From Candidatus Woesearchaeota archaeon (GTDB lineage Archaea > Nanobdellota > Nanobdellia > SCGC-AAA011-G17 > JAGVZY01), in NCBI GenBank assembly GCA_018302225.1, contig JAGVZY010000010.1, forward strand, positions 6,645 through 70,644: DNA of 64,000 nucleotides, written 5' to 3'. Both the position numbers and the translations under genes were made by a program. The notes beneath the pieces are model-generated. The model had not been told where the DNA came from. It searched no databases and was given only the letters and a program-made list of their open reading frames with translations. This document shows, one piece after another, positions 1-64,000 of this stretch (positions within the stretch are counted from its first letter, which is position 1; the number at the start of each line of letters is the position of its first letter).

Positions 1-212
1 AAGTTATGAGAGGAGAATTCGCAAAAAAAGAGGGAAGAGTTTCAAGAGTAAATTACAAAAGAAGAAAAGTCTATGCTGAAAATATTGACTTAATAAAAAG
101 AGCAGGTGCAAAAGCACAAGTAGGTTTACAACCTTCAAACTTAATGATTATAGAATTAAATTTAGACGACAAAAGAAGAATGAAAAAATTCACATCTAAG
201 GAGAAAAAATAA
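1..212 (+). CDS. rpl24: 50S ribosomal protein L24 (uL24), 5' end cut by window edge
   Basis: ORF 6..212 reads KEGRVSRVNYKRRKVYAENI...PSNLMIIELNLDD, the C-terminal part of archaeal L24. It lies directly upstream of S4e-L5, as in the conserved archaeal cluster. Confidence 0.8.
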   Translation, partial: VMRGEFAKKEGRVSRVNYKRRKVYAENIDLIKRAGAKAQVGLQPSNLMIIELNLDDKRRMKKFTSKEKK

Positions 213-224
213 GAGGCACAAAAA

Positions 225-1001
225 ATGGTAAGAAAACATCTTAAAAGAATGTATGCTCCAAAAACATGGGCAATTCAAAGAAAAAGTATAGGTAAATGGA
301 TTACTAGACCTAATTCAGGCCCCCATAATCTTCAAACTTCAATCTCTTTAAATTCATTATTAAAAGAGGTTTTAAGACTTACACAAACAACTAAAGAATC
401 AAAAAATATTAGCACAGATTCAAAAATCAAAGTAAATGGAAAATTAATCCAAGAATTAAAATTCCCAGTAGGTTTTATGGATATAATTGAAATTGCCCAT
501 TCAAAATTTATAATTTTATTTAATCACAAAGGGAGAATAGTTGCAGTTCCTACAAAATTGGATCTAAAACCTTCCAAGATTGTAAACAAATCATGGATCA
601 AAGGAAAAAAATTACAACTAAATCTTTATGATGGAACAAATCTAATCATAGACAAAGATAATTACAAAACAGGGGATAGTATTTTTGTAAAAGACAAAAA
701 AATAATCAAACACATAAAATTCGAAAAAGGTGCAACAATTTTCTTGACGGCAGGAAAACATGTAGGAATGTTCGGAAAACTTGAACAAGAAATTGAAACT
801 GTGGGTTCAGAAGAACCAAGAATATTATTTAGTTATGGAAAAGAAAAATATCAAACTCTTAAAAAATATGCTTTTGTTGTAGAAGATTCTATGAGTTCAA
901 CTGAAAAAATAGTTGAAAAAGTTTCAGAGGAATTAGAAACAGTTCCAAAAGAAACTGAAAAAATTATAGAAAAAAAACCTAAAAAAGAAACTAAGAAATG
1001 A
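225..1001 (+). CDS. rps4e: 30S ribosomal protein S4e (eS4), K/E-rich C-terminal tail
   Basis: N-terminus MVRKHLKRMYAPKTWAIQRK...GPHNL is the eS4 signature. Position between L24 and L5. Confidence 0.95.
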   Translation: MVRKHLKRMYAPKTWAIQRKSIGKWITRPNSGPHNLQTSISLNSLLKEVLRLTQTTKESKNISTDSKIKVNGKLIQELKFPVGFMDIIEIAHSKFIILFNHKGRIVAVPTKLDLKPSKIVNKSWIKGKKLQLNLYDGTNLIIDKDNYKTGDSIFVKDKKIIKHIKFEKGATIFLTAGKHVGMFGKLEQEIETVGSEEPRILFSYGKEKYQTLKKYAFVVEDSMSSTEKIVEKVSEELETVPKETEKIIEKKPKKETKK

Positions 1002-1501
1002 ATCCAATGAAAGAAATAAGGATAGAGAAAATAACCCTTAACATAGGTGTTGGACAAGCGGGAGAGAAGTTAGAAAAAGCTGCAAAACTACTTCAAAATC
1101 TTGCAGACGCTAAAGTAGTCCAAACAAAATCAAAGAAAAGAATACCGGGTTGGGGATTAAGAATAGGTCTACCTATTGGATGTAAGGTTACACTTAGAGG
1201 AAAAAAAGCAGAAGAAATGTTATCAAGATTATTAGTTGCTATTGATAAAAGAATAGCGCTCCAAAAATTCACAAACGAAACTATTTCATTCGGTATTCCA
1301 GAATATATTGATATACCTGGTGCAAAATATGATGTAGATGTAGGTATTATTGGTCTAGAATGTTCAGTAACTCTTGAAAGAAGAGGTTACAGAGTTAAAA
1401 AAAGGGCAATAAGAACTACAAGAGTAGGAAAAACACATAAAATAACTTCAGAAGATGCTATCAATTATATGAAAAATAAATTCGGAGTTACAGTCGAATA
1501 A
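998..1501 (+). CDS. rpl5: 50S ribosomal protein L5 (uL5)
   Basis: NPMKEIRIEKITLNIGVGQAG... and the GIPEYIDIPG motif. 4-nt overlap with the S4e stop. Confidence 0.95.
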   Translation: MNPMKEIRIEKITLNIGVGQAGEKLEKAAKLLQNLADAKVVQTKSKKRIPGWGLRIGLPIGCKVTLRGKKAEEMLSRLLVAIDKRIALQKFTNETISFGIPEYIDIPGAKYDVDVGIIGLECSVTLERRGYRVKKRAIRTTRVGKTHKITSEDAINYMKNKFGVTVE

Positions 1502-1513
1502 GGTGATACAAAA

Positions 1514-1744
1514 ATGACAACATCCAATTACAAAAAAATGTTTACTCAACTCAAAAGTAAACCTACAATTATGAAGAAATATATTAAACATAATACTCCG
1601 CTAAATAGAGGGCAAGGAAGATCTTCAAAAAAATGTAGGAGATGTGGAAGGACTGCAGCCCACATAAGTAAATATGGAATAAGATTATGCAGACAATGTT
1701 TCAGGGGGGTAGCTCAATCATTAGGGTTTAGAAAATATAACTAA
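1514..1744 (+). CDS. rps14: 30S ribosomal protein S14 (uS14, zinc-ribbon type)
   Basis: C-terminus CRRCGR...LCRQCFR...GFRKYN. A GGTGA SD-like motif precedes ATG 1514. The N-terminus is about 20 aa longer than usual, so an internal start is possible. Confidence 0.9.
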   Translation: MTTSNYKKMFTQLKSKPTIMKKYIKHNTPLNRGQGRSSKKCRRCGRTAAHISKYGIRLCRQCFRGVAQSLGFRKYN

Positions 1745-1760
1745 ATTGAGATTTTAAAAA

Positions 1761-2153
1761 ATGACACTAAACGATCCAATCGCAAATGCACTCTCTATGA
1801 TTTTAAATTACGAGAGAATAGGAAAGTCAGAATGCTACCTAAGAGTATCTTCAAATTTACTAAAAGAAATATTAACTTTAATAAATGAAAAAGGTTATAT
1901 CGGAACTTTTGAAGTAATTAAGAGCACAAAAGGAGAATCTTTAAAAATCAATTTAATTGGAAAAATAAACAAGTGTGGAGTCATAAAACCAAGATTCTCT
2001 GTTAAAAAAGATGAATACGAAAAATACGAAAAAAGATTCTTACCTTCAAATAATTTTGGATATTTAATAGTTTCAACACCTAAAGGATTAATGTTACATG
2101 AAACTGCAAAAGAGAAAAAACTTGGAGGAAGATTAATCGCTTATATTTACTAA
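1761..2153 (+). CDS. rps8: 30S ribosomal protein S8 (uS8)
   Basis: MTLNDPIANALSMILNYE... and the C-terminal GGRLIAYIY. Conserved cluster order. Confidence 0.95.
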   Translation: MTLNDPIANALSMILNYERIGKSECYLRVSSNLLKEILTLINEKGYIGTFEVIKSTKGESLKINLIGKINKCGVIKPRFSVKKDEYEKYEKRFLPSNNFGYLIVSTPKGLMLHETAKEKKLGGRLIAYIY

Positions 2154-2154
2154 A

Positions 2155-2703
2155 ATGAGAATAGAAAAAGTTGAAAGAAAAATTGAAATTCCACAAGGGA
2201 TAGAATTAATAGTTCAAACACCCTTTGTAACTGTAAAAGGTCCAAAAGGAGAAATGAAAAAAAGATTGCTAAGCAAAGAAATCACTTCAGAAAGATCACA
2301 AAATCAATTAAAATTTATATTAAAAAACGCAAAAAGAACTGAAAAAATGCAATTAGGAACCTTATGTGCACACATAAGAAATATGATTGAAGGTGTTAAA
2401 AATGGTTATACTTACAGATTAAAAATATGTTCAAGTCATTTCCCTATGTCCGTAGTAGTTCAAGGAAATGATATTATAATCAAAAATTATCTTGGTGAAA
2501 GACATCCAAGAAAAGCAAGAATCTTAGAAGGTGTAAAAGCAAAGGTTGAAGCTAATATAATTACTTTAGAAGGCAATGATATTGAATTAGTTGGACAAAC
2601 TGCATCCAATATTGAATTAGCTGCACAAATAAGAGATAAAGATAGAAGAGTATTCCAAGATGGAATTTATATTTATGAAAAAGCAGGTAAAAAACTAGAA
2701 TGA
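2155..2703 (+). CDS. rpl6: 50S ribosomal protein L6 (uL6)
   Basis: IEIPQGIELIVQTPFVTVKGPKGEM... is typical of L6. Cluster order S8-L6-L32e. Confidence 0.95.
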   Translation: MRIEKVERKIEIPQGIELIVQTPFVTVKGPKGEMKKRLLSKEITSERSQNQLKFILKNAKRTEKMQLGTLCAHIRNMIEGVKNGYTYRLKICSSHFPMSVVVQGNDIIIKNYLGERHPRKARILEGVKAKVEANIITLEGNDIELVGQTASNIELAAQIRDKDRRVFQDGIYIYEKAGKKLE

Positions 2704-3302
2704 CCTCAGGCAATTTTAAAAGGGACGAAGCAAACAAATTAAAGAGACTTCACTTAGGTTGGAGAAGACCTAGAGGACTTCACAACAAGAGAAGATTACA
2801 CAGAAAAGGACATGCAAAATGGCCTTCACCAGGTTTTGGTTCAAGTTCAGAAAACTTTGGAAAAATTAAGGGTTTAATAAAAGTAAGAGTATTTAATATC
2901 TCTGACTTAGAAAAACTTGATTCAAAAAAGAATATTATTGAAATTGCATCAACAGTAGGAACAAAAAAGAGACTACAAATCTTAGAAAAAGCAAAACAAT
3001 TCAAAATAGTAGGAATAAATGATATTCAAAAGTATTTAATTGAAAAGAGAGAAAAATTCGAGAAAAGAAAACAAGAAACTGAGAAGAAGAAAGAAGAAAA
3101 AGAAAAGACTAAAAAAGAGCTTGAAGAAAAAGAAGAAAAAGAAGAAAAAAAAGAAACTAAAGAGGAAATTAAAAAAGAAGAACTTGAAGAAACAAAAAAG
3201 ATGACCGAACAAAAAGAAAAGATTCATCCAAAAGAAGTAGGTGTACCAGAAAAACAAAAAAGTCCGCAACACAGAACTGTAACTGGACCTCAAAAAGCAT
3301 AA
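2700..3302 (+). CDS. rpl32e: 50S ribosomal protein L32e (eL32) with about 85-aa low-complexity K/E tail
   Basis: LGWRRPRGLHNKRRLHRKGH motif. From about residue 115 the sequence is EKRKQETEKKKEEKEKTKKELEEKEEKEEKKE... Confidence 0.9.
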   Translation: MTSGNFKRDEANKLKRLHLGWRRPRGLHNKRRLHRKGHAKWPSPGFGSSSENFGKIKGLIKVRVFNISDLEKLDSKKNIIEIASTVGTKKRLQILEKAKQFKIVGINDIQKYLIEKREKFEKRKQETEKKKEEKEKTKKELEEKEEKEEKKETKEEIKKEELEETKKMTEQKEKIHPKEVGVPEKQKSPQHRTVTGPQKA

Positions 3303-3312
3303 TACTATGAAA

Positions 3313-3379
3313 TGTCAAACTTGTTTGACAATCATTAAAATTCGGAGAATTTGAATGAAACATAAACCGTGGGTTTATG
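3313..3379 (+). other. Three tandem perfect short hairpins in the L32e-L19e spacer
   Basis: tgtcaaac/gtttgaca (3313-3330), aaattc-gga-gaattt (3338-3352, GGAG in the loop), cataaacc-gtg-ggtttatg (3361-3379, covering ATG 3377). Confidence 0.6.
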
Positions 3380-3940
3380 ATCATTTTTCAAAAAAAAATG
3401 AAACTATCAACACAAAAAAGGATTGCTGCAAAAATCTTGAATAAAGGAAAGTCAAGAGTTAAGTTTGACGAGTCTGCTCTATCAGAGATTAAAGAAGCAA
3501 TTACTAGAGGAGACATAAGAAAACTTGCAAAACAAGGTGCAATCTCAGAAAAACACCAAAACATGCAATCTAGAGCAAGAGCAAGAAAAAGCGCAATTCA
3601 AAAATCAAAAGGAAGACAAAAAGGCCATGGTTCAAGAAAAGGAAAGAAGTTTGCAAGAACACCTAGAAAACTTACTTGGATGTTTAGAATAAGACTTCAA
3701 AGAAAATTCCTTAATGAACTAAAAGAAAAAGAACTAATCAGCTCAAAAGTTTACCACATGCTAAGACAAAAAGCAAAAGGTGGGTTCTTTAGAAGTAAAA
3801 GACACATAAAAGTCTTCCTAGAAGAACATAATTTAGTAGGAAAAAAAGACATTCCAGAAGAAATGTTAAAAAAACCAGATTTAGAAACTAAAAAAGACAA
3901 CAAAACTAATACTCAAAAAAAGAAAAAAACTGAAAAATGA
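3377..3940 (+). CDS. rpl19e: 50S ribosomal protein L19e (eL19)
   Basis: KLSTQKRIAAKILNKGKSRVKFD... is the eL19 N-terminus. The real start is probably ATG 3398 (MKLSTQKR). K-rich tail. Confidence 0.9.
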   Translation: MIIFQKKMKLSTQKRIAAKILNKGKSRVKFDESALSEIKEAITRGDIRKLAKQGAISEKHQNMQSRARARKSAIQKSKGRQKGHGSRKGKKFARTPRKLTWMFRIRLQRKFLNELKEKELISSKVYHMLRQKAKGGFFRSKRHIKVFLEEHNLVGKKDIPEEMLKKPDLETKKDNKTNTQKKKKTEK

Positions 3941-3965
3941 AACCAAAATTTACAAATTTAGGGTT

Positions 3966-3986
3966 ATTTAAATCGGAGATTTAAAT
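3966..3986 (+). promoter_or_regulatory. Hairpin presenting GGAG in its loop and pairing the L18 start codon
   Basis: atttaaatc-gga-gatttaaat is a perfect 9-bp stem. The 3' arm contains the A and T of ATG 3985. Confidence 0.5.
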
Positions 3987-4509
3987 GAAGACAATATATT
4001 TTAGAAGGAAAAGGCAAGGAAAAACAGATTACAAACAAAGACTAGCTCTTTTAAAATCTGGAAAACCTAGGTTAGTTGTAAGAAAAACTCTAAACAATAT
4101 AATTATACAAATTGTAGAATACTCTCCAAAAGGAGATTTAATCAAAACAAGTTTCTCATCAATTAAATTGAAAAAACTTGGCTGGAATTATAATACTAAA
4201 AATATACCTGCTGCATATCTTGCAGGATATTTATGTGGTAAAAATTACAAAGGAAAAGAAGTAATATTAGATGCAGGTTTAAGAAAACCAACTAAACTTT
4301 CAAAAATCTATGCAGCCCTACAAGGTGTAATTGACGCAGGTGTAAAAGTTCAAGGTGTAGAAATTGCATTTGAAGATAAAAACAAATTATTTGGAAAAAC
4401 AATAGAACACTATTCAAGCCTCGCTTCAGAAAAGATGTTTTCAAATTACAAAAAACACGGAAAAATCGATATGCCTAATTCAATAGAGAAAATAAAGGGT
4501 GGTTATTAA
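3985..4509 (+). CDS. rpl18: 50S ribosomal protein L18 (uL18)
   Basis: FRRKRQGKTDYKQRLALLKSGKPRLVVRKTLNNI is the uL18 signature. Confidence 0.93.
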   Translation: MKTIYFRRKRQGKTDYKQRLALLKSGKPRLVVRKTLNNIIIQIVEYSPKGDLIKTSFSSIKLKKLGWNYNTKNIPAAYLAGYLCGKNYKGKEVILDAGLRKPTKLSKIYAALQGVIDAGVKVQGVEIAFEDKNKLFGKTIEHYSSLASEKMFSNYKKHGKIDMPNSIEKIKGGY

Positions 4510-5273
4510 TGGTAGGAAGAGACAAAAAGTATAGGAAAAAGCAAGATACAGATATCAGAATGGGTATAGAAACAAAAAAACCATTTGATTTTGATAATTG
4601 GAAACCTAAGACTGCCTTGGGAAAACAAGTTAAAGCTAAAGAAATAAAAGATATTGATTATATTTTAAACAATGGCCTCAATATTATGGAAGCTGAAATT
4701 GTTGACGCTCTTTTACCAAACTTAGAACATGATTTATTATTATTTGGACAATCCAAAGGTAAATTCGGTGGTGGAAAAAGAAGTATTTGGAGACAAACTC
4801 AGAAAAAAACAAAAGAAGGAAACCGTCCTAGTTTTGCTGCAATGGCTTTAGTAGGAGATAAAGAGGGCCATATAGGTTTAGGATTTGGAAAAGCAAAAGA
4901 AACTGTTCCTGCAAGAGAAAAAGCAATCAGAAATGCTAAAGTAAATTTAATTAAAGTAGTCAAAGGTTGTGGTTCATGGGAGTGTGGTTGTAAACTACCT
5001 CACTCAGTACCTTATAGAGTCGAAGGAAAATGTGGTTCAGTTGAAGTTGCATTAATACCTGCTCCAAAAGGAACTGGTTTATGTATTGAAAAAGAACTTA
5101 AAAAAATACTTACTCATGCAGGAATTAAAGATATATATTCACAAACATTTGGACAAACAACAACAAAAATAAATTTTATTTATGCTTGCTTTGATGCTTT
5201 GAAAAATCTTTCAAAAATGAAACTTAGAGCAGGACAAAAAACAAAACTTGGAATTGAAGAAAAGGAAATATAA
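4509..5273 (+). CDS. rps5: 30S ribosomal protein S5 (uS5)
   Basis: FAAMALVGDKEGHIGLGFGKAKETVPAREKAIRNAK and the GTGL motif. Cluster order. Confidence 0.95.
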   Translation: MVGRDKKYRKKQDTDIRMGIETKKPFDFDNWKPKTALGKQVKAKEIKDIDYILNNGLNIMEAEIVDALLPNLEHDLLLFGQSKGKFGGGKRSIWRQTQKKTKEGNRPSFAAMALVGDKEGHIGLGFGKAKETVPAREKAIRNAKVNLIKVVKGCGSWECGCKLPHSVPYRVEGKCGSVEVALIPAPKGTGLCIEKELKKILTHAGIKDIYSQTFGQTTTKINFIYACFDALKNLSKMKLRAGQKTKLGIEEKEI

Positions 5274-5747
5274 ATGCATACAAAATTAGTCGTTATAAGG
5301 ATAAGAGGAGATCTTGGTGTAAGAAAACCAGTAGTAGATACTATGAAAATGCTAAGATTGTATAACAAAAACTATGCAGTAATTCTAGATTCAACACCTA
5401 GTATTGTTAACATGCTTATCAATGCAAAAGATTACATTACTTGGGGAGAATTAGACAAAGAAGCTCTTCATTTATTATTAGAAAAAAGAGCAAGACTTCC
5501 AGGCAACAAGCAAGTTACAGATTCTTATGTTAAAGAAAAATTAAAAATTTCTCTTAAAGAATTTTCAGACAAAATATTTGAAAACAAAGCAAAATTATCA
5601 GACTTACCTGGAATGAGATTATTTTTCAGACTAAAACCACCAGTAAAAGGTTTTGAAAAAGGCGGAATCAAAAAACCATTTGCTCAAGGCGGAGTTTTAG
5701 GTTATAGAACAAATAAAGTTAATGATTTACTAAAAAGAATGTTATAA
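5274..5747 (+). CDS. rpl30: 50S ribosomal protein L30 (uL30)
   Basis: VVIRIRGDLGVRKPVVDTMKMLRL is typical of archaeal L30. Starts 1 nt after the S5 stop. Confidence 0.93.
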   Translation: MHTKLVVIRIRGDLGVRKPVVDTMKMLRLYNKNYAVILDSTPSIVNMLINAKDYITWGELDKEALHLLLEKRARLPGNKQVTDSYVKEKLKISLKEFSDKIFENKAKLSDLPGMRLFFRLKPPVKGFEKGGIKKPFAQGGVLGYRTNKVNDLLKRML

Positions 5748-5757
5748 AGGTAAAAAA

Positions 5758-6198
5758 ATGACAATCAACAAAAGAAAGAAAAACGTAAGACAACGTGGAA
5801 GAAACTCTCATGGTTGGGGCTCAAAAAAGAAGCATAGAGGAGCAGGCCATAGAGGTGGAAGAGGAATGGCTGGAACTGGAAAAAGAGCAGACCATAAAAA
5901 ACAAAGTATCATAGTCGAAGTGGGATTAAATAATTATTTTGGAAAGCACGGTTTTAGAAGAAGAGGCGGAATTAAAAAACCTGAAGTTATTAATTTAGCA
6001 CAAATACAAAATCACCTTGAAAAATGGACCAAAGAAGATAAAATAAAAGATAATACTCTTAATTTAACAGAACTAGGTTATGGAAAATTGCTATCAAAGG
6101 GAGAACTAAAAACAAAACTTAAAATAGTAGTAAAAGAAACTTCAAACAGCGCATTAGAAAAAATAAAAAAGATAGGTGGAGAAGTTGTCGCTTCTTGA
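5758..6198 (+). CDS. rpl15: 50S ribosomal protein L15 (uL15)
   Basis: RGRNSHGWGSKKKHRGAGHRGGRGMAGTGKR glycine/arginine-rich N-terminus. Confidence 0.93.
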   Translation: MTINKRKKNVRQRGRNSHGWGSKKKHRGAGHRGGRGMAGTGKRADHKKQSIIVEVGLNNYFGKHGFRRRGGIKKPEVINLAQIQNHLEKWTKEDKIKDNTLNLTELGYGKLLSKGELKTKLKIVVKETSNSALEKIKKIGGEVVAS

Positions 6199-7642
6199 AA
6201 TAGTAAACAAAAATTTACCAGAAATCAAAGGTCCTGCACAGAAAAGACTTCCGTTTAATGAGAAACTTAAATGGACTCTAATAGTTCTTGTTGCATTCTT
6301 TATTTTATCAGTACTTCCACTTTACGGAATGGGAAAAAACAATCTTGAACATTTCGAGATGTTATCCCTTTTACTTGGTGCAAGTTTTGGTAGTGTTCTT
6401 TCATTAGGTATTGGACCTATTGTTACAGGTTCTATTGTCTTACAATTATTAAAAGGTGCAGGAATATTAAAATTAGATACTCACACACCCGAAGGAAGAC
6501 AAAAATATGAAGGTTTACAAAAATTATTATCATTATTCTTTATAGTCTTTGAAGCATTAATCTACATATTAATGGGCGGACTTGCACCAGCTTCAACTTT
6601 GAGTATAGGCCAATATAGATTTTATCAATTCTTATTAGTATTACAATTAATAATTGGTGGTATAGTTGTACTTTATCTAGATCAAATCATTAGTAAGTGG
6701 GGATTCGGAAGTGGTATCTCATTATTTATTGCAGCAAATGTTTCTGCACAAATATTTATAGGAGCATTCTCACCTTTTGCAGTTGGAGCAACAGGAGCGA
6801 CATTTGGTTCTATATTTAGTTCAAGTGGTTTAGCACCAACAGGAAAAGTTTGGGTCTTAATAGGCTCTTTGATAAATCCAAACTCAAAAGAAGCAATCTT
6901 AGCATTATCAGCGATTGTCGCAACAATTATAGTATTCTTAATGTCTGTATATGCCCAGGCAATGAAAGTTGAAATTCCTTTATCATTCGGAAGAGTACGT
7001 GGTCATGGTGTAAGATGGCCCCTAAGATTTATGTACACTTCAAACATCCCAGTTATACTTACTGCAGCATTAATGGCAAATGTTCAATTAATGGCAAACT
7101 TGCTTCAAAAATCTCTAACTGCAAGCACAGGATTTTTAGTTTTCTTATCTAAACATGTCTTAGGACAATTCTCAGGAAGCACACCACAATCAGGATTGGT
7201 TTATTGGTTAAGTGCTCCAGATATATTAAGAGCAATAATTCAACAAGGTGGAATTACTGGAAATATGATTTTACAAGTTATAATATTTACATTATTTATG
7301 ATGATAGGTGCAGTAGTTTTCTCATTATTCTGGGTTCAAACATCTGGAATGGATGCACAATCACAAGCATCAAACATTCTTTCATCAGGTTTACAAATTC
7401 CTGGATTTAGAAGAGATGAAAGAGTTGTAGAACATTTACTTTCAAGATATATTCTGCCTTTAACAATTATGGGTGCATTGACTGTAGGATTTTTAGCATC
7501 AGCCGCAGATTTAATGGGTGCATTAAGTAGAGGTACAGGTATTTTACTTACAGTTATGATTATTTACAATTTATATGAATCCATTGCAAAAGAACATATG
7601 ATGGATATGTATCCAGCATTAAGAAAAATGATGGGTAAGTAA
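6176..7642 (+). CDS. secY: Preprotein translocase subunit SecY
   Basis: 488 aa and polytopic. Motifs LPFNEKLKWTL, GIGPIVTGSIVLQLL, GSGISLFI. GTG start overlapping the L15 end. Canonical position after L15. Confidence 0.95.
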   Translation: MEKLSLLEIVNKNLPEIKGPAQKRLPFNEKLKWTLIVLVAFFILSVLPLYGMGKNNLEHFEMLSLLLGASFGSVLSLGIGPIVTGSIVLQLLKGAGILKLDTHTPEGRQKYEGLQKLLSLFFIVFEALIYILMGGLAPASTLSIGQYRFYQFLLVLQLIIGGIVVLYLDQIISKWGFGSGISLFIAANVSAQIFIGAFSPFAVGATGATFGSIFSSSGLAPTGKVWVLIGSLINPNSKEAILALSAIVATIIVFLMSVYAQAMKVEIPLSFGRVRGHGVRWPLRFMYTSNIPVILTAALMANVQLMANLLQKSLTASTGFLVFLSKHVLGQFSGSTPQSGLVYWLSAPDILRAIIQQGGITGNMILQVIIFTLFMMIGAVVFSLFWVQTSGMDAQSQASNILSSGLQIPGFRRDERVVEHLLSRYILPLTIMGALTVGFLASAADLMGALSRGTGILLTVMIIYNLYESIAKEHMMDMYPALRKMMGK

Positions 7643-7693
7643 ATTAAAAATAAATTAGTTAAAAAAACAATTCAAAAAAAGAGGTATGTAAAT

Positions 7694-8134
7694 ATGCTAG
7701 ATAATTTTTTTAATACAATATTTTATCCATTTATGTTAATTGGAAAACTTTATGGTTTAATTGTTCTTTCAATAATCTTAACATTTGTGGTTACAATAAT
7801 CTACAAATACACAACTAAACAAAAATTGTTGAAAGATTTGAAAGATGAAATAAAATCATTACAAAAAGAAATGAAAGAGCTTAAAGGAAATCCAAAAAAG
7901 ATGATGGAAGTCCAAGCCAAAATGACTGAAATAAATTTAAAGTATATGGGTCATTCTTTCAAAGGCAGTTTAATAACATTAATTCCTATGTTAATTGTTT
8001 ATGGCTGGCTTAGAAATTATTATACCGGCACACCCTTAAACTTTTTAGGTTTTATAGACAATTGGATTTGGGTTTACATTATTATTTCATTCGTAGCAAG
8101 CACAGCATTTAGAAAAATACTTAAAATTTATTAA
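7694..8134 (+). CDS. DUF106/EMC3-type membrane protein (YidC/Oxa1-superfamily insertase-like)
   Basis: TM - coiled-coil (LKDLKDEIKSLQKEMKELKGNPKKMMEVQAKM) - TM architecture. It occupies the slot after SecY where archaeal DUF106 genes sit. Confidence 0.6.
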   Translation: MLDNFFNTIFYPFMLIGKLYGLIVLSIILTFVVTIIYKYTTKQKLLKDLKDEIKSLQKEMKELKGNPKKMMEVQAKMTEINLKYMGHSFKGSLITLIPMLIVYGWLRNYYTGTPLNFLGFIDNWIWVYIIISFVASTAFRKILKIY

Positions 8135-8146
8135 TATTAAAAAACA

Positions 8147-8224
8147 AAGGTTTAATTTATAAACCTTAGGTTTATGTTAATAAATAGGTTAAAATGAAGG
8201 GTTAAACTTGTTTAACATTCATTT
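8147..8224 (+). other. Structured spacer: mutually exclusive hairpins, then a long hairpin followed by a T-run
   Basis: aaggttta/taaacctt (8147-8167) overlaps ataaacc/ggtttat (8159-8175). aaatgaa..gttaaac-tt-gtttaac..ttcattt (8192-8224) is followed by T-rich sequence just before L34e. Confidence 0.5.
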
Positions 8225-8236
8225 TTTGGAGAAAAA

Positions 8237-8482
8237 ATGAAAGGCATAAGAAAAATTACAAAAAAAGCTGCAAAATATACAAAAATACACAAATTAAACA
8301 AAAAACCAAATAAACCACATTGTGCATCTTGTGGAAAAGTATTAATTGGAGTCCCACATACATTCTCAAGAATGTTGAAAACTACTTCAAAAACTAAAAA
8401 AAGACCTCAAAGAATCTTTGGTGGAATGTTATGTTCAGAATGCAGTAGAAATGCATTAAAAGAAAAAATAATGAATAAATAG
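8237..8482 (+). CDS. rpl34e: 50S ribosomal protein L34e (eL34)
   Basis: CASCGKVLIGVPH...KRPQRIFGGMLCSEC zinc-ribbon pattern of eL34. Confidence 0.9.
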   Translation: MKGIRKITKKAAKYTKIHKLNKKPNKPHCASCGKVLIGVPHTFSRMLKTTSKTKKRPQRIFGGMLCSECSRNALKEKIMNK

Positions 8483-8579
8483 TAATCTCTTACTGTTATA
8501 GTAAATGATTTAATAAAATTGTTTACTAGTTATAAGGGGACATCTAATAGATTATGTCACTTTATATACAAAGCTGAAT

Positions 8580-8599
8580 CTTGCTTGGTGACAAGCAAG
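8580..8599 (+). other. 8-bp hairpin with GTGA (GNRA-type) tetraloop upstream of L14e
   Basis: cttgcttg-gtga-caagcaag, about 27 nt upstream of ATG 8627. Confidence 0.5.
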
Positions 8600-8626
8600 G
8601 GGATTTTACAAATAGGAGGAAATAAA

Positions 8627-8914
8627 ATGGAGACAGGACAAGTTTGTTATAAAATAGCTGGTAGAGATGCTGGTGGTTGTTGTGTAATTCTTGAAGTTAT
8701 AGACAAAAATTATGTAACTATAGATGGCGAAACAAGAAGAAAAAAATGTAATATAAAACATCTAGAACCGATAAATGTAAAAATTAAAGCAGATAAGAAT
8801 ACTTCTAAAGAAGAAATTCTAAAACTTTTAGAAAAACAAGAATTAATAAAAATTAAAAAACAAAAAATAATAAAAAATGCAAATAGCAAAACTAAGTCTG
8901 GAAAGAAATCCTAA
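8627..8914 (+). CDS. rpl14e: 50S ribosomal protein L14e (eL14)
   Basis: METGQVCYKIAGRDAGGCCVILEVIDKNYVTIDG KOW-like N-terminus. A GGAGG motif precedes ATG 8627. The track ORF's TTG start at 8519 was rejected. Confidence 0.85.
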   Translation: METGQVCYKIAGRDAGGCCVILEVIDKNYVTIDGETRRKKCNIKHLEPINVKIKADKNTSKEEILKLLEKQELIKIKKQKIIKNANSKTKSGKKS

Positions 8915-9554
8915 TATTGGATTGTATGGGTTCGCAACAGATAAGTACTGTCTGTTAGGCAAGGATTTTAATAAGAAAGAAATAGATGAAATTCAAAAGA
9001 CTCTTAATGTACCTATTGTTCAAGCAGATATATACAATTCTTCTCTCATCGGAGTTTTTTGTAATGGTAATGAAGAAGTATTATTCATCCCAGAAGTTGC
9101 AAGAAAAACAGAAATAGAATTTCTTAAAACTCAAATGAAAAAGCTTAATGTCCAAGTAATTATTTTAAAGACAAAATACAACGCATTAGGAAATAATTTA
9201 ATTATTTATGGAAAAAAATGTTTATACAGTCCACTCATGAAAGATATTGCAGATGAAATAAAAAAATGTGGTTTTAAAATAGAAGAAACAAAATTCAACG
9301 AACATTTGTCTATAGGTTCATGTGCAGCAATAAACAAACATGGAATCTTATTATATAATAATGCTGATGAAAAAGATCTTAAAAAAATCTCAAGCTTCTT
9401 CAATCTAAAAGTAGAAATAGGAAGTATTAATTTCGGTAGTCCTTATGTACGCTCAGGAACATTAGTAAATTCAAATGGGGCAGTTGTTGGAACCCACACT
9501 ACAGGTTATGAAATAATGCGTTTAACGAGTGCTCTGGGTTTTGAAAACAACTAA
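8877..9554 (+). CDS. eif6: Translation initiation factor 6 (aIF6)
   Basis: LSLERNPNIGLYGFATDKYCLL... and the pentein-repeat pattern GSCAAINKHGILL, GTLVNSNGAVVG. Confidence 0.9.
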   Translation: MQIAKLSLERNPNIGLYGFATDKYCLLGKDFNKKEIDEIQKTLNVPIVQADIYNSSLIGVFCNGNEEVLFIPEVARKTEIEFLKTQMKKLNVQVIILKTKYNALGNNLIIYGKKCLYSPLMKDIADEIKKCGFKIEETKFNEHLSIGSCAAINKHGILLYNNADEKDLKKISSFFNLKVEIGSINFGSPYVRSGTLVNSNGAVVGTHTTGYEIMRLTSALGFENN

Positions 9555-9563
9555 AGAAATAAA

Positions 9564-9986
9564 ATGGAAAATAAATCGAATGAACAAGAAATGTATTATG
9601 AATATCAAGTCCTAACTCAAGAAGTTCAGCAACTACAGCAACAAATTGCTTTCTTTAATGAACAAGGCCTTGAAATAGAAACAATTCTTAATAGTTTAAA
9701 TGAAATTAAAAATTCAAAAAATGAAGAAATATTAGTTCCTCTAGCAGGAGGAATCTTTATCAAAGCAAATTTAAAAGACTCAGAAAAATTTATAGTTAAT
9801 ATTGGTTCAAATATCACAAAAGAAATGTCTACCCTTGAAGTCAGAAAAATGCTTCAAGAACAAAAATCTGAATTGGAACTAATAAAAAAACAACTAAACA
9901 ATACTTTCCTTGAAAAAATAAAAAGATTTACAGAACTCGAAAATTATATAATCTCTCATAGTGCTAAATCAAAAAAAGATTCTTGA
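9564..9986 (+). CDS. pfdA: Prefoldin alpha subunit
   Basis: Coiled coil - beta hairpins (ILVPLAGGIFIKANL...FIVNIGSNI) - coiled coil. Usual neighbourhood with aIF6. Confidence 0.8.
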   Translation: MENKSNEQEMYYEYQVLTQEVQQLQQQIAFFNEQGLEIETILNSLNEIKNSKNEEILVPLAGGIFIKANLKDSEKFIVNIGSNITKEMSTLEVRKMLQEQKSELELIKKQLNNTFLEKIKRFTELENYIISHSAKSKKDS

Positions 9987-11295
9987 ATTTTACTCTAGAA
10001 AAGATATACAAGAGGAGATTACAAGATTAGCTAAAGATAGAGAAATTCAAGTTTGGTTTAATGATCAACCTGGAAAAAGACCAGATACAATCCAATTTAA
10101 AGGAGATGTTCTTCAACTAGCAAAAAAAGGTGCAACTTCTTTTCATTTTTCTGAAGAACATTGGAATGATCCTGAACAATTAAAAGCAGGAATGACTAAA
10201 AATGAGCTAGATAAAAACAGACTAGGTTGGGATTTACTAATTGATATAGATACTAAATTCATTGAATATGCTCGAAAAACTGCAGAATTAATAGTCCAAG
10301 CATTTGAATCTTATGGAATAGAAAATTATTCTGTTAAATTCTCTGGAAACAAAGGTTTTCATCTCGCTGTACCTTACAAAGCATTTCCAAATGAAGTTAA
10401 TGGCCTAAATACAAAATTATTATTTCCTGATGGACCAAGGGTAATTGCAGCATATTTAAAACATTTAATAAAACCTTATCTAAGTAAGGAAATTCTAAAA
10501 ATGAGTACAAAAGAAGAAATTGCAAAATCTTTAAACATTGAAATAAAACAGCTTCTTGATGAAAAAGGTGAATTTAATCCATTCTCAATTATAGAATTAG
10601 ATACTGTTTTAATTTCTTCAAGGCATTTGTTTAGAGGAGTTTATTCTTTTAATGAAAAATCGGGTTTAGTTAGTATTCCAATAAAAAAAGGTTGTTTAAA
10701 AGATTTTAAATTAAGTGATGCCAAACCCGAAAATATAAAAGAAATAATTCCTTTTTTAGATGACAAAGACACAATTAAAAATGAAGCTAAAGCATTTATT
10801 ATTACAGCTTATGATTGGCACAGCAAACATACTTTACCCTTACTAAATATTTCTGAAAAAACTAAGGAATTAACTTTTGAGAAATTTGAAAGAGCAATTC
10901 CAAAAGAGCTATTCCCCAATTGTATAAAAATACCCTTAGAAAGGGGTTTAAAAGACGGTAAAAAGAGGTTTTTATTCATTTTGCTTAATTTTATAAGAAG
11001 CGCAGGTTGGAACTATGAAGATATAGAAAAAGAATTAAAAGAATGGAATACAAAAAATCCAGAACCCCTAAGAGAAACTTACTTACTCGGACAAATAAAT
11101 TGGCACAAGCATCAAAAGAAAAATATACTTCCACCAAATTGTACAAATTCTATTTACAAAGATCTAGGATTATGCATTCCCAATAATTTCTGTAAAAATA
11201 TAAAAAACCCAATGAGTAATGTTACAAGAAAATTAAGAACTTTCAAAAACAAACCAGAAAAGAAAACTGAAAAAAAAGCAAAAAATAAAAAATAG
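9961..11295 (+). CDS. priS: DNA primase, apparent fusion of PriS catalytic domain and PriL C-terminal Fe-S domain
   Basis: AEP motifs DLLIDIDT, FSGNKGFHLAVP, LFRGVYSFNEKSG. The C-terminal about 140 aa carries FPNC...RFLFILLNFIRSAGW...PPNC...LC...FC...NP, i.e. four Cys arranged as in PriL-CTD. Confidence 0.8.
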   Translation: MLNQKKILEFYSRKDIQEEITRLAKDREIQVWFNDQPGKRPDTIQFKGDVLQLAKKGATSFHFSEEHWNDPEQLKAGMTKNELDKNRLGWDLLIDIDTKFIEYARKTAELIVQAFESYGIENYSVKFSGNKGFHLAVPYKAFPNEVNGLNTKLLFPDGPRVIAAYLKHLIKPYLSKEILKMSTKEEIAKSLNIEIKQLLDEKGEFNPFSIIELDTVLISSRHLFRGVYSFNEKSGLVSIPIKKGCLKDFKLSDAKPENIKEIIPFLDDKDTIKNEAKAFIITAYDWHSKHTLPLLNISEKTKELTFEKFERAIPKELFPNCIKIPLERGLKDGKKRFLFILLNFIRSAGWNYEDIEKELKEWNTKNPEPLRETYLLGQINWHKHQKKNILPPNCTNSIYKDLGLCIPNNFCKNIKNPMSNVTRKLRTFKNKPEKKTEKKAKNKK

Positions 11296-11601
11296 TTATT
11301 TTTTCTTTTTATTTGATTTCTGAGTATTTTTCTTTATAATTTCAAGATCCTTTTTTATTTCTTCAATATCTAATTTAATATTTTTAATATTTTTGTTTAG
11401 TTTTTTTCCTGAAAGCCATTTCAAAATTAAAAATAACAAATAAGCACCAAAAACACCCCCCAAAAATAATTGTAAGATGTCTGTAATCATTTGTAATTTA
11501 TCTGCTATGGGTACAAGAATTGTTGCAGCATCGCCTAAGTTAGCTTGTTGTAACAATTCAGTTGCATTTGTTGCTACTTCTGCACCACTTATTCCAATCA
11601 T
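11296..11601 (-). CDS. Small single-TM protein with lysine-rich C-terminus (holin-like features)
   Basis: 101 aa. One hydrophobic span ITDILQLFLGGVFGAYLLFLILKWL, then KKLNKNIKNIK...KKKK. Immediately downstream of the amidase on the same strand. Confidence 0.5.
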   Translation of the reverse strand: MIGISGAEVATNATELLQQANLGDAATILVPIADKLQMITDILQLFLGGVFGAYLLFLILKWLSGKKLNKNIKNIKLDIEEIKKDLEIIKKNTQKSNKKKK

Positions 11602-11636
11602 ATATCTATTAAATTAAGGGTAATTTATAAATTTTC

Positions 11637-12041
11637 TTAATTAAAAATTAAACTTTTAATTCTTTCTAAGTCAAAATTCTTTCCTGGACAATATTTCTCA
11701 GAAATTTGTGAATGTGTTAAAATACTCTCACTATCAAAATCATACTTCTCGACAAGCTCTTTACACAATTTAATTAGAGCATCTTCTTGCTCTTTAGTCA
11801 ATTTATCTTTATCCAAATTTGCAATCAGACAAATACCTATAGAATCTTGATTATAACCCAAAGCATGTGCACCAACACTTTTAACATCTCTACCCCTAAA
11901 AACAGTTCCTTTTTGATCAATTAAATAATGATAACCTATATCCTCCCATTTATACTCTTGAACATGAAGTTGCCTTATAGTTTCTAATGTATATTCTTTA
12001 TGTCCAGAATGATGAATAATTAGCTTATTTATTTGTCTCAT
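11637..12041 (-). CDS. N-acetylmuramoyl-L-alanine amidase, T7-lysozyme/PGRP (Amidase_2) type
   Basis: IIHHSG..., DIGYHYLIDQKGTVFRGRD, VGAHALGYNQDSIGICL and HSQIS..YCPGKNFD resemble T7 lysozyme along the whole length. Start set at MRQINK because the longer ORF overlaps tRNA-Cys. Confidence 0.85.
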   Translation of the reverse strand: MRQINKLIIHHSGHKEYTLETIRQLHVQEYKWEDIGYHYLIDQKGTVFRGRDVKSVGAHALGYNQDSIGICLIANLDKDKLTKEQEDALIKLCKELVEKYDFDSESILTHSQISEKYCPGKNFDLERIKSLIFN

Positions 12042-12050
12042 ATAAGAAAA

Positions 12051-12125
12051 AGGGCAGAGAGGGATTTGAACCCCCAATCTTTCGCTCTGCAGGCGAATGC
12101 CTTAACCGGATTCGGCTATCTGCCC
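12051..12125 (-). tRNA. tRNA-Cys (GCA)
   Basis: Reverse complement folds as a cloverleaf: acceptor GGGCAGA/TCTGCCC, anticodon arm TTCGC-CTGCAGA-GCGAA, T-loop TTCAAAT. Confidence 0.9.
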
Positions 12126-12126
12126 A

Positions 12127-12250
12127 CGGGCCTGGCAGGATTTGAACCTGCGACCTACTGCTTACTTCCTCCCATTTATTTGGGATGATAAACCTTTTCT
12201 AAAGGTTTATTTAGAAGGCAGTTGCGCTATCCAGGCTGCGCTACAGGCCC
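12127..12250 (-). tRNA. tRNA-Arg (UCU) with 49-nt intron at the canonical 37/38 position
   Basis: Acceptor GGGCCTG/CAGGCCC, D arm GCGC-AGCCTGGATA-GCGC, anticodon stem ACTGC...GCAGT, T arm GCAGG-TTCAAAT-CCTGC. Intron about 12163-12211. The anticodon region CTTC pairs with intron GGAAG (BHB-like). Confidence 0.85.
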
Positions 12251-12293
12251 ATAAGTTAGTTTTTAAAGTTATAAGTTTATAAGGTTTTCCGAA

Positions 12294-12378
12294 ATGTTTG
12301 CACAGCAAACATACGTTTAATCTTTGATTAAACGATACTTAAATCTTGATTTAAGATTGTTTTTTATTAAAAAACAAT
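12294..12378. other. Four consecutive perfect hairpins/palindromes between the tRNA promoter and the leuS promoter
   Basis: atgtttgc-aca-gcaaacat (12294-12312), cgtttaatc-ttt-gattaaacg (12314-12334), cttaaatc-tt-gatttaag (12338-12355), attgtttttt-att-aaaaaacaat (12356-12378). Confidence 0.7.
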
Positions 12379-12380
12379 AT

Positions 12381-12390
12381 ATTTATATAA
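12381..12390 (+). promoter_or_regulatory. TATA-box-like element for leuS (near-leaderless spacing)
   Basis: atttatataa centred about 27 nt upstream of ATG 12413. Confidence 0.45.
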
Positions 12391-12412
12391 ATTCACCTTA
12401 TTTTTAGATTCT

Positions 12413-14842
12413 ATGGATATTATTAAAATTCACAAAAAATGGCAAAAGAAATGGGAAGAATCTAAAATCTTCAAAATTAAAGAAGATTCTAAAAAACAAA
12501 AATATTATTGTTTAGAAATGTTCCCTTATCCAAGTGCCAGTGGTCTTCACGTGGGCCATGCATTTAATTATATTATTGGGGATATTTATTCTAGATTTAA
12601 AAGAATGAACAATTTTAATGTTCTTTATCCAATGGGTTATGATGCATTTGGATTGCCTGCAGAAAATGCAGCAATTAAAGTTGGAATACATCCAAGAAAA
12701 TTCACTGAAGATTCAATAAATACTTTCACAAAACAACAAAAAGAACTTGGATTAAGTTATGATTGGGATAGAATGTTAAAAACTTGTGATGAAGATTATT
12801 ATAAGTGGAATCAATATTTTTTCTTAAAATTTATGGAAAAAGGTTTAGTTTATAGAAAAAATGCTCCTGTTAATTGGTGTCCTGAATGTAATACTGTTCT
12901 AGCAAACGAGCAAGTTAAAGATGGAAAATGCTGGAGACATCAAAAAACTTTAGTTCAAGAAAAACATCTAGAACAATGGTTCATTAAAACCACAAAGTAT
13001 TCTGATGAATTATTAGATAAAGTAGATTCCTTAGCCTGGCCAGATAGAATTAAAATAATGCAAAAGAATTGGATTGGAAAAAGCTATGGTACTGAAATAA
13101 ATTTTAAAATAAATGATAAATCTTGGCCAATTTTTACAACACGTCCAGACACTATTTACGGTGTAACTTTTATGGTTGTTTCAGCACAACATCCTAGATT
13201 AAATGAATTAGTTATTGAAAAACAAAAAAAAGAAGTTGAATCATTCTTAAAAAAAATAAAAACTCTAAATGAAGAAGAATTAGAAAAAGAAGGGGCATTC
13301 ACTGGAAGTTATGCTATTAATCCCTTAACTAATGAAAAAGTTCCAGTTTGGGCAGGAAACTTTGTAATTGCAGACTATGGTTCTGGAATGGTAATGGCTG
13401 TTCCTGCACATGATGCAAGAGACTATGATTTTGCCAAAAAATATAAAATTCCAATTAAAGAAGTAATCAAAGGTGGAAACATTAAAAAACAAGTTTATAC
13501 TGAAAAAGGTATTTTAATCAACTCTGAAAAATTCTCAGGTTTAGATAACGAAAAAGCTAAACAAGAAATTACTAAATACTTAGAAAACAAAAAATTAGGA
13601 AAAAAAGATTTACAATACAAATTTAGAGATTGGTTAATTTCTAGACAAAGATACTGGGGAACACCAATTCCAGTTACATATTGTAAAAAATGCGGGATAG
13701 TCCCTATTCCATACAATGAACTTCCAATTAAACTTCCTGAAAAAGTTAAATTCGGCGAAGGTAATCCTCTAGCAACAAACAAAGATTTTGTTAATACTAA
13801 ATGTCCTAAATGTAAAGGTTCTGCAAAAAGAGAAACAGACACAATGGATACTTTCTTTGACTCTTCATGGTATTTCTTAAGATTCTGTGATACTTTAAAT
13901 ACAAAAGAACCTTTTAATAAAAACAAAGTAAATTACTGGATGACTGTTGATCAGTATATAGGTGGAGCAGAACATGCTTGTATGCACTTAATCTATGCAA
14001 GATTTTTCACAAAAGCACTTAGAGATATGGGTTATGTTAAATTTGATGAGCCCTTTACAAGACTATTCAATCAAGGAATGTTGCATGGAGAAGATGGTTC
14101 TGTTATGAGCAAATCTGCAGGTAATGGTGTGGATCCTTCAATAACTATCGCCAAATATGGAACAGATTCGCTAAGATTATTCTTAGTTTCAGTTGCGATG
14201 CCTAACAAAGACTTTGCGTGGAGTACAACAGGCATAGAAAGCGTATATAAATTTTTAAACAAAGTTTGTGAATATTATGATAATATCAAAGTTGGAAAAT
14301 CTAGTAAAAAGATTGAAAGTAAAGTAAACAAAACAATAAAAGAAATAACTGCCGATATTGAAGAATTCAAATATAACCTCGCAGTAATCAAATTAAGAGA
14401 ATTATTTGAGGTTTTAGAATCTGAAAAAGAAATAGGAAAACAAGAACTAAATAATTATTTAAAATTATTAAGTATATTTTGTCCACACCTGACTGAAGAA
14501 TATTGGGAAAAATTAGGTAACAAAGGATTTATTTCAATCTCTGATTGGCCAAAATATGATGCTAAAAAAATAGATAATAATATTGAACAACAAGAACAAA
14601 TTATTGAAAAAACAATAGAAGATGTTAGAAATATCTTAAAAATAGTTAAAATACAACCAAAAAAAGTTTATTTCTATTTAATTCCAAAAGAAAAAGAAGT
14701 TTTTGAAGCTCATAAAGAACAAATTGAAAGAAGTTTAAACCTAGAAGTCAAATTCTTTGCGGTTAATGATAAAAATAAATATGACCCTCAAAACAAAGCA
14801 AATAAAGCCAAATTAGGCAAACCTGCTATTTACTTAGAGTAA
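12413..14842 (+). CDS. leuS: Leucyl-tRNA synthetase, bacterial-type sequence
   Basis: KYYCLEMFPYPSASGLHVGH (HIGH), YDAFGLPAENAA, VNWCPECNTVLANEQVKDGKCWR, MQKNWIGKS, VMSKSAGNG (KMSKS). Confidence 0.95.
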   Translation: MDIIKIHKKWQKKWEESKIFKIKEDSKKQKYYCLEMFPYPSASGLHVGHAFNYIIGDIYSRFKRMNNFNVLYPMGYDAFGLPAENAAIKVGIHPRKFTEDSINTFTKQQKELGLSYDWDRMLKTCDEDYYKWNQYFFLKFMEKGLVYRKNAPVNWCPECNTVLANEQVKDGKCWRHQKTLVQEKHLEQWFIKTTKYSDELLDKVDSLAWPDRIKIMQKNWIGKSYGTEINFKINDKSWPIFTTRPDTIYGVTFMVVSAQHPRLNELVIEKQKKEVESFLKKIKTLNEEELEKEGAFTGSYAINPLTNEKVPVWAGNFVIADYGSGMVMAVPAHDARDYDFAKKYKIPIKEVIKGGNIKKQVYTEKGILINSEKFSGLDNEKAKQEITKYLENKKLGKKDLQYKFRDWLISRQRYWGTPIPVTYCKKCGIVPIPYNELPIKLPEKVKFGEGNPLATNKDFVNTKCPKCKGSAKRETDTMDTFFDSSWYFLRFCDTLNTKEPFNKNKVNYWMTVDQYIGGAEHACMHLIYARFFTKALRDMGYVKFDEPFTRLFNQGMLHGEDGSVMSKSAGNGVDPSITIAKYGTDSLRLFLVSVAMPNKDFAWSTTGIESVYKFLNKVCEYYDNIKVGKSSKKIESKVNKTIKEITADIEEFKYNLAVIKLRELFEVLESEKEIGKQELNNYLKLLSIFCPHLTEEYWEKLGNKGFISISDWPKYDAKKIDNNIEQQEQIIEKTIEDVRNILKIVKIQPKKVYFYLIPKEKEVFEAHKEQIERSLNLEVKFFAVNDKNKYDPQNKANKAKLGKPAIYLE

Positions 14843-14881
14843 GAGCATAAATTTTTATACTTCTTAATTATTTTAAGTCTA

Positions 14882-15709
14882 ATGTTAAGTTTTAAAGAGG
14901 TGATTCATTCTATTCAGAGAAATCTAAAATTGCTTTTAAGATACTCCATACTCTCATTTAAAGACATTACTGAATACAAGTTCACTTTTTTCTCAGCAAT
15001 GTTTTTTGTAATCATTGGTACTCTAACAAATTTTTTAACTTGGAAAGTTATGCTTGGAAATCAAACAAATTTTTTAGGGTGGACTCTCCCAGAACTGCTT
15101 ATACTTTCATTTGCAACGGGAATCTATATATCTATTGTAGAATGTTTATTGGGTTTTTTATATCTTGAAGAATACATTTTAGAAGGAATACTTGATTTAA
15201 TCTTAGTTAGACCCATAAATTCTTTTTATCACATCATTTTAAAAGGAATAAACATGTTTTTGTTATTAAGAATGTTTCTTGCAGAAATACCTATGTTAAT
15301 TTTTATATCCATTTATTTTAAACTAAATCTGAATTGGTTAAATATTTTAGGATTTATATTTTTCTTAACTATCTCTTCGATTTTAGTAATTTTAATATTA
15401 AGCATATTTTTTATGAGTGCCTTCTGGTTAGGTAGAAATGAATTTATTTATAGTATTCATAGTGCTTTTGAGAACTATATAAACAAGCCTCTAGATTTAT
15501 TCCCGAATGTAATAAAAATATTATTCACATTTATTTATCCTTTAATATTTGTGTCTGTAATACCTACAAAAGTTCTATTAGGGAAATTAAGTTTTACTCA
15601 ACTAAGTAGTTATTTAGGAATAATAATTATATTATTTATAATCTGGGGATTTATAGCATATAAAGTATGGAATAAAGGACTTAAAAGATATGAGGGTGGA
15701 TCTGGATGA
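14882..15709 (+). CDS. ABC-2 family transporter permease (DUF990-like)
   Basis: Polytopic 275-aa protein, paralogous to the next ORF. Both end in WNKGLKRY(E/D)..G. Overlapping stop/start with the next gene. Confidence 0.6.
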   Translation: MLSFKEVIHSIQRNLKLLLRYSILSFKDITEYKFTFFSAMFFVIIGTLTNFLTWKVMLGNQTNFLGWTLPELLILSFATGIYISIVECLLGFLYLEEYILEGILDLILVRPINSFYHIILKGINMFLLLRMFLAEIPMLIFISIYFKLNLNWLNILGFIFFLTISSILVILILSIFFMSAFWLGRNEFIYSIHSAFENYINKPLDLFPNVIKILFTFIYPLIFVSVIPTKVLLGKLSFTQLSSYLGIIIILFIIWGFIAYKVWNKGLKRYEGGSG

Positions 15710-16506
15710 AAAGAACATTTAAAAAATATTTAAGCCATGCAAGATGTTACTTTAATGAAACTACAGCCTATAAAATTCAGCTCTTAGCTTCACTATTATG
15801 GTATCCAATCATGTTAGGTTTATTTGCAATGCTTTGGAATATAGTTTATACTTTAAGAGGGGATAATTTAATTGGTGGTTTAACTCTAACTGAAACCTTA
15901 ATTTATTTTGGATTAGTAAGAGCCTTAATTTACATAAGAATAGGAAAAACAAAAACCTCCAGGGTTATTATACGTGGAAGATTAGACTATGAACTAATAA
16001 GACCCACTTATTATTTTATAAAATCTTGCTTACGTGAATTTGTAAAAAGTTTAGTTCAATTTGCGGCGGCCTTATTTTTCTTTTTTATAATTAGTTTAAT
16101 ATTTGGTTGGAAAGTACAAACAAATATATTTAGTTTAATATTATTTTTAATTAGTATTATGCTTATGTTTTTACTAAGTTATGTATTTGCAGAGATTATG
16201 AGTATTTTAACATTCTGGTTTAAATCAGACAATCCATTTACATGGTTATTTGGCGGAATATTAAGATTTTGTGGTGGTGAATTAGTTCCATTAAGTATGC
16301 TTCCACTCTGGTTTGCTACAATTAACAATTATCTGCCTTTCAAATATATGATTGCTACACCGATTTATATTTATTTAAACAAATATCCAATATTAGAGAG
16401 TTTGCAACAAGTAGGATTACAGTTTATTTGGATTATAATCCTATTTTTAATCTTAAGTATAATTTGGAACAAAGGTTTAAAAAGATACGATTCTCAAGGT
16501 GGTTGA
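15706..16506 (+). CDS. ABC-2 family transporter permease (second subunit)
   Basis: Polytopic 266 aa with the same C-terminal motif. Coupled to the ATPase gene. Confidence 0.6.
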   Translation: MKRTFKKYLSHARCYFNETTAYKIQLLASLLWYPIMLGLFAMLWNIVYTLRGDNLIGGLTLTETLIYFGLVRALIYIRIGKTKTSRVIIRGRLDYELIRPTYYFIKSCLREFVKSLVQFAAALFFFFIISLIFGWKVQTNIFSLILFLISIMLMFLLSYVFAEIMSILTFWFKSDNPFTWLFGGILRFCGGELVPLSMLPLWFATINNYLPFKYMIATPIYIYLNKYPILESLQQVGLQFIWIIILFLILSIIWNKGLKRYDSQGG

Positions 16507-17527
16507 CATGGACAAAAGAGTAATAAGCGTGAAAAATCTTAAGAAAAAATTTAAAGTACCGATTAAGACCAAATCTAATTTTATCCATAAAATAATTGAA
16601 ATATTTTATAAAAAATATGAAACTAAAGAAATATTACATGGAATAAATTTTGAAGTTAATCGAGGTGAATTTATAGGTTATCTTGGACCAAATGGTGCAG
16701 GAAAATCAACTACAATTAAAATAATGACAGGTATTTTAATTCCAGATTCTGGAAAAATAGATATTTTAGGATTTAACCCTTCTAAACAAAGGTATAAATA
16801 CACTTTTAATATTGGTGCAGTTTTTGGGCACAAATCATTATTATGGTATGATATACCAGTTATAGAATCTTTTAAATTATACAAAGATGTTTACGAACTT
16901 AATGAAAAAGAATTTAATGAAAGATTAAATTTCTTTATTGATAAATTAAAATTAGATAAATATCTTCATATTCCAGTTAGAAAGCTAAGTTTGGGTGAAA
17001 GAATGAGATGTGAAATTGCGGCATCTTTATTACATAATCCAAAAATTGTATTCCTAGATGAACCAACTATCGGCTTAGACGTTGTTGCCAAAGAAGAAAT
17101 TAGGAATTTCTTAAGAACAATAAATAAAAAAGAAAAAACAACCATTATTTTAACAACCCATGATATGGGCGATATAGAAGAATTATGTAAAAGAGTAATT
17201 TTAATTGATGAAGGAAAAATAGTTTATGATGGCGATTTAGATAAACTAAAAGCAAAATATGTAAAATCTAAAGAAATAAAATTTGAGTTTACAAAACTTA
17301 AAAAGAAACAGGAATTTGATAAATTAATAAAACAATTTGAAATTATTGAAAAAACAGGAAATTATTACAAATTAAAAATAGATCTAACCAAATTTGATGT
17401 TCCAAAAATTGTTAAACAAATCATGGACTCTTGTGAAGTTATTGATTTAAATATTACAGAACCTAAATTAGAAGCAGTAATGCGTGAAATCTATAAGCAC
17501 CAAGATAAAATAAGGAAACAAACTTAA
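16499..17527 (+). CDS. ABC transporter ATP-binding protein
   Basis: Walker A GPNGAGKST, signature LSLGERMR, Walker B VFLDEPTIGLD. The start may be ATG 16508. Confidence 0.9.
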   Translation: MVDMDKRVISVKNLKKKFKVPIKTKSNFIHKIIEIFYKKYETKEILHGINFEVNRGEFIGYLGPNGAGKSTTIKIMTGILIPDSGKIDILGFNPSKQRYKYTFNIGAVFGHKSLLWYDIPVIESFKLYKDVYELNEKEFNERLNFFIDKLKLDKYLHIPVRKLSLGERMRCEIAASLLHNPKIVFLDEPTIGLDVVAKEEIRNFLRTINKKEKTTIILTTHDMGDIEELCKRVILIDEGKIVYDGDLDKLKAKYVKSKEIKFEFTKLKKKQEFDKLIKQFEIIEKTGNYYKLKIDLTKFDVPKIVKQIMDSCEVIDLNITEPKLEAVMREIYKHQDKIRKQT

Positions 17528-17550
17528 ACCTTTTTATTCTTTTTTTAAAT

Positions 17551-17880
17551 ATGAAAAAATACTGGCTCTTAGCCTTAATTTGGACCGGATTTATATTTTA
17601 TTTATCATCCAAAACTGCTCCAGCAAGCTCAATTGGACAAGGAGATTCTTTATTTGGTTATATTGCACATTTCTATTTATTCGGAATATTGGGGGTATTG
17701 TATTACTTAAGTTTAAAAGAAGCCCAGGTTAAAAGAGAGTATTTCCTGGCTTTAATATTATTAATAGGTTATGCCTTATTTGATGAAACGCACCAATTAT
17801 TCACACCTGGAAGAACATTTCAAATAATAGATTTAGCAATTGATAGTTTTTCAGGTTTAATTATTTTCTATTTTAAATAA
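17551..17880 (+). CDS. VanZ-like family membrane protein
   Basis: Four TM segments with the DETHQLFTPGR...D...D..G motif. Confidence 0.7.
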   Translation: MKKYWLLALIWTGFIFYLSSKTAPASSIGQGDSLFGYIAHFYLFGILGVLYYLSLKEAQVKREYFLALILLIGYALFDETHQLFTPGRTFQIIDLAIDSFSGLIIFYFK

Positions 17881-17903
17881 GTACTGGATTATTTATTTTT
17901 AAG

Positions 17904-19748
17904 CTATCCAAACAATTTTTTGAAAAAATTTATCATCTGTTTAATCAAACTTGAACCAATACATTTCTCATCTACACAAACATTTGTTTTACATTCAAAA
18001 TTATTTTCACATGTAATCTCTTCTACTTTTTGCTCTTTGAAATTTCCTTCATCAGAACAAAACTTTTCATTTTTCCTATAACCAAAAGGATAACATTTTT
18101 CATCTAAAGGACAACTATCTTTACACATCAAGATATTTTCTGGTTGCTGAAGAGGCATTTTTTCTTCTATTGGTGTTTCATATTGGGGTTCTTGAAAAGG
18201 CATTGTTTGAATAGGTTGTATAGTTGGTTGTGGGGGTTGTGGATTGTTTTCATAAATGTTCGAATTTTCATCTAAGTAACATTCTTTTGAAACACTAAAT
18301 GAATTTACGCCACATTTAGTTATTTGAGAATTTTCATCTGTATAACAATGAGCATTGCAACTTACTGACGCAATTTTTTGCCATTCTTCAGAAGTTTTAC
18401 ATGATAAAATTGTTCCTGCCTCAGAAATAGCTGCTGAGCTTTCAGTATTATCATAACATTTCCAAGAAGCATATTTAAATCCTTTTCCTTTAATTTGATC
18501 TTCAGTTACTTCAGAAGAAGGAATACACATAAAATCTATATCTTCGTTATTGCCATCTATTATTGTAGACGCGTAATTACCACAACTACTTTTCCAATTA
18601 AGTTTTGTTCCCCTTTCTCCAGTAATCAACGCAATACAATATCCTTGCTTTACTGTTTCTCCATTTATTTGTTTGGACATAACATTTCCAGTCCATTGAC
18701 ACGCATATTTTTTGTCATCAGTAGTATAACAAGATTCTGTTGAAGTATGGGGATTTATAAGCACATTAGAATTTATAAAACCGCATTTTACTTGTTCAGT
18801 TATTAATTTTTGGGGTGATTGAATAGGTTGGCTAGGATAAGTTTGAGAAGGTGGTTGTGCAAGCTGAGGTATACCTTGAATAGGTTGGGCTTGTTGCGTA
18901 GAACAGTCAAATTTGATTTCTTTATTTGAACCAGTAATAACCGTTTTTGTATAACCACCACAACTACTTTGCCAACTTATTGGTGCTTCTTGAGTACCTG
19001 AAATATCCATTGTACAACTATTTATTCCATAACAACTAAAAAAAGGTCCAGATGTTGTATAACATTTTTGTAATGAATTAGAATTGCTAAATATACAAGT
19101 AATTTGTTCTTTTAAATAAGATTGTATTGGCACAGGTGTTGACTGCAATAAACAATCAAATTTTATTTCTTTAAATGCGCCATCAATTAGGGTAGTTGAA
19201 TAGCCATTACAAGAACTTTTCCATGCCACCTGCATACCTTGTGCTCCTGAAATTTCTAATTTACAACTTCCAATTCCTTCGCAACTATTTCCAAGACTAG
19301 AGTAACATTTTTGAGGTAAATTTGAATTTGTGAATACACATCTTACAATTTCAGCTTTTGTTTCTGAAGGTTCTAATGGTGGAATAGGTGTTGGTTGTGT
19401 TAAAGTGGGAGGTTGTTGTATAAGTATTGGGTTAAGTGTAGGACATTCGAATTTGATTTCTTCATTATTTCCATCTAAAGTTGTAGAAGCATAACTACCA
19501 CAGGAACTTTTCCAAGTTATTTGTGTTCCTCTTGCTCCCGAAATTGTTGTTGTACAACTATTAGTTCCCTTACAAGGAGTTCCAATATTAGGATAACATG
19601 CTTGTGCTAGATCTGTATTTGTAAAAATACAAGTGACACTCTCTTTTACTTCTTCTAATACTGGTTGTTGAGTTTCTTCTTGTGCAAAACTGAAATTAGA
19701 TAAAACTAGGCATATTCCAATAATTAGAAAAAGTTTGTTTTTTAGCAT
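17904..19748 (-). CDS. Secreted cysteine-rich protein with four about 70-90-aa internal repeats and P/Q-rich linkers
   Basis: Signal peptide MLKNKLFLIIGICLVLSNFSFA. Repeats follow V.C.F.NS...CY...C.G..SC...ISG..G....WKSSCG.Y..T...G...EI.F.C. Confidence 0.8.
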   Translation of the reverse strand: MLKNKLFLIIGICLVLSNFSFAQEETQQPVLEEVKESVTCIFTNTDLAQACYPNIGTPCKGTNSCTTTISGARGTQITWKSSCGSYASTTLDGNNEEIKFECPTLNPILIQQPPTLTQPTPIPPLEPSETKAEIVRCVFTNSNLPQKCYSSLGNSCEGIGSCKLEISGAQGMQVAWKSSCNGYSTTLIDGAFKEIKFDCLLQSTPVPIQSYLKEQITCIFSNSNSLQKCYTTSGPFFSCYGINSCTMDISGTQEAPISWQSSCGGYTKTVITGSNKEIKFDCSTQQAQPIQGIPQLAQPPSQTYPSQPIQSPQKLITEQVKCGFINSNVLINPHTSTESCYTTDDKKYACQWTGNVMSKQINGETVKQGYCIALITGERGTKLNWKSSCGNYASTIIDGNNEDIDFMCIPSSEVTEDQIKGKGFKYASWKCYDNTESSAAISEAGTILSCKTSEEWQKIASVSCNAHCYTDENSQITKCGVNSFSVSKECYLDENSNIYENNPQPPQPTIQPIQTMPFQEPQYETPIEEKMPLQQPENILMCKDSCPLDEKCYPFGYRKNEKFCSDEGNFKEQKVEEITCENNFECKTNVCVDEKCIGSSLIKQMINFFKKLFG

Positions 19749-19815
19749 ATAATTCTCTTTTTTTGATAAAATATTTGGCAGCTTATAAACTTATCTTGAT
19801 TGTCTAAAATTACCT

Positions 19816-20838
19816 TTATTCAGAAGCAAAAGCACTCATTATATCTGACTCAAATTTACCATTCTTAAATTCACCATAATACATTCTATATCCTTTATCT
19901 GTTTTTATAACATCGGGATCAGTAATCAATCCACCAAGTGTGCTTGACTCAATTATTTTATTTTCATTAATTACAAAATTAATTCCATCAATTGAATCTG
20001 CACTCATCATCCATTGCTCGCCAAATCCAAACTCATCTTCAAAAGTTGTAAAAAATAATTTATACATATTGTCGTCTAATAGCAAAATATCTAAATCTAT
20101 TGCAACCTTTCTAAGTTTCAAATCTACTTCTTTTGTCCAAGTTAATCCTTCATCATTAGATAAAGCAATTGCAGAAGTTGCTCCTCTTGTATAATACATT
20201 CTCAGTCTATTATCTGGAAGCCTTATTATATCAGGAACAGAAGTAAATACTTCCCCCGGCTTTCCATCCCCATAATCCCAAAATCTTACTCCTTCCTCTT
20301 TAAACCATTTCTCACCATCAAATGAAATTGCGCTATAAAGTTTTCTATCCATTTGATATCTATGGTCCCTTTCGTCCTCAGCCCACAGACTACCTTCATA
20401 AATCATTCTATAGCTCTTATCTAACAACTGAAAAACTGTAGGATTTGTAACCATTTCCTGCTCAGAATCAACAGGTCCATTCTCAATTATTCTTCCTTTT
20501 TTTATAAAATTTAAACCATCTTCAGAAACGGCTAATTCAATTCCATTTCCAGTATAATACATTAAATATTTATTATCTTTAATTATTATAGAAGAACTAA
20601 CTCCCTGAGTAATTACTTTTTTTTCTTTTGTCCAATTTATGAACTTATTTTTAACTTGCGAGGTATTATTAGTTTCATTTATTATACCATTTTTATTTGT
20701 TACATTTTCTTTAATTTCTCCTTTTGTTCCTAAGTCATTAACATTAAGTTTTTCAATAGGTTTACTAATACATCCGCCAATAAAAAGAGCTATAATTATT
20801 ATACATATAAGAAATGTTTGATTTTTTATATTTTTCAT
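19816..20838 (-). CDS. Lipoprotein, beta-propeller glycoside-hydrolase-like (GH32/43/130-type blades)
   Basis: Lipobox-like FIGGC after the signal. Repeated blade motifs YLMYYTG, YRMIYEG, LRMYYTRG...SNDEGLTW, YKLFFTT, YRMYYGE. ATGA overlap with the alaS stop. Confidence 0.5.
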   Translation of the reverse strand: MKNIKNQTFLICIIIIALFIGGCISKPIEKLNVNDLGTKGEIKENVTNKNGIINETNNTSQVKNKFINWTKEKKVITQGVSSSIIIKDNKYLMYYTGNGIELAVSEDGLNFIKKGRIIENGPVDSEQEMVTNPTVFQLLDKSYRMIYEGSLWAEDERDHRYQMDRKLYSAISFDGEKWFKEEGVRFWDYGDGKPGEVFTSVPDIIRLPDNRLRMYYTRGATSAIALSNDEGLTWTKEVDLKLRKVAIDLDILLLDDNMYKLFFTTFEDEFGFGEQWMMSADSIDGINFVINENKIIESSTLGGLITDPDVIKTDKGYRMYYGEFKNGKFESDIMSAFASE

Positions 20839-22712
20839 TCTAACACAGCTTTTATCCTTCTTACTCCAGCTGAAGAAGACTCTTCTTTTAGAATCTTAAA
20901 CTTTCCAAGCTCAGAAGTATTAGTAGCATGGGGCCCCGCACAAATCTCTTTTGAAAAATCTCCAACAAAATAAACAGAAACTTTTTCTCCATATTTATTC
21001 TCAAATACATCTTGTGCACCCTTCTTTTTGGCATCCTCAACAGTCATTTCTTCACGTTTAACTTCTAAATTCTCAGAGATTATTTCATTAACTCTATCTT
21101 CAACTTTCTTAATTTCTTTATTAGTCATTTTCCTATCAAAATTAAAATCAAATCTTAATCTTTCAGGAGTAATATTAGAACCTTTCTGTTGAATATTCTT
21201 ATCTAAAATCTCACGCAAAGCTTGCGCCAATATATGTGTTGCTGTATGAAGTTTAGTTGTTGTTTCAGAATTATCTGCCAAACCAGATTTAAAAGTTCCA
21301 ATATGCTGTCTTGATAATTCTTGATGCTCTTTAAATTTAACTTCATATTCTTGTTTATTAACAATTAAATTTTTCTCTTTAGCCAAATCTAAAGTTAATT
21401 CAATTGGGAAACCATAAGATTGGAATAATAAAAATGCTTCTTCTCCAGTTATTACATTATCTTTCTTCTTAGAAATTATTTTCTCAAACTCCTTTAAACC
21501 TTGCTCTAAAGTTAAATTAAACCTTTCTTCTTCTAATCTTAATTCTTTTAATATATGTTCTCTTTTAGTATTTAACAAAGGATAATCATCTTTATAGATT
21601 TTAATTATAATCTCAGAAATCAAAGGTGTAAACTTTTTCACATTAATTTCTCTTGCATTTACAATAGCTCTTCTTATTAATCTTCTAACAACGTAACCTT
21701 GTCCAACATTTGAAGGTACTGCCCCAATTTCATCACCTAATATAAAAGTCGCAGCTTTTAAATGATCTGCAATTATTCTCATTTCTTTTGTAATTTCTTT
21801 TAATTTTGAAAGTTCTTTTAATTTTAAAATTATTGGAACAAATACCTCAGTTTCATACACTGAATTTTTACCTTGCAACATAGCAATAGTTCTCTCAACA
21901 CCCATCCCAGTATCAACATTATGAATTTTCATCTTTTTATAAGAACCCGCTTTTTGTTTATTAAACTCCATAAATACATCATTCCAGATTTCAAAGTATT
22001 TTCCACATCTACATCCAGGTTTACAATCAGAAGAACATTTTTCTTTTCCAGTATCTATGAACATTTCAGTGCATGGACCACATGGACCAGTTTCACCTGC
22101 AGGACCCCACCAATTATCTTCTTTAGACAAGAAATAAATATTCTCTTTTTTAATTCCTAATTCTTCCCAAACCTTAGCAGTCTCTACATCTCTTGGAGCA
22201 TCTGAATCTCCTTCAAACACAGTAACAAAAATTTTATCTCTACTAAATCCCAAAACTTTTGTTAAAAATTCAAAACTATATTTTATTGCTTCTTTCTTAA
22301 AATAGTCATTCAAAGACCAATTTCCAAGCATCTCAAAGAAAGTTAAGTGAGAATTATCACCAACCAAATCTATATCCCCTGTTCTTATACACTTTTGAAC
22401 ATCAACTAATCTTTTGCCCATCGGATGTTCTTGTCCTAATAAATAAGGTACTAAAGGATGCATACCTGCAGTTGTAAACAATACAGTAGGATCATTCTGA
22501 GGAATTATAGGTGCAGAACTTATAGTTTTATGAGCCTTAGAATTAAAGAATTCTATATATTCTTTTTTAAGCTCTTTTGCAGGCATCTCACGCATATTAA
22601 ATCTTATAGGTAATAATTTTTTAAAGGTTTCTATATCTTCTAAAACTGCATCTCTAAATTTAATTTTAGTTTTCTTAGATTTTTCTTTAACTCTCTCTTT
22701 TGCTAATTTCAT
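20835..22712 (-). CDS. alaS: Alanyl-tRNA synthetase, bacterial-type, lacking the C-Ala domain
   Basis: NDPTVLFTTAGMHPLVPYLLG, QKCIRTGDID, FFEMLGNWS. Editing-domain motifs TATHILAQAL and CAGPHATN. Only 625 aa. ATG 22595 is an alternative start. Confidence 0.9.
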   Translation of the reverse strand: MKLAKERVKEKSKKTKIKFRDAVLEDIETFKKLLPIRFNMREMPAKELKKEYIEFFNSKAHKTISSAPIIPQNDPTVLFTTAGMHPLVPYLLGQEHPMGKRLVDVQKCIRTGDIDLVGDNSHLTFFEMLGNWSLNDYFKKEAIKYSFEFLTKVLGFSRDKIFVTVFEGDSDAPRDVETAKVWEELGIKKENIYFLSKEDNWWGPAGETGPCGPCTEMFIDTGKEKCSSDCKPGCRCGKYFEIWNDVFMEFNKQKAGSYKKMKIHNVDTGMGVERTIAMLQGKNSVYETEVFVPIILKLKELSKLKEITKEMRIIADHLKAATFILGDEIGAVPSNVGQGYVVRRLIRRAIVNAREINVKKFTPLISEIIIKIYKDDYPLLNTKREHILKELRLEEERFNLTLEQGLKEFEKIISKKKDNVITGEEAFLLFQSYGFPIELTLDLAKEKNLIVNKQEYEVKFKEHQELSRQHIGTFKSGLADNSETTTKLHTATHILAQALREILDKNIQQKGSNITPERLRFDFNFDRKMTNKEIKKVEDRVNEIISENLEVKREEMTVEDAKKKGAQDVFENKYGEKVSVYFVGDFSKEICAGPHATNTSELGKFKILKEESSSAGVRRIKAVLE

Positions 22713-22760
22713 TAAACTATAAAAATCTTATTTTATTTATAAATTTGTTGCCCAGAAAGC

Positions 22761-23315
22761 CTATAACCGCTTAATAATACTATAAAACTCTTTAAAATTC
22801 TCATCATTCTGTTTCTTTTGATATTCTTTCAAAGCATTCAACACTTTTCCACCACAATTCAAATGTATTTGTATAAAATGATAAAATTGTGAAACATTCT
22901 TAGGATTTTCAGTTGCTCTACATCTCTCAAAATCTAGTAAAGTTACTTTATATCCAAATAACTTCCACTTAATAATCGCATGTTTCAAAGGAGAATGCAT
23001 TTCAAATTTATTCACTTTTAATTTATCTAAAATTCTACACGGTTTTAAAATCTCTAAAATAACTTTTTTAAGTTCTTTTTTATCATAATTTTTCAAAAAA
23101 TCTTTTAACAATATACCTTTAATATATTCCATCCTAAACCAATTATCACCAGATTCTAACAAATTGGGGCCAATATTAAATTTGTTTAATCTCTTTAACC
23201 AAAAAATCTCAGTATTAATAGTATTAATTGCAAAAGTCTTAGGGTTAGTTTTTTTAATCAAAGTTTTCCCATCTAAATAGATTAAACCTCTTTTTCCCCT
23301 TGCTAAAAGTTTCAT
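22761..23315 (-). CDS. Small RIO/Bud32-like putative protein kinase (COG2112-like)
   Basis: LARGKRGLIYLDGKTLIKK..., MEYIKGILLKDFL, SPLKHAII....VTLLDFERC...NPKNVSQF. Confidence 0.55.
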   Translation of the reverse strand: MKLLARGKRGLIYLDGKTLIKKTNPKTFAINTINTEIFWLKRLNKFNIGPNLLESGDNWFRMEYIKGILLKDFLKNYDKKELKKVILEILKPCRILDKLKVNKFEMHSPLKHAIIKWKLFGYKVTLLDFERCRATENPKNVSQFYHFIQIHLNCGGKVLNALKEYQKKQNDENFKEFYSIIKRL

Positions 23316-23383
23316 AAACCTAAAAAGAGGGAAATATTTATAAATATAGTATCCAGTTTTAATATTTAGAGGTGGTTTAAAGC

Positions 23384-25090
23384 TTGCTAAAAAAATTTCC
23401 AGTAATAATTATGTTTTTTCTGTTTTTAAATATATATTTTGCTAGTGCTTTAGATGAAGATCTTGAAACCCCAGAATTAAAAATACCCTTAATAACACAT
23501 GAAGCAGTAGACTCAAATAAAATTATAGACTGGCTTATTTCAAAACAAAAAGCAGATATGGACTGGGGAAATGACTTTGATAATTCATTAGCAATCATAG
23601 TTCTAACTGGTTTAAATCATAATCCTACAAAAATTCAAATCACAACAAACTTATTAAAAAAGAATATTGATGAAGCAGGATGTTGGCCCAAAGGACAATG
23701 TTTAATAAAAGACACGGCTTTTGCAATGCAAGCTTTAAGACGTGTTGATCCCTCAGGAACCGAAACCAAAAAAGCTGCTGATTGGTTAAAAACAAATGTT
23801 CTCACAGATTATAGCGCAGGCAATTGGAATCTTCAACTATCAGAATTAAATCAAAATGATTATAACAAAAATTGTTATATTTTATTAGATTCTCAGAAAC
23901 AAAAAACAATTCCAATATTTCCTGATGGAAAAGATCCTTGGACAAACCTTCAAGAATATACTACTCAAAACCAATTAAAATTAAAAGCAGATTGCTCAGA
24001 ATTAAAATCCACACCAATCATCTCTACAATCCTTGATTCTGGAAATAATGTTTATTATTTAATAAAACAAGAAACAACTAAATCTTATGATATTAAATTA
24101 GGTAGTGAATGTCTTCCAGAAGCATATGGCTATGCCAATTGTGATGTAGATAGTACTGCAATTGCACTTATACTCTTAAGTCAAACTAAATTTTTAAAAG
24201 ATCAATCGATGTTAGCCTGGCTAACTCAACAATCACAAACCCCCCTTTCATCAGCCGTATTATACAGTTTAACTACAGACGAAAAATATAATTCTCAATT
24301 ACTTAATTTACAAGATAATGCGGGCACATTTGGAAGTATGTATTCTGATGCAATAATCTATGGCACTTACAAAGATGCTTATATAATTAATCTTAATCTA
24401 ACTTTGGACGCAATTAATAATCAATATGACAAATCAAATTATTGTTGGCCAAAAGGAAATTGCAATGTTCAAGACACTTTATTGGCACTATATTCTGGAG
24501 CAATAACTCAAAAAATAAATCCAGCTTATGTAGAAAGTGCTAATGAAATAAATGGAAGTAAAAAAAGTATTCAAAAAGATGAAGAAGTAAATTATGAGTG
24601 TATTTTAGACTCAGAATGTACAAAAAAATTCGGAAAGAATTATAAATGTGATAAAGAATTATATGAGTGTGTATTAAGCTCATCTGAAGATAAAACAACA
24701 AAAAAGGATGGTTATTCTACATCTGAAGATGATGAGGACTTCGATTCTCCAGATGAACCTGATGAACCAGATATACCCTTTGATAATGAGTCTAATTCAT
24801 GGATAATAATCCTTACAATAATAATAGTTTTACTTGCTGCAAGTGGAGCAGTATATTACTCTTACAAAAAAGGTTTCTTAAAAATAAAGAAAAAATCTTC
24901 TGATGAAAACCCCTTTGGAGATTATTTAAGACAACCAATTGAAAGAAATGACTATGCCCCTTTAAGCAGACAAAGTATACAACAGCCAGTGCAAAGAAGA
25001 CCAGTTCAAAAATCTGCTGAACTCAAAAAATTAGAAGAAGAACTCGAAAAATCAGTAAAAGAAGCTGGAAAAATTGCTGGAAGAAAATGA
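23384..25090 (+). CDS. Surface-anchored protein with prenyltransferase/terpene-cyclase-like alpha/alpha-toroid repeats
   Basis: Signal peptide. Motifs CWPKGQCLIKDTAFAMQAL, CDVDSTAIALILL, CWPKGNCNVQDTLLALYS. Acidic linker, C-terminal TM (WIIILTIIIVLLAASGAVYY) plus charged tail. The start may be ATG 23411. Confidence 0.7.
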   Translation: MLKKFPVIIMFFLFLNIYFASALDEDLETPELKIPLITHEAVDSNKIIDWLISKQKADMDWGNDFDNSLAIIVLTGLNHNPTKIQITTNLLKKNIDEAGCWPKGQCLIKDTAFAMQALRRVDPSGTETKKAADWLKTNVLTDYSAGNWNLQLSELNQNDYNKNCYILLDSQKQKTIPIFPDGKDPWTNLQEYTTQNQLKLKADCSELKSTPIISTILDSGNNVYYLIKQETTKSYDIKLGSECLPEAYGYANCDVDSTAIALILLSQTKFLKDQSMLAWLTQQSQTPLSSAVLYSLTTDEKYNSQLLNLQDNAGTFGSMYSDAIIYGTYKDAYIINLNLTLDAINNQYDKSNYCWPKGNCNVQDTLLALYSGAITQKINPAYVESANEINGSKKSIQKDEEVNYECILDSECTKKFGKNYKCDKELYECVLSSSEDKTTKKDGYSTSEDDEDFDSPDEPDEPDIPFDNESNSWIIILTIIIVLLAASGAVYYSYKKGFLKIKKKSSDENPFGDYLRQPIERNDYAPLSRQSIQQPVQRRPVQKSAELKKLEEELEKSVKEAGKIAGRK

Positions 25091-27228
25091 AAATTTTAAA
25101 GGTATTACTTTGCTTTGTATTTATTTTACTATTCTCTTTTATTGCAAAAGCTACAAATACCTTAAATATTGCTAATTCAGAATATTCTCCAGGAGAAACA
25201 TTACAAATAAATATAAAAACAGATTCTGAAATTATCTCCACACCTCTACCTAAAATATACTATTCAGGCACAAGAATTTATACTTCTTATAGTACCTATA
25301 TAAGAAATAATGAAATTTATTTTCACACCCCATTACCTACTTCACTAGAAAATGGAGAATATACACTAAAAATCTCTAATTTAATTACAAACCAAGAAAA
25401 CTCTTTTAACTCTCTAAATTTAGAAAAGAATTTCACAATTTATTCTATGAATAAGGGTTTTGATTATATTAATAGCAATGACTGTACAAATGTAGAAGAA
25501 TGTTCTTTAGCAATTCTTGCTTTAAATAAAAAATATGACCTAACAAACAAATTACAAAAACTAAACTCTTTCAAAGATGAAAAAGGCTGTTTTCCAAGAG
25601 GTAATTGTAATATCAAAGAAACTTCCTTAGCTCATCTTGCTCATAAAACTACGGGAATCATTCAAAACGATGTTAAAACTTGGTTAGAAGGAGCCATTAA
25701 TTCTTTTTCAGTTGGAGATTTTATTATTGAGATAGAATCTAAAAACCAAGGAAATTGTATAATTGATGGTCAAAGCAAATCAATTTTAATAGGAAATAAT
25801 ACTTTTGATATTACTCCAAAAAATAATTTAATTATAGACTGCTCCCAACTCCAAGACACACCAAATATAAAATTAATACACGGTTATATTTCAAACAAAG
25901 TTTATTTATCTGAAATAAGTTCAAAGACTGCAAACTTTGCGCTAAATAATGATCAATGTTTTGGAAAAAATTACAAAACACAATGTGATTTTGAATCAAC
26001 TGCTTTTGCTTTCTGGGCATTAGGAAAAAGTTCAAATGAATATATTAAAAACAATTATAACAAAAAATCAACACTAGACAATTCATTTAATTTCAAAATT
26101 TCAGGAGATGAAACAAGTAAAAATTGGTTAATTTCAAATTATAACAATGGATATTGGTCTACCAGCACCTTATATCAAGACAATACTCCAAATATTTATG
26201 CTACAAGTTTTGCATATTTATTCTTAAATGATAAAACTTATTATGAAGCTATAAACAAAAAGATTAAAACTCTACAATCAGACGACGGAATGATTGAAAG
26301 TTATAAAAATACTGCCCTAGCGCTATATTCACTTTATTCAAACGAAAAAGTTTCAAGTTCATTATATCTAACACCTTCCATAATTCAATATACACAAGAA
26401 CAAATACAATACAAAATTAACTTATACAACAAAGGAATAAAACCCTTAAAAATAAGCTTAGAATCTAATAATCCTTCTATTGGTTTTAACAAAATAGACT
26501 TAGAAACAGTAAGCAAAAACTCATTTTATATTAATATAAATAACCTAAAACAAGATAGTTCTATAATTGTTAATTATGATAGCAAATCTTATACAGTCCC
26601 TATTTGGGTTGAAAATGTAGTTGAAACTAAAGAAGAACAAATATCTATAATAGAGCCCAAACTAATTATTTTAGAAGACTCTTCTGAAATAAGTTCTATA
26701 AAATTAAGTGATATTGGTGAATCCTACATAAAAGAATTAAAAATACAGAACACGGGGGGAGATGCAAAAAATTTAACATTAAAACTAAATGAAGAGCTTA
26801 GTAAAAGTATAGAATTATCTCCGCCGAATATAGATGAATTAAAATCAGGGGAATCTTTAGATTTAACAATAAAAGTTAATTCTCTAGAAGAAATGAAGGA
26901 TGGAACATTACTTATTATAGGAAACAAAATAACAAATATACCTATAACAATCTTAAAAGAAAATATAAAAGAAGAGATAGAAAAAGAAATAATAGAAGCA
27001 CCTAAAGAAGAGGATGAAGAAGATTTAAAAGAAGAAATAAATCAAACAGTTAAAATCCCTACAAATCAAAATTCTGTAAATAACACTCCCACCACCGGAT
27101 TAAACAAAGAAAATAAAACGAATAATACGCCCGCATTTTTATTATTTTTTATAGTTTTAATATTTGTAGCATTAGTAGGATTAATTTTGTACAAATTTTC
27201 AAATAAAAAACCCAAAGAACAAAATTAA
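25087..27228 (+). CDS. Surface-anchored paralogue with alpha/alpha-toroid repeats plus beta-rich domains
   Basis: Signal peptide. Motifs GCFPRGNCNIKETSLAHLA, QCDFESTAFAFWAL, LQSDDGMIESYKNTALALYSLY. C-terminal TM FLLFFIVLIFVALVGLILY. ATGA overlap with the previous gene. Confidence 0.7.
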   Translation: MKILKVLLCFVFILLFSFIAKATNTLNIANSEYSPGETLQINIKTDSEIISTPLPKIYYSGTRIYTSYSTYIRNNEIYFHTPLPTSLENGEYTLKISNLITNQENSFNSLNLEKNFTIYSMNKGFDYINSNDCTNVEECSLAILALNKKYDLTNKLQKLNSFKDEKGCFPRGNCNIKETSLAHLAHKTTGIIQNDVKTWLEGAINSFSVGDFIIEIESKNQGNCIIDGQSKSILIGNNTFDITPKNNLIIDCSQLQDTPNIKLIHGYISNKVYLSEISSKTANFALNNDQCFGKNYKTQCDFESTAFAFWALGKSSNEYIKNNYNKKSTLDNSFNFKISGDETSKNWLISNYNNGYWSTSTLYQDNTPNIYATSFAYLFLNDKTYYEAINKKIKTLQSDDGMIESYKNTALALYSLYSNEKVSSSLYLTPSIIQYTQEQIQYKINLYNKGIKPLKISLESNNPSIGFNKIDLETVSKNSFYININNLKQDSSIIVNYDSKSYTVPIWVENVVETKEEQISIIEPKLIILEDSSEISSIKLSDIGESYIKELKIQNTGGDAKNLTLKLNEELSKSIELSPPNIDELKSGESLDLTIKVNSLEEMKDGTLLIIGNKITNIPITILKENIKEEIEKEIIEAPKEEDEEDLKEEINQTVKIPTNQNSVNNTPTTGLNKENKTNNTPAFLLFFIVLIFVALVGLILYKFSNKKPKEQN

Positions 27229-27645
27229 TTATTTTTTCTTTTCTAACTGTTGTTTCATCAAAATGTTTTCTGCTTGAAGATTATTAACAATAACATTATA
27301 ATTATGCAATCTTGTAATTAAGTCATTAAGAAAATCAGTTAATTCTTGAGATTTTAATTCCAAACTCTGCGGTTCTAAAATTTCAATTGAACTAGGCATA
27401 AAATCAAAACCTAAACTCATCAAAGTTTCTAATTTTTTAACTTCAATTTCTATCTCTGAAAATGTTGAAAAGAATTTTTCATCGACTTTTACACAATCTG
27501 CAGTTTCTACAGTTTTAACAACTAAAGTATCAGACTCCTTTAATTTAATTATTACTTTATTCATAGTATCCACTACATGCTCTTGAGGAGCACCCATAAT
27601 TTCTACTATAATTCTTGCAATTATCTTGGTTTCTGACATATTCAA
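27229..27645 (-). CDS. Hypothetical protein (138 aa; alpha/beta N-domain plus C-terminal coiled coil)
   Basis: Long ORF with normal composition, last gene of the 31157->27229 minus-strand operon. No family recognised. Confidence 0.5.
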   Translation of the reverse strand: MNMSETKIIARIIVEIMGAPQEHVVDTMNKVIIKLKESDTLVVKTVETADCVKVDEKFFSTFSEIEIEVKKLETLMSLGFDFMPSSIEILEPQSLELKSQELTDFLNDLITRLHNYNVIVNNLQAENILMKQQLEKKK

Positions 27646-27679
27646 AAAGCTGAACTAAAGCTATTTAAAGCTTGTGATT

Positions 27680-28681
27680 TTAAACAAAGACGCCATCGAG
27701 CTTAAAACCACATTTAACGCACTTTAGTTCTTTTATATTATTTTTCTTAACATTAAAACCTTCTCTTTCAACAAGAACTTCTTTGCAATTAGGACAAATT
27801 GTATCTTCTGCACCTTTCAAAGAGAGATTTCCCAAATAAACATATTTTAAATATTTTTCTGCAATTTTCTTTACACTCTCAAGAGTCCTTAAAGGCGTAG
27901 GTCTTAGAGTAATTAATTTATAATCCGGATGAAATGCTGAAAAATGCAAAGGAATATTTTCCCCCAAATTTTCTTTTATCCAAGAACACATTTTTTCTAT
28001 TTCAGTAATAGAATCATTTTTTCCAGGTATTAATAAATTTGTTATTTCTAACCAAATATTACTCTCTTTAATTATTTGTAAAGTTTTTAGCACAGGAGCA
28101 ATTCTTCCAGAACAATTTGATTTATAAAAAATATCTTCAAATGATTTTAAATCTATATTTGCTGCATCTATATATTTTAATAATTTTTTTAAAGGTGCTT
28201 CATTAATATAACCATTACTAATTATTACCGTAAATATTCCCTCTCTCTTTGCAAGTTTTGCACAATCATACATATATTCATAAAAAATAGTCGGCTCTGT
28301 ATATGTAAATGCAATTCCAGCCTTATTCAGTTTAGCCATTTCAACTATCTTCTCAGATTTAACTTCATGTATATCTAATTCCTCTGCTTTTATCTGTGAA
28401 ATCTGAAAATTTTGGCAATTTAAACATTTTAAATTGCATCCCAAAGTACCAATGGACAGCACTTTAGAACCTGGTTTAAAATGAAACAAAGGTTTTTTCT
28501 CTATAGGATCCAACTGAATTGCACAAGGTCTATTATAAACTAAAGAATAAAGTTTCCCTTTTACATTCTTTCTTACACCACACAAACCAACCGAATCATC
28601 AGAAAGTATACAATAATTAGGACATAAAATACATCTTACTTTTTTCTTATCTAATTTATCATAAAAACTTGCTTCTTTCAT
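27680..28681 (-). CDS. amrS: AmmeMemoRadiSam-system radical SAM enzyme (AmrS-like)
   Basis: N-terminal VRCILCPNYCILSDDSVGLCGVRKN and the radical SAM cluster GCNLKCLNCQN. C-terminal CPNC...CVKC. Confidence 0.8.
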   Translation of the reverse strand: MKEASFYDKLDKKKVRCILCPNYCILSDDSVGLCGVRKNVKGKLYSLVYNRPCAIQLDPIEKKPLFHFKPGSKVLSIGTLGCNLKCLNCQNFQISQIKAEELDIHEVKSEKIVEMAKLNKAGIAFTYTEPTIFYEYMYDCAKLAKREGIFTVIISNGYINEAPLKKLLKYIDAANIDLKSFEDIFYKSNCSGRIAPVLKTLQIIKESNIWLEITNLLIPGKNDSITEIEKMCSWIKENLGENIPLHFSAFHPDYKLITLRPTPLRTLESVKKIAEKYLKYVYLGNLSLKGAEDTICPNCKEVLVEREGFNVKKNNIKELKCVKCGFKLDGVFV

Positions 28682-28722
28682 AATATCTACTTATTCTAAA
28701 GATTTATATTTCTTTTCAAAAC

Positions 28723-29424
28723 CTAGCCGTTGATTTTAACTATATAAAATAGTTCATCCCTTGTTTCAAACCTCTCAAACTTGAGATTAAGCTCTTCTAA
28801 AAATCTTATAAACCAAACCCGCTGCTTCTTTTTAATATTAACCCCGCCACCCAAACCTTTAGTTGAAAAAGAAACAACAAAATACTTACATTTTAAAACC
28901 TTTAAAATATCCTTAGAAATATCTCTTTTAACAGCTTCTAATGACTCTAAAACCTTAAAGCACAAAACTACATCACAAATTGGAATCTTTTTAAAATTAT
29001 TAATTTCACTCAAATCCATCTGAATACACTCAGCATCCAATTTATTAGTTTTAAAATAATTATTAGAAAGTTCGCAGTACTTTCCAGACAAATCATAACC
29101 ATAATACCCTGTCTTAAAACCAAAATCTTTTATTGACAACCCATTTAATCCACAGCCCAATTCGATTATTTTTTTAGGTTTTCCAGTTAAAGAAAATATT
29201 TTTTTATATAAATCTTTATAATCTCTAGTTTTAGCAGAAATATTTTTCTCTAAATTTTCACCAATTTTAAACATACCATAAATCTTTCTTAGTTTCTCTC
29301 TTGTTTTTTTTAATCTTGCCCGATCATTAAGTTTTGGATCAACTTCACTAAGTATCTTTTCCACAAACTCGTTAGGTAAATCAGAAAGTTCTCTTTTTTC
29401 CTTTATTTTTTCAACAAGAGTCAT
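28723..29424 (-). CDS. Rmt/ArmA (FmrO)-family 16S rRNA m7G1405-methyltransferase-like protein
   Basis: From memory of RmtB/ArmA: ELGCGLNGLSI (vs DIACGLNPLAL), VLCFKVLESLE (vs LIFKLLPLLE), VVSFSTKGLGGG (vs AVSFPTRSLGGR), C-terminal ELFYIVKING (vs ELIYLIKKNG). Needs a profile search. Confidence 0.6.
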   Translation of the reverse strand: MTLVEKIKEKRELSDLPNEFVEKILSEVDPKLNDRARLKKTREKLRKIYGMFKIGENLEKNISAKTRDYKDLYKKIFSLTGKPKKIIELGCGLNGLSIKDFGFKTGYYGYDLSGKYCELSNNYFKTNKLDAECIQMDLSEINNFKKIPICDVVLCFKVLESLEAVKRDISKDILKVLKCKYFVVSFSTKGLGGGVNIKKKQRVWFIRFLEELNLKFERFETRDELFYIVKING

Positions 29425-30122
29425 GCTTTAAAGTTAATTTTCTTAATAGTTTCTTGCCCATCAATTATAATCTTTCTTTCTATAGTTCCGTATCTTAAAC
29501 CATTAAGCCTTGCCTGTAAAGCATCATTTTTATACTTATCAGGAATTTCTATGCCTTCTACAACAATTCTGTGCTTAATTTCAATTTTTTTCTTAAATTG
29601 ACAATCAGGTACAAAAGTATCCATTAATTTTTTCTCAAAATCTTTATTAACTATAAAACTACAAAAATTAATTTTATATTTTCCCTTAGGATTATGTGGT
29701 TTTGCAGAACAGTTCAATTCAAATTTACTATTAGAAATACTTAATAAAATATACTCTAATTTCGCAACCTCGTAAATTTTTTTTAGACTCCCTACAGTCA
29801 TTTCTTCATCAAGAGTATAAATTGTAAAACCTTTTTTAGTTTCACTAGAATAATCTAAACCTAAATCTTTCTTTGCAAAAATAGTCCCCTTAACATTAAT
29901 TTTATCATTTTCTTTAGAATTATTAATTATAAAATTAACAAAATCATTTGCCAATTCAAAGCCAGAAACAATTTTTAATTTTGGCCCAAGAGTTACTACA
30001 TAAACCATTCTATCTTCATAATCTCCCTTACCGAATCTTACAAATTGGCTATGTATTTCTGGGCTATTTTTTCCTTCAAATAGATTTTTTATAAAACTCA
30101 TTTTAAGCACCTCTTGTTGCAT
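29421..30122 (-). CDS. Hypothetical protein (about 226-233 aa)
   Basis: ORF translationally coupled (ATGA) to the methyltransferase. The likely start is ATG 30101 (MSFIKNL), which removes the overlap with the upstream gene. No family recognised. Confidence 0.5.
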   Translation of the reverse strand: MQQEVLKMSFIKNLFEGKNSPEIHSQFVRFGKGDYEDRMVYVVTLGPKLKIVSGFELANDFVNFIINNSKENDKINVKGTIFAKKDLGLDYSSETKKGFTIYTLDEEMTVGSLKKIYEVAKLEYILLSISNSKFELNCSAKPHNPKGKYKINFCSFIVNKDFEKKLMDTFVPDCQFKKKIEIKHRIVVEGIEIPDKYKNDALQARLNGLRYGTIERKIIIDGQETIKKINFKA

Positions 30123-30321
30123 TCTCTGGCTTCCAGTCTTTTTTTACAGCATAAGTCGCAGTATCTGCTACATTTTTAGTAGATTTTACGGCCCAGCCGG
30201 TTAAAGATCCTAAAAAAGCTTTTCTATCACTACTTTCTTTTAAATTAAGATCCTTTTTTACTATAATAAATACTGAAACAACCAATAAGGTTAAAACTAA
30301 AAAACTAATTATTTTTTTCAT
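30103..30321 (-). CDS. Small secreted/membrane protein (72 aa)
   Basis: N-terminal hydrophobic segment MKKIISFLVLTLLVVSVFIIV. In-operon position. Confidence 0.45.
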   Translation of the reverse strand: MKKIISFLVLTLLVVSVFIIVKKDLNLKESSDRKAFLGSLTGWAVKSTKNVADTATYAVKKDWKPENATRGA

Positions 30322-30356
30322 ATAATTTCACTTAATTCAATACTTATTAAAGTTTT

Positions 30357-31157
30357 CTATAAATTCTTCAACTCAATGGAAATAGCACTTTCATTAACTC
30401 TTGTGTATTCAGGGCATAAAATGTAGGGATAATTATTTCTATCACAATATTTTATAATTTCTGAAGTGAATTTAACCACTACATTCAACCCCCGTTTATT
30501 TCTATGTATAACTTCAAAATCTTCTAATTCATTTTTTACTTTTTCAGCTTTTTCAAATAATTGATTTAACCTATTTCGATTTAACTTAACTAAAATATCA
30601 AAATAAATTCTTTCATGAACCTTAGATAAAGAACTTGAAATTTTGATATAATTTACCCAATCATACTCTCTAAATGCAATAAAACCCCCATAACCTAAAT
30701 TTACTATATCTTTTACGCCAAAAGAGCCTATAATTATATCTGAAAAATTACCATTACATAAAATATTATCTCCAATTGCACCCGTAGCATCTTCAACTAA
30801 CAAACATTTATTTTCTTTACATATTTTTGAAATCTCTTTTAAGGGTTGTTCAGCAAAATATCCTGCTAAAGAAGTAATTAATAATGCAGAAGCATCTTTT
30901 GCATTTTTTGAAAGAGATTCTAAATCTATTATTCCATAATCAGTTTTAACTTCCCTTATTTCAAAATTGAATAATAAAGGATAATTCTTAAAAGAAATCC
31001 ATCCACCTTGATCTGGAATGAGAATAACATTTTTAGTAGGATTAACTTTTGAAACCATTTCAAGTGCCATCAACAAAGCAAGATTTCCTCTTTCTACAAC
31101 TTTAATATGATTTAATCTCAAGAATTCTCTTAACCTTCCAAACACCTTATCATGCAT
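30357..31157 (-). CDS. PLP-dependent transferase-fold protein (DegT/aminotransferase-like, short)
   Basis: LLVEDATGAIG and GSFGVKDIVNLGYGGFIAF resemble the DegT-type xEDAAxAxG / SFxxxKxxxxGxGG (PLP-lysine) motifs. Weak assignment. Confidence 0.4.
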   Translation of the reverse strand: MHDKVFGRLREFLRLNHIKVVERGNLALLMALEMVSKVNPTKNVILIPDQGGWISFKNYPLLFNFEIREVKTDYGIIDLESLSKNAKDASALLITSLAGYFAEQPLKEISKICKENKCLLVEDATGAIGDNILCNGNFSDIIIGSFGVKDIVNLGYGGFIAFREYDWVNYIKISSSLSKVHERIYFDILVKLNRNRLNQLFEKAEKVKNELEDFEVIHRNKRGLNVVVKFTSEIIKYCDRNNYPYILCPEYTRVNESAISIELKNL

Positions 31158-31219
31158 TATTCAGTCAAGAAAAGTATATTTTATAAAGTTTATTGGTTTC
31201 CTTTAAATACTATTTAAAC

Positions 31220-31293
31220 AGCCCTGTAGTCTAGCCGGCCAAGGATGCGAGGCTCTGGACCTTGCGACTCAGGTTCAAATCCTGACGGGGCTA
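31220..31293 (+). tRNA. tRNA-Gln (CUG)
   Basis: Acceptor AGCCCTG/CGGGGCT (A1-U72, as in archaeal tRNA-Gln), anticodon arm CGAGG-CTCTGGA-CCTTG, T arm TCAGG-TTCAAAT-CCTGA. Confidence 0.85.
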
Positions 31294-31366
31294 TCCGTGT
31301 TGACATGACAATCGAGTGTGATCTGAATGCTTAGAATTCTGATAGCAAAATTGCCCCACATTTTGA
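31281..31366. repeat. 86-bp direct repeat, copy 1 (last 13 nt of tRNA-Gln plus 73 nt downstream)
   Basis: Matches 32988-33073 with 2 mismatches (read by eye). Confidence 0.9.
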
Positions 31367-31440
31367 ACGTGTGCGAAGATTCCATTTTAATGGCTAAACA
31401 TTACCTTTACTGAAAAAAGATGCGACACGTTAGCTGTGTT
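31351..31440 (+). ncRNA. Hairpin element S, copy 1 (plus-strand orientation; outer stem degenerate)
   Basis: ttgccccacattttgaacgtgtgcgaagattc...aaaaaagatgcgacacgtt resembles the reverse complement of 37409-37504 and 39521-39615. The inner stem aacgtgt/acacgtt is perfect. RNA versus MITE is unresolved. Confidence 0.45.
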
Positions 31441-31502
31441 AAAAAAATAAGGGGAAGATAATTTGCAGAAAGATTTAAATAAACTCAAATGGACTACAAT
31501 TT

Positions 31503-32042
31503 ATGGAAAAAAGATTTTCTATGGGCACTATAGGTATCTTACACCTTATTGTTTATTCTCTTCTTCTTATCATAATTACAGGCCTTATAATTAACTTAAT
31601 AATAAATAAAAAAATATTCGGAGCAATAATATTAATAAGTTTTAATTTTATTTTATTTCTACCTGCAGTTATTCTCCTTTTAACAAATAATAAAATTATA
31701 ATCCAAGAAGACAAAATAATATTTCCAAGACAAGCGAGGTATGATGGAAAATATGGATTTATAGGAGATTTAAATATTTTTGCTTTTATAAAAAAGAAAC
31801 CTATAATCTCCATTCAGGATATTACATTTCTAAGATATAATTATAATTACTTACCTGTAGTTATGTGTTCCGCAAAAGACCCCTTAAGAAATTTATTAAC
31901 TATAAATTCTAAAGTTTTAGGTAAAAAAAGTTTTACACTTATTCGATTTAATAAAACTAAAATTATAGAGCTCATAAAAAATTTAAAAAAAATGAATCCC
32001 TCAATTAAACTATCAAACGAATGTTCTAATTTGATTAATTGA
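31503..32042 (+). CDS. Hypothetical membrane protein (2 TM plus soluble domain)
   Basis: 179-aa ORF with two N-terminal hydrophobic spans. It is the only gene of the first cassette. Confidence 0.5.
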   Translation: MEKRFSMGTIGILHLIVYSLLLIIITGLIINLIINKKIFGAIILISFNFILFLPAVILLLTNNKIIIQEDKIIFPRQARYDGKYGFIGDLNIFAFIKKKPIISIQDITFLRYNYNYLPVVMCSAKDPLRNLLTINSKVLGKKSFTLIRFNKTKIIELIKNLKKMNPSIKLSNECSNLIN

Positions 32043-32115
32043 TAAAAAACCGTTCCTCCGATGTCACGCATCCAATGGTCTTTCTGACGAACTAACCTAA
32101 AAAAAAGAAAACAAA

Positions 32116-32216
32116 TCACTTAGTAAATATCTTAACTATTACTTGTTCAACTTCTTTGATTTTAGATTCTTTAAGAGAACCAGATTTATAAAAAATAATG
32201 GACTTATCTGCTGTAA
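32116..32216 (-). pseudogene. 3'-terminal fragment of a mazF/pemK-like toxin gene
   Basis: The 101 bp match mazF 34071-34171 with about 4 mismatches. Homology continues into the downstream junction (32084-32115 vs 34040-34070). No 5' part is present. Confidence 0.8.
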
Positions 32217-32225
32217 CTAAACTAA

Positions 32226-32627
32226 TTAAATAACTCTTATTGCTTCTTCAGGCGTTAAAATCTTAATATTCTCATACTCTTTCAATTTCAAAAGATGTTT
32301 ATCCTGACTAATTATGAAATCAACTTGTCCATAGACTGCAGCCCAAATAAATTTATCATCTTCAGGATCTTCCTTAACTATATTGGCACATATAGGGACA
32401 TCAATCATGATTGAATTTTCTAAAATAAGATTCTTCCATTCCTCAATTAGCTCTTTGTCCATAGAAATCTTAAAAGTTTTAAGAGTTTTTACTAATTCTT
32501 CTATAATCTCTTCAGAACTAATTAATTGAAATTTTCCTTCTTTCCATTTATTTATAATTTGAGAACAAAAATTGCCTTCCCAAAATATTCCAGAAATAAA
32601 AACATTTGTGTCTAAAACGACTCTCAT
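32226..32627 (-). CDS. vapC: PIN-domain toxin (VapC-like)
   Basis: MRVVLDTNVFISGIFW... with the acidic residues of the PIN fold (D5, E..E, D near ISQDKHLL). 4-nt overlap with the upstream antitoxin. Confidence 0.85.
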   Translation of the reverse strand: MRVVLDTNVFISGIFWEGNFCSQIINKWKEGKFQLISSEEIIEELVKTLKTFKISMDKELIEEWKNLILENSIMIDVPICANIVKEDPEDDKFIWAAVYGQVDFIISQDKHLLKLKEYENIKILTPEEAIRVI

Positions 32628-32896
32628 TTTTTTCTAGCTTCTTTTATAGCTTCTGTTACATCTACTTGTTTTAAATTCTTAAGTTTTGCAAAATCTCTAG
32701 TTTTTTTAAGCAATTTATCTATTCCATTAAAATTAGGCATTTCTAATTTCTTTAAAACAATAGTATTATCTTCGCCAATAATAACAAACTTCTCTCCTTC
32801 ATGTATTCTAAGCTTATCTCTTAGACTTTGAGGTATAACTACTTGTCCTCTTGAACTCATACTTGTTATTTCTAAATTTTCCATTTTGACCTCCAA
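32624..32896 (-). CDS. vapB: AbrB/SpoVT-family antitoxin (VapB-like)
   Basis: SSRGQVVIPQSLRDKLRIHEGEKFVIIGEDNTIVLKKL swapped-hairpin motif. Confidence 0.8.
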   Translation of the reverse strand: MEVKMENLEITSMSSRGQVVIPQSLRDKLRIHEGEKFVIIGEDNTIVLKKLEMPNFNGIDKLLKKTRDFAKLKNLKQVDVTEAIKEARKK

Positions 32897-32929
32897 TAAA
32901 TTTATACTATCAGTAAGATTATCTTATTT

Positions 32930-32987
32930 ATAAAGCTTTCTGTAATTTTACTAACAGTCCCTCTCAAGTCATGTTTCCTATAGATAA
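32930..32987. repeat. Junction module R3 (contains the BRE/TATA of vapB), copy 1
   Basis: ataaagctttctgtaattttactaacagtccctctcaagtcatgtttcctatagataa resembles 36570-36628 and, more loosely, 39363-39400. Confidence 0.8.
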
Positions 32988-33073
32988 CCTGACGGGGCTA
33001 TCCGTGTTGACATGACAATCGAGTGTGATCTGAATGCTTAGAATTCTGATAGCCAAATTGCCCCATATTTTGA
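32988..33073. repeat. 86-bp direct repeat, copy 2 (tRNA-Gln 3'-end duplicate; attR-like)
   Basis: cctgacggggcta... matches 31281-31366 except at two positions. Confidence 0.9.
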
Positions 33074-33080
33074 GATAACA

Positions 33081-33947
33081 TTAATCTTCCAATCTTATCC
33101 ACTTTTTTTCTTCAATCTTCTTTATAAGTTTAGAATACAAAGATCTATCAATCTTTTTTATTTGTTCTTGAATTTCCTGTTCTAAAGGAATACCGTACGC
33201 CTTACTTCTATTTAAACTCCAATTATAAACGATTGCAGCCATAGCATCAGTTGTTCTATCCGTCAATTGAGGAAATAGTTTATAAAAATTGGTCCTAATT
33301 TCTAAAGAAGAATACTCGGGATGAGCAACGGCTATTGCTAACCAAAACTCACTTTGAGTATTAGTCATAACTTTTATAAAATCTTTCCAAATAGGATTTT
33401 TTTTGAGTAAGTCTGTTTGTTGTTGATAACCGCACCAATAAAGACTGCGATTAGAAACTATATCTCCAACTAACCAAGGTTCATCAATTAATTCCACATG
33501 ATTTTGCGAATAATCATATCTTAATCCATCTAAATAATTCAAACATTGTCTTAATCCTTCTTTTCTTACTTCTCTATCTAATGCAGGATAAACGAAACCT
33601 AAAACATTAAACACTGGAACAATAGTATCTTGATTTGGTCCACCAGCCATAGATTCTCCAAATGCCCTATTAGAAGAGATATCTCTTATTCTTTCTATAT
33701 AGGATCTTAAATTCTTAACCGCCCTTAAGGGATTTTCAAAAAGTAAAGTTTGAAACTCTTGGGCGATAGAATTAGCCTTAGAATATTGTTCTCCTAAAAT
33801 TGAAACCATTTCTGAAATAAACTTTTGATCAAAGCTAAAATTATCAATTACTCCATTCTTTTTAAGACTGATTGAAGGGATCCGTTTTACTTTTGGTTCA
33901 GAAAGCTTCTTTTCCAATTCTTCCTTAAAATTTATTAGTATAACCAT
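33081..33947 (-). CDS. Hypothetical protein (288 aa), cassette cargo
   Basis: Long ORF preceded by conserved promoter module B. No recognisable family or catalytic motif. Confidence 0.55.
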   Translation of the reverse strand: MVILINFKEELEKKLSEPKVKRIPSISLKKNGVIDNFSFDQKFISEMVSILGEQYSKANSIAQEFQTLLFENPLRAVKNLRSYIERIRDISSNRAFGESMAGGPNQDTIVPVFNVLGFVYPALDREVRKEGLRQCLNYLDGLRYDYSQNHVELIDEPWLVGDIVSNRSLYWCGYQQQTDLLKKNPIWKDFIKVMTNTQSEFWLAIAVAHPEYSSLEIRTNFYKLFPQLTDRTTDAMAAIVYNWSLNRSKAYGIPLEQEIQEQIKKIDRSLYSKLIKKIEEKKWIRLED

Positions 33948-33968
33948 TGTTTAAAAGAACTAATTAAG

Positions 33969-34054
33969 ACTTATAAAACTAATCTCAAAATCGTCTCATT
34001 CTTCTCTCCACAATATATAAACAGAACTCCGAGGTATCTCTGACAAACCAACCC
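33969..34054. repeat. Junction module B, copy 1 (TATA 'cttataaaactaatct' ... 'aactccgaggtatctctgacaaaccaaccc')
   Basis: Both ends recur at 38157-38218 and 40381-40458. The middle is variable. Confidence 0.8.
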
Positions 34055-34070
34055 AAAAAAAGAAAACAAA

Positions 34071-34403
34071 TTACTTAGTAAACATCTTAACTATTACTTG
34101 TTCAACTTCTTTTATTTTAGATTCTTTAAGAGAACCAGATTTATAAAGAATAATGGACTTATCTGCTGTAAATAACCTATTAGGTCTAATTGAACTAGTC
34201 AAAGGCAAACTTCCCTTTTTAAAATCTTTATTGTTTAGAATCAAAAAATATTTATCCACTCTAGCTTCGCTAGTTATTTGACAGAGAATGATATCATCCC
34301 CTTCTAATTCAGCAACTACTAAAGCAGGTCTCTTTTTTGAATTACTCAAATCTGAAAATGGAAAAGGTAATACTACTACATCCCCTTTTACAAATTCTTC
34401 CAT
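34071..34403 (-). CDS. mazF: MazF/PemK-family toxin
   Basis: GDVVVLPFPFSDLSNSKKRPALVV...CQITS is the PemK signature. Confidence 0.85.
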   Translation of the reverse strand: MEEFVKGDVVVLPFPFSDLSNSKKRPALVVAELEGDDIILCQITSEARVDKYFLILNNKDFKKGSLPLTSSIRPNRLFTADKSIILYKSGSLKESKIKEVEQVIVKMFTK

Positions 34404-34645
34404 GCTTTTTCATCCTCTTTGCTATTCCAATCTTTAGCTAAAACCATTTCGCTAAACTTAAGAATATCTCTAAAATCATCTTTCATAGATTGTTCAACTT
34501 TTTGTGATTTTTCTAATAAAATCTTATTATCTAATTGTATAACTATTAACTCATCTCCTTGTTCTATTCCTAGAGTTTCTCGCATAGTTTGAGGAAGAGC
34601 AATTTGTCCTTTTTCAGATACTTTAATTGTTTTCATCATATTCAA
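34388..34645 (-). CDS. mazE: AbrB/MazE-family antitoxin
   Basis: VSEKGQIALPQTMRETLGIEQGDELIVIQLDNKILLEK. Overlaps the mazF start. Confidence 0.8.
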   Translation of the reverse strand: MNMMKTIKVSEKGQIALPQTMRETLGIEQGDELIVIQLDNKILLEKSQKVEQSMKDDFRDILKFSEMVLAKDWNSKEDEKAWKNL

Positions 34646-34665
34646 ATGTAAGAATATTCTTACTT

Positions 34666-34750
34666 ATAAAGCTTTCTATTTTTTAGATTATATTTCGATG
34701 GTCTCTCCTACATCACACAACAGGCTCACCCCCTGACAAACCACCCTAAA
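34666..34750. repeat. Junction module A, copy 1
   Basis: ataaagctttctattttttagattatatttcgatggtctctcctacatcacacaacaggctcaccccctgacaaaccaccc resembles 35912-35998. The partial copy is at 41433-41476. Confidence 0.85.
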
Positions 34751-34758
34751 AAACAGGT

Positions 34759-35280
34759 TTAATATGTATCTATAATCTCTTTAACCTTATTCACGAAGTT
34801 TATTGCTTTTCTCTGTAACCCCTCTGCTTCTTTTATATCAAAAAAGATTTTAGTTGAATAATTTGCCTCTTTTCTCTTTGCTTTATTCTTAATATAATCT
34901 AAAACTTCTTCCTTTTCTATAGCCACCTTACTAACTATTGCTATATCTTCTCTATCTAGTTTAATTTTGTAAAAATCTTTAATTAATATTAATAAAGTAG
35001 CTAAATGATTTTTTGTTGAATAGCCTTTTAACGCACACAATGCTAAAGACGCCTGATAAATAGAATAATAAGAAACAACAATTGCCCAATCATTAAATTC
35101 CTTTAATCCTAGAGTGGCTTGAAGAAACTTAAGATTATGATCTGCTTTTTCTATGTGACCTTTAACTAAAGCAGGAGTTTCAGTTTCTTTAGTTATTTTC
35201 TTGGATTTAAGATACTGATTGAAATCTCTATTTCTTCTTTCTTCACTTTCCAGCCATAGTTCCCAAAGCTCTTTAGTCAT
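34759..35280 (-). CDS. HEPN-domain protein (toxin partner of MNT)
   Basis: All-helical 173 aa with KGYSTKNH (Rx4-6H-like position). Overlaps the upstream nucleotidyltransferase gene. Confidence 0.7.
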   Translation of the reverse strand: MTKELWELWLESEERRNRDFNQYLKSKKITKETETPALVKGHIEKADHNLKFLQATLGLKEFNDWAIVVSYYSIYQASLALCALKGYSTKNHLATLLILIKDFYKIKLDREDIAIVSKVAIEKEEVLDYIKNKAKRKEANYSTKIFFDIKEAEGLQRKAINFVNKVKEIIDTY

Positions 35281-35878
35281 TTAATACCTCTTTGTAAAAC
35301 TGATCATTTCCCGATAATGGAAATCCTGTCTTTATTGCGTGAGTTATAACTTTATCTTCTTCTCTTAATATCTGTTCTTTAAAATAGTCAAAATTAATTA
35401 TAAAAGTTTGTATTTTAACTCCTGTTATTGCTTCTATATCTTTTTTAAGTTTTTGATCTTCAGATTCTTTTTTATTATAAACTAAAAGCAAGTCTATATC
35501 ACTTTCTTTTGAAAAAGTTCCTTTTGCAGTCGAACCGAAAAGGAGGGTGATTAAAGGTTTAATCTTAAGTTTATCTAATAAGTCGGTTATTGCCCTTCTT
35601 CTATCTAAAGGAAGTTCATTAAACTTTTTATAATCAAAATAAGCTAGAATAGCATAAAGTTGTTTATTTTTAGGATTTAACTTATAGAAAGTATTTCCTA
35701 TCTTTTTAGTACAAATTATAAGGTTGTTTGTTTGAAGATTCTTCAGATGTTTAAGAGTAGTATTCTGAGTTAGTTTTGTTTCTCTTAAAATCTCACTAAA
35801 ATAAAGCTCTTTAGTATAATTTCTATAAAAACAGGCTAATATCTTTTCTTTTCCGTTTCCGAATAATGTATTGTTCAT
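35273..35878 (-). CDS. Minimal nucleotidyltransferase (MNT) with N-terminal wHTH
   Basis: LLFGSTAKGTFSKESDIDLLLV (GSx10-ishDxD). N-terminal HTH-like segment about 90 aa. Confidence 0.8.
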   Translation of the reverse strand: MNNTLFGNGKEKILACFYRNYTKELYFSEILRETKLTQNTTLKHLKNLQTNNLIICTKKIGNTFYKLNPKNKQLYAILAYFDYKKFNELPLDRRRAITDLLDKLKIKPLITLLFGSTAKGTFSKESDIDLLLVYNKKESEDQKLKKDIEAITGVKIQTFIINFDYFKEQILREEDKVITHAIKTGFPLSGNDQFYKEVLND

Positions 35879-35911
35879 TTTATGTATAGCTTAGTACATT
35901 TAATGTACTAT

Positions 35912-35998
35912 ATAAATCTTTCTATTTTTTAGAGTATATTTCGATGGTCCCTCCTACATCACATCATAGGCTCACCCCCTGACGAACCAACCCAAAAA
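35912..35998. repeat. Junction module A, copy 2
   Basis: ataaatctttctattttttagagtatatttcgatggtccctcctacatcacatcataggctcaccccctgacgaaccaaccc. Confidence 0.85.
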
Positions 35999-36040
35999 AA
36001 CACTTATTAGCCTTACCCTAATTAAATCGAGGACAAAAAT

Positions 36041-36307
36041 TTAATCCCTATAAATTAAATCGTGATGATCGTAATCTTCAAAAAAAATTGTCTGATTTTG
36101 ATGATCTACTTTAAAAACTAAAACAAAATGTCCTATGTGGACTCTATTCAAGCTTTTCATATCATAAGTTAAAAATTTATAACTATGATTAGGATTTTCT
36201 AAAATAGAATCAATCTTTTTTCTAACTTGAAAATAATGCGTATTATCTTTCTTTTTGAGCTTAGCTAACTTTTTTACAATCTCTTCACTATAGCAATCTT
36301 TGTACAT
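36041..36307 (-). CDS. relE: RelE/ParE-superfamily toxin
   Basis: 88 aa: KKLAKLKKKD...KKIDSILENPNHSYKFLTYDMKSLNRVHIGHFVLVFKVDH, the archaeal RelE pattern. Confidence 0.7.
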   Translation of the reverse strand: MYKDCYSEEIVKKLAKLKKKDNTHYFQVRKKIDSILENPNHSYKFLTYDMKSLNRVHIGHFVLVFKVDHQNQTIFFEDYDHHDLIYRD

Positions 36308-36534
36308 TAAGATACCTCTTTTTCTAATTCCTCACGAGAAAAATGCTTTCCTTTTATAATTTTAGCTAATTTGATTTTATATTCAGGCCTTAATTCAGGT
36401 TCTAAAGAAAGTTGTTCATATTCAGTTACGACTATGTTTATTGCCTGAGACTTATCTCTTAAACCAAATTTTGCTTTTACTATGTTTAACACCCTGTTAG
36501 TATTTTCGTCTATATTTATCACAGCTTGTACCAT
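36307..36534 (-). CDS. Antitoxin (DUF2683-like)
   Basis: MVQAVINIDENTNRVLNIVKAKFGLRDKSQAINIVV. Its stop abuts the relE start. Confidence 0.6.
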   Translation of the reverse strand: MVQAVINIDENTNRVLNIVKAKFGLRDKSQAINIVVTEYEQLSLEPELRPEYKIKLAKIIKGKHFSREELEKEVS

Positions 36535-36569
36535 ATTACATCACGTATATAAGTATATATGTCTTATAT

Positions 36570-36702
36570 ATAAATCTTTCTGTAATTTTTGCCACAGTCC
36601 CTCTCAAGTCATGTTTCCCATAGATAACCTGACAGGGCTATAAACACTCGCGTGACATTCTAGGGACCATTTGTCCACAGCCCCTTAAATTCTAAATGTG
36701 AA
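36570..36702. repeat. Composite junction R3 + tRNA-3'-like core + R2, copy A (interrupted at 36702 by the IS)
   Basis: Resembles 39363-39474. The core cctgacagggcta is a degenerate tRNA-Gln 3' end. Confidence 0.85.
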
Positions 36703-37381
36703 CTACTCAGCACTAAAGTGCTGAGCGTCATTAGTTAAATTGAGCTAATCTTAATTGTTCTTTTCCATATTTATAATACTGATAATCAACTGCTTTCCAA
36801 TGTTTCTTTTGGCTATGTTCAACATAGAATCTTACGGAATCTTTTGTAACTGCATCAACAGTTCTATAAAAATATCCCGCACTCCAGAATTTTTTACCCC
36901 ATAACTTATTTTTAAGTAAATCTTTATGATATTTTCTTATCATATAAGATGAGAAACCTTTTAGCTCTCTGACTATTTTTTCTATACTATGCTTCTTCCA
37001 ATTACTAATAAAAATATGTCCATGGTCTGGTCCAAAGTCTATAGCAGGAATTACAAGACCAAGCTTTTCTGATTTTTCAAGGAGATATTTCTTTGTTAAT
37101 TCAAAAACCTTCTTATTCGCAAATACGTCTCTCCTGTATGCAGGAGTAATCTGCAAGTGTAGATTACTTTCTCCTACAGTTGAGCCCGTTTTAACTAATT
37201 CGTTTTTCATTTTTTTCTCCCGACGCAAAGTTTTTATAGAAAGACAGCTTACACTAATTGGTTTCTTTCAAGTAGCGTAGCGTCAACGCTACGTTACATT
37301 TTAGTATGTTTTAGAAGAAATACTTTACGCAATTCATCTCAGACCTAAAGGTATGAGTGTTCTTGTGCTAAAAGGTATAAA
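36703..37381 (-). mobile_element. IS200/IS605-family insertion sequence (tnpA only), about 679 bp
   Basis: Boundaries inferred from the uninterrupted paralogous site 39461-39485 (aaatatgaa|agccgaaat). No target duplication. Subterminal hairpins ctcagcac-taaa-gtgctgag (36706-36725) and tagcgtagcg-tcaa-cgctacgtta (37285-37308). Confidence 0.8.
36731..37228 (-). CDS. tnpA: IS200/IS605 Y1 (HUH) transposase TnpA
   Basis: HUH motif DHGHIFI and catalytic-Tyr region WSAGYFYRTVDAVT. The start may be ATG 37210. Confidence 0.9.
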   Translation of the reverse strand: MRREKKMKNELVKTGSTVGESNLHLQITPAYRRDVFANKKVFELTKKYLLEKSEKLGLVIPAIDFGPDHGHIFISNWKKHSIEKIVRELKGFSSYMIRKYHKDLLKNKLWGKKFWSAGYFYRTVDAVTKDSVRFYVEHSQKKHWKAVDYQYYKYGKEQLRLAQFN

Positions 37382-37504
37382 AGCCGAAATAAAAAATACC
37401 TCAAAAAGTTCCGCCACAAGGCCAACGTGTCGCATCTTTTTTTAGTGCAAGTAAATTATTACCTAAATTTTAGAATCTACGCACACATTAAAAACGTGGC
37501 GGAA
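37382..37504 (-). ncRNA. Linker plus hairpin element S, copy 2 (S = 37409-37504)
   Basis: On the minus strand: ttccgccac...gtggcggaa is a perfect 9-bp outer stem, and the inner stem aatgtgt/acacgtt has one G-U. About 50 nt downstream of the 193-aa ORF stop. Confidence 0.5.
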
Positions 37505-37554
37505 TAAATTTTAAGATAAAAGAAGAATTTATTGAATCTAGATCTTCAAGAAAA

Positions 37555-38136
37555 TTAATAGTCCTGCCACAACCAAGGTCTCTCTTTTCTTACCTCCATA
37601 AATAATTCAAAGCTAAGTTTGTCTTTCTTATCAGGAAGATAATTAGGAAATTTATTTACATCAAAATTCGGTTTATTAATCAAAAAGGTAAAAAATTCTG
37701 TTAAGTCTTCATCAACTAAAACATTTAACCCCCGTTCATAAGATCTTTTGGCTAATTTTTCAACACAATCCCACATATGAAATCCAGCGATTCTAATTAC
37801 TTTAACTATACCTAATTGATTAATTATATAATCTTGATTAGGATAGGAATAAGTTCCATCAGATTTTTTTGTAGTATGAGTTTTAAAATCCATCCCTACG
37901 TTTAGAATCTTATCCGATTCATGAAGTTCAATCATATCTGAAAGGGTAGTATCATTAAAAAGGGCATAATTTATATTAAAACCTTTTTGCCTATATCTCA
38001 AATCTATACATTGGTTTAAAAGAAGTTTATATTTTTGTTTAAACAAATCAGGTTCTTTTACATTCATCCAGCGCTTACACCCCAATTCAAAGTTTATTAT
38101 CTCTGGAATAGGATATAAAAATACAAACTCTTGCAT
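37555..38136 (-). CDS. Hypothetical protein (193 aa), weakly isochorismatase/cysteine-hydrolase-like
   Basis: IRIAGFHMWDCVEKLAKRSYERGLNVLVDEDL resembles the G...CV...A...G..V.V..D core. Other catalytic residues were not identified. Confidence 0.4.
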   Translation of the reverse strand: MQEFVFLYPIPEIINFELGCKRWMNVKEPDLFKQKYKLLLNQCIDLRYRQKGFNINYALFNDTTLSDMIELHESDKILNVGMDFKTHTTKKSDGTYSYPNQDYIINQLGIVKVIRIAGFHMWDCVEKLAKRSYERGLNVLVDEDLTEFFTFLINKPNFDVNKFPNYLPDKKDKLSFELFMEVRKERPWLWQDY

Positions 38137-38156
38137 ATCTAATTATTAATATTTAA

Positions 38157-38218
38157 ACTTATAAAACTAATCTAGATATATAAATAACACTCCAAGGTAT
38201 CTCTGACCAACTAAAACC
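38157..38218. repeat. Junction module B, copy 2
   Basis: acttataaaactaatct...acactccaaggtatctctgaccaactaaaacc. Confidence 0.8.
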
Positions 38219-38265
38219 GAAAGATATATAAATAACCAATATCTTGGTTTATATAACCCAATAAA

Positions 38266-38895
38266 GTGGTTAATATGATAACTCAAAAACAATTCAAAAT
38301 ATTTGGGATATTCGCAAGTAAACCTTTTGTAGAACATACCCGAAACGAAATAAAAAAAGAACTAAAAGAAAAGTCTAATAATGCTCTAGCTTTAACTATC
38401 AACCTATTAAAAAAAGAAGAAGTCCTAATTGAAAAAAAAGTTGGAAAATCTGGTCTTCTAACCCTTAATTTAAACAAAGATTTAACCTTTTCTTATCTCG
38501 AATTATGGAGTTTATCCAAACTTCCCCATTTAGCTAAACTTTCTCTGGAAACCTTAAAAAAAGAAATTACTGAAAACACCCCATTTTATTCCTTAGTTAT
38601 CTTTGGTTCTTATGCTATAAATCAACAAAAGGATAACTCGGATTTAGATATTGCAATTTTTATTGAAAAGGAAAACAATAAAAAGCAAATAGAAGCTTTA
38701 GTGAATAGTGCAAAATTAAAAAGTACAATTGAAATAGATGCACATATTATCCCAAAATCAGAGATGATTGAAATGCTTACAAATAAAGAAGAAAACTTAG
38801 GAAAACAAATAGCACGAAAACATTTAGCTTATTATAATAATAGGATATTTTATGAAATAATCAAAGAAGGGAGGGATCATGGATTTAGGATATAA
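38266..38895 (+). CDS. Minimal nucleotidyltransferase (MNT) with N-terminal wHTH
   Basis: VIFGSYAINQQKDNSDLDIAIFI. The start may be ATG 38275. Confidence 0.8.
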   Translation: MVNMITQKQFKIFGIFASKPFVEHTRNEIKKELKEKSNNALALTINLLKKEEVLIEKKVGKSGLLTLNLNKDLTFSYLELWSLSKLPHLAKLSLETLKKEITENTPFYSLVIFGSYAINQQKDNSDLDIAIFIEKENNKKQIEALVNSAKLKSTIEIDAHIIPKSEMIEMLTNKEENLGKQIARKHLAYYNNRIFYEIIKEGRDHGFRI

Positions 38896-39352
38896 AATTT
38901 ATCTTGCACGAGCTCAGAACGAATTAAACCTTTCAATGATAGTTCAAAAAATAAGTGATAATAAGAAACTACAAATTGAAGTGTTTGAAATGAAAGAAGA
39001 TACTTATTATAGCGCAGCTATTTCTCATGCTTACTATTCAATATTTTATGCTGCAAAAGCTTATCTTTTATTAAAGAATATAAAGACTCTGGCGCCTGAA
39101 GAACATAGAAAAACCTTTGAAGAATTCTCAAAGCTCGTAAACAAAGGTATAATTGATGTAGAATTACTCAGAATCTATCAAAGTATGCTTATCAAAGCAG
39201 ATACGCTTCTAAATATATTTGAACTAGAAAAAGGAAAAAGAGGAAAGTTCACTTATAGAAGAATACCTCAAGCAAATCAAGAACCTGCGCAAGAAAGTAT
39301 AAAAAATGCACAAATATTTTTTAAGAATATATTTAGATTATGTGAGAAATAA
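38879..39352 (+). CDS. HEPN-domain protein
   Basis: All-helical, AISHAYYSIFYAAKAYLL...APEEHRKT. Overlaps the MNT stop. Confidence 0.7.
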   Translation: MDLGYKIYLARAQNELNLSMIVQKISDNKKLQIEVFEMKEDTYYSAAISHAYYSIFYAAKAYLLLKNIKTLAPEEHRKTFEEFSKLVNKGIIDVELLRIYQSMLIKADTLLNIFELEKGKRGKFTYRRIPQANQEPAQESIKNAQIFFKNIFRLCEK

Positions 39353-39362
39353 TAGCCTTATT

Positions 39363-39474
39363 TTGCCACAGTCTCCCAAGTCATATTTCTTCTAAATAAG
39401 CTGACGGGACTATAAACACTCGCGTGACATTCGAGGAACCATTTCCTCACAACTCCTTAAATTCTAAATATGAA
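39363..39474. repeat. Composite junction R3' + tRNA-3'-like core + R2, copy B (uninterrupted)
   Basis: gccacagtctcccaagtcatatttcttctaaataagctgacgggactataaacactcgcgtgacattcgagg...ttaaattctaaatatgaa. Confidence 0.85.
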
Positions 39475-39615
39475 AGCCGAAATAAAAAAATACCTCAAAA
39501 AGTGGATTTTGAGCTGAGAATTCCGCCACAAGGCCAACGTGTCGCATCTTTTTTTAGTGCAAGTAAATTATTACCTAAATTTTAGAATCTACGCACACAT
39601 TCAAAACGTGGCAGG
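39475..39615 (-). ncRNA. Linker plus hairpin element S, copy 3 (S = 39521-39615)
   Basis: Near-identical to copy 2. The single outer-stem change gives U-G on the minus strand and C-A on the plus strand. Confidence 0.5.
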
Positions 39616-39667
39616 AGAAAGTTGAAAATAAAAGAGAAATTAAATGTAGATATTAAGCTTATAAATT

Positions 39668-40360
39668 TTATTTAGTTAATTTAATTTCTGCAAGTTGTCT
39701 ATTAAGAATTACATAAAGAGGAATATAACCATTTCCAAAGTTTTCATGAATATAACCTAAAACCTTCATTTGTGGCAACTTCTCTCTTGCCGAGATTTTA
39801 TTAATCTCATCTTCTATTAATGGATCATTGTTCTTAATTCTTTGAGACAGTTCTTCAAAGCTCAATTTGCTTCCAGTTCTATAAAAATCTATTTCTTCTA
39901 AAGATCTATCTATCCTACTTAATCTTTGAGTATATAATTGAACTTGCTTTTCAGATTTTAATGCCCCAACAGGATAATCTCCTTTTTGTAATAAACTTCT
40001 CGGCGTTCCTTTCCATTCAGATCCTAAGGTAACAATACCATAAGAAGAACTTAAAATTTTAGCTATATTATAATTAATATATCTCGAATTTAAATTAATT
40101 TTATCTAACTTAGACCAAATCGCAATAATTTCTAAAGATTCAAAGTTAAAATCATTAATTCTTTCCACTTCGTCCGCAAAATCCCCTAAGTTAGCACAAA
40201 TATAATCCTGAGCTTCAGAATTATTCTTTTCCTTTAAATTTTTAGCAATATCAATTATCTTTATTTGATAGTTATTCAAAAGAGTTATAACTGGATGTTC
40301 TTCAAAGCCTCTTAAATTCAAGGCATTATTCACTTCTGAATCTGTAAGGGGTAAGTTCAT
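39668..40360 (-). CDS. Hypothetical protein (230 aa), cassette cargo
   Basis: Long ORF behind promoter module B. No family recognised. Confidence 0.55.
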   Translation of the reverse strand: MNLPLTDSEVNNALNLRGFEEHPVITLLNNYQIKIIDIAKNLKEKNNSEAQDYICANLGDFADEVERINDFNFESLEIIAIWSKLDKINLNSRYINYNIAKILSSSYGIVTLGSEWKGTPRSLLQKGDYPVGALKSEKQVQLYTQRLSRIDRSLEEIDFYRTGSKLSFEELSQRIKNNDPLIEDEINKISAREKLPQMKVLGYIHENFGNGYIPLYVILNRQLAEIKLTK

Positions 40361-40380
40361 AATTTAAAAAATGATTCAAG

Positions 40381-40458
40381 CTTTATAAAACTAATCTAAA
40401 AACCCTATCCGTGAGATTTGAATAGAACTCCGAGGTATCTCTAACAACCAACCCAACC
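40381..40458. repeat. Junction module B, copy 3 (core CTAAC)
   Basis: ctttataaaactaatct...agaactccgaggtatctctaacaaccaacccaacc. Confidence 0.8.
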
Positions 40459-40520
40459 GAAACCTTTAAATATCTACACATACATACACGTATTAACACA
40501 TAATACACAAGGCGATAAAT

Positions 40521-40745
40521 ATGGTAAATGTAACATTAGCTATTCCCGTAGAATTAAAACAAAAGATGGATTTATTCAATGAAATTAATTGGAGTGCTGT
40601 TGCAAGGCAAGCATTTGACGAAAAAATAAACGATTTAGAATTCATCAAAAAGTTTAAAGCAAAAAGTATAGTTACAGAAAGAGATACTTTAGAATGGGGT
40701 AAAAAGTTAAATAAAAGTTTGGCAAAAAGAAGGTACTCCGTCTAA
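40521..40745 (+). CDS. Antitoxin-like small protein (RHH/VapB-like)
   Basis: MVNVTLAIPVELKQKMD...NWSAVARQAFDEKI. Stops 1 nt before the PIN gene. Confidence 0.6.
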   Translation: MVNVTLAIPVELKQKMDLFNEINWSAVARQAFDEKINDLEFIKKFKAKSIVTERDTLEWGKKLNKSLAKRRYSV

Positions 40746-40746
40746 A

Positions 40747-41136
40747 ATGGACTTAATCGTAGATGCTAATATTCTTTTTTCTATTTTAATTAAACAAGGA
40801 AAGACCGAAGAACTTATTTTTAAAAATGAATTTCATCTTTTTACTCCAGAATATATTTTTGAAGAATTTGAAAAACATAAATCAGAAATTATAGAAAAAA
40901 CACAAAGAAATTCTGAAGATTTTAATAATTTGACGAATATATTGAAAAAGAGAATAAATACTATTAGTAATGAAGAAACTGAAAGATTTATTATGGCCGC
41001 TAAAAAAATAAGCCCAGATCCAGATGATATTGATTATTTTGCCTTGGCATTGAAAATTAAATGCCCCATTTGGAGTCAAGATAAAAAGCTTAAATTGCAA
41101 AAAAAGATTATAAAATATACTCTACAGAAGAAATAG
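40747..41136 (+). CDS. PIN-domain protein (VapC-like toxin)
   Basis: MDLIVDANILFSILIK...TPEYIFEEF...DPDDIDYFALAL...SQDKKL. Confidence 0.75.
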   Translation: MDLIVDANILFSILIKQGKTEELIFKNEFHLFTPEYIFEEFEKHKSEIIEKTQRNSEDFNNLTNILKKRINTISNEETERFIMAAKKISPDPDDIDYFALALKIKCPIWSQDKKLKLQKKIIKYTLQKK

Positions 41137-41170
41137 TGAAGTTATTTGAATAAAAAAAGAAGTAAATAAT

Positions 41171-41383
41171 ATGATTCAAAATAAAAGAAAATTAAAAAAG
41201 ACCTTATGGGTATTTACCTTATTTTATTTAATAGGATTAATAATTGGTTTGGGTCTAATCTTTTCAATGTCCAACGCCCCAACTACCAAAAATATAATTT
41301 TTATTTTAGTTCTAGACTTTGTTATTATGGGCACAATTACCTATCTCTACATTTGGAAAGAGCTCCCAACAATTGGAATTTAG
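41171..41383 (+). CDS. Small two-TM membrane protein (70 aa)
   Basis: Hydrophobic spans LWVFTLFYLIGLIIGLGLIF and IIFILVLDFVIMGTITYLYIW. Confidence 0.45.
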   Translation: MIQNKRKLKKTLWVFTLFYLIGLIIGLGLIFSMSNAPTTKNIIFILVLDFVIMGTITYLYIWKELPTIGI

Positions 41384-41432
41384 TTAATTCAGATATCGAA
41401 AAAAACCTTCCCTCGAATGTCACGCATCCGGG

Positions 41433-41476
41433 GGTCTCTCCTACATCACACAACAGGCTCACTGTCTGACGAAACG
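41433..41476. repeat. Junction module A, partial copy 3 (right end of the cassette region)
   Basis: ggtctctcctacatcacacaacaggctcactgtctgacgaaacg. It is preceded by tcgaatgtcacgcatcc, a motif also at 32058-32074 and, inverted, in both R2 copies. Confidence 0.75.
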
Positions 41477-41496
41477 AATTTTATAAAAAGAAAAAA

Positions 41497-41658
41497 TTAA
41501 ATCTGTCCAGTTTCAGTATATTTTTTAATCAATCTTTCAACTACCACAGCAGGAGCAAATCCTTTCTGTGCGCATACTTTAACAAAACCATTATAAATTG
41601 CTCTATCTACATTATAATCCAATTGCATTTTTTTCTGTGCTTTAAGACTTGCCGCCAT
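41497..41658 (-). CDS. Unlisted small ORF (53 aa), ribbon-helix-helix-like
   Basis: My own translation: MAASLKAQKKMQLDYNVDRAIYNGFVKVCAQKGFAPAVVVERLIKKYTETGQI. Below the ORF-track length cutoff. The beta-strand/helix/helix pattern is typical of CopG/RHH. Confidence 0.45.
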   Translation of the reverse strand: MAASLKAQKKMQLDYNVDRAIYNGFVKVCAQKGFAPAVVVERLIKKYTETGQI

Positions 41659-41836
41659 ATTTTACCACCAAAAATTAAATTATTAATCAAGTTTATAAGT
41701 ATTAGCTTTTAAACTATCGAACCAGCTTCTTTAATAATAGTAGTTTTCCAACAGCAGAAACTCTTCTAATGAAAACTATTTTAATCATAAATTATTAAAA
41801 GATAAGTTTATTAAAAACCTTTTCTTTTGAATTGAA

Positions 41837-42109
41837 ATGACTAAAACAACTTGGTATATTTACATTCTAGAATGTCTTGATGGTTCTTATTACACTGGTG
41901 TCACAAACAACCTAGAAAAAAGAATGAAAACCCATCAATCTGGAAAAGGAAGTAAATATGTAAAAAGAAAAGGATTTAACCATTTAATCACCTCCTCCAA
42001 ATGCAAAGACAAATCAGATGCATGCAAAAAAGAATATTTAATTAAACAACTTCCAAAACATGAAAAATTAAAATTTTTAAAAAATCTAAGTCTTAATCCC
42101 ATTATTTGA
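41837..42109 (+). CDS. GIY-YIG nuclease superfamily protein
   Basis: WYIYILECLDGSYYTGVTNNLEKRMKTHQSGKGSKY. Confidence 0.85.
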   Translation: MTKTTWYIYILECLDGSYYTGVTNNLEKRMKTHQSGKGSKYVKRKGFNHLITSSKCKDKSDACKKEYLIKQLPKHEKLKFLKNLSLNPII

Positions 42110-43291
42110 TTTGTTATTATAATCTATAAATATCCAGTTTAATATTCCTAAACTAGTTATAGCTAATAAAGCCAAAACAAAAGCCATTTCGAAAACATTT
42201 GCGGCAAAATACAAAACAGTCAAAGTAACCGCATGTGCAAACATATAACCAAAATTCCTATAAGTTGAAGTATCTAAAAGAGATTTTTGATGTCTATCTT
42301 TAACTAACCTAGCATCCAAAGGCACCATAATAAATAATACACCTAATTCAGCAAAGACTAGTGTCACATACAAAAAGATTCTTGTCAATTCTGAAATATT
42401 TTGTATTCTTAATAACCAAATTATTGCAATCCAAAATGCACCTAAAATAATAAATTTAGATTTGCCCCATTTATCGGCTAACTTACCTATAACAATAGTC
42501 GTAGACATAGCTACAATCGCAATTATTGTAGGCATTATACCTACACTTTCAAAACTTAAAAAAGTTATAAAAACAAATATAGGAATAATCGTATATTCAA
42601 CAGTATAATCTATACCTAAAAAGAAAATTGTCAACAAATTTATTCTATTTTTAGTTTGTTTTAAAAAATCAAAAACCCCATCAACCACCTTAGGCTTCAA
42701 ATGATCCATTTTTATTCTAGATAAAGGAATTAAAGAAGTCAATAACATTAAACTACTTAAAATAACTAAATATTGTTTATTTAAAAATATTAAAAAACCA
42801 GCACCCACTAAAGGAGCAACTAAACCTCCTGTCTGCCTTACAACCATTAAAAATCCAACTTGTTTTCCGACTCCAGCCCTTGGATGAACACATTCATTAA
42901 ATACAAACCAGTGTGCAACCCAATAAAATGAATCTGCTATAGCTAGACAAATTGCCAATGCAACCAACAAGGGCCAGTCATAGTTAGTGGGATATAATAA
43001 CAAAAAACTTCCTATATGCGCAATAATTGCGATAATAATTGTTTTCTTTGCACCATACCAAATAACAAATTTTCTTGCTAAAAAATTAAGTGCAACATCA
43101 GTTGCATTAAAAATAATCAGAAACAAAATGACTTGCTTTAATGGAAATCCCGCACTTAATAATAAAATCGGAATAAATATGCTTACTAAACTTACTCCAA
43201 TAGTATACAACCAGATAGAAAACTCTAATTTAGACAAATCTGACTTAAAATATTTATAGAAATTTGCATAATAATGTTTTAGTACTCTCAT
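42086..43291 (-). CDS. MFS-type transporter
   Basis: 401 aa, about 12 hydrophobic segments in 6+6 organisation. Family assignment by architecture only. Confidence 0.6.
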   Translation of the reverse strand: MRVLKHYYANFYKYFKSDLSKLEFSIWLYTIGVSLVSIFIPILLLSAGFPLKQVILFLIIFNATDVALNFLARKFVIWYGAKKTIIIAIIAHIGSFLLLYPTNYDWPLLVALAICLAIADSFYWVAHWFVFNECVHPRAGVGKQVGFLMVVRQTGGLVAPLVGAGFLIFLNKQYLVILSSLMLLTSLIPLSRIKMDHLKPKVVDGVFDFLKQTKNRINLLTIFFLGIDYTVEYTIIPIFVFITFLSFESVGIMPTIIAIVAMSTTIVIGKLADKWGKSKFIILGAFWIAIIWLLRIQNISELTRIFLYVTLVFAELGVLFIMVPLDARLVKDRHQKSLLDTSTYRNFGYMFAHAVTLTVLYFAANVFEMAFVLALLAITSLGILNWIFIDYNNKSNNGIKT

Positions 43292-43381
43292 TTCAACCTC
43301 TTTTAATTAAATTAAAGATACAGTCTTTAAAAACATTTTTATTTATAAACCTTTATATATCTCTCTTAATTTAAACTAAAT

Positions 43382-44437
43382 ATGCAAAAAACTAAATATT
43401 ACTCCTGGAAAAAAGGGAATTTAGCCAAAGGCTGTCAATTATGCATAAAAGGTCAAAAAATGGTTTTGTTCATAACAGGCTTATGCCACAAACATTGTTA
43501 TTTTTGTCCAATCTCAGAAAAGAAATTTAACAAAGATGTTTTTTACATCAATGAGCTTAAAACTAATAATCTAAAAAAAATCTTAGAAGAAACAAAAAAA
43601 GGAAATTCTTTAGGTTGTGGTATTACTGGTGGGGATCCTTTAATGAAAATTAAAAGAACGACAAAATTAATAAAATTCTTAAAAAAAACATTCAAAAATA
43701 AATTCCATATTCATTTATACACACCTTTAGAATTAGTAAATGAAAGCAATTTAAAACAACTAAATCAAGTGGGCTTAGATGAAATTAGATTTCATCCATC
43801 TCTAGATTCAAATAGATTATGGAATAAAATTTCCTTAGCAAATAAATTCAAATGGGGTATAGGTGTAGAAATTCCTCTTTTACCAAATAAAGAAAAAGAA
43901 ATCAAACAATTATGTGATTTTATAGATGATAAAGTCGATTTTCTAAATTTAAATGAACTTGAAGTTTCAGATACAAATTCTGATGCTTTGATTAAAATGG
44001 GCTTTAAAATAAAATCAAAAGATTCATTTGCAGTAAAAGGAAGTGAAAAATTGGGATTAAAAATTTTAAAGTATTGTAAAAATAAACATTATAATATCCA
44101 TCTATGTACTGCAAAATTAAAAGATAAAATTCAATTCACAAATAGAATAATCAAATACGCTCAAAGCACTGCAAAACCTTATGATTTAATAACAAAAGAA
44201 GGTATGCTTAAACATGGTGCAATTTACACTAAAAACCCTAAAACAACCTATAATCTACTTATTAAAAAATTTAAAGTACCTAAAAAACTTCTAGAAATGG
44301 ATAATAAAAACAAAAGAATATTAACTGGAGATTGGATTGTTTTAGAATTAAAAGATAAACTAAAACAATATAAACTTGCAATTATAGAACAATATCCAAC
44401 AGCAGAAAAAACAGAAATAGAGGTTACATACCTATGA
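43382..44437 (+). CDS. Radical SAM domain protein (COG2108-like)
   Basis: GLCHKHCYFCPIS (CxxxCxxC) after an N-terminal CQLC motif. GITGGDPL. Confidence 0.75.
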   Translation: MQKTKYYSWKKGNLAKGCQLCIKGQKMVLFITGLCHKHCYFCPISEKKFNKDVFYINELKTNNLKKILEETKKGNSLGCGITGGDPLMKIKRTTKLIKFLKKTFKNKFHIHLYTPLELVNESNLKQLNQVGLDEIRFHPSLDSNRLWNKISLANKFKWGIGVEIPLLPNKEKEIKQLCDFIDDKVDFLNLNELEVSDTNSDALIKMGFKIKSKDSFAVKGSEKLGLKILKYCKNKHYNIHLCTAKLKDKIQFTNRIIKYAQSTAKPYDLITKEGMLKHGAIYTKNPKTTYNLLIKKFKVPKKLLEMDNKNKRILTGDWIVLELKDKLKQYKLAIIEQYPTAEKTEIEVTYL

Positions 44438-45126
44438 CAGTACAATATGACCAACATTTTATGATTAACAAAGAAGTTTTAAAATATATTGGAAACCTAA
44501 CTAAAAAGAAAGATAAAGTTTTAGAAATTGGTGCAGGACATGGAGAACTTACTCAATTCTTAAATGGAAAAATTACTTCTTTAGAAATAGATCAAGATTT
44601 ATTCAAACTTTTAAAAGCTAAGATTAAAAATGTTAATTTTATTAATACAAATGCACTAAAATATAATTTAAATAATTTTGATATAATCCTAGGAAATCTT
44701 CCTTATTACATTTGCGAATCTTTATTTAACAAACTAATTAAGACTAAATTTAAACAAGGAATTTTTATGATTCCAAGAAATTTTATAGAAAAAGGTGTTC
44801 TAAATTATGTAATCAAAGATTTCTTTAATATAGAAATTCTAAAAGAAATTAACAAAGAGGACTTTTTACCCCTTCCAAAAACAGAAAGTGTTTTGATCAA
44901 AATAACTCCAAAAGAACCAACTGCATTTGGTTTAATATACCTACAAAATACTAAAAAGTTAAAAAATGCAATTGAATATGCACTAACTAAAAAAGGATAT
45001 ACTCAAAAACAAGCAAAAGAAAAAATGCCTAATTTAAAATTCTTAAATAAAAAGTGTTTTGAACTTAACTTTGAAGAATGGTTACAAGTAATCGGTTTTT
45101 CTAGAACAATTATCTTACAAAAATAA
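44434..45126 (+). CDS. ksgA: rRNA small-subunit adenine dimethyltransferase (KsgA/Dim1), short form
   Basis: QHFMINKEVL, VLEIGAGHGELT, ILGNLPYYI. Confidence 0.8.
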   Translation: MTVQYDQHFMINKEVLKYIGNLTKKKDKVLEIGAGHGELTQFLNGKITSLEIDQDLFKLLKAKIKNVNFINTNALKYNLNNFDIILGNLPYYICESLFNKLIKTKFKQGIFMIPRNFIEKGVLNYVIKDFFNIEILKEINKEDFLPLPKTESVLIKITPKEPTAFGLIYLQNTKKLKNAIEYALTKKGYTQKQAKEKMPNLKFLNKKCFELNFEEWLQVIGFSRTIILQK

Positions 45127-45912
45127 AAAATAAATCAAACCAAAAATACCCAATGAAATTAAATTTATATAAAATCCTTTTTTTAATTTAGATTTTTCTT
45201 CTCCACTAAAGAAAAACATAATCATTAAAATTGATAAATAACCAAAAGCATGTGCAAAACGTGCTACTCCATCTCCACTCGGATTTAATATTCCTGAAAA
45301 ATCAGCATAAATAGACAGCCAGCCCACAACCATTATAGGTAAAGGTATCAACAACTGATAAGTAATATATAACGGTTCAAATAAAATTGCGGCAGCAACT
45401 AAACCCATTATTGCACCAGATGCACCCGAACTACCACCTGTAGAACTTAAAGACAATCCAATTAAAGAATCTCCAATACTACTAATCAACATTGCTCCCA
45501 AATAAATCCAAATTGTCTTTTTAGTCCCTATTCTTCTTTCTAAAACCTTACCAAAAATAAAAAGTGCAAGCATATTTCCAAACAAATGGATCAAATTTGC
45601 GTGAATAAAACCACTAGAAATCAAAGAAAACCATCTTGTATAATCTAACAAATCTTGAGGATAATTCAAAAGCAAACTAAATATTTCCTCAGGCAAAAAC
45701 AACCAAGCAAATACACTTATTAAAATAGTTAAAATAACAATAAAACTTGTAAACTTAGCATCAAATAGAAACAGATATATATCATGAAAGGGTCTAAATA
45801 AATCTTTAAATTGTTTTTTACCAAAAATAATCTGAAAAAAAACTATAGGTGTTAATAAAATATGCAATACTAAATCTAATAATAATTTTGATTCTGATTT
45901 TATCTCAGGCAT
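45115..45912 (-). CDS. Rhomboid-family intramembrane serine protease
   Basis: HANLIHLFGNMLALFIFG and GASGAIMGL (GxSG) plus the downstream H. Confidence 0.85.
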   Translation of the reverse strand: MPEIKSESKLLLDLVLHILLTPIVFFQIIFGKKQFKDLFRPFHDIYLFLFDAKFTSFIVILTILISVFAWLFLPEEIFSLLLNYPQDLLDYTRWFSLISSGFIHANLIHLFGNMLALFIFGKVLERRIGTKKTIWIYLGAMLISSIGDSLIGLSLSSTGGSSGASGAIMGLVAAAILFEPLYITYQLLIPLPIMVVGWLSIYADFSGILNPSGDGVARFAHAFGYLSILMIMFFFSGEEKSKLKKGFYINLISLGIFGLIYFLFL

Positions 45913-45944
45913 AATTCAATTAAAACAAACTTATTTAATAACTA

Positions 45945-46016
45945 TGCGGTTTACGGGATTTGAACCCGTACAGCAGGCTTGGGAAGCCTGAATCATAACC
46001 ATTAGACTAAAACCGC
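45945..46016 (-). tRNA. tRNA-Gly (CCC)
   Basis: Acceptor GCGGTTT/AAACCGC, anticodon arm CAGGC-TTCCCAA-GCCTG, T arm ACGGG-TTCAAAT-CCCGT. Confidence 0.9.
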
Positions 46017-46094
46017 ACAATATCTCTAAAAAAAGCTATATTTATTTAACTTTCCAACCAAAACTTTAAAAATCTGTCTTTATAAGTTATAATT

Positions 46095-48086
46095 ATGACA
46101 AAAGAAAGAAGATTAATCACTGCAGCTCTGCCATATACAAACAATGTTCCACATATAGGAAATATAGTGGGCTCTCACTTACCAGCAGACATTTTTGCTA
46201 GATATTGCAGGCTTCAAGGTTATGAAACTTTGCTAATTGGTGGAACAGATGAACACGGAACTGCCTCAGAAATCGCAGCTCAACAATTAGGTGTATCTTG
46301 TCAAGAGCTATGTGATTTTTTCTATAAGATTCACAAAGAAATTTACGACTGGTTTAATATTTCTTATGATAATTTTTCAAGAACGAGTAAAAAAGTTCAT
46401 CACAACACAGTTCAAGAATTTTTCAAAGAAATGTATAAAAATAAATATTTAATAGAAAAAACGATAAAAGTTCCTTTTTGTCAACATTGTTTAAGATCAC
46501 TAGCAGATAGATATATTGTTGGAAAATGTCCTAATTGCGGATATGAATCAGCACGTGGAGATCAATGTGAAAAATGTAGTTCATTACTAGAACCAACTTC
46601 ACTAATAAATCCAAAATGTGCAGTTTGTAATCAAAACACAATAATTTTCAAAGAAGTAAAACATCTTTTCCTAGACTTAGAAAAATTATCACCTAAATTA
46701 GAATCCTGGATTAAAAAACAAACACACTGGAGAAAACAAGTCTCAAGTATTGCCCTCTCTTGGATAAAAGAAGGATTAAAATCAAGAGATGTAACAAGAG
46801 AATTAAACTGGGGCATCTCGGTACCTATAAAAGGGTATGAAGCATTAAAAATCTACGTTTGGGCAGAAGCAGCAATAGGCTATATCAGCTCAACGAAAGA
46901 ATGCACAAAAGATTGGGAATTATACTGGAAAAACAAGGATTCAAAAATCTACCATTTTATAGGAAAAGATAATATTCCTTTCCACACCTTACTTTTCCCA
47001 GGAGAATTAATTGCAGAAGGCTCATTCAATTTACCTTACAATGTTGTAGGTTTACAATATCTTAATTATGAAGGTTCAAAATTCTCAAAAAGCAAATCTC
47101 ACGGAGTATTCTGTGAAAATTTAAAAAATACTGGCCTTTCATCAGATTACTGGAGATTCTATGATTCATTAGTAATTCCAGAAACTGGAGATACAGATTT
47201 TATTTGGAATGATTTTAGAGATTGGATAAATAATGATTTAATTAGCAACTTCTCAAATTATATAAACAGAACTTTAAGTTTTACTTACAAAACTTATGGT
47301 TCCGAAATAAAAGGAAAAGTAGATGAAAAATTTCACAAACAAGTTTCAGAACAAGTTGATAAAATTATCTCACTTTATGAAAAAGTAGAATTAAGAGAAG
47401 CACTAAGAGAAATTTTAAAACTCTCTGATATAGGTAACAAATACTTCCAATCTAAAGAACCTTGGAAATCAAAAGATAAAGATGTTTTATTTAATTGTAT
47501 AAACTTAATTAAAATCTTAGGTTTAATCTCGCAACCTTACCTTCCAGAAACTTCAAAGAAAATACTTTCATTCTTGAATTGTAATGAAAAAGATTGGAGC
47601 AAAATAAAAGAATTTAATATTACAAAAATAAGTGAACCCAAGATATTATTTGAAAAAATAGATGATAAAAAATTAGAATCTTTAAAACAAATAACATCTA
47701 AAGTTACAGAATATAGAATAAAAACAAATAATCCAAAACCAACACAAAGAGGTGAATCTAAATTGGTAAAATATGAAGATTTTAAGAAAATAGACTTAAA
47801 AGTTGGAGAAATCCTAGAAGCAAAACCGCATCCAAATGCAGACAAATTAATGGTTTTAAAAATAGATTTAGGTGAAGAAAATCCAAGAACTATAGTTGCA
47901 GGAATAAAAAATTATTATAATCCAAAAGCAATTATTGGACAAAAGGTAATTGTAGTTGCAAACTTAGAACCTATTAAATTAAGAGGTATAGAGAGTAATG
48001 GGATGATATTAGCTTCCCTAGATAAAGAAAACTTAAGTCTCTTAACTACAGACAAGGAAGTTTCAAACGGCTCATCAGTTTCTTAA
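46095..48086 (+). CDS. metG: Methionyl-tRNA synthetase with C-terminal Trbp111/EMAP-like tRNA-binding domain
   Basis: PYTNNVPHIGN (HIGH), zinc knuckles CPNCG...CEKC, KFSKSKSHG (KMSKS), C-terminal LKVGEILEAKPHPNADKLMVLKIDLG. Confidence 0.95.
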   Translation: MTKERRLITAALPYTNNVPHIGNIVGSHLPADIFARYCRLQGYETLLIGGTDEHGTASEIAAQQLGVSCQELCDFFYKIHKEIYDWFNISYDNFSRTSKKVHHNTVQEFFKEMYKNKYLIEKTIKVPFCQHCLRSLADRYIVGKCPNCGYESARGDQCEKCSSLLEPTSLINPKCAVCNQNTIIFKEVKHLFLDLEKLSPKLESWIKKQTHWRKQVSSIALSWIKEGLKSRDVTRELNWGISVPIKGYEALKIYVWAEAAIGYISSTKECTKDWELYWKNKDSKIYHFIGKDNIPFHTLLFPGELIAEGSFNLPYNVVGLQYLNYEGSKFSKSKSHGVFCENLKNTGLSSDYWRFYDSLVIPETGDTDFIWNDFRDWINNDLISNFSNYINRTLSFTYKTYGSEIKGKVDEKFHKQVSEQVDKIISLYEKVELREALREILKLSDIGNKYFQSKEPWKSKDKDVLFNCINLIKILGLISQPYLPETSKKILSFLNCNEKDWSKIKEFNITKISEPKILFEKIDDKKLESLKQITSKVTEYRIKTNNPKPTQRGESKLVKYEDFKKIDLKVGEILEAKPHPNADKLMVLKIDLGEENPRTIVAGIKNYYNPKAIIGQKVIVVANLEPIKLRGIESNGMILASLDKENLSLLTTDKEVSNGSSVS

Positions 48087-48088
48087 AT

Positions 48089-49237
48089 CTATTTTTTTCT
48101 TTTGTTTAATTTATTCATTATTTTATCATACATTACTTTTAATTTAAGCCCCATTTTTCCTAAAAAAGATTTTCTTAAACCAATTGCTTTATACGGACAA
48201 TTTTCATGACAACAGTAGCAGTGTATACATTTTTTATAATCCCACTCTGGATAAGGTTTTAATGTAATACATTTAACAGGACAAACTCGTGCGCAAGTTC
48301 CACATCGCGTACATTTTTCTTCAATAACATACGGATCGGCTATATCTCCTGCAAAAATAGTATGATAAATCGCAGTTAAAATTTTTCCCTTGTGAACCAT
48401 AGGTTTCTTAAAATTTACAACTTTTTTCTTACCAATAATTTCATATTCAGGAATAAGATGATGACCTTTTGCTAATCTCAATAAAGGAATATTATCCAAT
48501 TTAAAACCCATTGACTCTGAAGCAACGCAATCTAAGGCGGCACCATTTCTTGAAGCAATTATCATTCCTGCCTTTTTTGGAACTCCACCAGTACCAGGAC
48601 CATCACCCTCTAATCCCATTACCCCATCCATAATATTTATTTGGGGTTGAATAATATTATATATATCTAAAAGTATCTGATGAAATCTTATGGAACTTCT
48701 ACCTACAGAATGGTATTTTTGTTTCAAACCACCTGGAACAAAACCATAAAGGTTTTTCATTGCACCCGTATATTGTGCAAGCATATGCGTTTTAAGTTTT
48801 GGAATATTAATAATTAAATTATATTTATCAAATAGATTAGGTAATTCAATATCCATACTCTGATATTTCGCTTTATGTGTTAAGGGTGCAACTTTTTCTA
48901 ATAATAACAATTCAGCACCATACTTTTTAGCAATATCTTCCATCCCGGTTTTCCCAAAAAGTAAATGTTTTTCTTGTGTAAAAAATCCCGTACTTTCGGC
49001 AATAGTAATTTTACACTTTTTTGTTTTAAGAAGTTTACAAACTGCTTCAACAATTGCAGGATGTGTTGTTATCGCTTGTTTAGGAGTTGCAGAAGTCAAC
49101 AAATTAGGTTTGATTAAAACTTTAGAACCAAATTTAAACTCAAATTGAATATCTAATAGAGCTTTTCTAACTGCATTATCAACTTCTTTTTGATTATAAG
49201 ATTCACATTCAACAATTGAAACTTTTTCCATTTTCAC
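48089..49237 (-). CDS. DUF362-domain protein with C-terminal 2x[4Fe-4S] ferredoxin domain
   Basis: CTRCGTCARVCP and CIHCYCCHENCP. The N-terminal about 290 aa is DUF362-like (KPNLL..., GDGPG). Confidence 0.7.
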   Translation of the reverse strand: MKMEKVSIVECESYNQKEVDNAVRKALLDIQFEFKFGSKVLIKPNLLTSATPKQAITTHPAIVEAVCKLLKTKKCKITIAESTGFFTQEKHLLFGKTGMEDIAKKYGAELLLLEKVAPLTHKAKYQSMDIELPNLFDKYNLIINIPKLKTHMLAQYTGAMKNLYGFVPGGLKQKYHSVGRSSIRFHQILLDIYNIIQPQINIMDGVMGLEGDGPGTGGVPKKAGMIIASRNGAALDCVASESMGFKLDNIPLLRLAKGHHLIPEYEIIGKKKVVNFKKPMVHKGKILTAIYHTIFAGDIADPYVIEEKCTRCGTCARVCPVKCITLKPYPEWDYKKCIHCYCCHENCPYKAIGLRKSFLGKMGLKLKVMYDKIMNKLNKRKK

Positions 49238-49251
49238 CCTCTTTTTTATAG

Positions 49252-49325
49252 TGGTCCCGCGGAGATTTAAACTCCGGACCTCTCGATTATCAGTCGAGTG
49301 CTCTATCAGGCTAAGCTACGGAACC
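49252..49325 (-). tRNA. tRNA-Ile (GAU)
   Basis: Acceptor GGTTCCG/CGGGACC, anticodon arm CTCGA-CTGATAA-TCGAG, T arm CGGAG-TTTAAAT-CTCCG. Confidence 0.9.
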
Positions 49326-49328
49326 CTA

Positions 49329-49401
49329 CGCCTTCGGGAAGACTCGAACTTCCGACCACCTGATTAACAGTCAGGTGCTCTACCTACTGAGCTACGAAGG
49401 C
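49329..49401 (-). tRNA. tRNA-Asn (GUU)
   Basis: Acceptor GCCTTCG/CGAAGGC, anticodon arm CCTGA-CTGTTAA-TCAGG, T arm GGAAG-TTCGAGT-CTTCC. Confidence 0.9.
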
Positions 49402-49518
49402 ATCTAGACTTAAAACACTCCGAAAACCTTTAAAAGCTTTTCTATGAAAATATGCCCCCATCAAGTTATAAACCTTACTTAGATTAGTTTTATTAAGCTT
49501 AATTCCCTACTTGAACAA

Positions 49519-50073
49519 ATGTCTTATTCAAAAATAACTCAAATTAATAGGGAAAATATATACCACTTATACAAAACTTACTTATCTTCATTTTTTAAAG
49601 ACGACTTACAACAAAGAAAGAAAATAAGAAAGACTATAAAAACTACTATTTCTAAAACAAAAAAACCTGACCAATATATCCAGAATCTAATTCTTTTTTC
49701 AAGAAGCATAGACACCAGTTTAATAGAAAATAATTATCTACGATCACCCACAAAAAACAAGGAAGATTTCTTAAATTATATTTCAAACGGAATTCAAAAC
49801 ATTTCTTTATATTATCAAAACAATCAAAATTTGCTTAACAAAATAGTTTATTCTACTTCATTATTTAGCCTTGCATCAGGACACAGAGATGAAGACATTT
49901 TAAAAGCAGTATTCAAAAGAGTTATACCTTCAAGCTTAAGTTTAATTGAAAAAATTCATCTTTTTGAGCCTTATGTAAACTCAAACTTCTCAACAAAAGA
50001 AGGTTTAAAGTATCTTTTTTTACGTTTAACAAAACATTCTAACCCAAAACTTTTTATATTCCAAAAAAATTAA
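49519..50073 (+). CDS. Hypothetical protein (184 aa)
   Basis: ORF of normal composition. No family recognised. Confidence 0.45.
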   Translation: MSYSKITQINRENIYHLYKTYLSSFFKDDLQQRKKIRKTIKTTISKTKKPDQYIQNLILFSRSIDTSLIENNYLRSPTKNKEDFLNYISNGIQNISLYYQNNQNLLNKIVYSTSLFSLASGHRDEDILKAVFKRVIPSSLSLIEKIHLFEPYVNSNFSTKEGLKYLFLRLTKHSNPKLFIFQKN

Positions 50074-50080
50074 GTATTCT

Positions 50081-50854
50081 ATGGAAATTCCAATAGTAGA
50101 TATATCAAAAGCAATTAAAAAAATAAATAATTCCAACGAAGAAATTTCTAAAGCGTTGGTTAAATTCGTAAATGAATTAAGTTCAGCAAATCAAAATGAA
50201 AATTATAAAGATGCAGATAATTTAAAAGGTATTAAAACAATCTTAGAAACTGAAGTAAGCATAACCGAAAGAGCAATTGGAACCATCTTTCGTGCAAATG
50301 AATTATCTCGGGTTCAAAAAGAAGTAAAAAGGATTTTAACAATAACTTCAATTGAAAAAATAGGTTCTCAATTAAGAGCAATGCTAGATTATCTTAAAAA
50401 TTCGGCCTTAAATAATATCGTTGAGTTTAGGGGTGCTTTTAATGAAACTTCACTAGCATATTTAAATTATCAACAATTTAAAGAAACCAACCAAAAACTT
50501 TTAAGTAATAAATTAATATACAACGAATTAGCAGGACTTTCAAAAACTTGTTTCACAAAATATGCTTTATTAATTATAGAATATTATAAAACAATCTATA
50601 AACTATTAGATTTAGGGATGTTAAGTAAGGAAGTAAAAGCTGAAAAAATTTCATTAAATAGTCTTAAAGAAATGATTGATACAACAATAAAATATATAGA
50701 TCAATCAAACGCAGGAAGAAGACCATCAGCTTACACAACTGAAATAAATTATTTTGAAAAGCATTTCACAAAAGTCTATGAAAATTTAAACACTTTTAAA
50801 AAAATATTCAGAAACGGAGACATAATCTTACCATATAATTTATTAACAACTTAA
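50081..50854 (+). CDS. Hypothetical protein (257 aa, helical)
   Basis: ORF 8 nt after the previous one. No family recognised. Confidence 0.45.
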   Translation: MEIPIVDISKAIKKINNSNEEISKALVKFVNELSSANQNENYKDADNLKGIKTILETEVSITERAIGTIFRANELSRVQKEVKRILTITSIEKIGSQLRAMLDYLKNSALNNIVEFRGAFNETSLAYLNYQQFKETNQKLLSNKLIYNELAGLSKTCFTKYALLIIEYYKTIYKLLDLGMLSKEVKAEKISLNSLKEMIDTTIKYIDQSNAGRRPSAYTTEINYFEKHFTKVYENLNTFKKIFRNGDIILPYNLLTT

Positions 50855-50856
50855 TA

Positions 50857-51939
50857 TTAATCTAAAAAGTCTTCATTCTTTATCTTTTCAGGTAAATACT
50901 TCTCAGAAATGAAACTAATACCTCTTGAAGATAAAGCTTGAATTTCTGCTTTAGCCTTCAATTGCTTCATTATTGCAAACTGCTTCTGCCATAATTTGTT
51001 CTTCTCAAACCATTCATACTTAGCAATTTGATCTAATCTCTTTAAATCATTATCATTCATCTTGATGAGATGTTTCTGCAAACCATACTTAGTTATATCT
51101 TCTCCAGTTATACCTAGGAACCTTATATCAGATATAGCCTGACTCTCAGAAATATGTGCCAAACTAATTGAACCAAATTTCATAACAGAATAAATATAAA
51201 ATCCCCATGGATCAAAATCTGTTAATACATAAATAGGAAGTTTAAATTCATCATGTAATCTTGAAAGTAACCTTCTAATACCTCTAGTAGTTTGTCCTTG
51301 CGAAGACATAATTATACATTTTTGTTTTTCCCAATATTTATCTTCATGCAATCTTTCCCATACTGCTGCCTTTTCCATATAAAGTATATATTTTGCTTCA
51401 ACTTTTTTGAATTTTATATCTTCAACATTAGAAGGAATAGACCAACCACCAGAACCTAATCTACTCCAATCAATACTATCTCCTAAATCTTCGATTATAA
51501 CTTTACCAGCTACAGAACCATTTTTATTAGCATTAATATGTAATTGTTCTCTTGAACAATCAGATAATAATTCTAAATCTTCTATAGTTGCATCAGTTTC
51601 AGTTTGATCGTCAACTAAATTAACATTAGTTCCTGGAATAGTTCTTTTAGCCATGTAGAAAACATCTCTAAGACTAGCATGTTTTTTCTTATCCAACAAA
51701 TCATGCGCAATAGAAGCAACTTCAAAAGTTTGTAAAAACTTTTTAGCATGAGCAACATTTAAGAAAAATCTTTTCGCACTTTTGTCTCCTAATTGTAATT
51801 TTTGAGTTTTCTGATTATAATCAACATTAGATAAAGCTCTTATAGGTACATCTATATAAGGATTTTCTCCTTGTTTTATTTTCTGTACTACTTTCTTTCC
51901 TAAATTTTCAAGCTTTTCCCGTGCTTTGATTTCCACCAT
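50857..51939 (-). CDS. top6A: DNA topoisomerase VI subunit A (Spo11-like)
   Basis: Toprim region YVLTDFDPWGFYIYSV and the 5Y-CAP region with SLRDVFY. Confidence 0.93.
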   Translation of the reverse strand: MVEIKAREKLENLGKKVVQKIKQGENPYIDVPIRALSNVDYNQKTQKLQLGDKSAKRFFLNVAHAKKFLQTFEVASIAHDLLDKKKHASLRDVFYMAKRTIPGTNVNLVDDQTETDATIEDLELLSDCSREQLHINANKNGSVAGKVIIEDLGDSIDWSRLGSGGWSIPSNVEDIKFKKVEAKYILYMEKAAVWERLHEDKYWEKQKCIIMSSQGQTTRGIRRLLSRLHDEFKLPIYVLTDFDPWGFYIYSVMKFGSISLAHISESQAISDIRFLGITGEDITKYGLQKHLIKMNDNDLKRLDQIAKYEWFEKNKLWQKQFAIMKQLKAKAEIQALSSRGISFISEKYLPEKIKNEDFLD

Positions 51940-53506
51940 TTGGAGTCTCCATTTCTAACGAAGGTAAATTTTTCTTTAATAATTTTTGTAAATGATCAAT
52001 TAGTTGTTGCTTTTGCTCGCCAGTTAATTCTGATAACGAACCTGCTAATTCTGGAATATATTTTTCAAATAAACCAATTTTAGCCTTATGTTCTTTTGCT
52101 CTAATATTTTTATGAATATAAATTCCTAATTTTCTTCCACACTCTTGTAATGCTAATTTTATTTCATCCATTATTTCAGGATAATGGGCAATTGCTTCTT
52201 TACTTTCAGATGTAAATGGTACCCAAACTGAACACATATGTACTACAACAACTACTGGGCCAATAGGAGTATTACTTCCGGACTGTTGTAAACCATAAGG
52301 TTTCCAATTTACCTCTCCAATCATTTTAGAGATAGCACAAGCTCCAGCTTGATATTGCAAAGGAACTTTATTTGCAAACCTGATAATTTGAACTTGGCCT
52401 TCTTTGTCTATCTGCCCACCATAAGCTAGTGCAGCTTCAATAACAAAAGGATTACCCCTATAAACAGAAGGTGACCTCGTAGTAGAACAATAAAAGTCAG
52501 CTGAAATCTCTTTTTTCAAACCTTTTTCTAATAATTCCTGACCAATTGGAACTATACAATCAGTTGGAGGAGCACTTATTTTTGTAGTTTTAATTGCGTT
52601 CATGATTGCTTCTGCTTGATCTCTTGTAATTACAGAAGGCTTCATTGAAGTATCTAATTTTGCTTTTTCACATATTTCCTTAGCAGAAACAGCACCAACT
52701 CTACAAAAATCTCCGGTCAAAAAACTTTGTAATGTTCTTGCAGAAGTATTATGCAACATTTTAATTAAAATTCCTAATTCAATACCATAAGGATGAGGTT
52801 TTATTTCAATAGGTTGCGCGGGTTTTTCATTAGTTGCTCTCGGATATCTTACTTGCTCTTTATCAGGATTAATATAATTAATTTCAACATGCGGGTTTGC
52901 AATTGCAGTTTGTTTTAAATATTCATCAATAGATCTTACACCTTTCTGATAAATACCTTCTAACTCAATTTCAACTCTTGTTCCATGAGGTTTATCATAT
53001 TCAACTTCATACTCTTTTACTATCTTTGGCATATTTGTAGAAGTATCAATAAATAATTCATAATAATGTGCTGGTTTCTTTTCAGAAATTCTTGAAATTA
53101 TTTTTGCAGGTTTTCCAGTAGTAAGTTGTCCATACAAAACAGTTGCAGATATACCTATACCTTGCTGTCCTCTTGATTGTGCAAGTTTATGAAATTTACT
53201 TCCATATAATAATCTTGCAAAAATATGGGGAATCTGTTCCTTGACAATTCCAGGACCATTGTCTTCAACTATAACTATAAATTTGTTTTCTCCGACTTGT
53301 TTAACAACAATACTCACACTTGGTAAAACACCCATTTCTTCAGCAGCGTCTAAAGCATTATCTACAGCCTCTTTAATAGCTGTTAAAAGAGCTTTTCTAG
53401 GATTATCAAAACCCAAAAGATGTCTATTTCTAGTAAAAAAATCAGAAACACTAATACTCTGTTGCTTCTTTGCTAACTCCTCTGCTTTTATTTTTATCTC
53501 AGCCAT
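51908..53506 (-). CDS. top6B: DNA topoisomerase VI subunit B
   Basis: SVSDFFTRNRHLLGFDNPRKALLTAIKEAVDNALDA (Bergerat N-box), DNGPGI, GQQGIG. Confidence 0.93.
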   Translation of the reverse strand: MAEIKIKAEELAKKQQSISVSDFFTRNRHLLGFDNPRKALLTAIKEAVDNALDAAEEMGVLPSVSIVVKQVGENKFIVIVEDNGPGIVKEQIPHIFARLLYGSKFHKLAQSRGQQGIGISATVLYGQLTTGKPAKIISRISEKKPAHYYELFIDTSTNMPKIVKEYEVEYDKPHGTRVEIELEGIYQKGVRSIDEYLKQTAIANPHVEINYINPDKEQVRYPRATNEKPAQPIEIKPHPYGIELGILIKMLHNTSARTLQSFLTGDFCRVGAVSAKEICEKAKLDTSMKPSVITRDQAEAIMNAIKTTKISAPPTDCIVPIGQELLEKGLKKEISADFYCSTTRSPSVYRGNPFVIEAALAYGGQIDKEGQVQIIRFANKVPLQYQAGACAISKMIGEVNWKPYGLQQSGSNTPIGPVVVVVHMCSVWVPFTSESKEAIAHYPEIMDEIKLALQECGRKLGIYIHKNIRAKEHKAKIGLFEKYIPELAGSLSELTGEQKQQLIDHLQKLLKKNLPSLEMETPNGGNQSTGKA

Positions 53507-53575
53507 TTATCTTCCACCACTCAGAGAAAGAAAGATGTTTATAAATCTTGTGAAAATTAGAAAATAGTTTAAAAA

Positions 53576-54127
53576 CTAAAGTTCTTTTCCTTGCTCTAAT
53601 TTATGATTTACTTTTTCTAGATATTCATATACATGGGCGTGTGGTGCACCAGTAATTAAAGAAATTAAAGCTTCTCTTGTATACACAATTCTATCAAATC
53701 TTGCAATTATGGCAACAGTTTTTCCATAAACAGAAATATTAGTGTTTGAAAGCCTTTCTAAATTTTCTCTTGCCCCGCCATTTCTTCCTATTAATCTAGA
53801 TTTTATTCTTGCAAAATCATTCTTAGTTTTAACATAATCTTTTAAATTAATAATATCAAAACAAAAATCTTCATTAAATAAAATTTCTGCAATCTCAGGA
53901 TTAAAACCTCTACCAATTGCTTTTATTACATTTTCTAAAACTAATGATTTCACAGCATCATCAGAATCAAAATCAACATCTCCACTCTCAGAATCAACAG
54001 TTATTTTTATTTTCGTTCTTTTTTCTAATCTTTTCTTAATCTCTGCTTGTTTCCCAATAAGAACAGCTATTCTCTCTTTCGGGATTTTGACATTATACTC
54101 TATAAGCATTTTAGAACTCTTCTTCAA
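53576..54127 (-). CDS. KH-domain RNA-binding protein (archaeal Dim2/Pno1 homologue)
   Basis: Two KH motifs ([14 protein letters not shown]; [13 protein letters not shown]). Directly downstream of aIF1A, as in many archaea. Confidence 0.75.
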
Positions 54128-54455
54128 CTTCTAACTCTTTAATAAATTCTTTCCTTTTAAGCCAAGCAATTTGTGTTGGTCTATACTTAAATATAATATC
54201 TCCTTTCTCATCTCCACCATATTCCCATGGCTCGACTAAAACAACATTTCCTTCTCTCACCCACAATTTTCTTTTTAATCTTCCCGGTATTCTGCATACT
54301 CTTGTTTTACCATCTAGGCATCTAACCCTTGTTCTTGAAGAACCAAGTCTACTCTCTAAGATACCTATAGTTTCGTTTCCTCTTGGAATTCTAACTCTAC
54401 TAATCTCTTCCTGTGCTTGTTGCTCTTGTTCCTCTTGTTCCTTTTTCTTAGACAT
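54111..54455 (-). CDS. eif1a: Translation initiation factor 1A (aIF1A)
   Basis: [57 protein letters not shown]. Confidence 0.92.
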
Positions 54456-54499
54456 AAACCTATTTTCAGCACATGATTTTATAAAGCTTTGCTTAGAAA

Positions 54500-55198
54500 T
54501 TACTCTTTTACTCTAAATAAGAATGTAGATCTATAACTTAACTTACCATTTCTATCTTTACCATGCAAAGTTCTAGAATTTTTAACCTCGCCTTCAAACT
54601 CTTCTTTTAATTTTCTAATCAAATTGAAAGCGTCTCTCTTTCTAACAAAATATAAATCATAACCTTCTTTCAATTCATCTTCCCTTGTAATTTTATAATC
54701 TAAAATTTTAATTTCCGCATCTACAAAATTTTTCACCGCCTTATTTTTTGGCCTTATTTGTAAAATAGCTTCGAAATAATCAGAACCTGCCCTCGCACAT
54801 AAAGGACAATTTCTATACTCCACCTCAAGAGGGAATTCAAAATCCTGAACTATTTTACTATTTCCTTTTCTTGCAGTAATATTTATAGAAATATGATTCG
54901 GTTTAATTTTAGGTAATAATTCAATTTTAGTTTTTACAATTTCAAAATCAGTTTGAGGTTTAATTTTTATTTTTTTTTCAACAACTTCTTCAAGATCCTT
55001 AAACTTCTCCCAATGATCATATTCAAAATACATCTTGCATTTCATGCAAACAATAATCTTAGCCTGTTTAAACAAACTTATAATAGAATTTTTCTCTAAA
55101 AAACACTTTTCACAAATTCCCTCAATAAAATTAATATCTTCTGCCTCAGAAATTCCACACTTAGCACAGATTTTCCTAAATTTTACATCTTTATGCAT
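54500..55198 (-). CDS. NMD3-family protein (archaeal homologue)
   Basis: N-terminal Cys clusters CAKCG...[27 protein letters not shown] motif. Confidence 0.7.
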
Positions 55199-55476
55199 AT
55201 AGCGTAAGGCACCCCTTTAATTACCATAATATTACCTTTCTCTATATAATTGTTTTTAACTGCAAAATCTACAGATTCCTTACCAACAAAATTAATATCA
55301 TCAGCACCTTCGCAAATTCTTAACATTTCTTTTTCTCCAGCTTCTTTATCCCCATAAAACCTTTTGCTAACTTCTAATCTTTTATCTGCATCTTCAAAAG
55401 TTTTACCAACTAACTCTTTATCACATAAAGCAGCAATAGTTCTTGTCGGAGTTCTATGCCTTTTTATTAATATCAT
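55183..55476 (-). CDS. DUF424-family protein
   Basis: MILIKRH....IAALCDKELVGKTFED...LEVSKRFYGDKE...INFVGKESV. Start moved to ATG 55476, which removes the overlap with the upstream gene. Confidence 0.6.
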   Translation of the reverse strand: MILIKRHRTPTRTIAALCDKELVGKTFEDADKRLEVSKRFYGDKEAGEKEMLRICEGADDINFVGKESVDFAVKNNYIEKGNIMVIKGVPYAICIKM

Positions 55477-55477
55477 C

Positions 55478-55951
55478 TTAACCAGTATATCCTGTTTCTC
55501 TTTGTTTCTCAAAATCATCCTCTGCAGACCATGCAGAAATTATTTCTTTTAAATAATTCTTTTGTTTTTGTTTTAATTCTTTCCAAGATTTCCACAGTTT
55601 GATTATAAAATTAATAGTCTCTTTCTCATCACCCATTTCAGCATAAATACCTTCATGAATGAGTTTAGATAAATCTTTATAATGCTTAAACATCTCTTTC
55701 TTGTTTTCATCTGAAATGTGCTTTGCTTCAATCATAGTATGCAAAGAACCAGAAGTCATATTTATCGCAGGTTCAATCATAGAAATATAGTTACTAACAT
55801 TTGAAAGCATAATCCTTAAAATTGTCCTTGGCAACAACACAATTCTTTCTTCTTTTAACGCACCAATTTCAAATTCATCATTAATATCTTTATATTTAGG
55901 CAAGTTAGAATACTTTTCTTTCAAAGATTTATACTCTTCTTCTATATTCAT
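55478..55951 (-). CDS. Hypothetical protein (157 aa)
   Basis: ORF tightly packed between aIF2-beta and DUF424. No family recognised. Confidence 0.45.
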   Translation of the reverse strand: MNIEEEYKSLKEKYSNLPKYKDINDEFEIGALKEERIVLLPRTILRIMLSNVSNYISMIEPAINMTSGSLHTMIEAKHISDENKKEMFKHYKDLSKLIHEGIYAEMGDEKETINFIIKLWKSWKELKQKQKNYLKEIISAWSAEDDFEKQRETGYTG

Positions 55952-55952
55952 C

Positions 55953-56372
55953 TTAAATTTTGGCTTTTATAGGTGACTTAGCACCGCAAGCAGTACAAAT
56001 TAAAAACTGAACCCCATTTTCAGATTCTATCTTAGTATCAGGTTTCTTACAAACATGACATAAAACAAATAAATCTGCATAATCTTGTAATTTTTGATTT
56101 ATCATACTTGAACTCAATTTCCTTGTAAATACCACTCTTTGCCCATCTATAACTGATGGCGCAGCTAACTCTCTTTGTAAATATTTCATTAAATGTTTTG
56201 AATCAACATTCAACGCTTTTGCAATCTGAAAAAAATTACTTACTATGGTTTTATTACCTTCCACATGCCCAGTAACTTTGGGCATCTCAAATCTACTTTT
56301 AGTTTTTACAGATGCAGGTAATTGTTCTAAACCTTCACTTAACATAGATTCATAATCATCAGATTTTTTCAT
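55953..56372 (-). CDS. eif2b: Translation initiation factor 2 subunit beta (aIF2-beta)
   Basis: YESMLSEGLEQLP..., KTIVSNFFQIAKALN, C-terminal zinc ribbon CHVCKKPDT...CTACG. Confidence 0.92.
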   Translation of the reverse strand: MKKSDDYESMLSEGLEQLPASVKTKSRFEMPKVTGHVEGNKTIVSNFFQIAKALNVDSKHLMKYLQRELAAPSVIDGQRVVFTRKLSSSMINQKLQDYADLFVLCHVCKKPDTKIESENGVQFLICTACGAKSPIKAKI

Positions 56373-57061
56373 AATACTTTCAATCTCCCTGGTTTAATTT
56401 CGAATATTTCTCCTTCTTTTAATAATTCCTGAATTAAAGCATCAGCATTATTTCCAAAGTGTTTCACAACTATCTCAGTTGGTGCACCTTCTCCTTTATC
56501 TAAGTTGTTAATTATATTAACCATTTTTTGTCTTTCTGAAACTTCTTGAACATTCATATCCTGAATAATCTCTTCTTCAAAAGATTTTGGAGCTTGGTTT
56601 ATTTTAACTTCTTCTTCCACAGGTTTCACTTCTTTACTAATTGCTTCTAATTCTAATTTTCTTAGTTTGGCCCATTCAGGTTCTAACTTTCTTGCAATTT
56701 CTACAATTAAAACTGTTTGATTATTGTTTACTCTTGGTCTTCCTACAATTAAAATCAAATCTCCGGGATTTTTATCTTTTAATATGTGAACATTTTCTGC
56801 AAAAACAGTTGCATTGATATTACCTGTACTATCATCTATAGTCAAAGAACAGAAATTTTCACCTTCTCTCTTATCAGTTACAGTTGCTATTATATTTGCC
56901 CTAGATATTTTTCTTCTATTTTTAGTTAAAATATAGTTAGGATTCCACCCTTCTTGAACAAAATACTGTCCTTCAAGCAAGTCTTTAATACTTACTTTGT
57001 AAGCAACTTGTCTACCTTGTCCGGTTTGTCCATTTTCCTGAAAACCTTGCATTTCTGCCAT
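56369..57061 (-). CDS. OB-fold plus C-terminal winged-helix protein (RPA2/RPA32-like)
   Basis: OB pattern ANIIATVTDK....SLTIDDSTGNINATVF...ILIVGRPRV. C-terminal ALIQELLKEGEIFEIKPGRLKVL. Immediately downstream of mcm. Confidence 0.55.
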   Translation of the reverse strand: MAEMQGFQENGQTGQGRQVAYKVSIKDLLEGQYFVQEGWNPNYILTKNRRKISRANIIATVTDKREGENFCSLTIDDSTGNINATVFAENVHILKDKNPGDLILIVGRPRVNNNQTVLIVEIARKLEPEWAKLRKLELEAISKEVKPVEEEVKINQAPKSFEEEIIQDMNVQEVSERQKMVNIINNLDKGEGAPTEIVVKHFGNNADALIQELLKEGEIFEIKPGRLKVL

Positions 57062-57112
57062 TTTAACCCTAAAAACCCCTTAAAGATTTATATATCTTTG
57101 GAAATTTAACCT

Positions 57113-59128
57113 CTATATCTTAGCCAAGAAACCTTTCTTTGGCTCATAAAGATCACCCGATCTTTTCAGTTTTTCAATAGCCTCTTCTATTTTATCTGCA
57201 GTCAGTCCTCTTTCAGCAGCTTCAGACATTACATCTTCTATTGGAATTGTTTTTCCATATTTTGATTCTAAATCATTAATAATCTCTCTTACAGAAATTA
57301 TTTTTCCTCTCTGAGAACTACTCATTCCAGTTGAAATTCTATCAATATCAATTTGTCCAGTTTCTGGATCAACACCAACTTGTAACAAACAATGTTTTAG
57401 TAATTCAACTGCTCTCTTTGCATCTGCTCTTGTCACACTATCAGATAACCTTATTCTTGCAGCAGCTTCAGCCATTCTTACTAAAGATTCTAATTGTCTT
57501 GCTGAAATTGGAATTGGCTTTATATCTCTTTCGCTTGAACTTCCAGAATTTCTTAAGGCAACATAAAAAGATTTTATTTCATCAATCGCACCATCACTTA
57601 ATCTTGGATTAATATGTTGTTTAGTATAAGCAATATATTTTCTTAAAGTTTGCGTATCCACAGTTATATTCATAGTTGTAGCATCTTGATGAATATTTAA
57701 AACATGTTGTGCAATTCTTTCATCAACTTCTTTATTAGGTAAATCTCTTATTGGAAAAATTAAATCAAATCTATTAATTAATGCAGGAGGTAAACTAATC
57801 TGAGAAGCAATTGGTGCAAAAGGATCGAATCTTCCTAACTTAGGATTTGCAGCTGCTAAAACAGTGGTTTCTGCTCTTAATGTAGCTTGAATATTTGCTT
57901 TAGATATACTAATTTGTTGCTGAGCCATAGCTTCATGCAAAGCAGAAGTATCTTCATCGCTCATCTTATCCATTTCATCTAAACATAATATACCTTTATT
58001 TGCTAATACCATAGCACCTGCTTCCAAAGCCCATCCCCTCATAAATTCATCTTTCACAACACTAGCAGTTATACCTGCACCAGATGCAGATCTTCCAGCA
58101 ATATATCTTGCTTTGGGTGCAGCCTTAGCAACAAAAGTTAACATAGAAGATTTTGCTGCTCCTGGATCTCCGACTAATAAAATATGAATATCTCCCCTTA
58201 CTGAAGTTCTATCGGGTCTTGTTTTTTTCACACCACCAAACAATAATAAAGTAATTGCTTCTTTCACTTTTTCATGTCCATAAATAGAAGGAGCTATAGC
58301 ACCAACTAAATTTTCTATTACTTTAGGATCAGCCGCCATTTCTTTTATTCTAACTATATCTTCAGGAGACAAATTAACTTCTGAAAAATCTTCGTGTATT
58401 GGTTCAATAAAATTAGCATCCATTGCTAAATCATATCTTGTTGATTGTGCACCGGTAGATAATATTATAGGAACTTCTTTTACAACACCCATAACAAGTA
58501 TTTTTGAACCGGGAGTTGTCTTCTTTTCCATCTTAGGTTCAACTAAATCTTCTTTTAAGAAAACAGAAAGTCTTTTTGGTTGTTCTCCACCTTCTAAATT
58601 TTCTGGAGCTTCTTCAACAACTAATCTCTGAGCATCAACTAAATCCTTAGACAATAATTTAAATTTTCCTTTTCTTCCACATGAACATCTAAATGGTTCT
58701 TTAAATCTTGAATCCAATTGTAAAACTGAAATTGTATTTCCACATGAAGGACATTCAAATTTTGCAGTAACTACTTGAGGTCTAACATCAGACGCTTGTC
58801 TTACTATACCTTCTATAGAAATAAATTTGGAAAGATGTTTTGATCTTATATCTCTTACAGCCACATATTGTGACTCAGGTAAATTCTTAAATCTTGCTCT
58901 AATATTAGATTTTACAAAATCAAACTGACTTATTGCAATTTCAGCAGCTTGTATCAAATCTTCAGGACTATTTAATAATGCTTCAGCTAATTCAACATCA
59001 TATCTCATCAACTCTTGAAAATCTAAATTTAAACACCTATGGCCTTTTTCAACAGCTTCAGCTAAATCTTTAGAATAAGTAGATTCTACAAACCCTTGAA
59101 ACTTTTCTATTTGTTCTGATGACTCCAT
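57113..59128 (-). CDS. mcm: MCM replicative helicase
   Basis: Zinc motif CPSCG...CSCG, Walker A GDPGAAKSS, Walker B CLDEMDKM, arginine finger SRFDLIF-like NRFDLIF. Confidence 0.95.
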   Translation of the reverse strand: MESSEQIEKFQGFVESTYSKDLAEAVEKGHRCLNLDFQELMRYDVELAEALLNSPEDLIQAAEIAISQFDFVKSNIRARFKNLPESQYVAVRDIRSKHLSKFISIEGIVRQASDVRPQVVTAKFECPSCGNTISVLQLDSRFKEPFRCSCGRKGKFKLLSKDLVDAQRLVVEEAPENLEGGEQPKRLSVFLKEDLVEPKMEKKTTPGSKILVMGVVKEVPIILSTGAQSTRYDLAMDANFIEPIHEDFSEVNLSPEDIVRIKEMAADPKVIENLVGAIAPSIYGHEKVKEAITLLLFGGVKKTRPDRTSVRGDIHILLVGDPGAAKSSMLTFVAKAAPKARYIAGRSASGAGITASVVKDEFMRGWALEAGAMVLANKGILCLDEMDKMSDEDTSALHEAMAQQQISISKANIQATLRAETTVLAAANPKLGRFDPFAPIASQISLPPALINRFDLIFPIRDLPNKEVDERIAQHVLNIHQDATTMNITVDTQTLRKYIAYTKQHINPRLSDGAIDEIKSFYVALRNSGSSSERDIKPIPISARQLESLVRMAEAAARIRLSDSVTRADAKRAVELLKHCLLQVGVDPETGQIDIDRISTGMSSSQRGKIISVREIINDLESKYGKTIPIEDVMSEAAERGLTADKIEEAIEKLKRSGDLYEPKKGFLAKI

Positions 59129-59191
59129 TTAACCCCCCTCTTCTAAATATACAAAAAACTACAACCTAAAAAAAGAAAAAAGTTTAAGAAT

Positions 59192-59737
59192 TTAAGCTTT
59201 ACCTATTTGCTTTAAATTCTCAATCAGTTTGTCTACCGCTTCGTTTAACTTAGCTTCTGACCTTGTTCCTGTGCAAACTATTTTTCCATTACTAAATAAT
59301 AAAAAAGTAGCTCTTGTTCCAGGTAATTTATAAACTAACCCTGGAAACTGCTCTGGTTCATACTCTGTATTCTCTAACTCCATAGCTAAAGAGTTTAAAT
59401 TTAAATCAATACCAATATCTCCAGAAGCAACCATATTTTGAATTTTTATAACCGGTTCTATCTTTATTTTTATATTAATTTTAGCTAAATTCTTTATAAT
59501 AGCATCAACTGATTCTTTAACCTTTTTCATAGATTTTGCACCAGTTGAAACAATATTACCTGAACTAAAGATTAATGCACTTGTCTTAGGCTCTCTTATT
59601 CTCATAACTAATCCTGGGAATTGTTCAGGATTATACTCTGTATTTGGTAATGCCTCGGCAAGTTTTATTAAAGGTACATCATGCTCTAATGAAGCAGAAG
59701 CAACAATATTCTGAATTTTAATCTCCTTTTTAACCAT
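59192..59737 (-). CDS. tbp: TATA-box binding protein
   Basis: Two direct repeats IQNIVASA...EYNPEQFPGLVMRI and IQNMVASG...EYEPEQFPGLVYKL. Confidence 0.95.
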   Translation of the reverse strand: MVKKEIKIQNIVASASLEHDVPLIKLAEALPNTEYNPEQFPGLVMRIREPKTSALIFSSGNIVSTGAKSMKKVKESVDAIIKNLAKINIKIKIEPVIKIQNMVASGDIGIDLNLNSLAMELENTEYEPEQFPGLVYKLPGTRATFLLFSNGKIVCTGTRSEAKLNEAVDKLIENLKQIGKA

Positions 59738-59909
59738 TTTTTAACCCCCAATTATTCTTTTCATTTATAAAGGGGGTAAAATATTTAAAGACTATGATTG
59801 TGGTTTATACAGCTTTAAAACCCCATAAAATGACCCCTATTTAAGCAAAATCGAAAATATACACTCTAAACCCTATATATTTTTATATCTTCTATCATAA
59901 AAAATAGCT

Positions 59910-60860
59910 ATGATTTCTAGTATATGGACTGAAAAGTATAGGCCAAAAGACTTCAATGAAATCGCAGGCCAAGAAAAAATAGTTGAACGTGTCAAAGCAT
60001 TTGTTGAACAAAAAAACATGCCCCATATGTTATTTGCAGGTCCAGCAGGCATAGGTAAAACAACTTTATCTTTAGTTATTGCAAGAAAATTATTTGGTGA
60101 GGCTTGGAATCACAATTTCTTAGAATTAAATGCTTCAGATGATCGTGGAATCGATACTGTAAGAGTAAAAGTAAAAGATTTTGCAAGAACAAAAGCAATT
60201 GGAGATGTTCCCTTCAAAATTATTTATCTTGACGAATGTGATAGTCTAACAAAAGAAGCACAACAAGCACTAAGAAGGACAATGGAATCTTATACTGCAA
60301 CATGTAGATTTATCTTAAGTTGTAATTATTCAAGTAAAATTATAGAGCCAATCCAATCAAGATGCACAATTTTTAGATTTAAACCCTTAGATAAAAATGC
60401 TATATTAAAAATTATAAATCATATTGCTCATAAAGAAGAAATGCACATTACTGAAGATGCAAAAAATACCTTAATAGAAATTTCTGGCGGTGATGCAAGA
60501 AGATTAGAAAATATTTTGCAAAGTTGTGCAGCAATGAATAAAGATATTGATGAAACGGCAATTTATGAAATAGTAAGTATTGCTCGCCCAAAAGAAATTC
60601 TTGCAGTTTTAGAAAAAGCAATTTCAAATGATTTTATTGGTGCAAGAAATTTATTATTAGATGTCATGCTGAATCATGGTCTAAGTGGTGTAGATGTTAT
60701 TAAACAAATACAACAAGAAATTCTAAACCTTAATATTACTAATGAGCATAAAATGAAATTAATTGATAAATGTGGAGATATAGAATTCAGGCTTGTAGAA
60801 GGTTCAGACGAGTTTTTACAACTAGAATCCTTATTAGCTAATTTTACTCAAACTAAATAA
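59910..60860 (+). CDS. rfcS: Replication factor C small subunit
   Basis: WTEKYRPKDFNEI, GPAGIGKTT, LDECDSLT, SRC motif QSRCTIFRF. Confidence 0.95.
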   Translation: MISSIWTEKYRPKDFNEIAGQEKIVERVKAFVEQKNMPHMLFAGPAGIGKTTLSLVIARKLFGEAWNHNFLELNASDDRGIDTVRVKVKDFARTKAIGDVPFKIIYLDECDSLTKEAQQALRRTMESYTATCRFILSCNYSSKIIEPIQSRCTIFRFKPLDKNAILKIINHIAHKEEMHITEDAKNTLIEISGGDARRLENILQSCAAMNKDIDETAIYEIVSIARPKEILAVLEKAISNDFIGARNLLLDVMLNHGLSGVDVIKQIQQEILNLNITNEHKMKLIDKCGDIEFRLVEGSDEFLQLESLLANFTQTK

Positions 60861-60861
60861 A

Positions 60862-62055
60862 ATGTTAAAAAAAACATTACATGGAAAATATACACCTGCA
60901 TCTTCTAAAGAATTAATAAGCCAAAAATCACAATTTGAAAATCTTAAAAAATTTATTTCAAATTATAAATATGAACCTAAAAAAATTATCCTTCTTGCAG
61001 GCCCAACAGGCTCTGGAAAAACTTTATTAGTATACTTACTTGCAAAAGAACTAAACTTAGAATTAGTTGAATTAAATTCTTCTGATTTTAGAAGTAAAGA
61101 AGATATTAAGAATGTAATTGGGAACGCAATTACACAACAAAGTCTATTTTTCACAGGAAAAATAATCTTCTTAGACGATTTAGATACAATTTCAGGATTG
61201 CAAGATAGAGGATGTATTACTGAATTAATTAATATCTCAAAAAAATCAACTTTCCCAATTATTTGTACAATCACAGATACAGAAGAAAAGAAAATAAAAG
61301 ATTTAAAGAAAAGTAGTATCACTTTAGAACTAGAAAAATTAAAACATGAAGATATTTTAAAATTCTTAAAACAAATAGCTGAAAAAGAATCTTTCAGCTA
61401 CGAAGAAAATGCTCTAAGCATGCTTGCAAGAAGTTTTGGCTCAGACTTAAGAGCTTTATTAAATGATTTACAAGTTTTAAGTTTAAATAAAATTACCCTA
61501 GATGAATTAAACTCCTTAGGTGAAAGAGACTTATCAAATAGTGTTAAAGATTTATTAAAAGTTATTTTCAAAAGCAAAGATATAGCAATTATCTCAAGAT
61601 TAACAGATAATTTAGATGTAGATTTTGATGAGTGTATGCTTTGGATAGATGAATCTTTACCTTATGAATATTCAGGAGAATCACTAAAAAAAGCCTATGA
61701 TTCGTTAAGTAAAGCAGATGTCTTTAAAGGAAGAATCTCAAGATGGCAACACTGGAGATTTATGATTTATCAAATTCTTTTAATGAGCTCAGGAGTTGCA
61801 GTTTCTAAAAATAAAAAATCTGAAAGGATTGTTATGTATCAAAGACCAACAAGAATTTTAAAAATGTGGATTGCAAAACAAAGGTATGCAAAAAAACGTG
61901 CAATCGCTCAAAAACTTGCAAAAGCCCTTCATCTTTCAACAAGTAAATCCCTAACAGAAATGATGCCTTATTTAAAATTCTATTCAACAGAAGTCACAGC
62001 ACAAGAACTAGAACTTGAACCCGAAGAAAAAGAATGGTTGCTTAAAGAATATTAG
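60862..62055 (+). CDS. rfcL: Replication factor C large subunit
   Basis: LAGPTGSGKTLL, LNSSDFRSKEDI, IFLDDLD. Adjacent to rfcS. Confidence 0.85.
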   Translation: MLKKTLHGKYTPASSKELISQKSQFENLKKFISNYKYEPKKIILLAGPTGSGKTLLVYLLAKELNLELVELNSSDFRSKEDIKNVIGNAITQQSLFFTGKIIFLDDLDTISGLQDRGCITELINISKKSTFPIICTITDTEEKKIKDLKKSSITLELEKLKHEDILKFLKQIAEKESFSYEENALSMLARSFGSDLRALLNDLQVLSLNKITLDELNSLGERDLSNSVKDLLKVIFKSKDIAIISRLTDNLDVDFDECMLWIDESLPYEYSGESLKKAYDSLSKADVFKGRISRWQHWRFMIYQILLMSSGVAVSKNKKSERIVMYQRPTRILKMWIAKQRYAKKRAIAQKLAKALHLSTSKSLTEMMPYLKFYSTEVTAQELELEPEEKEWLLKEY

Positions 62056-62381
62056 TTCTTTTTAACTTTCTTAACAAATTCAACAATGCCGCAAGAAATT
62101 AAATACGAAATTATCAAAACACTAAGCATATAGACAAATAGGGTGCTATCTTCCACCCCAAAACTTTCAGCACAATAAGTAAAAGTTGAAGCTACAAATG
62201 CATAAGCTATCGGAGAAATTAAAGAGCAGTCACATCTAATCTCAATTGGAGCATTGCAACATCTTGGCATTAAGCTCTGCGCAGTTTCAGGAAATAAGGG
62301 AATTAAAGTTACTAAAAGCAATATAATTAAAATTAAAACAATTTTCCACAAATTAGGTTTTAAAAATTGTTTTAAATTCAT
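62052..62381 (-). CDS. Hypothetical membrane protein (109 aa, Cys-containing)
   Basis: Two or three hydrophobic spans. 4-nt overlaps with neighbours suggest it is real. Confidence 0.4.
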   Translation of the reverse strand: MNLKQFLKPNLWKIVLILIILLLVTLIPLFPETAQSLMPRCCNAPIEIRCDCSLISPIAYAFVASTFTYCAESFGVEDSTLFVYMLSVLIISYLISCGIVEFVKKVKKN

Positions 62382-63214
62382 ATTTTCATCTCGTTCAATC
62401 TTTTTACTCTTTCATCCAAAGGTGGATGTGTAGAAAGTAAAGTAAAAAAGCCTTTAGCAGTAAAGGGATTTACAATAAACATATGCGCAGTTGCAGTATT
62501 CTTATTTTTTATAGGATGAACTTCAACTGCATCTGTTAACTTTTTCAAAGCACTTGCCAAAGCCTTAGGATTTTTAATATTTCTAGCTCCAGTTTCATCA
62601 GCCAAATACTCTCTTGAACGTGAAATTGCTAATTGAATAAACATTGCAATTATTGGTGCAACAATAGCCATAATAATCATACCCATAATATTATTATCTC
62701 TATCTCTTCCACCCATACCAAAAATTGCAGCATATCTTGCCATCATCGCAGCATATGAAATCACACCGGCAATAGTTGCTGCAATAGTAGAAATTAAAAT
62801 GTCTCTATTTTTAACATGAGCCATTTCATGTGCAATTACTCCTTTTAATTCCTCATCACTCAAAAAATCTAAAATTCCTTTAGTAAATGCAATTGAAGCA
62901 TGTTTTGGATCTCTCCCAGTTGCAAAAGCATTTGCATACTGTTGATTAATCATAAATATTCTAGGAATAGGAACTCCAGTATCTTTAGCAACTTCTTTAA
63001 CTAATTCGTAAATTTTGCCTTTCTTTTCAATTTCCTTTGCACCATACATAAACAAAACAATTTTATCAGAAAACCAATAAGTTACAAAATTCATCAAACA
63101 AACAAATATAATTGCAATTGTCAATCCCGTTTTTCCAAAGAAACTTCCAACTAACAATAACAAACCAGTTAATATTCCTAAAAATAACACAGTTTTTAAT
63201 TGATTTTTTATCAT
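62378..63214 (-). CDS. htpX: HtpX-family M48 zinc metalloprotease
   Basis: HEMAHVKNRD (HExxH), four TM segments, downstream EYLAD. Confidence 0.9.
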   Translation of the reverse strand: MIKNQLKTVLFLGILTGLLLLVGSFFGKTGLTIAIIFVCLMNFVTYWFSDKIVLFMYGAKEIEKKGKIYELVKEVAKDTGVPIPRIFMINQQYANAFATGRDPKHASIAFTKGILDFLSDEELKGVIAHEMAHVKNRDILISTIAATIAGVISYAAMMARYAAIFGMGGRDRDNNIMGMIIMAIVAPIIAMFIQLAISRSREYLADETGARNIKNPKALASALKKLTDAVEVHPIKNKNTATAHMFIVNPFTAKGFFTLLSTHPPLDERVKRLNEMKI

Positions 63215-63299
63215 AATCTAATTAAGAGAGTTAAGTTTAAAACATTTTCTATTAAAAAAATAAAAAAATAAGAAGTTTAATTAAATCTTTTCACAATTC

Positions 63300-63614
63300 T
63301 TAAGCTGCTTCGTCGTCGTATTGTTGTTCTTCGTCTTCGCCGAAATCTTCGCTTTCTTCTTCGTTCTTAGATTCTTTTTTAAAGCTTTTTCCGCCACCAG
63401 TTTTGTTTGCAGCACTACCCATCATTTTGATGGTTACATTTTTAGCTTGTTTACCTTTATCAGTTTCAACTGACTCAAATGAGACCACATCATTTTCTCT
63501 CAAAAATGATCCTTTCGGTAGAGAAGTATAGTGTACGAAATAATCTTCTCCATCTTCACTAGCTATAAAACCATAGCCTTTCTTTCTATCAAACCATTTT
63601 ACTGTTCCTTCCAT
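63300..63614 (-). CDS. csp: Cold-shock-domain protein with acidic C-terminal tail
   Basis: GTVKWFDRKKGYGFI (RNP1) and DYFVHYTSL (RNP2). Tail ...EEESEDFGEDEEQQYDDEAA. Confidence 0.9.
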   Translation of the reverse strand: MEGTVKWFDRKKGYGFIASEDGEDYFVHYTSLPKGSFLRENDVVSFESVETDKGKQAKNVTIKMMGSAANKTGGGKSFKKESKNEEESEDFGEDEEQQYDDEAA

Positions 63615-63727
63615 TTTTAATCTTCCTCCAAATTTTACTTTAAAACAATATCAAAGCAGTTTTTGAACAATATATCTTATCAGAAAATCATGCTCATATA
63701 TCTTACTTTCATATTATTTTATGGATT

Positions 63728-63976
63728 TTAATTACCCTTTCTTTTTAAAACTTTGGGTTTTTTTGCCTTCCTCTGTCTCAAAAATAATATTAAATTCCAT
63801 ATAATTGCTATTAAAATAACCAAAAACACTAAAATAACCCCCTTATTCAAGGTATAAGCACTAATTAAATCACCCCTTAACAGATGAGCAATACCTCTTG
63901 TTAACCCACATGAAGGACATGCACACCCAGAAAATAAACCACTGGTAGGACAATTCCCTCTATAGATTAGCTCCAA
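63728..63976 (-). CDS. DUF2752-like small membrane protein
   Basis: CPSCGLTRGIAHLLRGD motif followed by a TM segment. Confidence 0.6.
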   Translation of the reverse strand: MELIYRGNCPTSGLFSGCACPSCGLTRGIAHLLRGDLISAYTLNKGVILVFLVILIAIIWNLILFLRQRKAKKPKVLKRKGN

Positions 63977-64000
63977 AATCCTACTAAAAACACATAATCT

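Follow-up and report, generated by a model that had tools for sequence, protein, structure and literature searches.

The locus analysed here raises the question of what a hairpin-forming element of about 95 nt, called S in the following, is and does, given that it lies in three copies and two orientations behind a tRNA gene and two ORFs. A preliminary description of the same DNA had left the choice between a structured 3'-UTR or small RNA and a MITE-like element with 9-bp terminal inverted repeats. We show that S is the conserved, quasi-palindromic outer part of an attP-derived attachment module of ~300 bp, that the owners of this module are small integrative elements inserting at the 3' end of tRNA-Gln in DPANN-type archaea, and that the three copies, together with the stump of a fourth, are the footprints of four successive insertions at tRNA-Gln. 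The function of S within the module is a more tentative matter: our preferred reading is of a hairpin at the edge of the integration module, a boundary mark that probably stops transcription from both sides (probability roughly 0.45). The window denotes the whole stretch of DNA that was analysed (64 kb). A covariance model for S was run on the window and on the fetched loci, and the metagenome contigs of the site were searched as well, with the coverage of the genome itself being the 64-kb window. The comparisons below involve a related genome (L056), a complete integrated element with its flanking host DNA (L007), and loci of the same species (L066, L068 and L070). The features of the window that are needed are, in order of position:

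31220-31293, plus strand: tRNA-Gln(CTG), the 3' end of which (31279-31294) is the attachment core holding the island insertion; the site is empty in L056.
31294-45943, no strand: island of 14.6 kb between the convergent tRNA-Gln and tRNA-Gly(CCC) genes, with toxin-antitoxin and other cargo.
31295-31350, plus strand: arm leading from the core to S copy 1, 56 nt, including GTTGACATGACA.
31351-31456, plus strand: S copy 1, type 1, sense on the plus strand; outer stem split by an 11-nt A-rich bulge.
32908-32985, plus strand: left-arm repeat immediately before core copy 2, with the promoter-like box AGAAAGCTTTATAAATA on the minus strand; second occurrence at 36548-36625.
32986-33001, plus strand: core copy 2, AACCTGACGGGGCTAT, 1 mismatch.
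33002-33073, plus strand: arm (98% identical to 31295-31350) and 16-nt stump of S (33058-33073); the same junction lies directly after the tRNA in L066.
36626-36641, plus strand: core copy 3, 2 mismatches.
36642-36697, plus strand: arm of segment 3, part one, resuming at 37378-37408 past the IS insertion.
36698-37377, minus strand: insertion of the IS200/IS605 family with its own end hairpins; tnpA at 36731-37228 (Pfam Y1_Tnp, 1e-25); boundaries good to 1-2 nt.
37378-37408, plus strand: arm of segment 3, part two, A-rich on the plus strand and thereby giving U-tracts after S on the minus strand.
37409-37504, minus strand: S copy 2, type 2; core inverted relative to its flanks.
37505-37527, plus strand: right-flank box TAAATTTTAAGATAAAAGAAGAA, whose direction on the tRNA-sense strand is kept in L007 and L068 despite the flipped S core.
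39398-39413, plus strand: core copy 4, 3 mismatches.
39414-39520, plus strand: arm of segment 4; an 18-nt insert (39503-39520) makes a small extra hairpin.
39521-39615, minus strand: S copy 3, type 2.
45944-46017, minus strand: tRNA-Gly(CCC), far border of the island.

Copies 2 and 3 had been described as near-identical, and this was borne out by the alignment of the extended repeats 37409-37534 and 39521-39646 (91% identity), within which the S parts differ at 3 positions. The resemblance of copy 1, first delimited as 31351-31440, to the reverse complement of the other two was likewise recovered: 31350-31439 matches the reverse complement of copies 2 and 3 at 72-74%, types 1 and 2 of S are only 72-75% alike, and the 19-mer AAAAAAGATGCGACACGTT is found in three exact occurrences in the window (0.03 expected). 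The end of copy 1 was moved out to 31456. Same-sense alignments of S scored at z = 20-54, compared with z of at most 2 against the reverse complement, which leaves no doubt about orientation, and S is much better conserved than the arms, which reach z = 0.7-3.1 only. The 19-nt block is invariant in five of the six S variants. In copies 2 and 3 the core of S is inverted, while the direction of the 21-nt flank is unchanged; the unit common to these two copies is ~300 nt long and thus larger than S, and in copy 2 it is broken by the IS200-like insertion.

The distances between S and its upstream neighbours, previously estimated at about 50 nt after the stop codons of the 193-aa and 230-aa ORFs (copies 2 and 3) and about 60 nt after tRNA-Gln (copy 1), were measured as 50, 52 and 57 nt. 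They are one aspect of a more general layout, in which a left arm with the promoter-like box is followed by a copy of the tRNA-Gln 3' end, an arm of 56-107 nt, S, a short flank box and then variable cargo. The tRNA-Gln 3' end occurs in four direct copies (starting at 31279, 32986, 36626 and 39398; 0.1 expected by chance), each of which leads through its arm to S, in the order full, stump, full, full. The spacing from core to S is 56, 56, 87 and 107 nt in the window and 83 nt in L007. Mismatches in the core climb with distance from the tRNA (0, 1, 2, 3), a gradient that fits successive integrations. The segments are small (1.7-3.6 kb), and no integrase was found in the island or elsewhere in the window.

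The relatives place these repeats in the context of integration. In L056 the site is empty, with tRNA-Gln and tRNA-Gly 10 nt apart. L007 carries a complete integrated element of 6.4 kb, with the tRNA-Gln(TTG) 3' end directly repeated at its two borders (attL and attR). The element encodes a tyrosine integrase and a DGR, and has S 83 nt inside attL; S is absent from the L007 host DNA past attR. In L007 as in the window, inserted DNA is bounded by direct repeats of the tRNA 3' end. Together, the empty site in L056 and the S-free host DNA after attR led us to reject a host-encoded tRNA trailer element. Within the species, segment 1 is missing in L066, L068 shares the arm and the 5' part of S but carries different cargo, and L070 has a mosaic S. 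In every case seen, S lies at the border between the constant module and variable cargo, and in other elements the same S stands in front of unrelated cargo. Contigs were also checked for a circular junction of segment 1, and the assemblies break at the repeats.

The arrangement is that of tRNA-gene accretion as described for IME- and CIME-type elements, the attP arms of tyrosine integrases and islands at tRNA 3' ends: each segment lies between direct repeats of the tRNA 3' end, with the oldest repeats the most decayed; adjacent segments lack an integrase, one segment varies in its presence between strains, the core is embedded in a conserved non-coding module of a few hundred bp, and the cargo is rich in toxin-antitoxin pairs. 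It differs from such islands in the occurrence of the S core in both orientations, in the very small segments and in the DPANN hosts. We know of no tRNA attachment site for which a long, nested palindrome of ~100 nt has been described as the outer arm.

The conserved, nested hairpin-forming palindrome in S is real. Folded as minus-strand RNA, copies 2 and 3 reach -35 kcal/mol (z = -5.2) and -30.1 kcal/mol (z = -3.9), respectively, by way of the stems named in the preliminary description, TTCCGCCAC/GTGGCGGAA (outer) and AAYGTGT/ACACGTT (inner). Copy 1 keeps the outer stem, which is split by the bulge, with GGGG at 31451-31454 pairing with CCCC. Four stems are nested one inside the other up to the apex, all of them are rebuilt in six distinct sequences, and 84.9% of cells are paired, compared with 24-53% in a control in which the partners were slid. 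Across variants one pair appears as G.U, A-U or G-C and another as U-A, U.G or C-G, and the outer stem has a pair that reads C-G in type 1 but G-C in type 2; changes on both sides were found for one pair in the MAFFT alignment and for two or three pairs in a manual alignment. Compensatory changes, to which the preliminary description had looked for a decision, did not exceed the control: over the six distinct sequences the covariation score was 0.133, compared with 0.120 for shuffles, and 166 of 500 shuffles reached it.

It had further been proposed that substitutions in the stems stay pairable on one strand only. The two G-U changes on which this was based are present, but an additional T-to-C in the outer stem of copy 3, which gives C.A on the 'sense' strand, had been overlooked. 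The asymmetry itself holds for copies 2 and 3 and for L007, and is restricted to them; copy 1 and two population variants, that is, the type-1 sequences, fold about equally on both strands (approximately -20 to -22 kcal/mol) and are no more stable than shuffles (z about -1 to -1.8). In its DNA form the hairpin is weak (-8 to -15 kcal/mol). On the minus strand a U-tract lies 3' of the hairpin in copies 2 and 3, where S is followed by CUUUUUGAGGUAUUUUUUAUUU, with UUUGCAAUUUUUUGAU in L007; copy 1 is followed by runs of U3-U4 only, and AAUUUUAAG is found on the opposite side of S. A simple terminator scan did not flag S, the loop being too long. In Rfam searches only tRNAs passed the gathering threshold, and nothing credible was found on S even at E <= 10.

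For the two-way stop, the mechanism we envisage is as follows. S would form a long hairpin of four stacked stems in whichever strand is transcribed; on the tRNA-sense strand it would be flanked by an A-rich tract at one end and a T-rich tract at the other. It may thereby serve as a two-way transcription stop or insulator between the tRNA with its attachment site and the cargo, blocking cargo transcription from running antisense into the tRNA as well as tRNA read-through into the cargo. Being palindromic, S would be functional in either orientation, and with such orientation independence the inversion of the core in copies 2 and 3 would be tolerated. The near-equal folding of the two type-1 strands, the tracts CUUUUUGAGGUAUUUUUUAUUU, UUUGCAAUUUUUUGAU and AAUUUUAAG beside S, and the regular position of S on the border of constant module and variable cargo are consistent with this reading. 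Bidirectional intrinsic terminators resemble S in placing a hairpin, framed by an A-tract and a T-tract, between convergent or tandem units, but they consist of a short G+C-rich stem, whereas S is ~95 nt long and has internal loops. Archaeal termination is known to depend on oligo-T and not on hairpins, and to our knowledge hairpin-dependent termination has not been established in archaea. Against a stop it also counts that the T-tracts sit in the flanks, with T3-T4 runs only in copy 1, that type-1 hairpins are no more stable than shuffles and covariation stays at the level of the shuffle control, that the 19-nt block is more sequence conservation than a terminator needs, and that S is missing from 18 loci with related integrases. 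The block suggests that S is recognised by a protein or by a nucleic-acid partner.

A role in recombination at the DNA level is nearly as likely, if still on the improbable side. S would then be a cis part of attP, made of inverted binding sites or a cruciform for the arm-binding domain of the integrase or for an accessory or directionality protein, and integration or excision would putatively require it. Each element has a single S, which stands at +57 to +107 bp and never on the other side of the core, a distance covered by the arms of lambda-type attP sites; of the non-coding sequence common to elements with unrelated cargo, S is the best conserved, and it contains the near-invariant 19-mer, tolerates either orientation, sits where conserved module and variable cargo meet, and is itself mosaic in strains. 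The L007 integrase moreover has an N-terminal region of ~175 aa ahead of its catalytic domain. However, the varying distance from core to S would be awkward for a fixed intasome geometry, four nested stems up to an apex look more like a folded single strand than like half-sites for a protein, the pairs in copies 2 and 3 and L007 favour G.U over A.C on one strand, the DNA hairpin is weak, and the window is without an integrase.

Considerably less probable is a selfish palindrome of the MITE, REP or ERIC kind, which would have inserted into the att arm on one or two occasions, in either orientation, and would now be carried along by the elements without serving them. Copies 2 and 3 have terminal inverted repeats of 9-10 bp (interrupted or imperfect in copy 1, L068 and L007), both orientations occur between the same flanks, as independent insertions into one target would give, and the conservation of S as a unit differs sharply from that of its surroundings. 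Like ERIC/IRU, REP/BIME and Correia elements, S is an imperfect palindrome of ~100 nt that is intergenic, probably transcribed and found in either orientation; for those families, a role in RNA termination or stability has been put forward. They are dispersed in tens to hundreds of copies, some with TA duplications, unlike S, which occurs only in att modules, once per element, and without duplications. The flanks, read directly at every copy including L007, contain no target-site duplications and are instead homologous between copies, so that S was inherited as part of a larger module and not by an insertion of its own; accordingly, copies 2 and 3 are duplicated within the 300-nt module and not alone. 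An empty target was not found, nor was an autonomous partner with S-like ends, the sole nearby transposase being that of the IS200-like element, which ends differently.

All matches of the covariance model fall in att modules, namely those of the window, L007 and the strain variants, and no copy was found outside att modules in the 64 kb, the 70 loci and the metagenome contigs of the site. Simpler searches agree: an 18-mer of S retrieved one true relative from metagenome contigs (L007), the two-part S pattern had 0 matches in genome contigs, a 19-mer in genome contigs and a 15-mer in viral contigs gave chance matches only, blastn against phages and plasmids found nothing, and no new kinds of S turned up in loci with related integrases, in loci of homologues of the DegT-like neighbour or in the contigs of the 193-aa protein. 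The idea of a plain MITE was therefore dropped, there being no target-site duplications and no copies outside att modules in the window and in the metagenomes holding this genome. By its absence from the 18 loci encoding related integrases, S is not a general part of the sites of that integrase family.

The IS200/IS605 insertion, whose Y1 transposase lies 180 nt from S, was considered as the source of S, either as one of its ends or as a PATE. This was rejected, as the copy 3 region represents the empty site of the insertion and places S 31 nt outside it; judged by this empty site, the IS200-like element is an insertion separate from S.

As improbable as the selfish palindrome is a reading that would make tRNA-Gln the docking site for an integron-like capture of cassettes on a lambda-type integrase in DPANN archaea, with integrase-less cassettes of 1.7-3.6 kb, mostly of toxin-antitoxin or defence type, each carrying a composite site of a tRNA 3'-end mimic and S, and with S as the recognised or recombining structure. 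The observation that the breakpoints of cargo exchange, mosaicism, truncation and inversion all lie in or at S would thereby be accounted for.

We give little credence to an invertible DNA switch, in which a tyrosine recombinase would flip the 77-bp core between its 9-10-bp inverted repeats and thus change expression at the junction. The core is indeed inverted while its flanks hold their direction, inverted repeats bound the flipped part, and the L007 element encodes a tyrosine recombinase, features shared with invertons such as fimS, Hin-type systems and the promoter switches of Bacteroides, which likewise have short inverted repeats and both orientations between fixed flanks. Yet orientation tracks sequence type, which fits a single old event; all assemblies have one orientation per locus and no opposite-strand joints at S within a locus, although contigs hide minority forms; and S contains no internal promoter, with no match to the island promoter box AGAAAGNTTTAWAWATA. 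The segment is much shorter than in invertons, 77 bp being very short for recombinational synapsis, and the nested inner stems would be left unexplained.

About as doubtful is the reading of S as a gene for a small regulatory RNA carried by the mobile elements, the active part being its better-conserved 3' half. Copy 1 and L007 agree at every position of the 3' half (41 nt) and differ at 10 of 40 positions in the 5' half, and G.U pairs favour one strand in three copies, but the variants L068 and L070 alter the 3' half, no convincing archaeal promoter box lies upstream of or inside S in all copies, the window holds no complementary target, and Rfam gave no match. Metatranscriptome contigs of the same studies yielded nothing from the island. 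The structured 3'-UTR or small RNA of the preliminary description was too narrow where it was tied to the tails of the 193-aa and 230-aa genes, the module beginning at the copy of the tRNA-Gln 3' end and the same S preceding unrelated cargo in other elements; S may still have a role at the RNA level. A retron or DGR RNA, suggested by the reverse transcriptase in L007, was rejected: this enzyme belongs to a DGR, whose TR/VR pair is clear and lies at a distance of 2 kb, and no reverse transcriptase was found in the window.

Integrons and CALINs are known in archaea (PMC9668308), and CALINs have been reported for Nanoarchaeota. That S is an integron attC and the island a CALIN (an attC cluster without an integrase) is nonetheless very improbable and was rejected on a crude consensus scan of the window, in which a pair of R''/R' (RYYYAAC...GTTRRRY) with an L box gave 0 sites: S resembles attC as a strand-asymmetrically folding (in some copies), imperfect palindrome of similar length (96 nt) at a cassette border, ~50 nt past two ORFs on their strand, in an array rich in toxin-antitoxin cassettes, but it has GTTRGCY, its AAY/GTT pair sits at the outer edge of the inner stem beside an internal loop and not in a paired R box, it is present in only 3 of ~10 cassettes with one inverted, the crossover repeats that bound the segments are the tRNA 3'-end copies outside S, and no IntI was found.

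Mobile elements of DPANN archaea are, as far as we know, almost unstudied, and the present locus, a tRNA-anchored island of a groundwater archaeon, is still in flux within a natural population, with strains differing in their cargo and in the possession of one segment. The combination of tRNA-Gln core, arm and S forms a recognisable non-coding signature, which could be used to find and delimit elements, including those without an integrase that are missed by gene-based tools. Should S turn out to be required in recombination, or to shield the tRNA gene as an insulator, archaeal integrative elements would have a cis element of a new type; a palindrome that merely hitch-hikes would still be useful as a marker, though as nothing else.

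Homologues of the 193-aa protein reach an identity of at most 63% and are ordinary DPANN/CPR genes. The outer arm of copy 1, TTGCCCCAC, resembles the reverse complement of the core, TAGCCCCG; as the other copies do not share this resemblance, it was taken as chance.

A family of elements that integrate at tRNA-Gln carries an attachment module whose conserved, palindromic outer part is the hairpin repeat S, and the S copies in the window mark four successive insertions. The window comes from the chromosome of an AT-rich archaeon; it encodes Topo VI and RFC, contains an intron-type tRNA match, has its nearest protein relatives (at most 61% identity) among sequences labelled Nanoarchaeota, Woesearchaeota or Aenigmatarchaeota, and is present in groundwater metagenomes. 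The main features are:

31220-31293, tRNA-Gln
31351-31456, plus strand, S copy 1 (type 1)
33058-33073, 16-nt stump of a fourth S copy
36698-37377, complete IS200/IS605-family element of about 680 bp, with a 165-aa Y1 transposase on the minus strand
37409-37504, minus strand, S copy 2 (type 2)
39521-39615, minus strand, S copy 3 (type 2)
45944-46017, tRNA-Gly(CCC), convergent with tRNA-Gln

In a relative (L056) with the gene order kept and a DegT-like neighbour gene 58% identical, 10 nt separate tRNA-Gln(CTG) from a convergent tRNA-Gly(CCC). As the two tRNA genes lie far apart in the window, the 14.6 kb between them (31294-45943) are an insertion. Toxin-antitoxin and other small cassettes follow one another from tRNA-Gln onward (PIN/AbrB, MazF/AbrB, two HEPN/nucleotidyltransferase pairs and a ParE-like pair), with repeated intergenic modules standing between them; the island's cargo includes six or more toxin-antitoxin pairs along with a radical-SAM protein, a GIY-YIG protein and a membrane protein of 401 aa. 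No integrase gene was found in the window. Direct repeats of the final 16 nt of tRNA-Gln stand at 32986, 36626 and 39398 (1, 2 and 3 mismatches, respectively; 0.1 expected), and behind each of the four cores, i.e. the tRNA-Gln 3' end and its copies, come an arm of 56-107 nt and S. Such graded repeats are what repeated site-specific integration at a tRNA leaves behind, the segment closest to the gene being the youngest.

The three full copies of S lay where the preliminary description had placed them, and its distances to stop codons and to tRNA-Gln, its named stems and its two G-U substitutions were correct. The end of copy 1 had to be moved to 31456, and the count of three omitted the stump. 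In copy 3, the G-U substitution is accompanied by a second outer-stem change, which gives C.A on the 'sense' strand (plus for copy 1, minus for copies 2 and 3); in copy 1, the outer stem is kept, but split by an 11-nt A-rich bulge. Stretches 37409-37534 and 39521-39646 were 91% identical, with 3 differing positions inside S, and 31350-31439 matched the reverse complement of copies 2 and 3 at 72-74%. The 19-mer AAAAAAGATGCGACACGTT, common to the S copies, occurs exactly three times in 64 kb (0.03 expected), and orientation is unambiguous, since local alignments give z of 20-54 in the same sense and no more than 2 when one partner is reverse-complemented. No Rfam family matches S, which is without the features of an attC site, and neither target-site duplications at S nor dispersed copies were found in the window, related loci and metagenome contigs. 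Nor does S belong to a particular cargo gene: the proteins of 193 and 230 aa are not related, and the remaining copies stand before different genes.

Copy 2 and the Y1 (IS200-like) transposase gene are 180 nt apart. Relative to copy 3, the roughly 680 bp of its element are inserted at TTCTAAAT^ATGAAAGCC in the arm of segment 3 (counting insertions outward from tRNA-Gln), without duplication, and the empty site is preserved at 39467-39470. S lies outside this element, whose ends form hairpins of their own (GTAGCGTTGACGCTAC and CTCAGCACTTTAGTGCTGAG), and is not part of it. With the IS removed, copies 2 and 3 each belong to the same module of about 300 nt, which runs from a left arm with promoter-like box through core, arm and S to some 30 nt beyond. 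A small hairpin in the arm (36643-36690 and 39415-39460) shows paired substitutions between copies 2 and 3, GGAC...GTCC versus GAGGAA...TTCCTC.

A true relative of S was carried by one metagenome contig from a second genome, L007 (29% G+C), 83 nt after tRNA-Gln(TTG) and in the tRNA's direction. The tRNA 3' end is repeated 6.4 kb further on, and between the repeats lie S, two unknown genes, a diversity-generating retroelement (DGR), a tyrosine integrase and a nucleotidyltransferase/HEPN-like pair. As host DNA of L007 beyond the second repeat contains no S, S is element-borne, just inside attL. L007 and the window island have no protein in common; their likeness lies in S, the core, a flank box and an arm of weak similarity. 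The DGR (7901-10118) has its template repeat at 9070-9117 and its variable repeat at 9435-9482, at the 3' end of a 261-aa gene; the two differ at template adenines, and a 355-aa RT adjoins.

Contigs encoding an identical DegT-like protein served as the set of strains of the window organism, and among them the tRNA-Gln junction has several alleles, being polymorphic in the population. L066 (1080-1297) is without segment 1, tRNA-Gln being directly followed by arm, 16-nt stump and a 288-aa gene. L068 (95-240) keeps this arm and S up to nt 70, then continues with a different S 3' part (a hybrid S), a copy-2-kind flank box and other cargo, while L070 (1-123) has a mosaic S with L007-like patches; several contigs or assemblies break in S or just beyond. 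In these alleles, constant sequence gives way to variable sequence at S rather than at the core.

Read along the tRNA-sense strand, L007 has S(sense)-GGAATGAATTTTAAGATAAAA and copy 2 has S(antisense)-GGAATAAATTTTAAGATAAAA. The flank after S is identical at 20 of 21 positions in the same direction, the 15-mer AATTTTAAGATAAAA is present a single time each in the window and L007, both times at the S flank, and L007-type contigs match the copy 2 S core on one strand and its flank on the other. The flank identity and the opposite-strand matches indicate that the S core was flipped between outer inverted repeats with the flanks unmoved, copies 2 and 3 being inverted relative to copy 1, L007 and L068. 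Breakpoints of truncation, mosaicism and inversion all fall in S. Orientation tracks sequence type, with one orientation across all assemblies of a given locus, and a single old inversion is enough for this pattern. The copy 3 arm contains an 18-nt insert (39503-39520, TGGATTTTGAGCTGAGAA), an inverted near-copy of the adjacent CTCAAAA that makes a small extra hairpin and looks like a template-switch mutation; a process of this kind might also account for the flipped S core.

Already known are toxin-antitoxin islands, intergenic palindromes and the build-up of integrative elements in tandem at tRNA genes. New are S as an undescribed element family, compared here over two lineages and six variants, its constant position within the att module that DPANN elements carry, and the flipping of its core between conserved flanks.

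Four stacked stems were rebuilt in the six distinct S sequences, and 84.9% of cells in their MAFFT alignment were paired, versus 24-53% with slid partners. One pair varies compatibly as G.U, A-U and G-C, another as U-A, U.G and C-G, and an outer-stem pair is G-C or C-G between sequences; with six distinct sequences the covariation score was not above shuffles (reached by 166 of 500). As RNA, copy 2 folds at -35 kcal/mol on the minus strand (z = -5.2) and -24.7 on the plus strand, and copy 3 at -30.1 kcal/mol (z = -3.9) and -18.6. S had been described as pairable only on one strand, which holds for copies 2, 3 and L007 and not family-wide: type-1 copies of the window species fold equally well on both strands (-20.3 vs -21.2, -21.9 vs -19.6, -21.6 vs -21.3), with z of about -1 to -1.8. 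By hand count, the 'sense' strand has more G.U pairs than A.C mismatches, at a ratio of about 9 to 3 that does not reach significance. Single-stranded DNA folds are weak in all copies (-8 to -15 kcal/mol).

As for function, we favour the inference that S would act as an RNA hairpin stopping transcription on either strand, a reading that fits its position, indifference to orientation, nested symmetry and RNA folding energies much better than those of DNA. The hairpin would form in transcripts from either strand and, with the flanking A-rich and T-rich tracts, would stop transcription where the tRNA/att site meets the cargo. Three points count against it: to our knowledge, archaea have no established hairpin-dependent termination, the stability of type-1 hairpins is not out of the ordinary, and the nearly invariant 19-mer suggests specific recognition. 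Almost as likely is a role in recombination at the DNA level, as an arm-type or accessory site, which would better explain the rearrangements clustered at S. At lower odds, S may be a hitch-hiking palindrome, an invertible switch or a small RNA gene.

Two further families of cassette-junction repeats, which may be decayed or alternative recombination sites, were also observed, one at 34004-34053, 38167-38216 and 40405-40454, the other at 34665-34753, 35911-35999 and 41433-41473. Both end in CTCTGACAAACCAACC or CCCCTGACAAACCACCC, with CCTGAC as in the tRNA-Gln core and a different remainder, and each copy lies directly upstream of a promoter-like box. GTGACAT-type motifs in inverted orientation flank the cores on both sides, also in L007, and are candidate core-binding sites of the integrase. 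Directly after the segment 1 PIN gene, 32100-32224 is a 125-nt copy (95% identical) of 34055-34179, the 3' end of a MazF-like gene with downstream DNA, suggesting that cassettes were swapped at gene 3' ends. The intron-type tRNA match (12127-12250, minus strand) is a 124-nt full-length Rfam tRNA match without an ARAGORN call, directly beside tRNA-Cys, and is probably an intron-containing tRNA.
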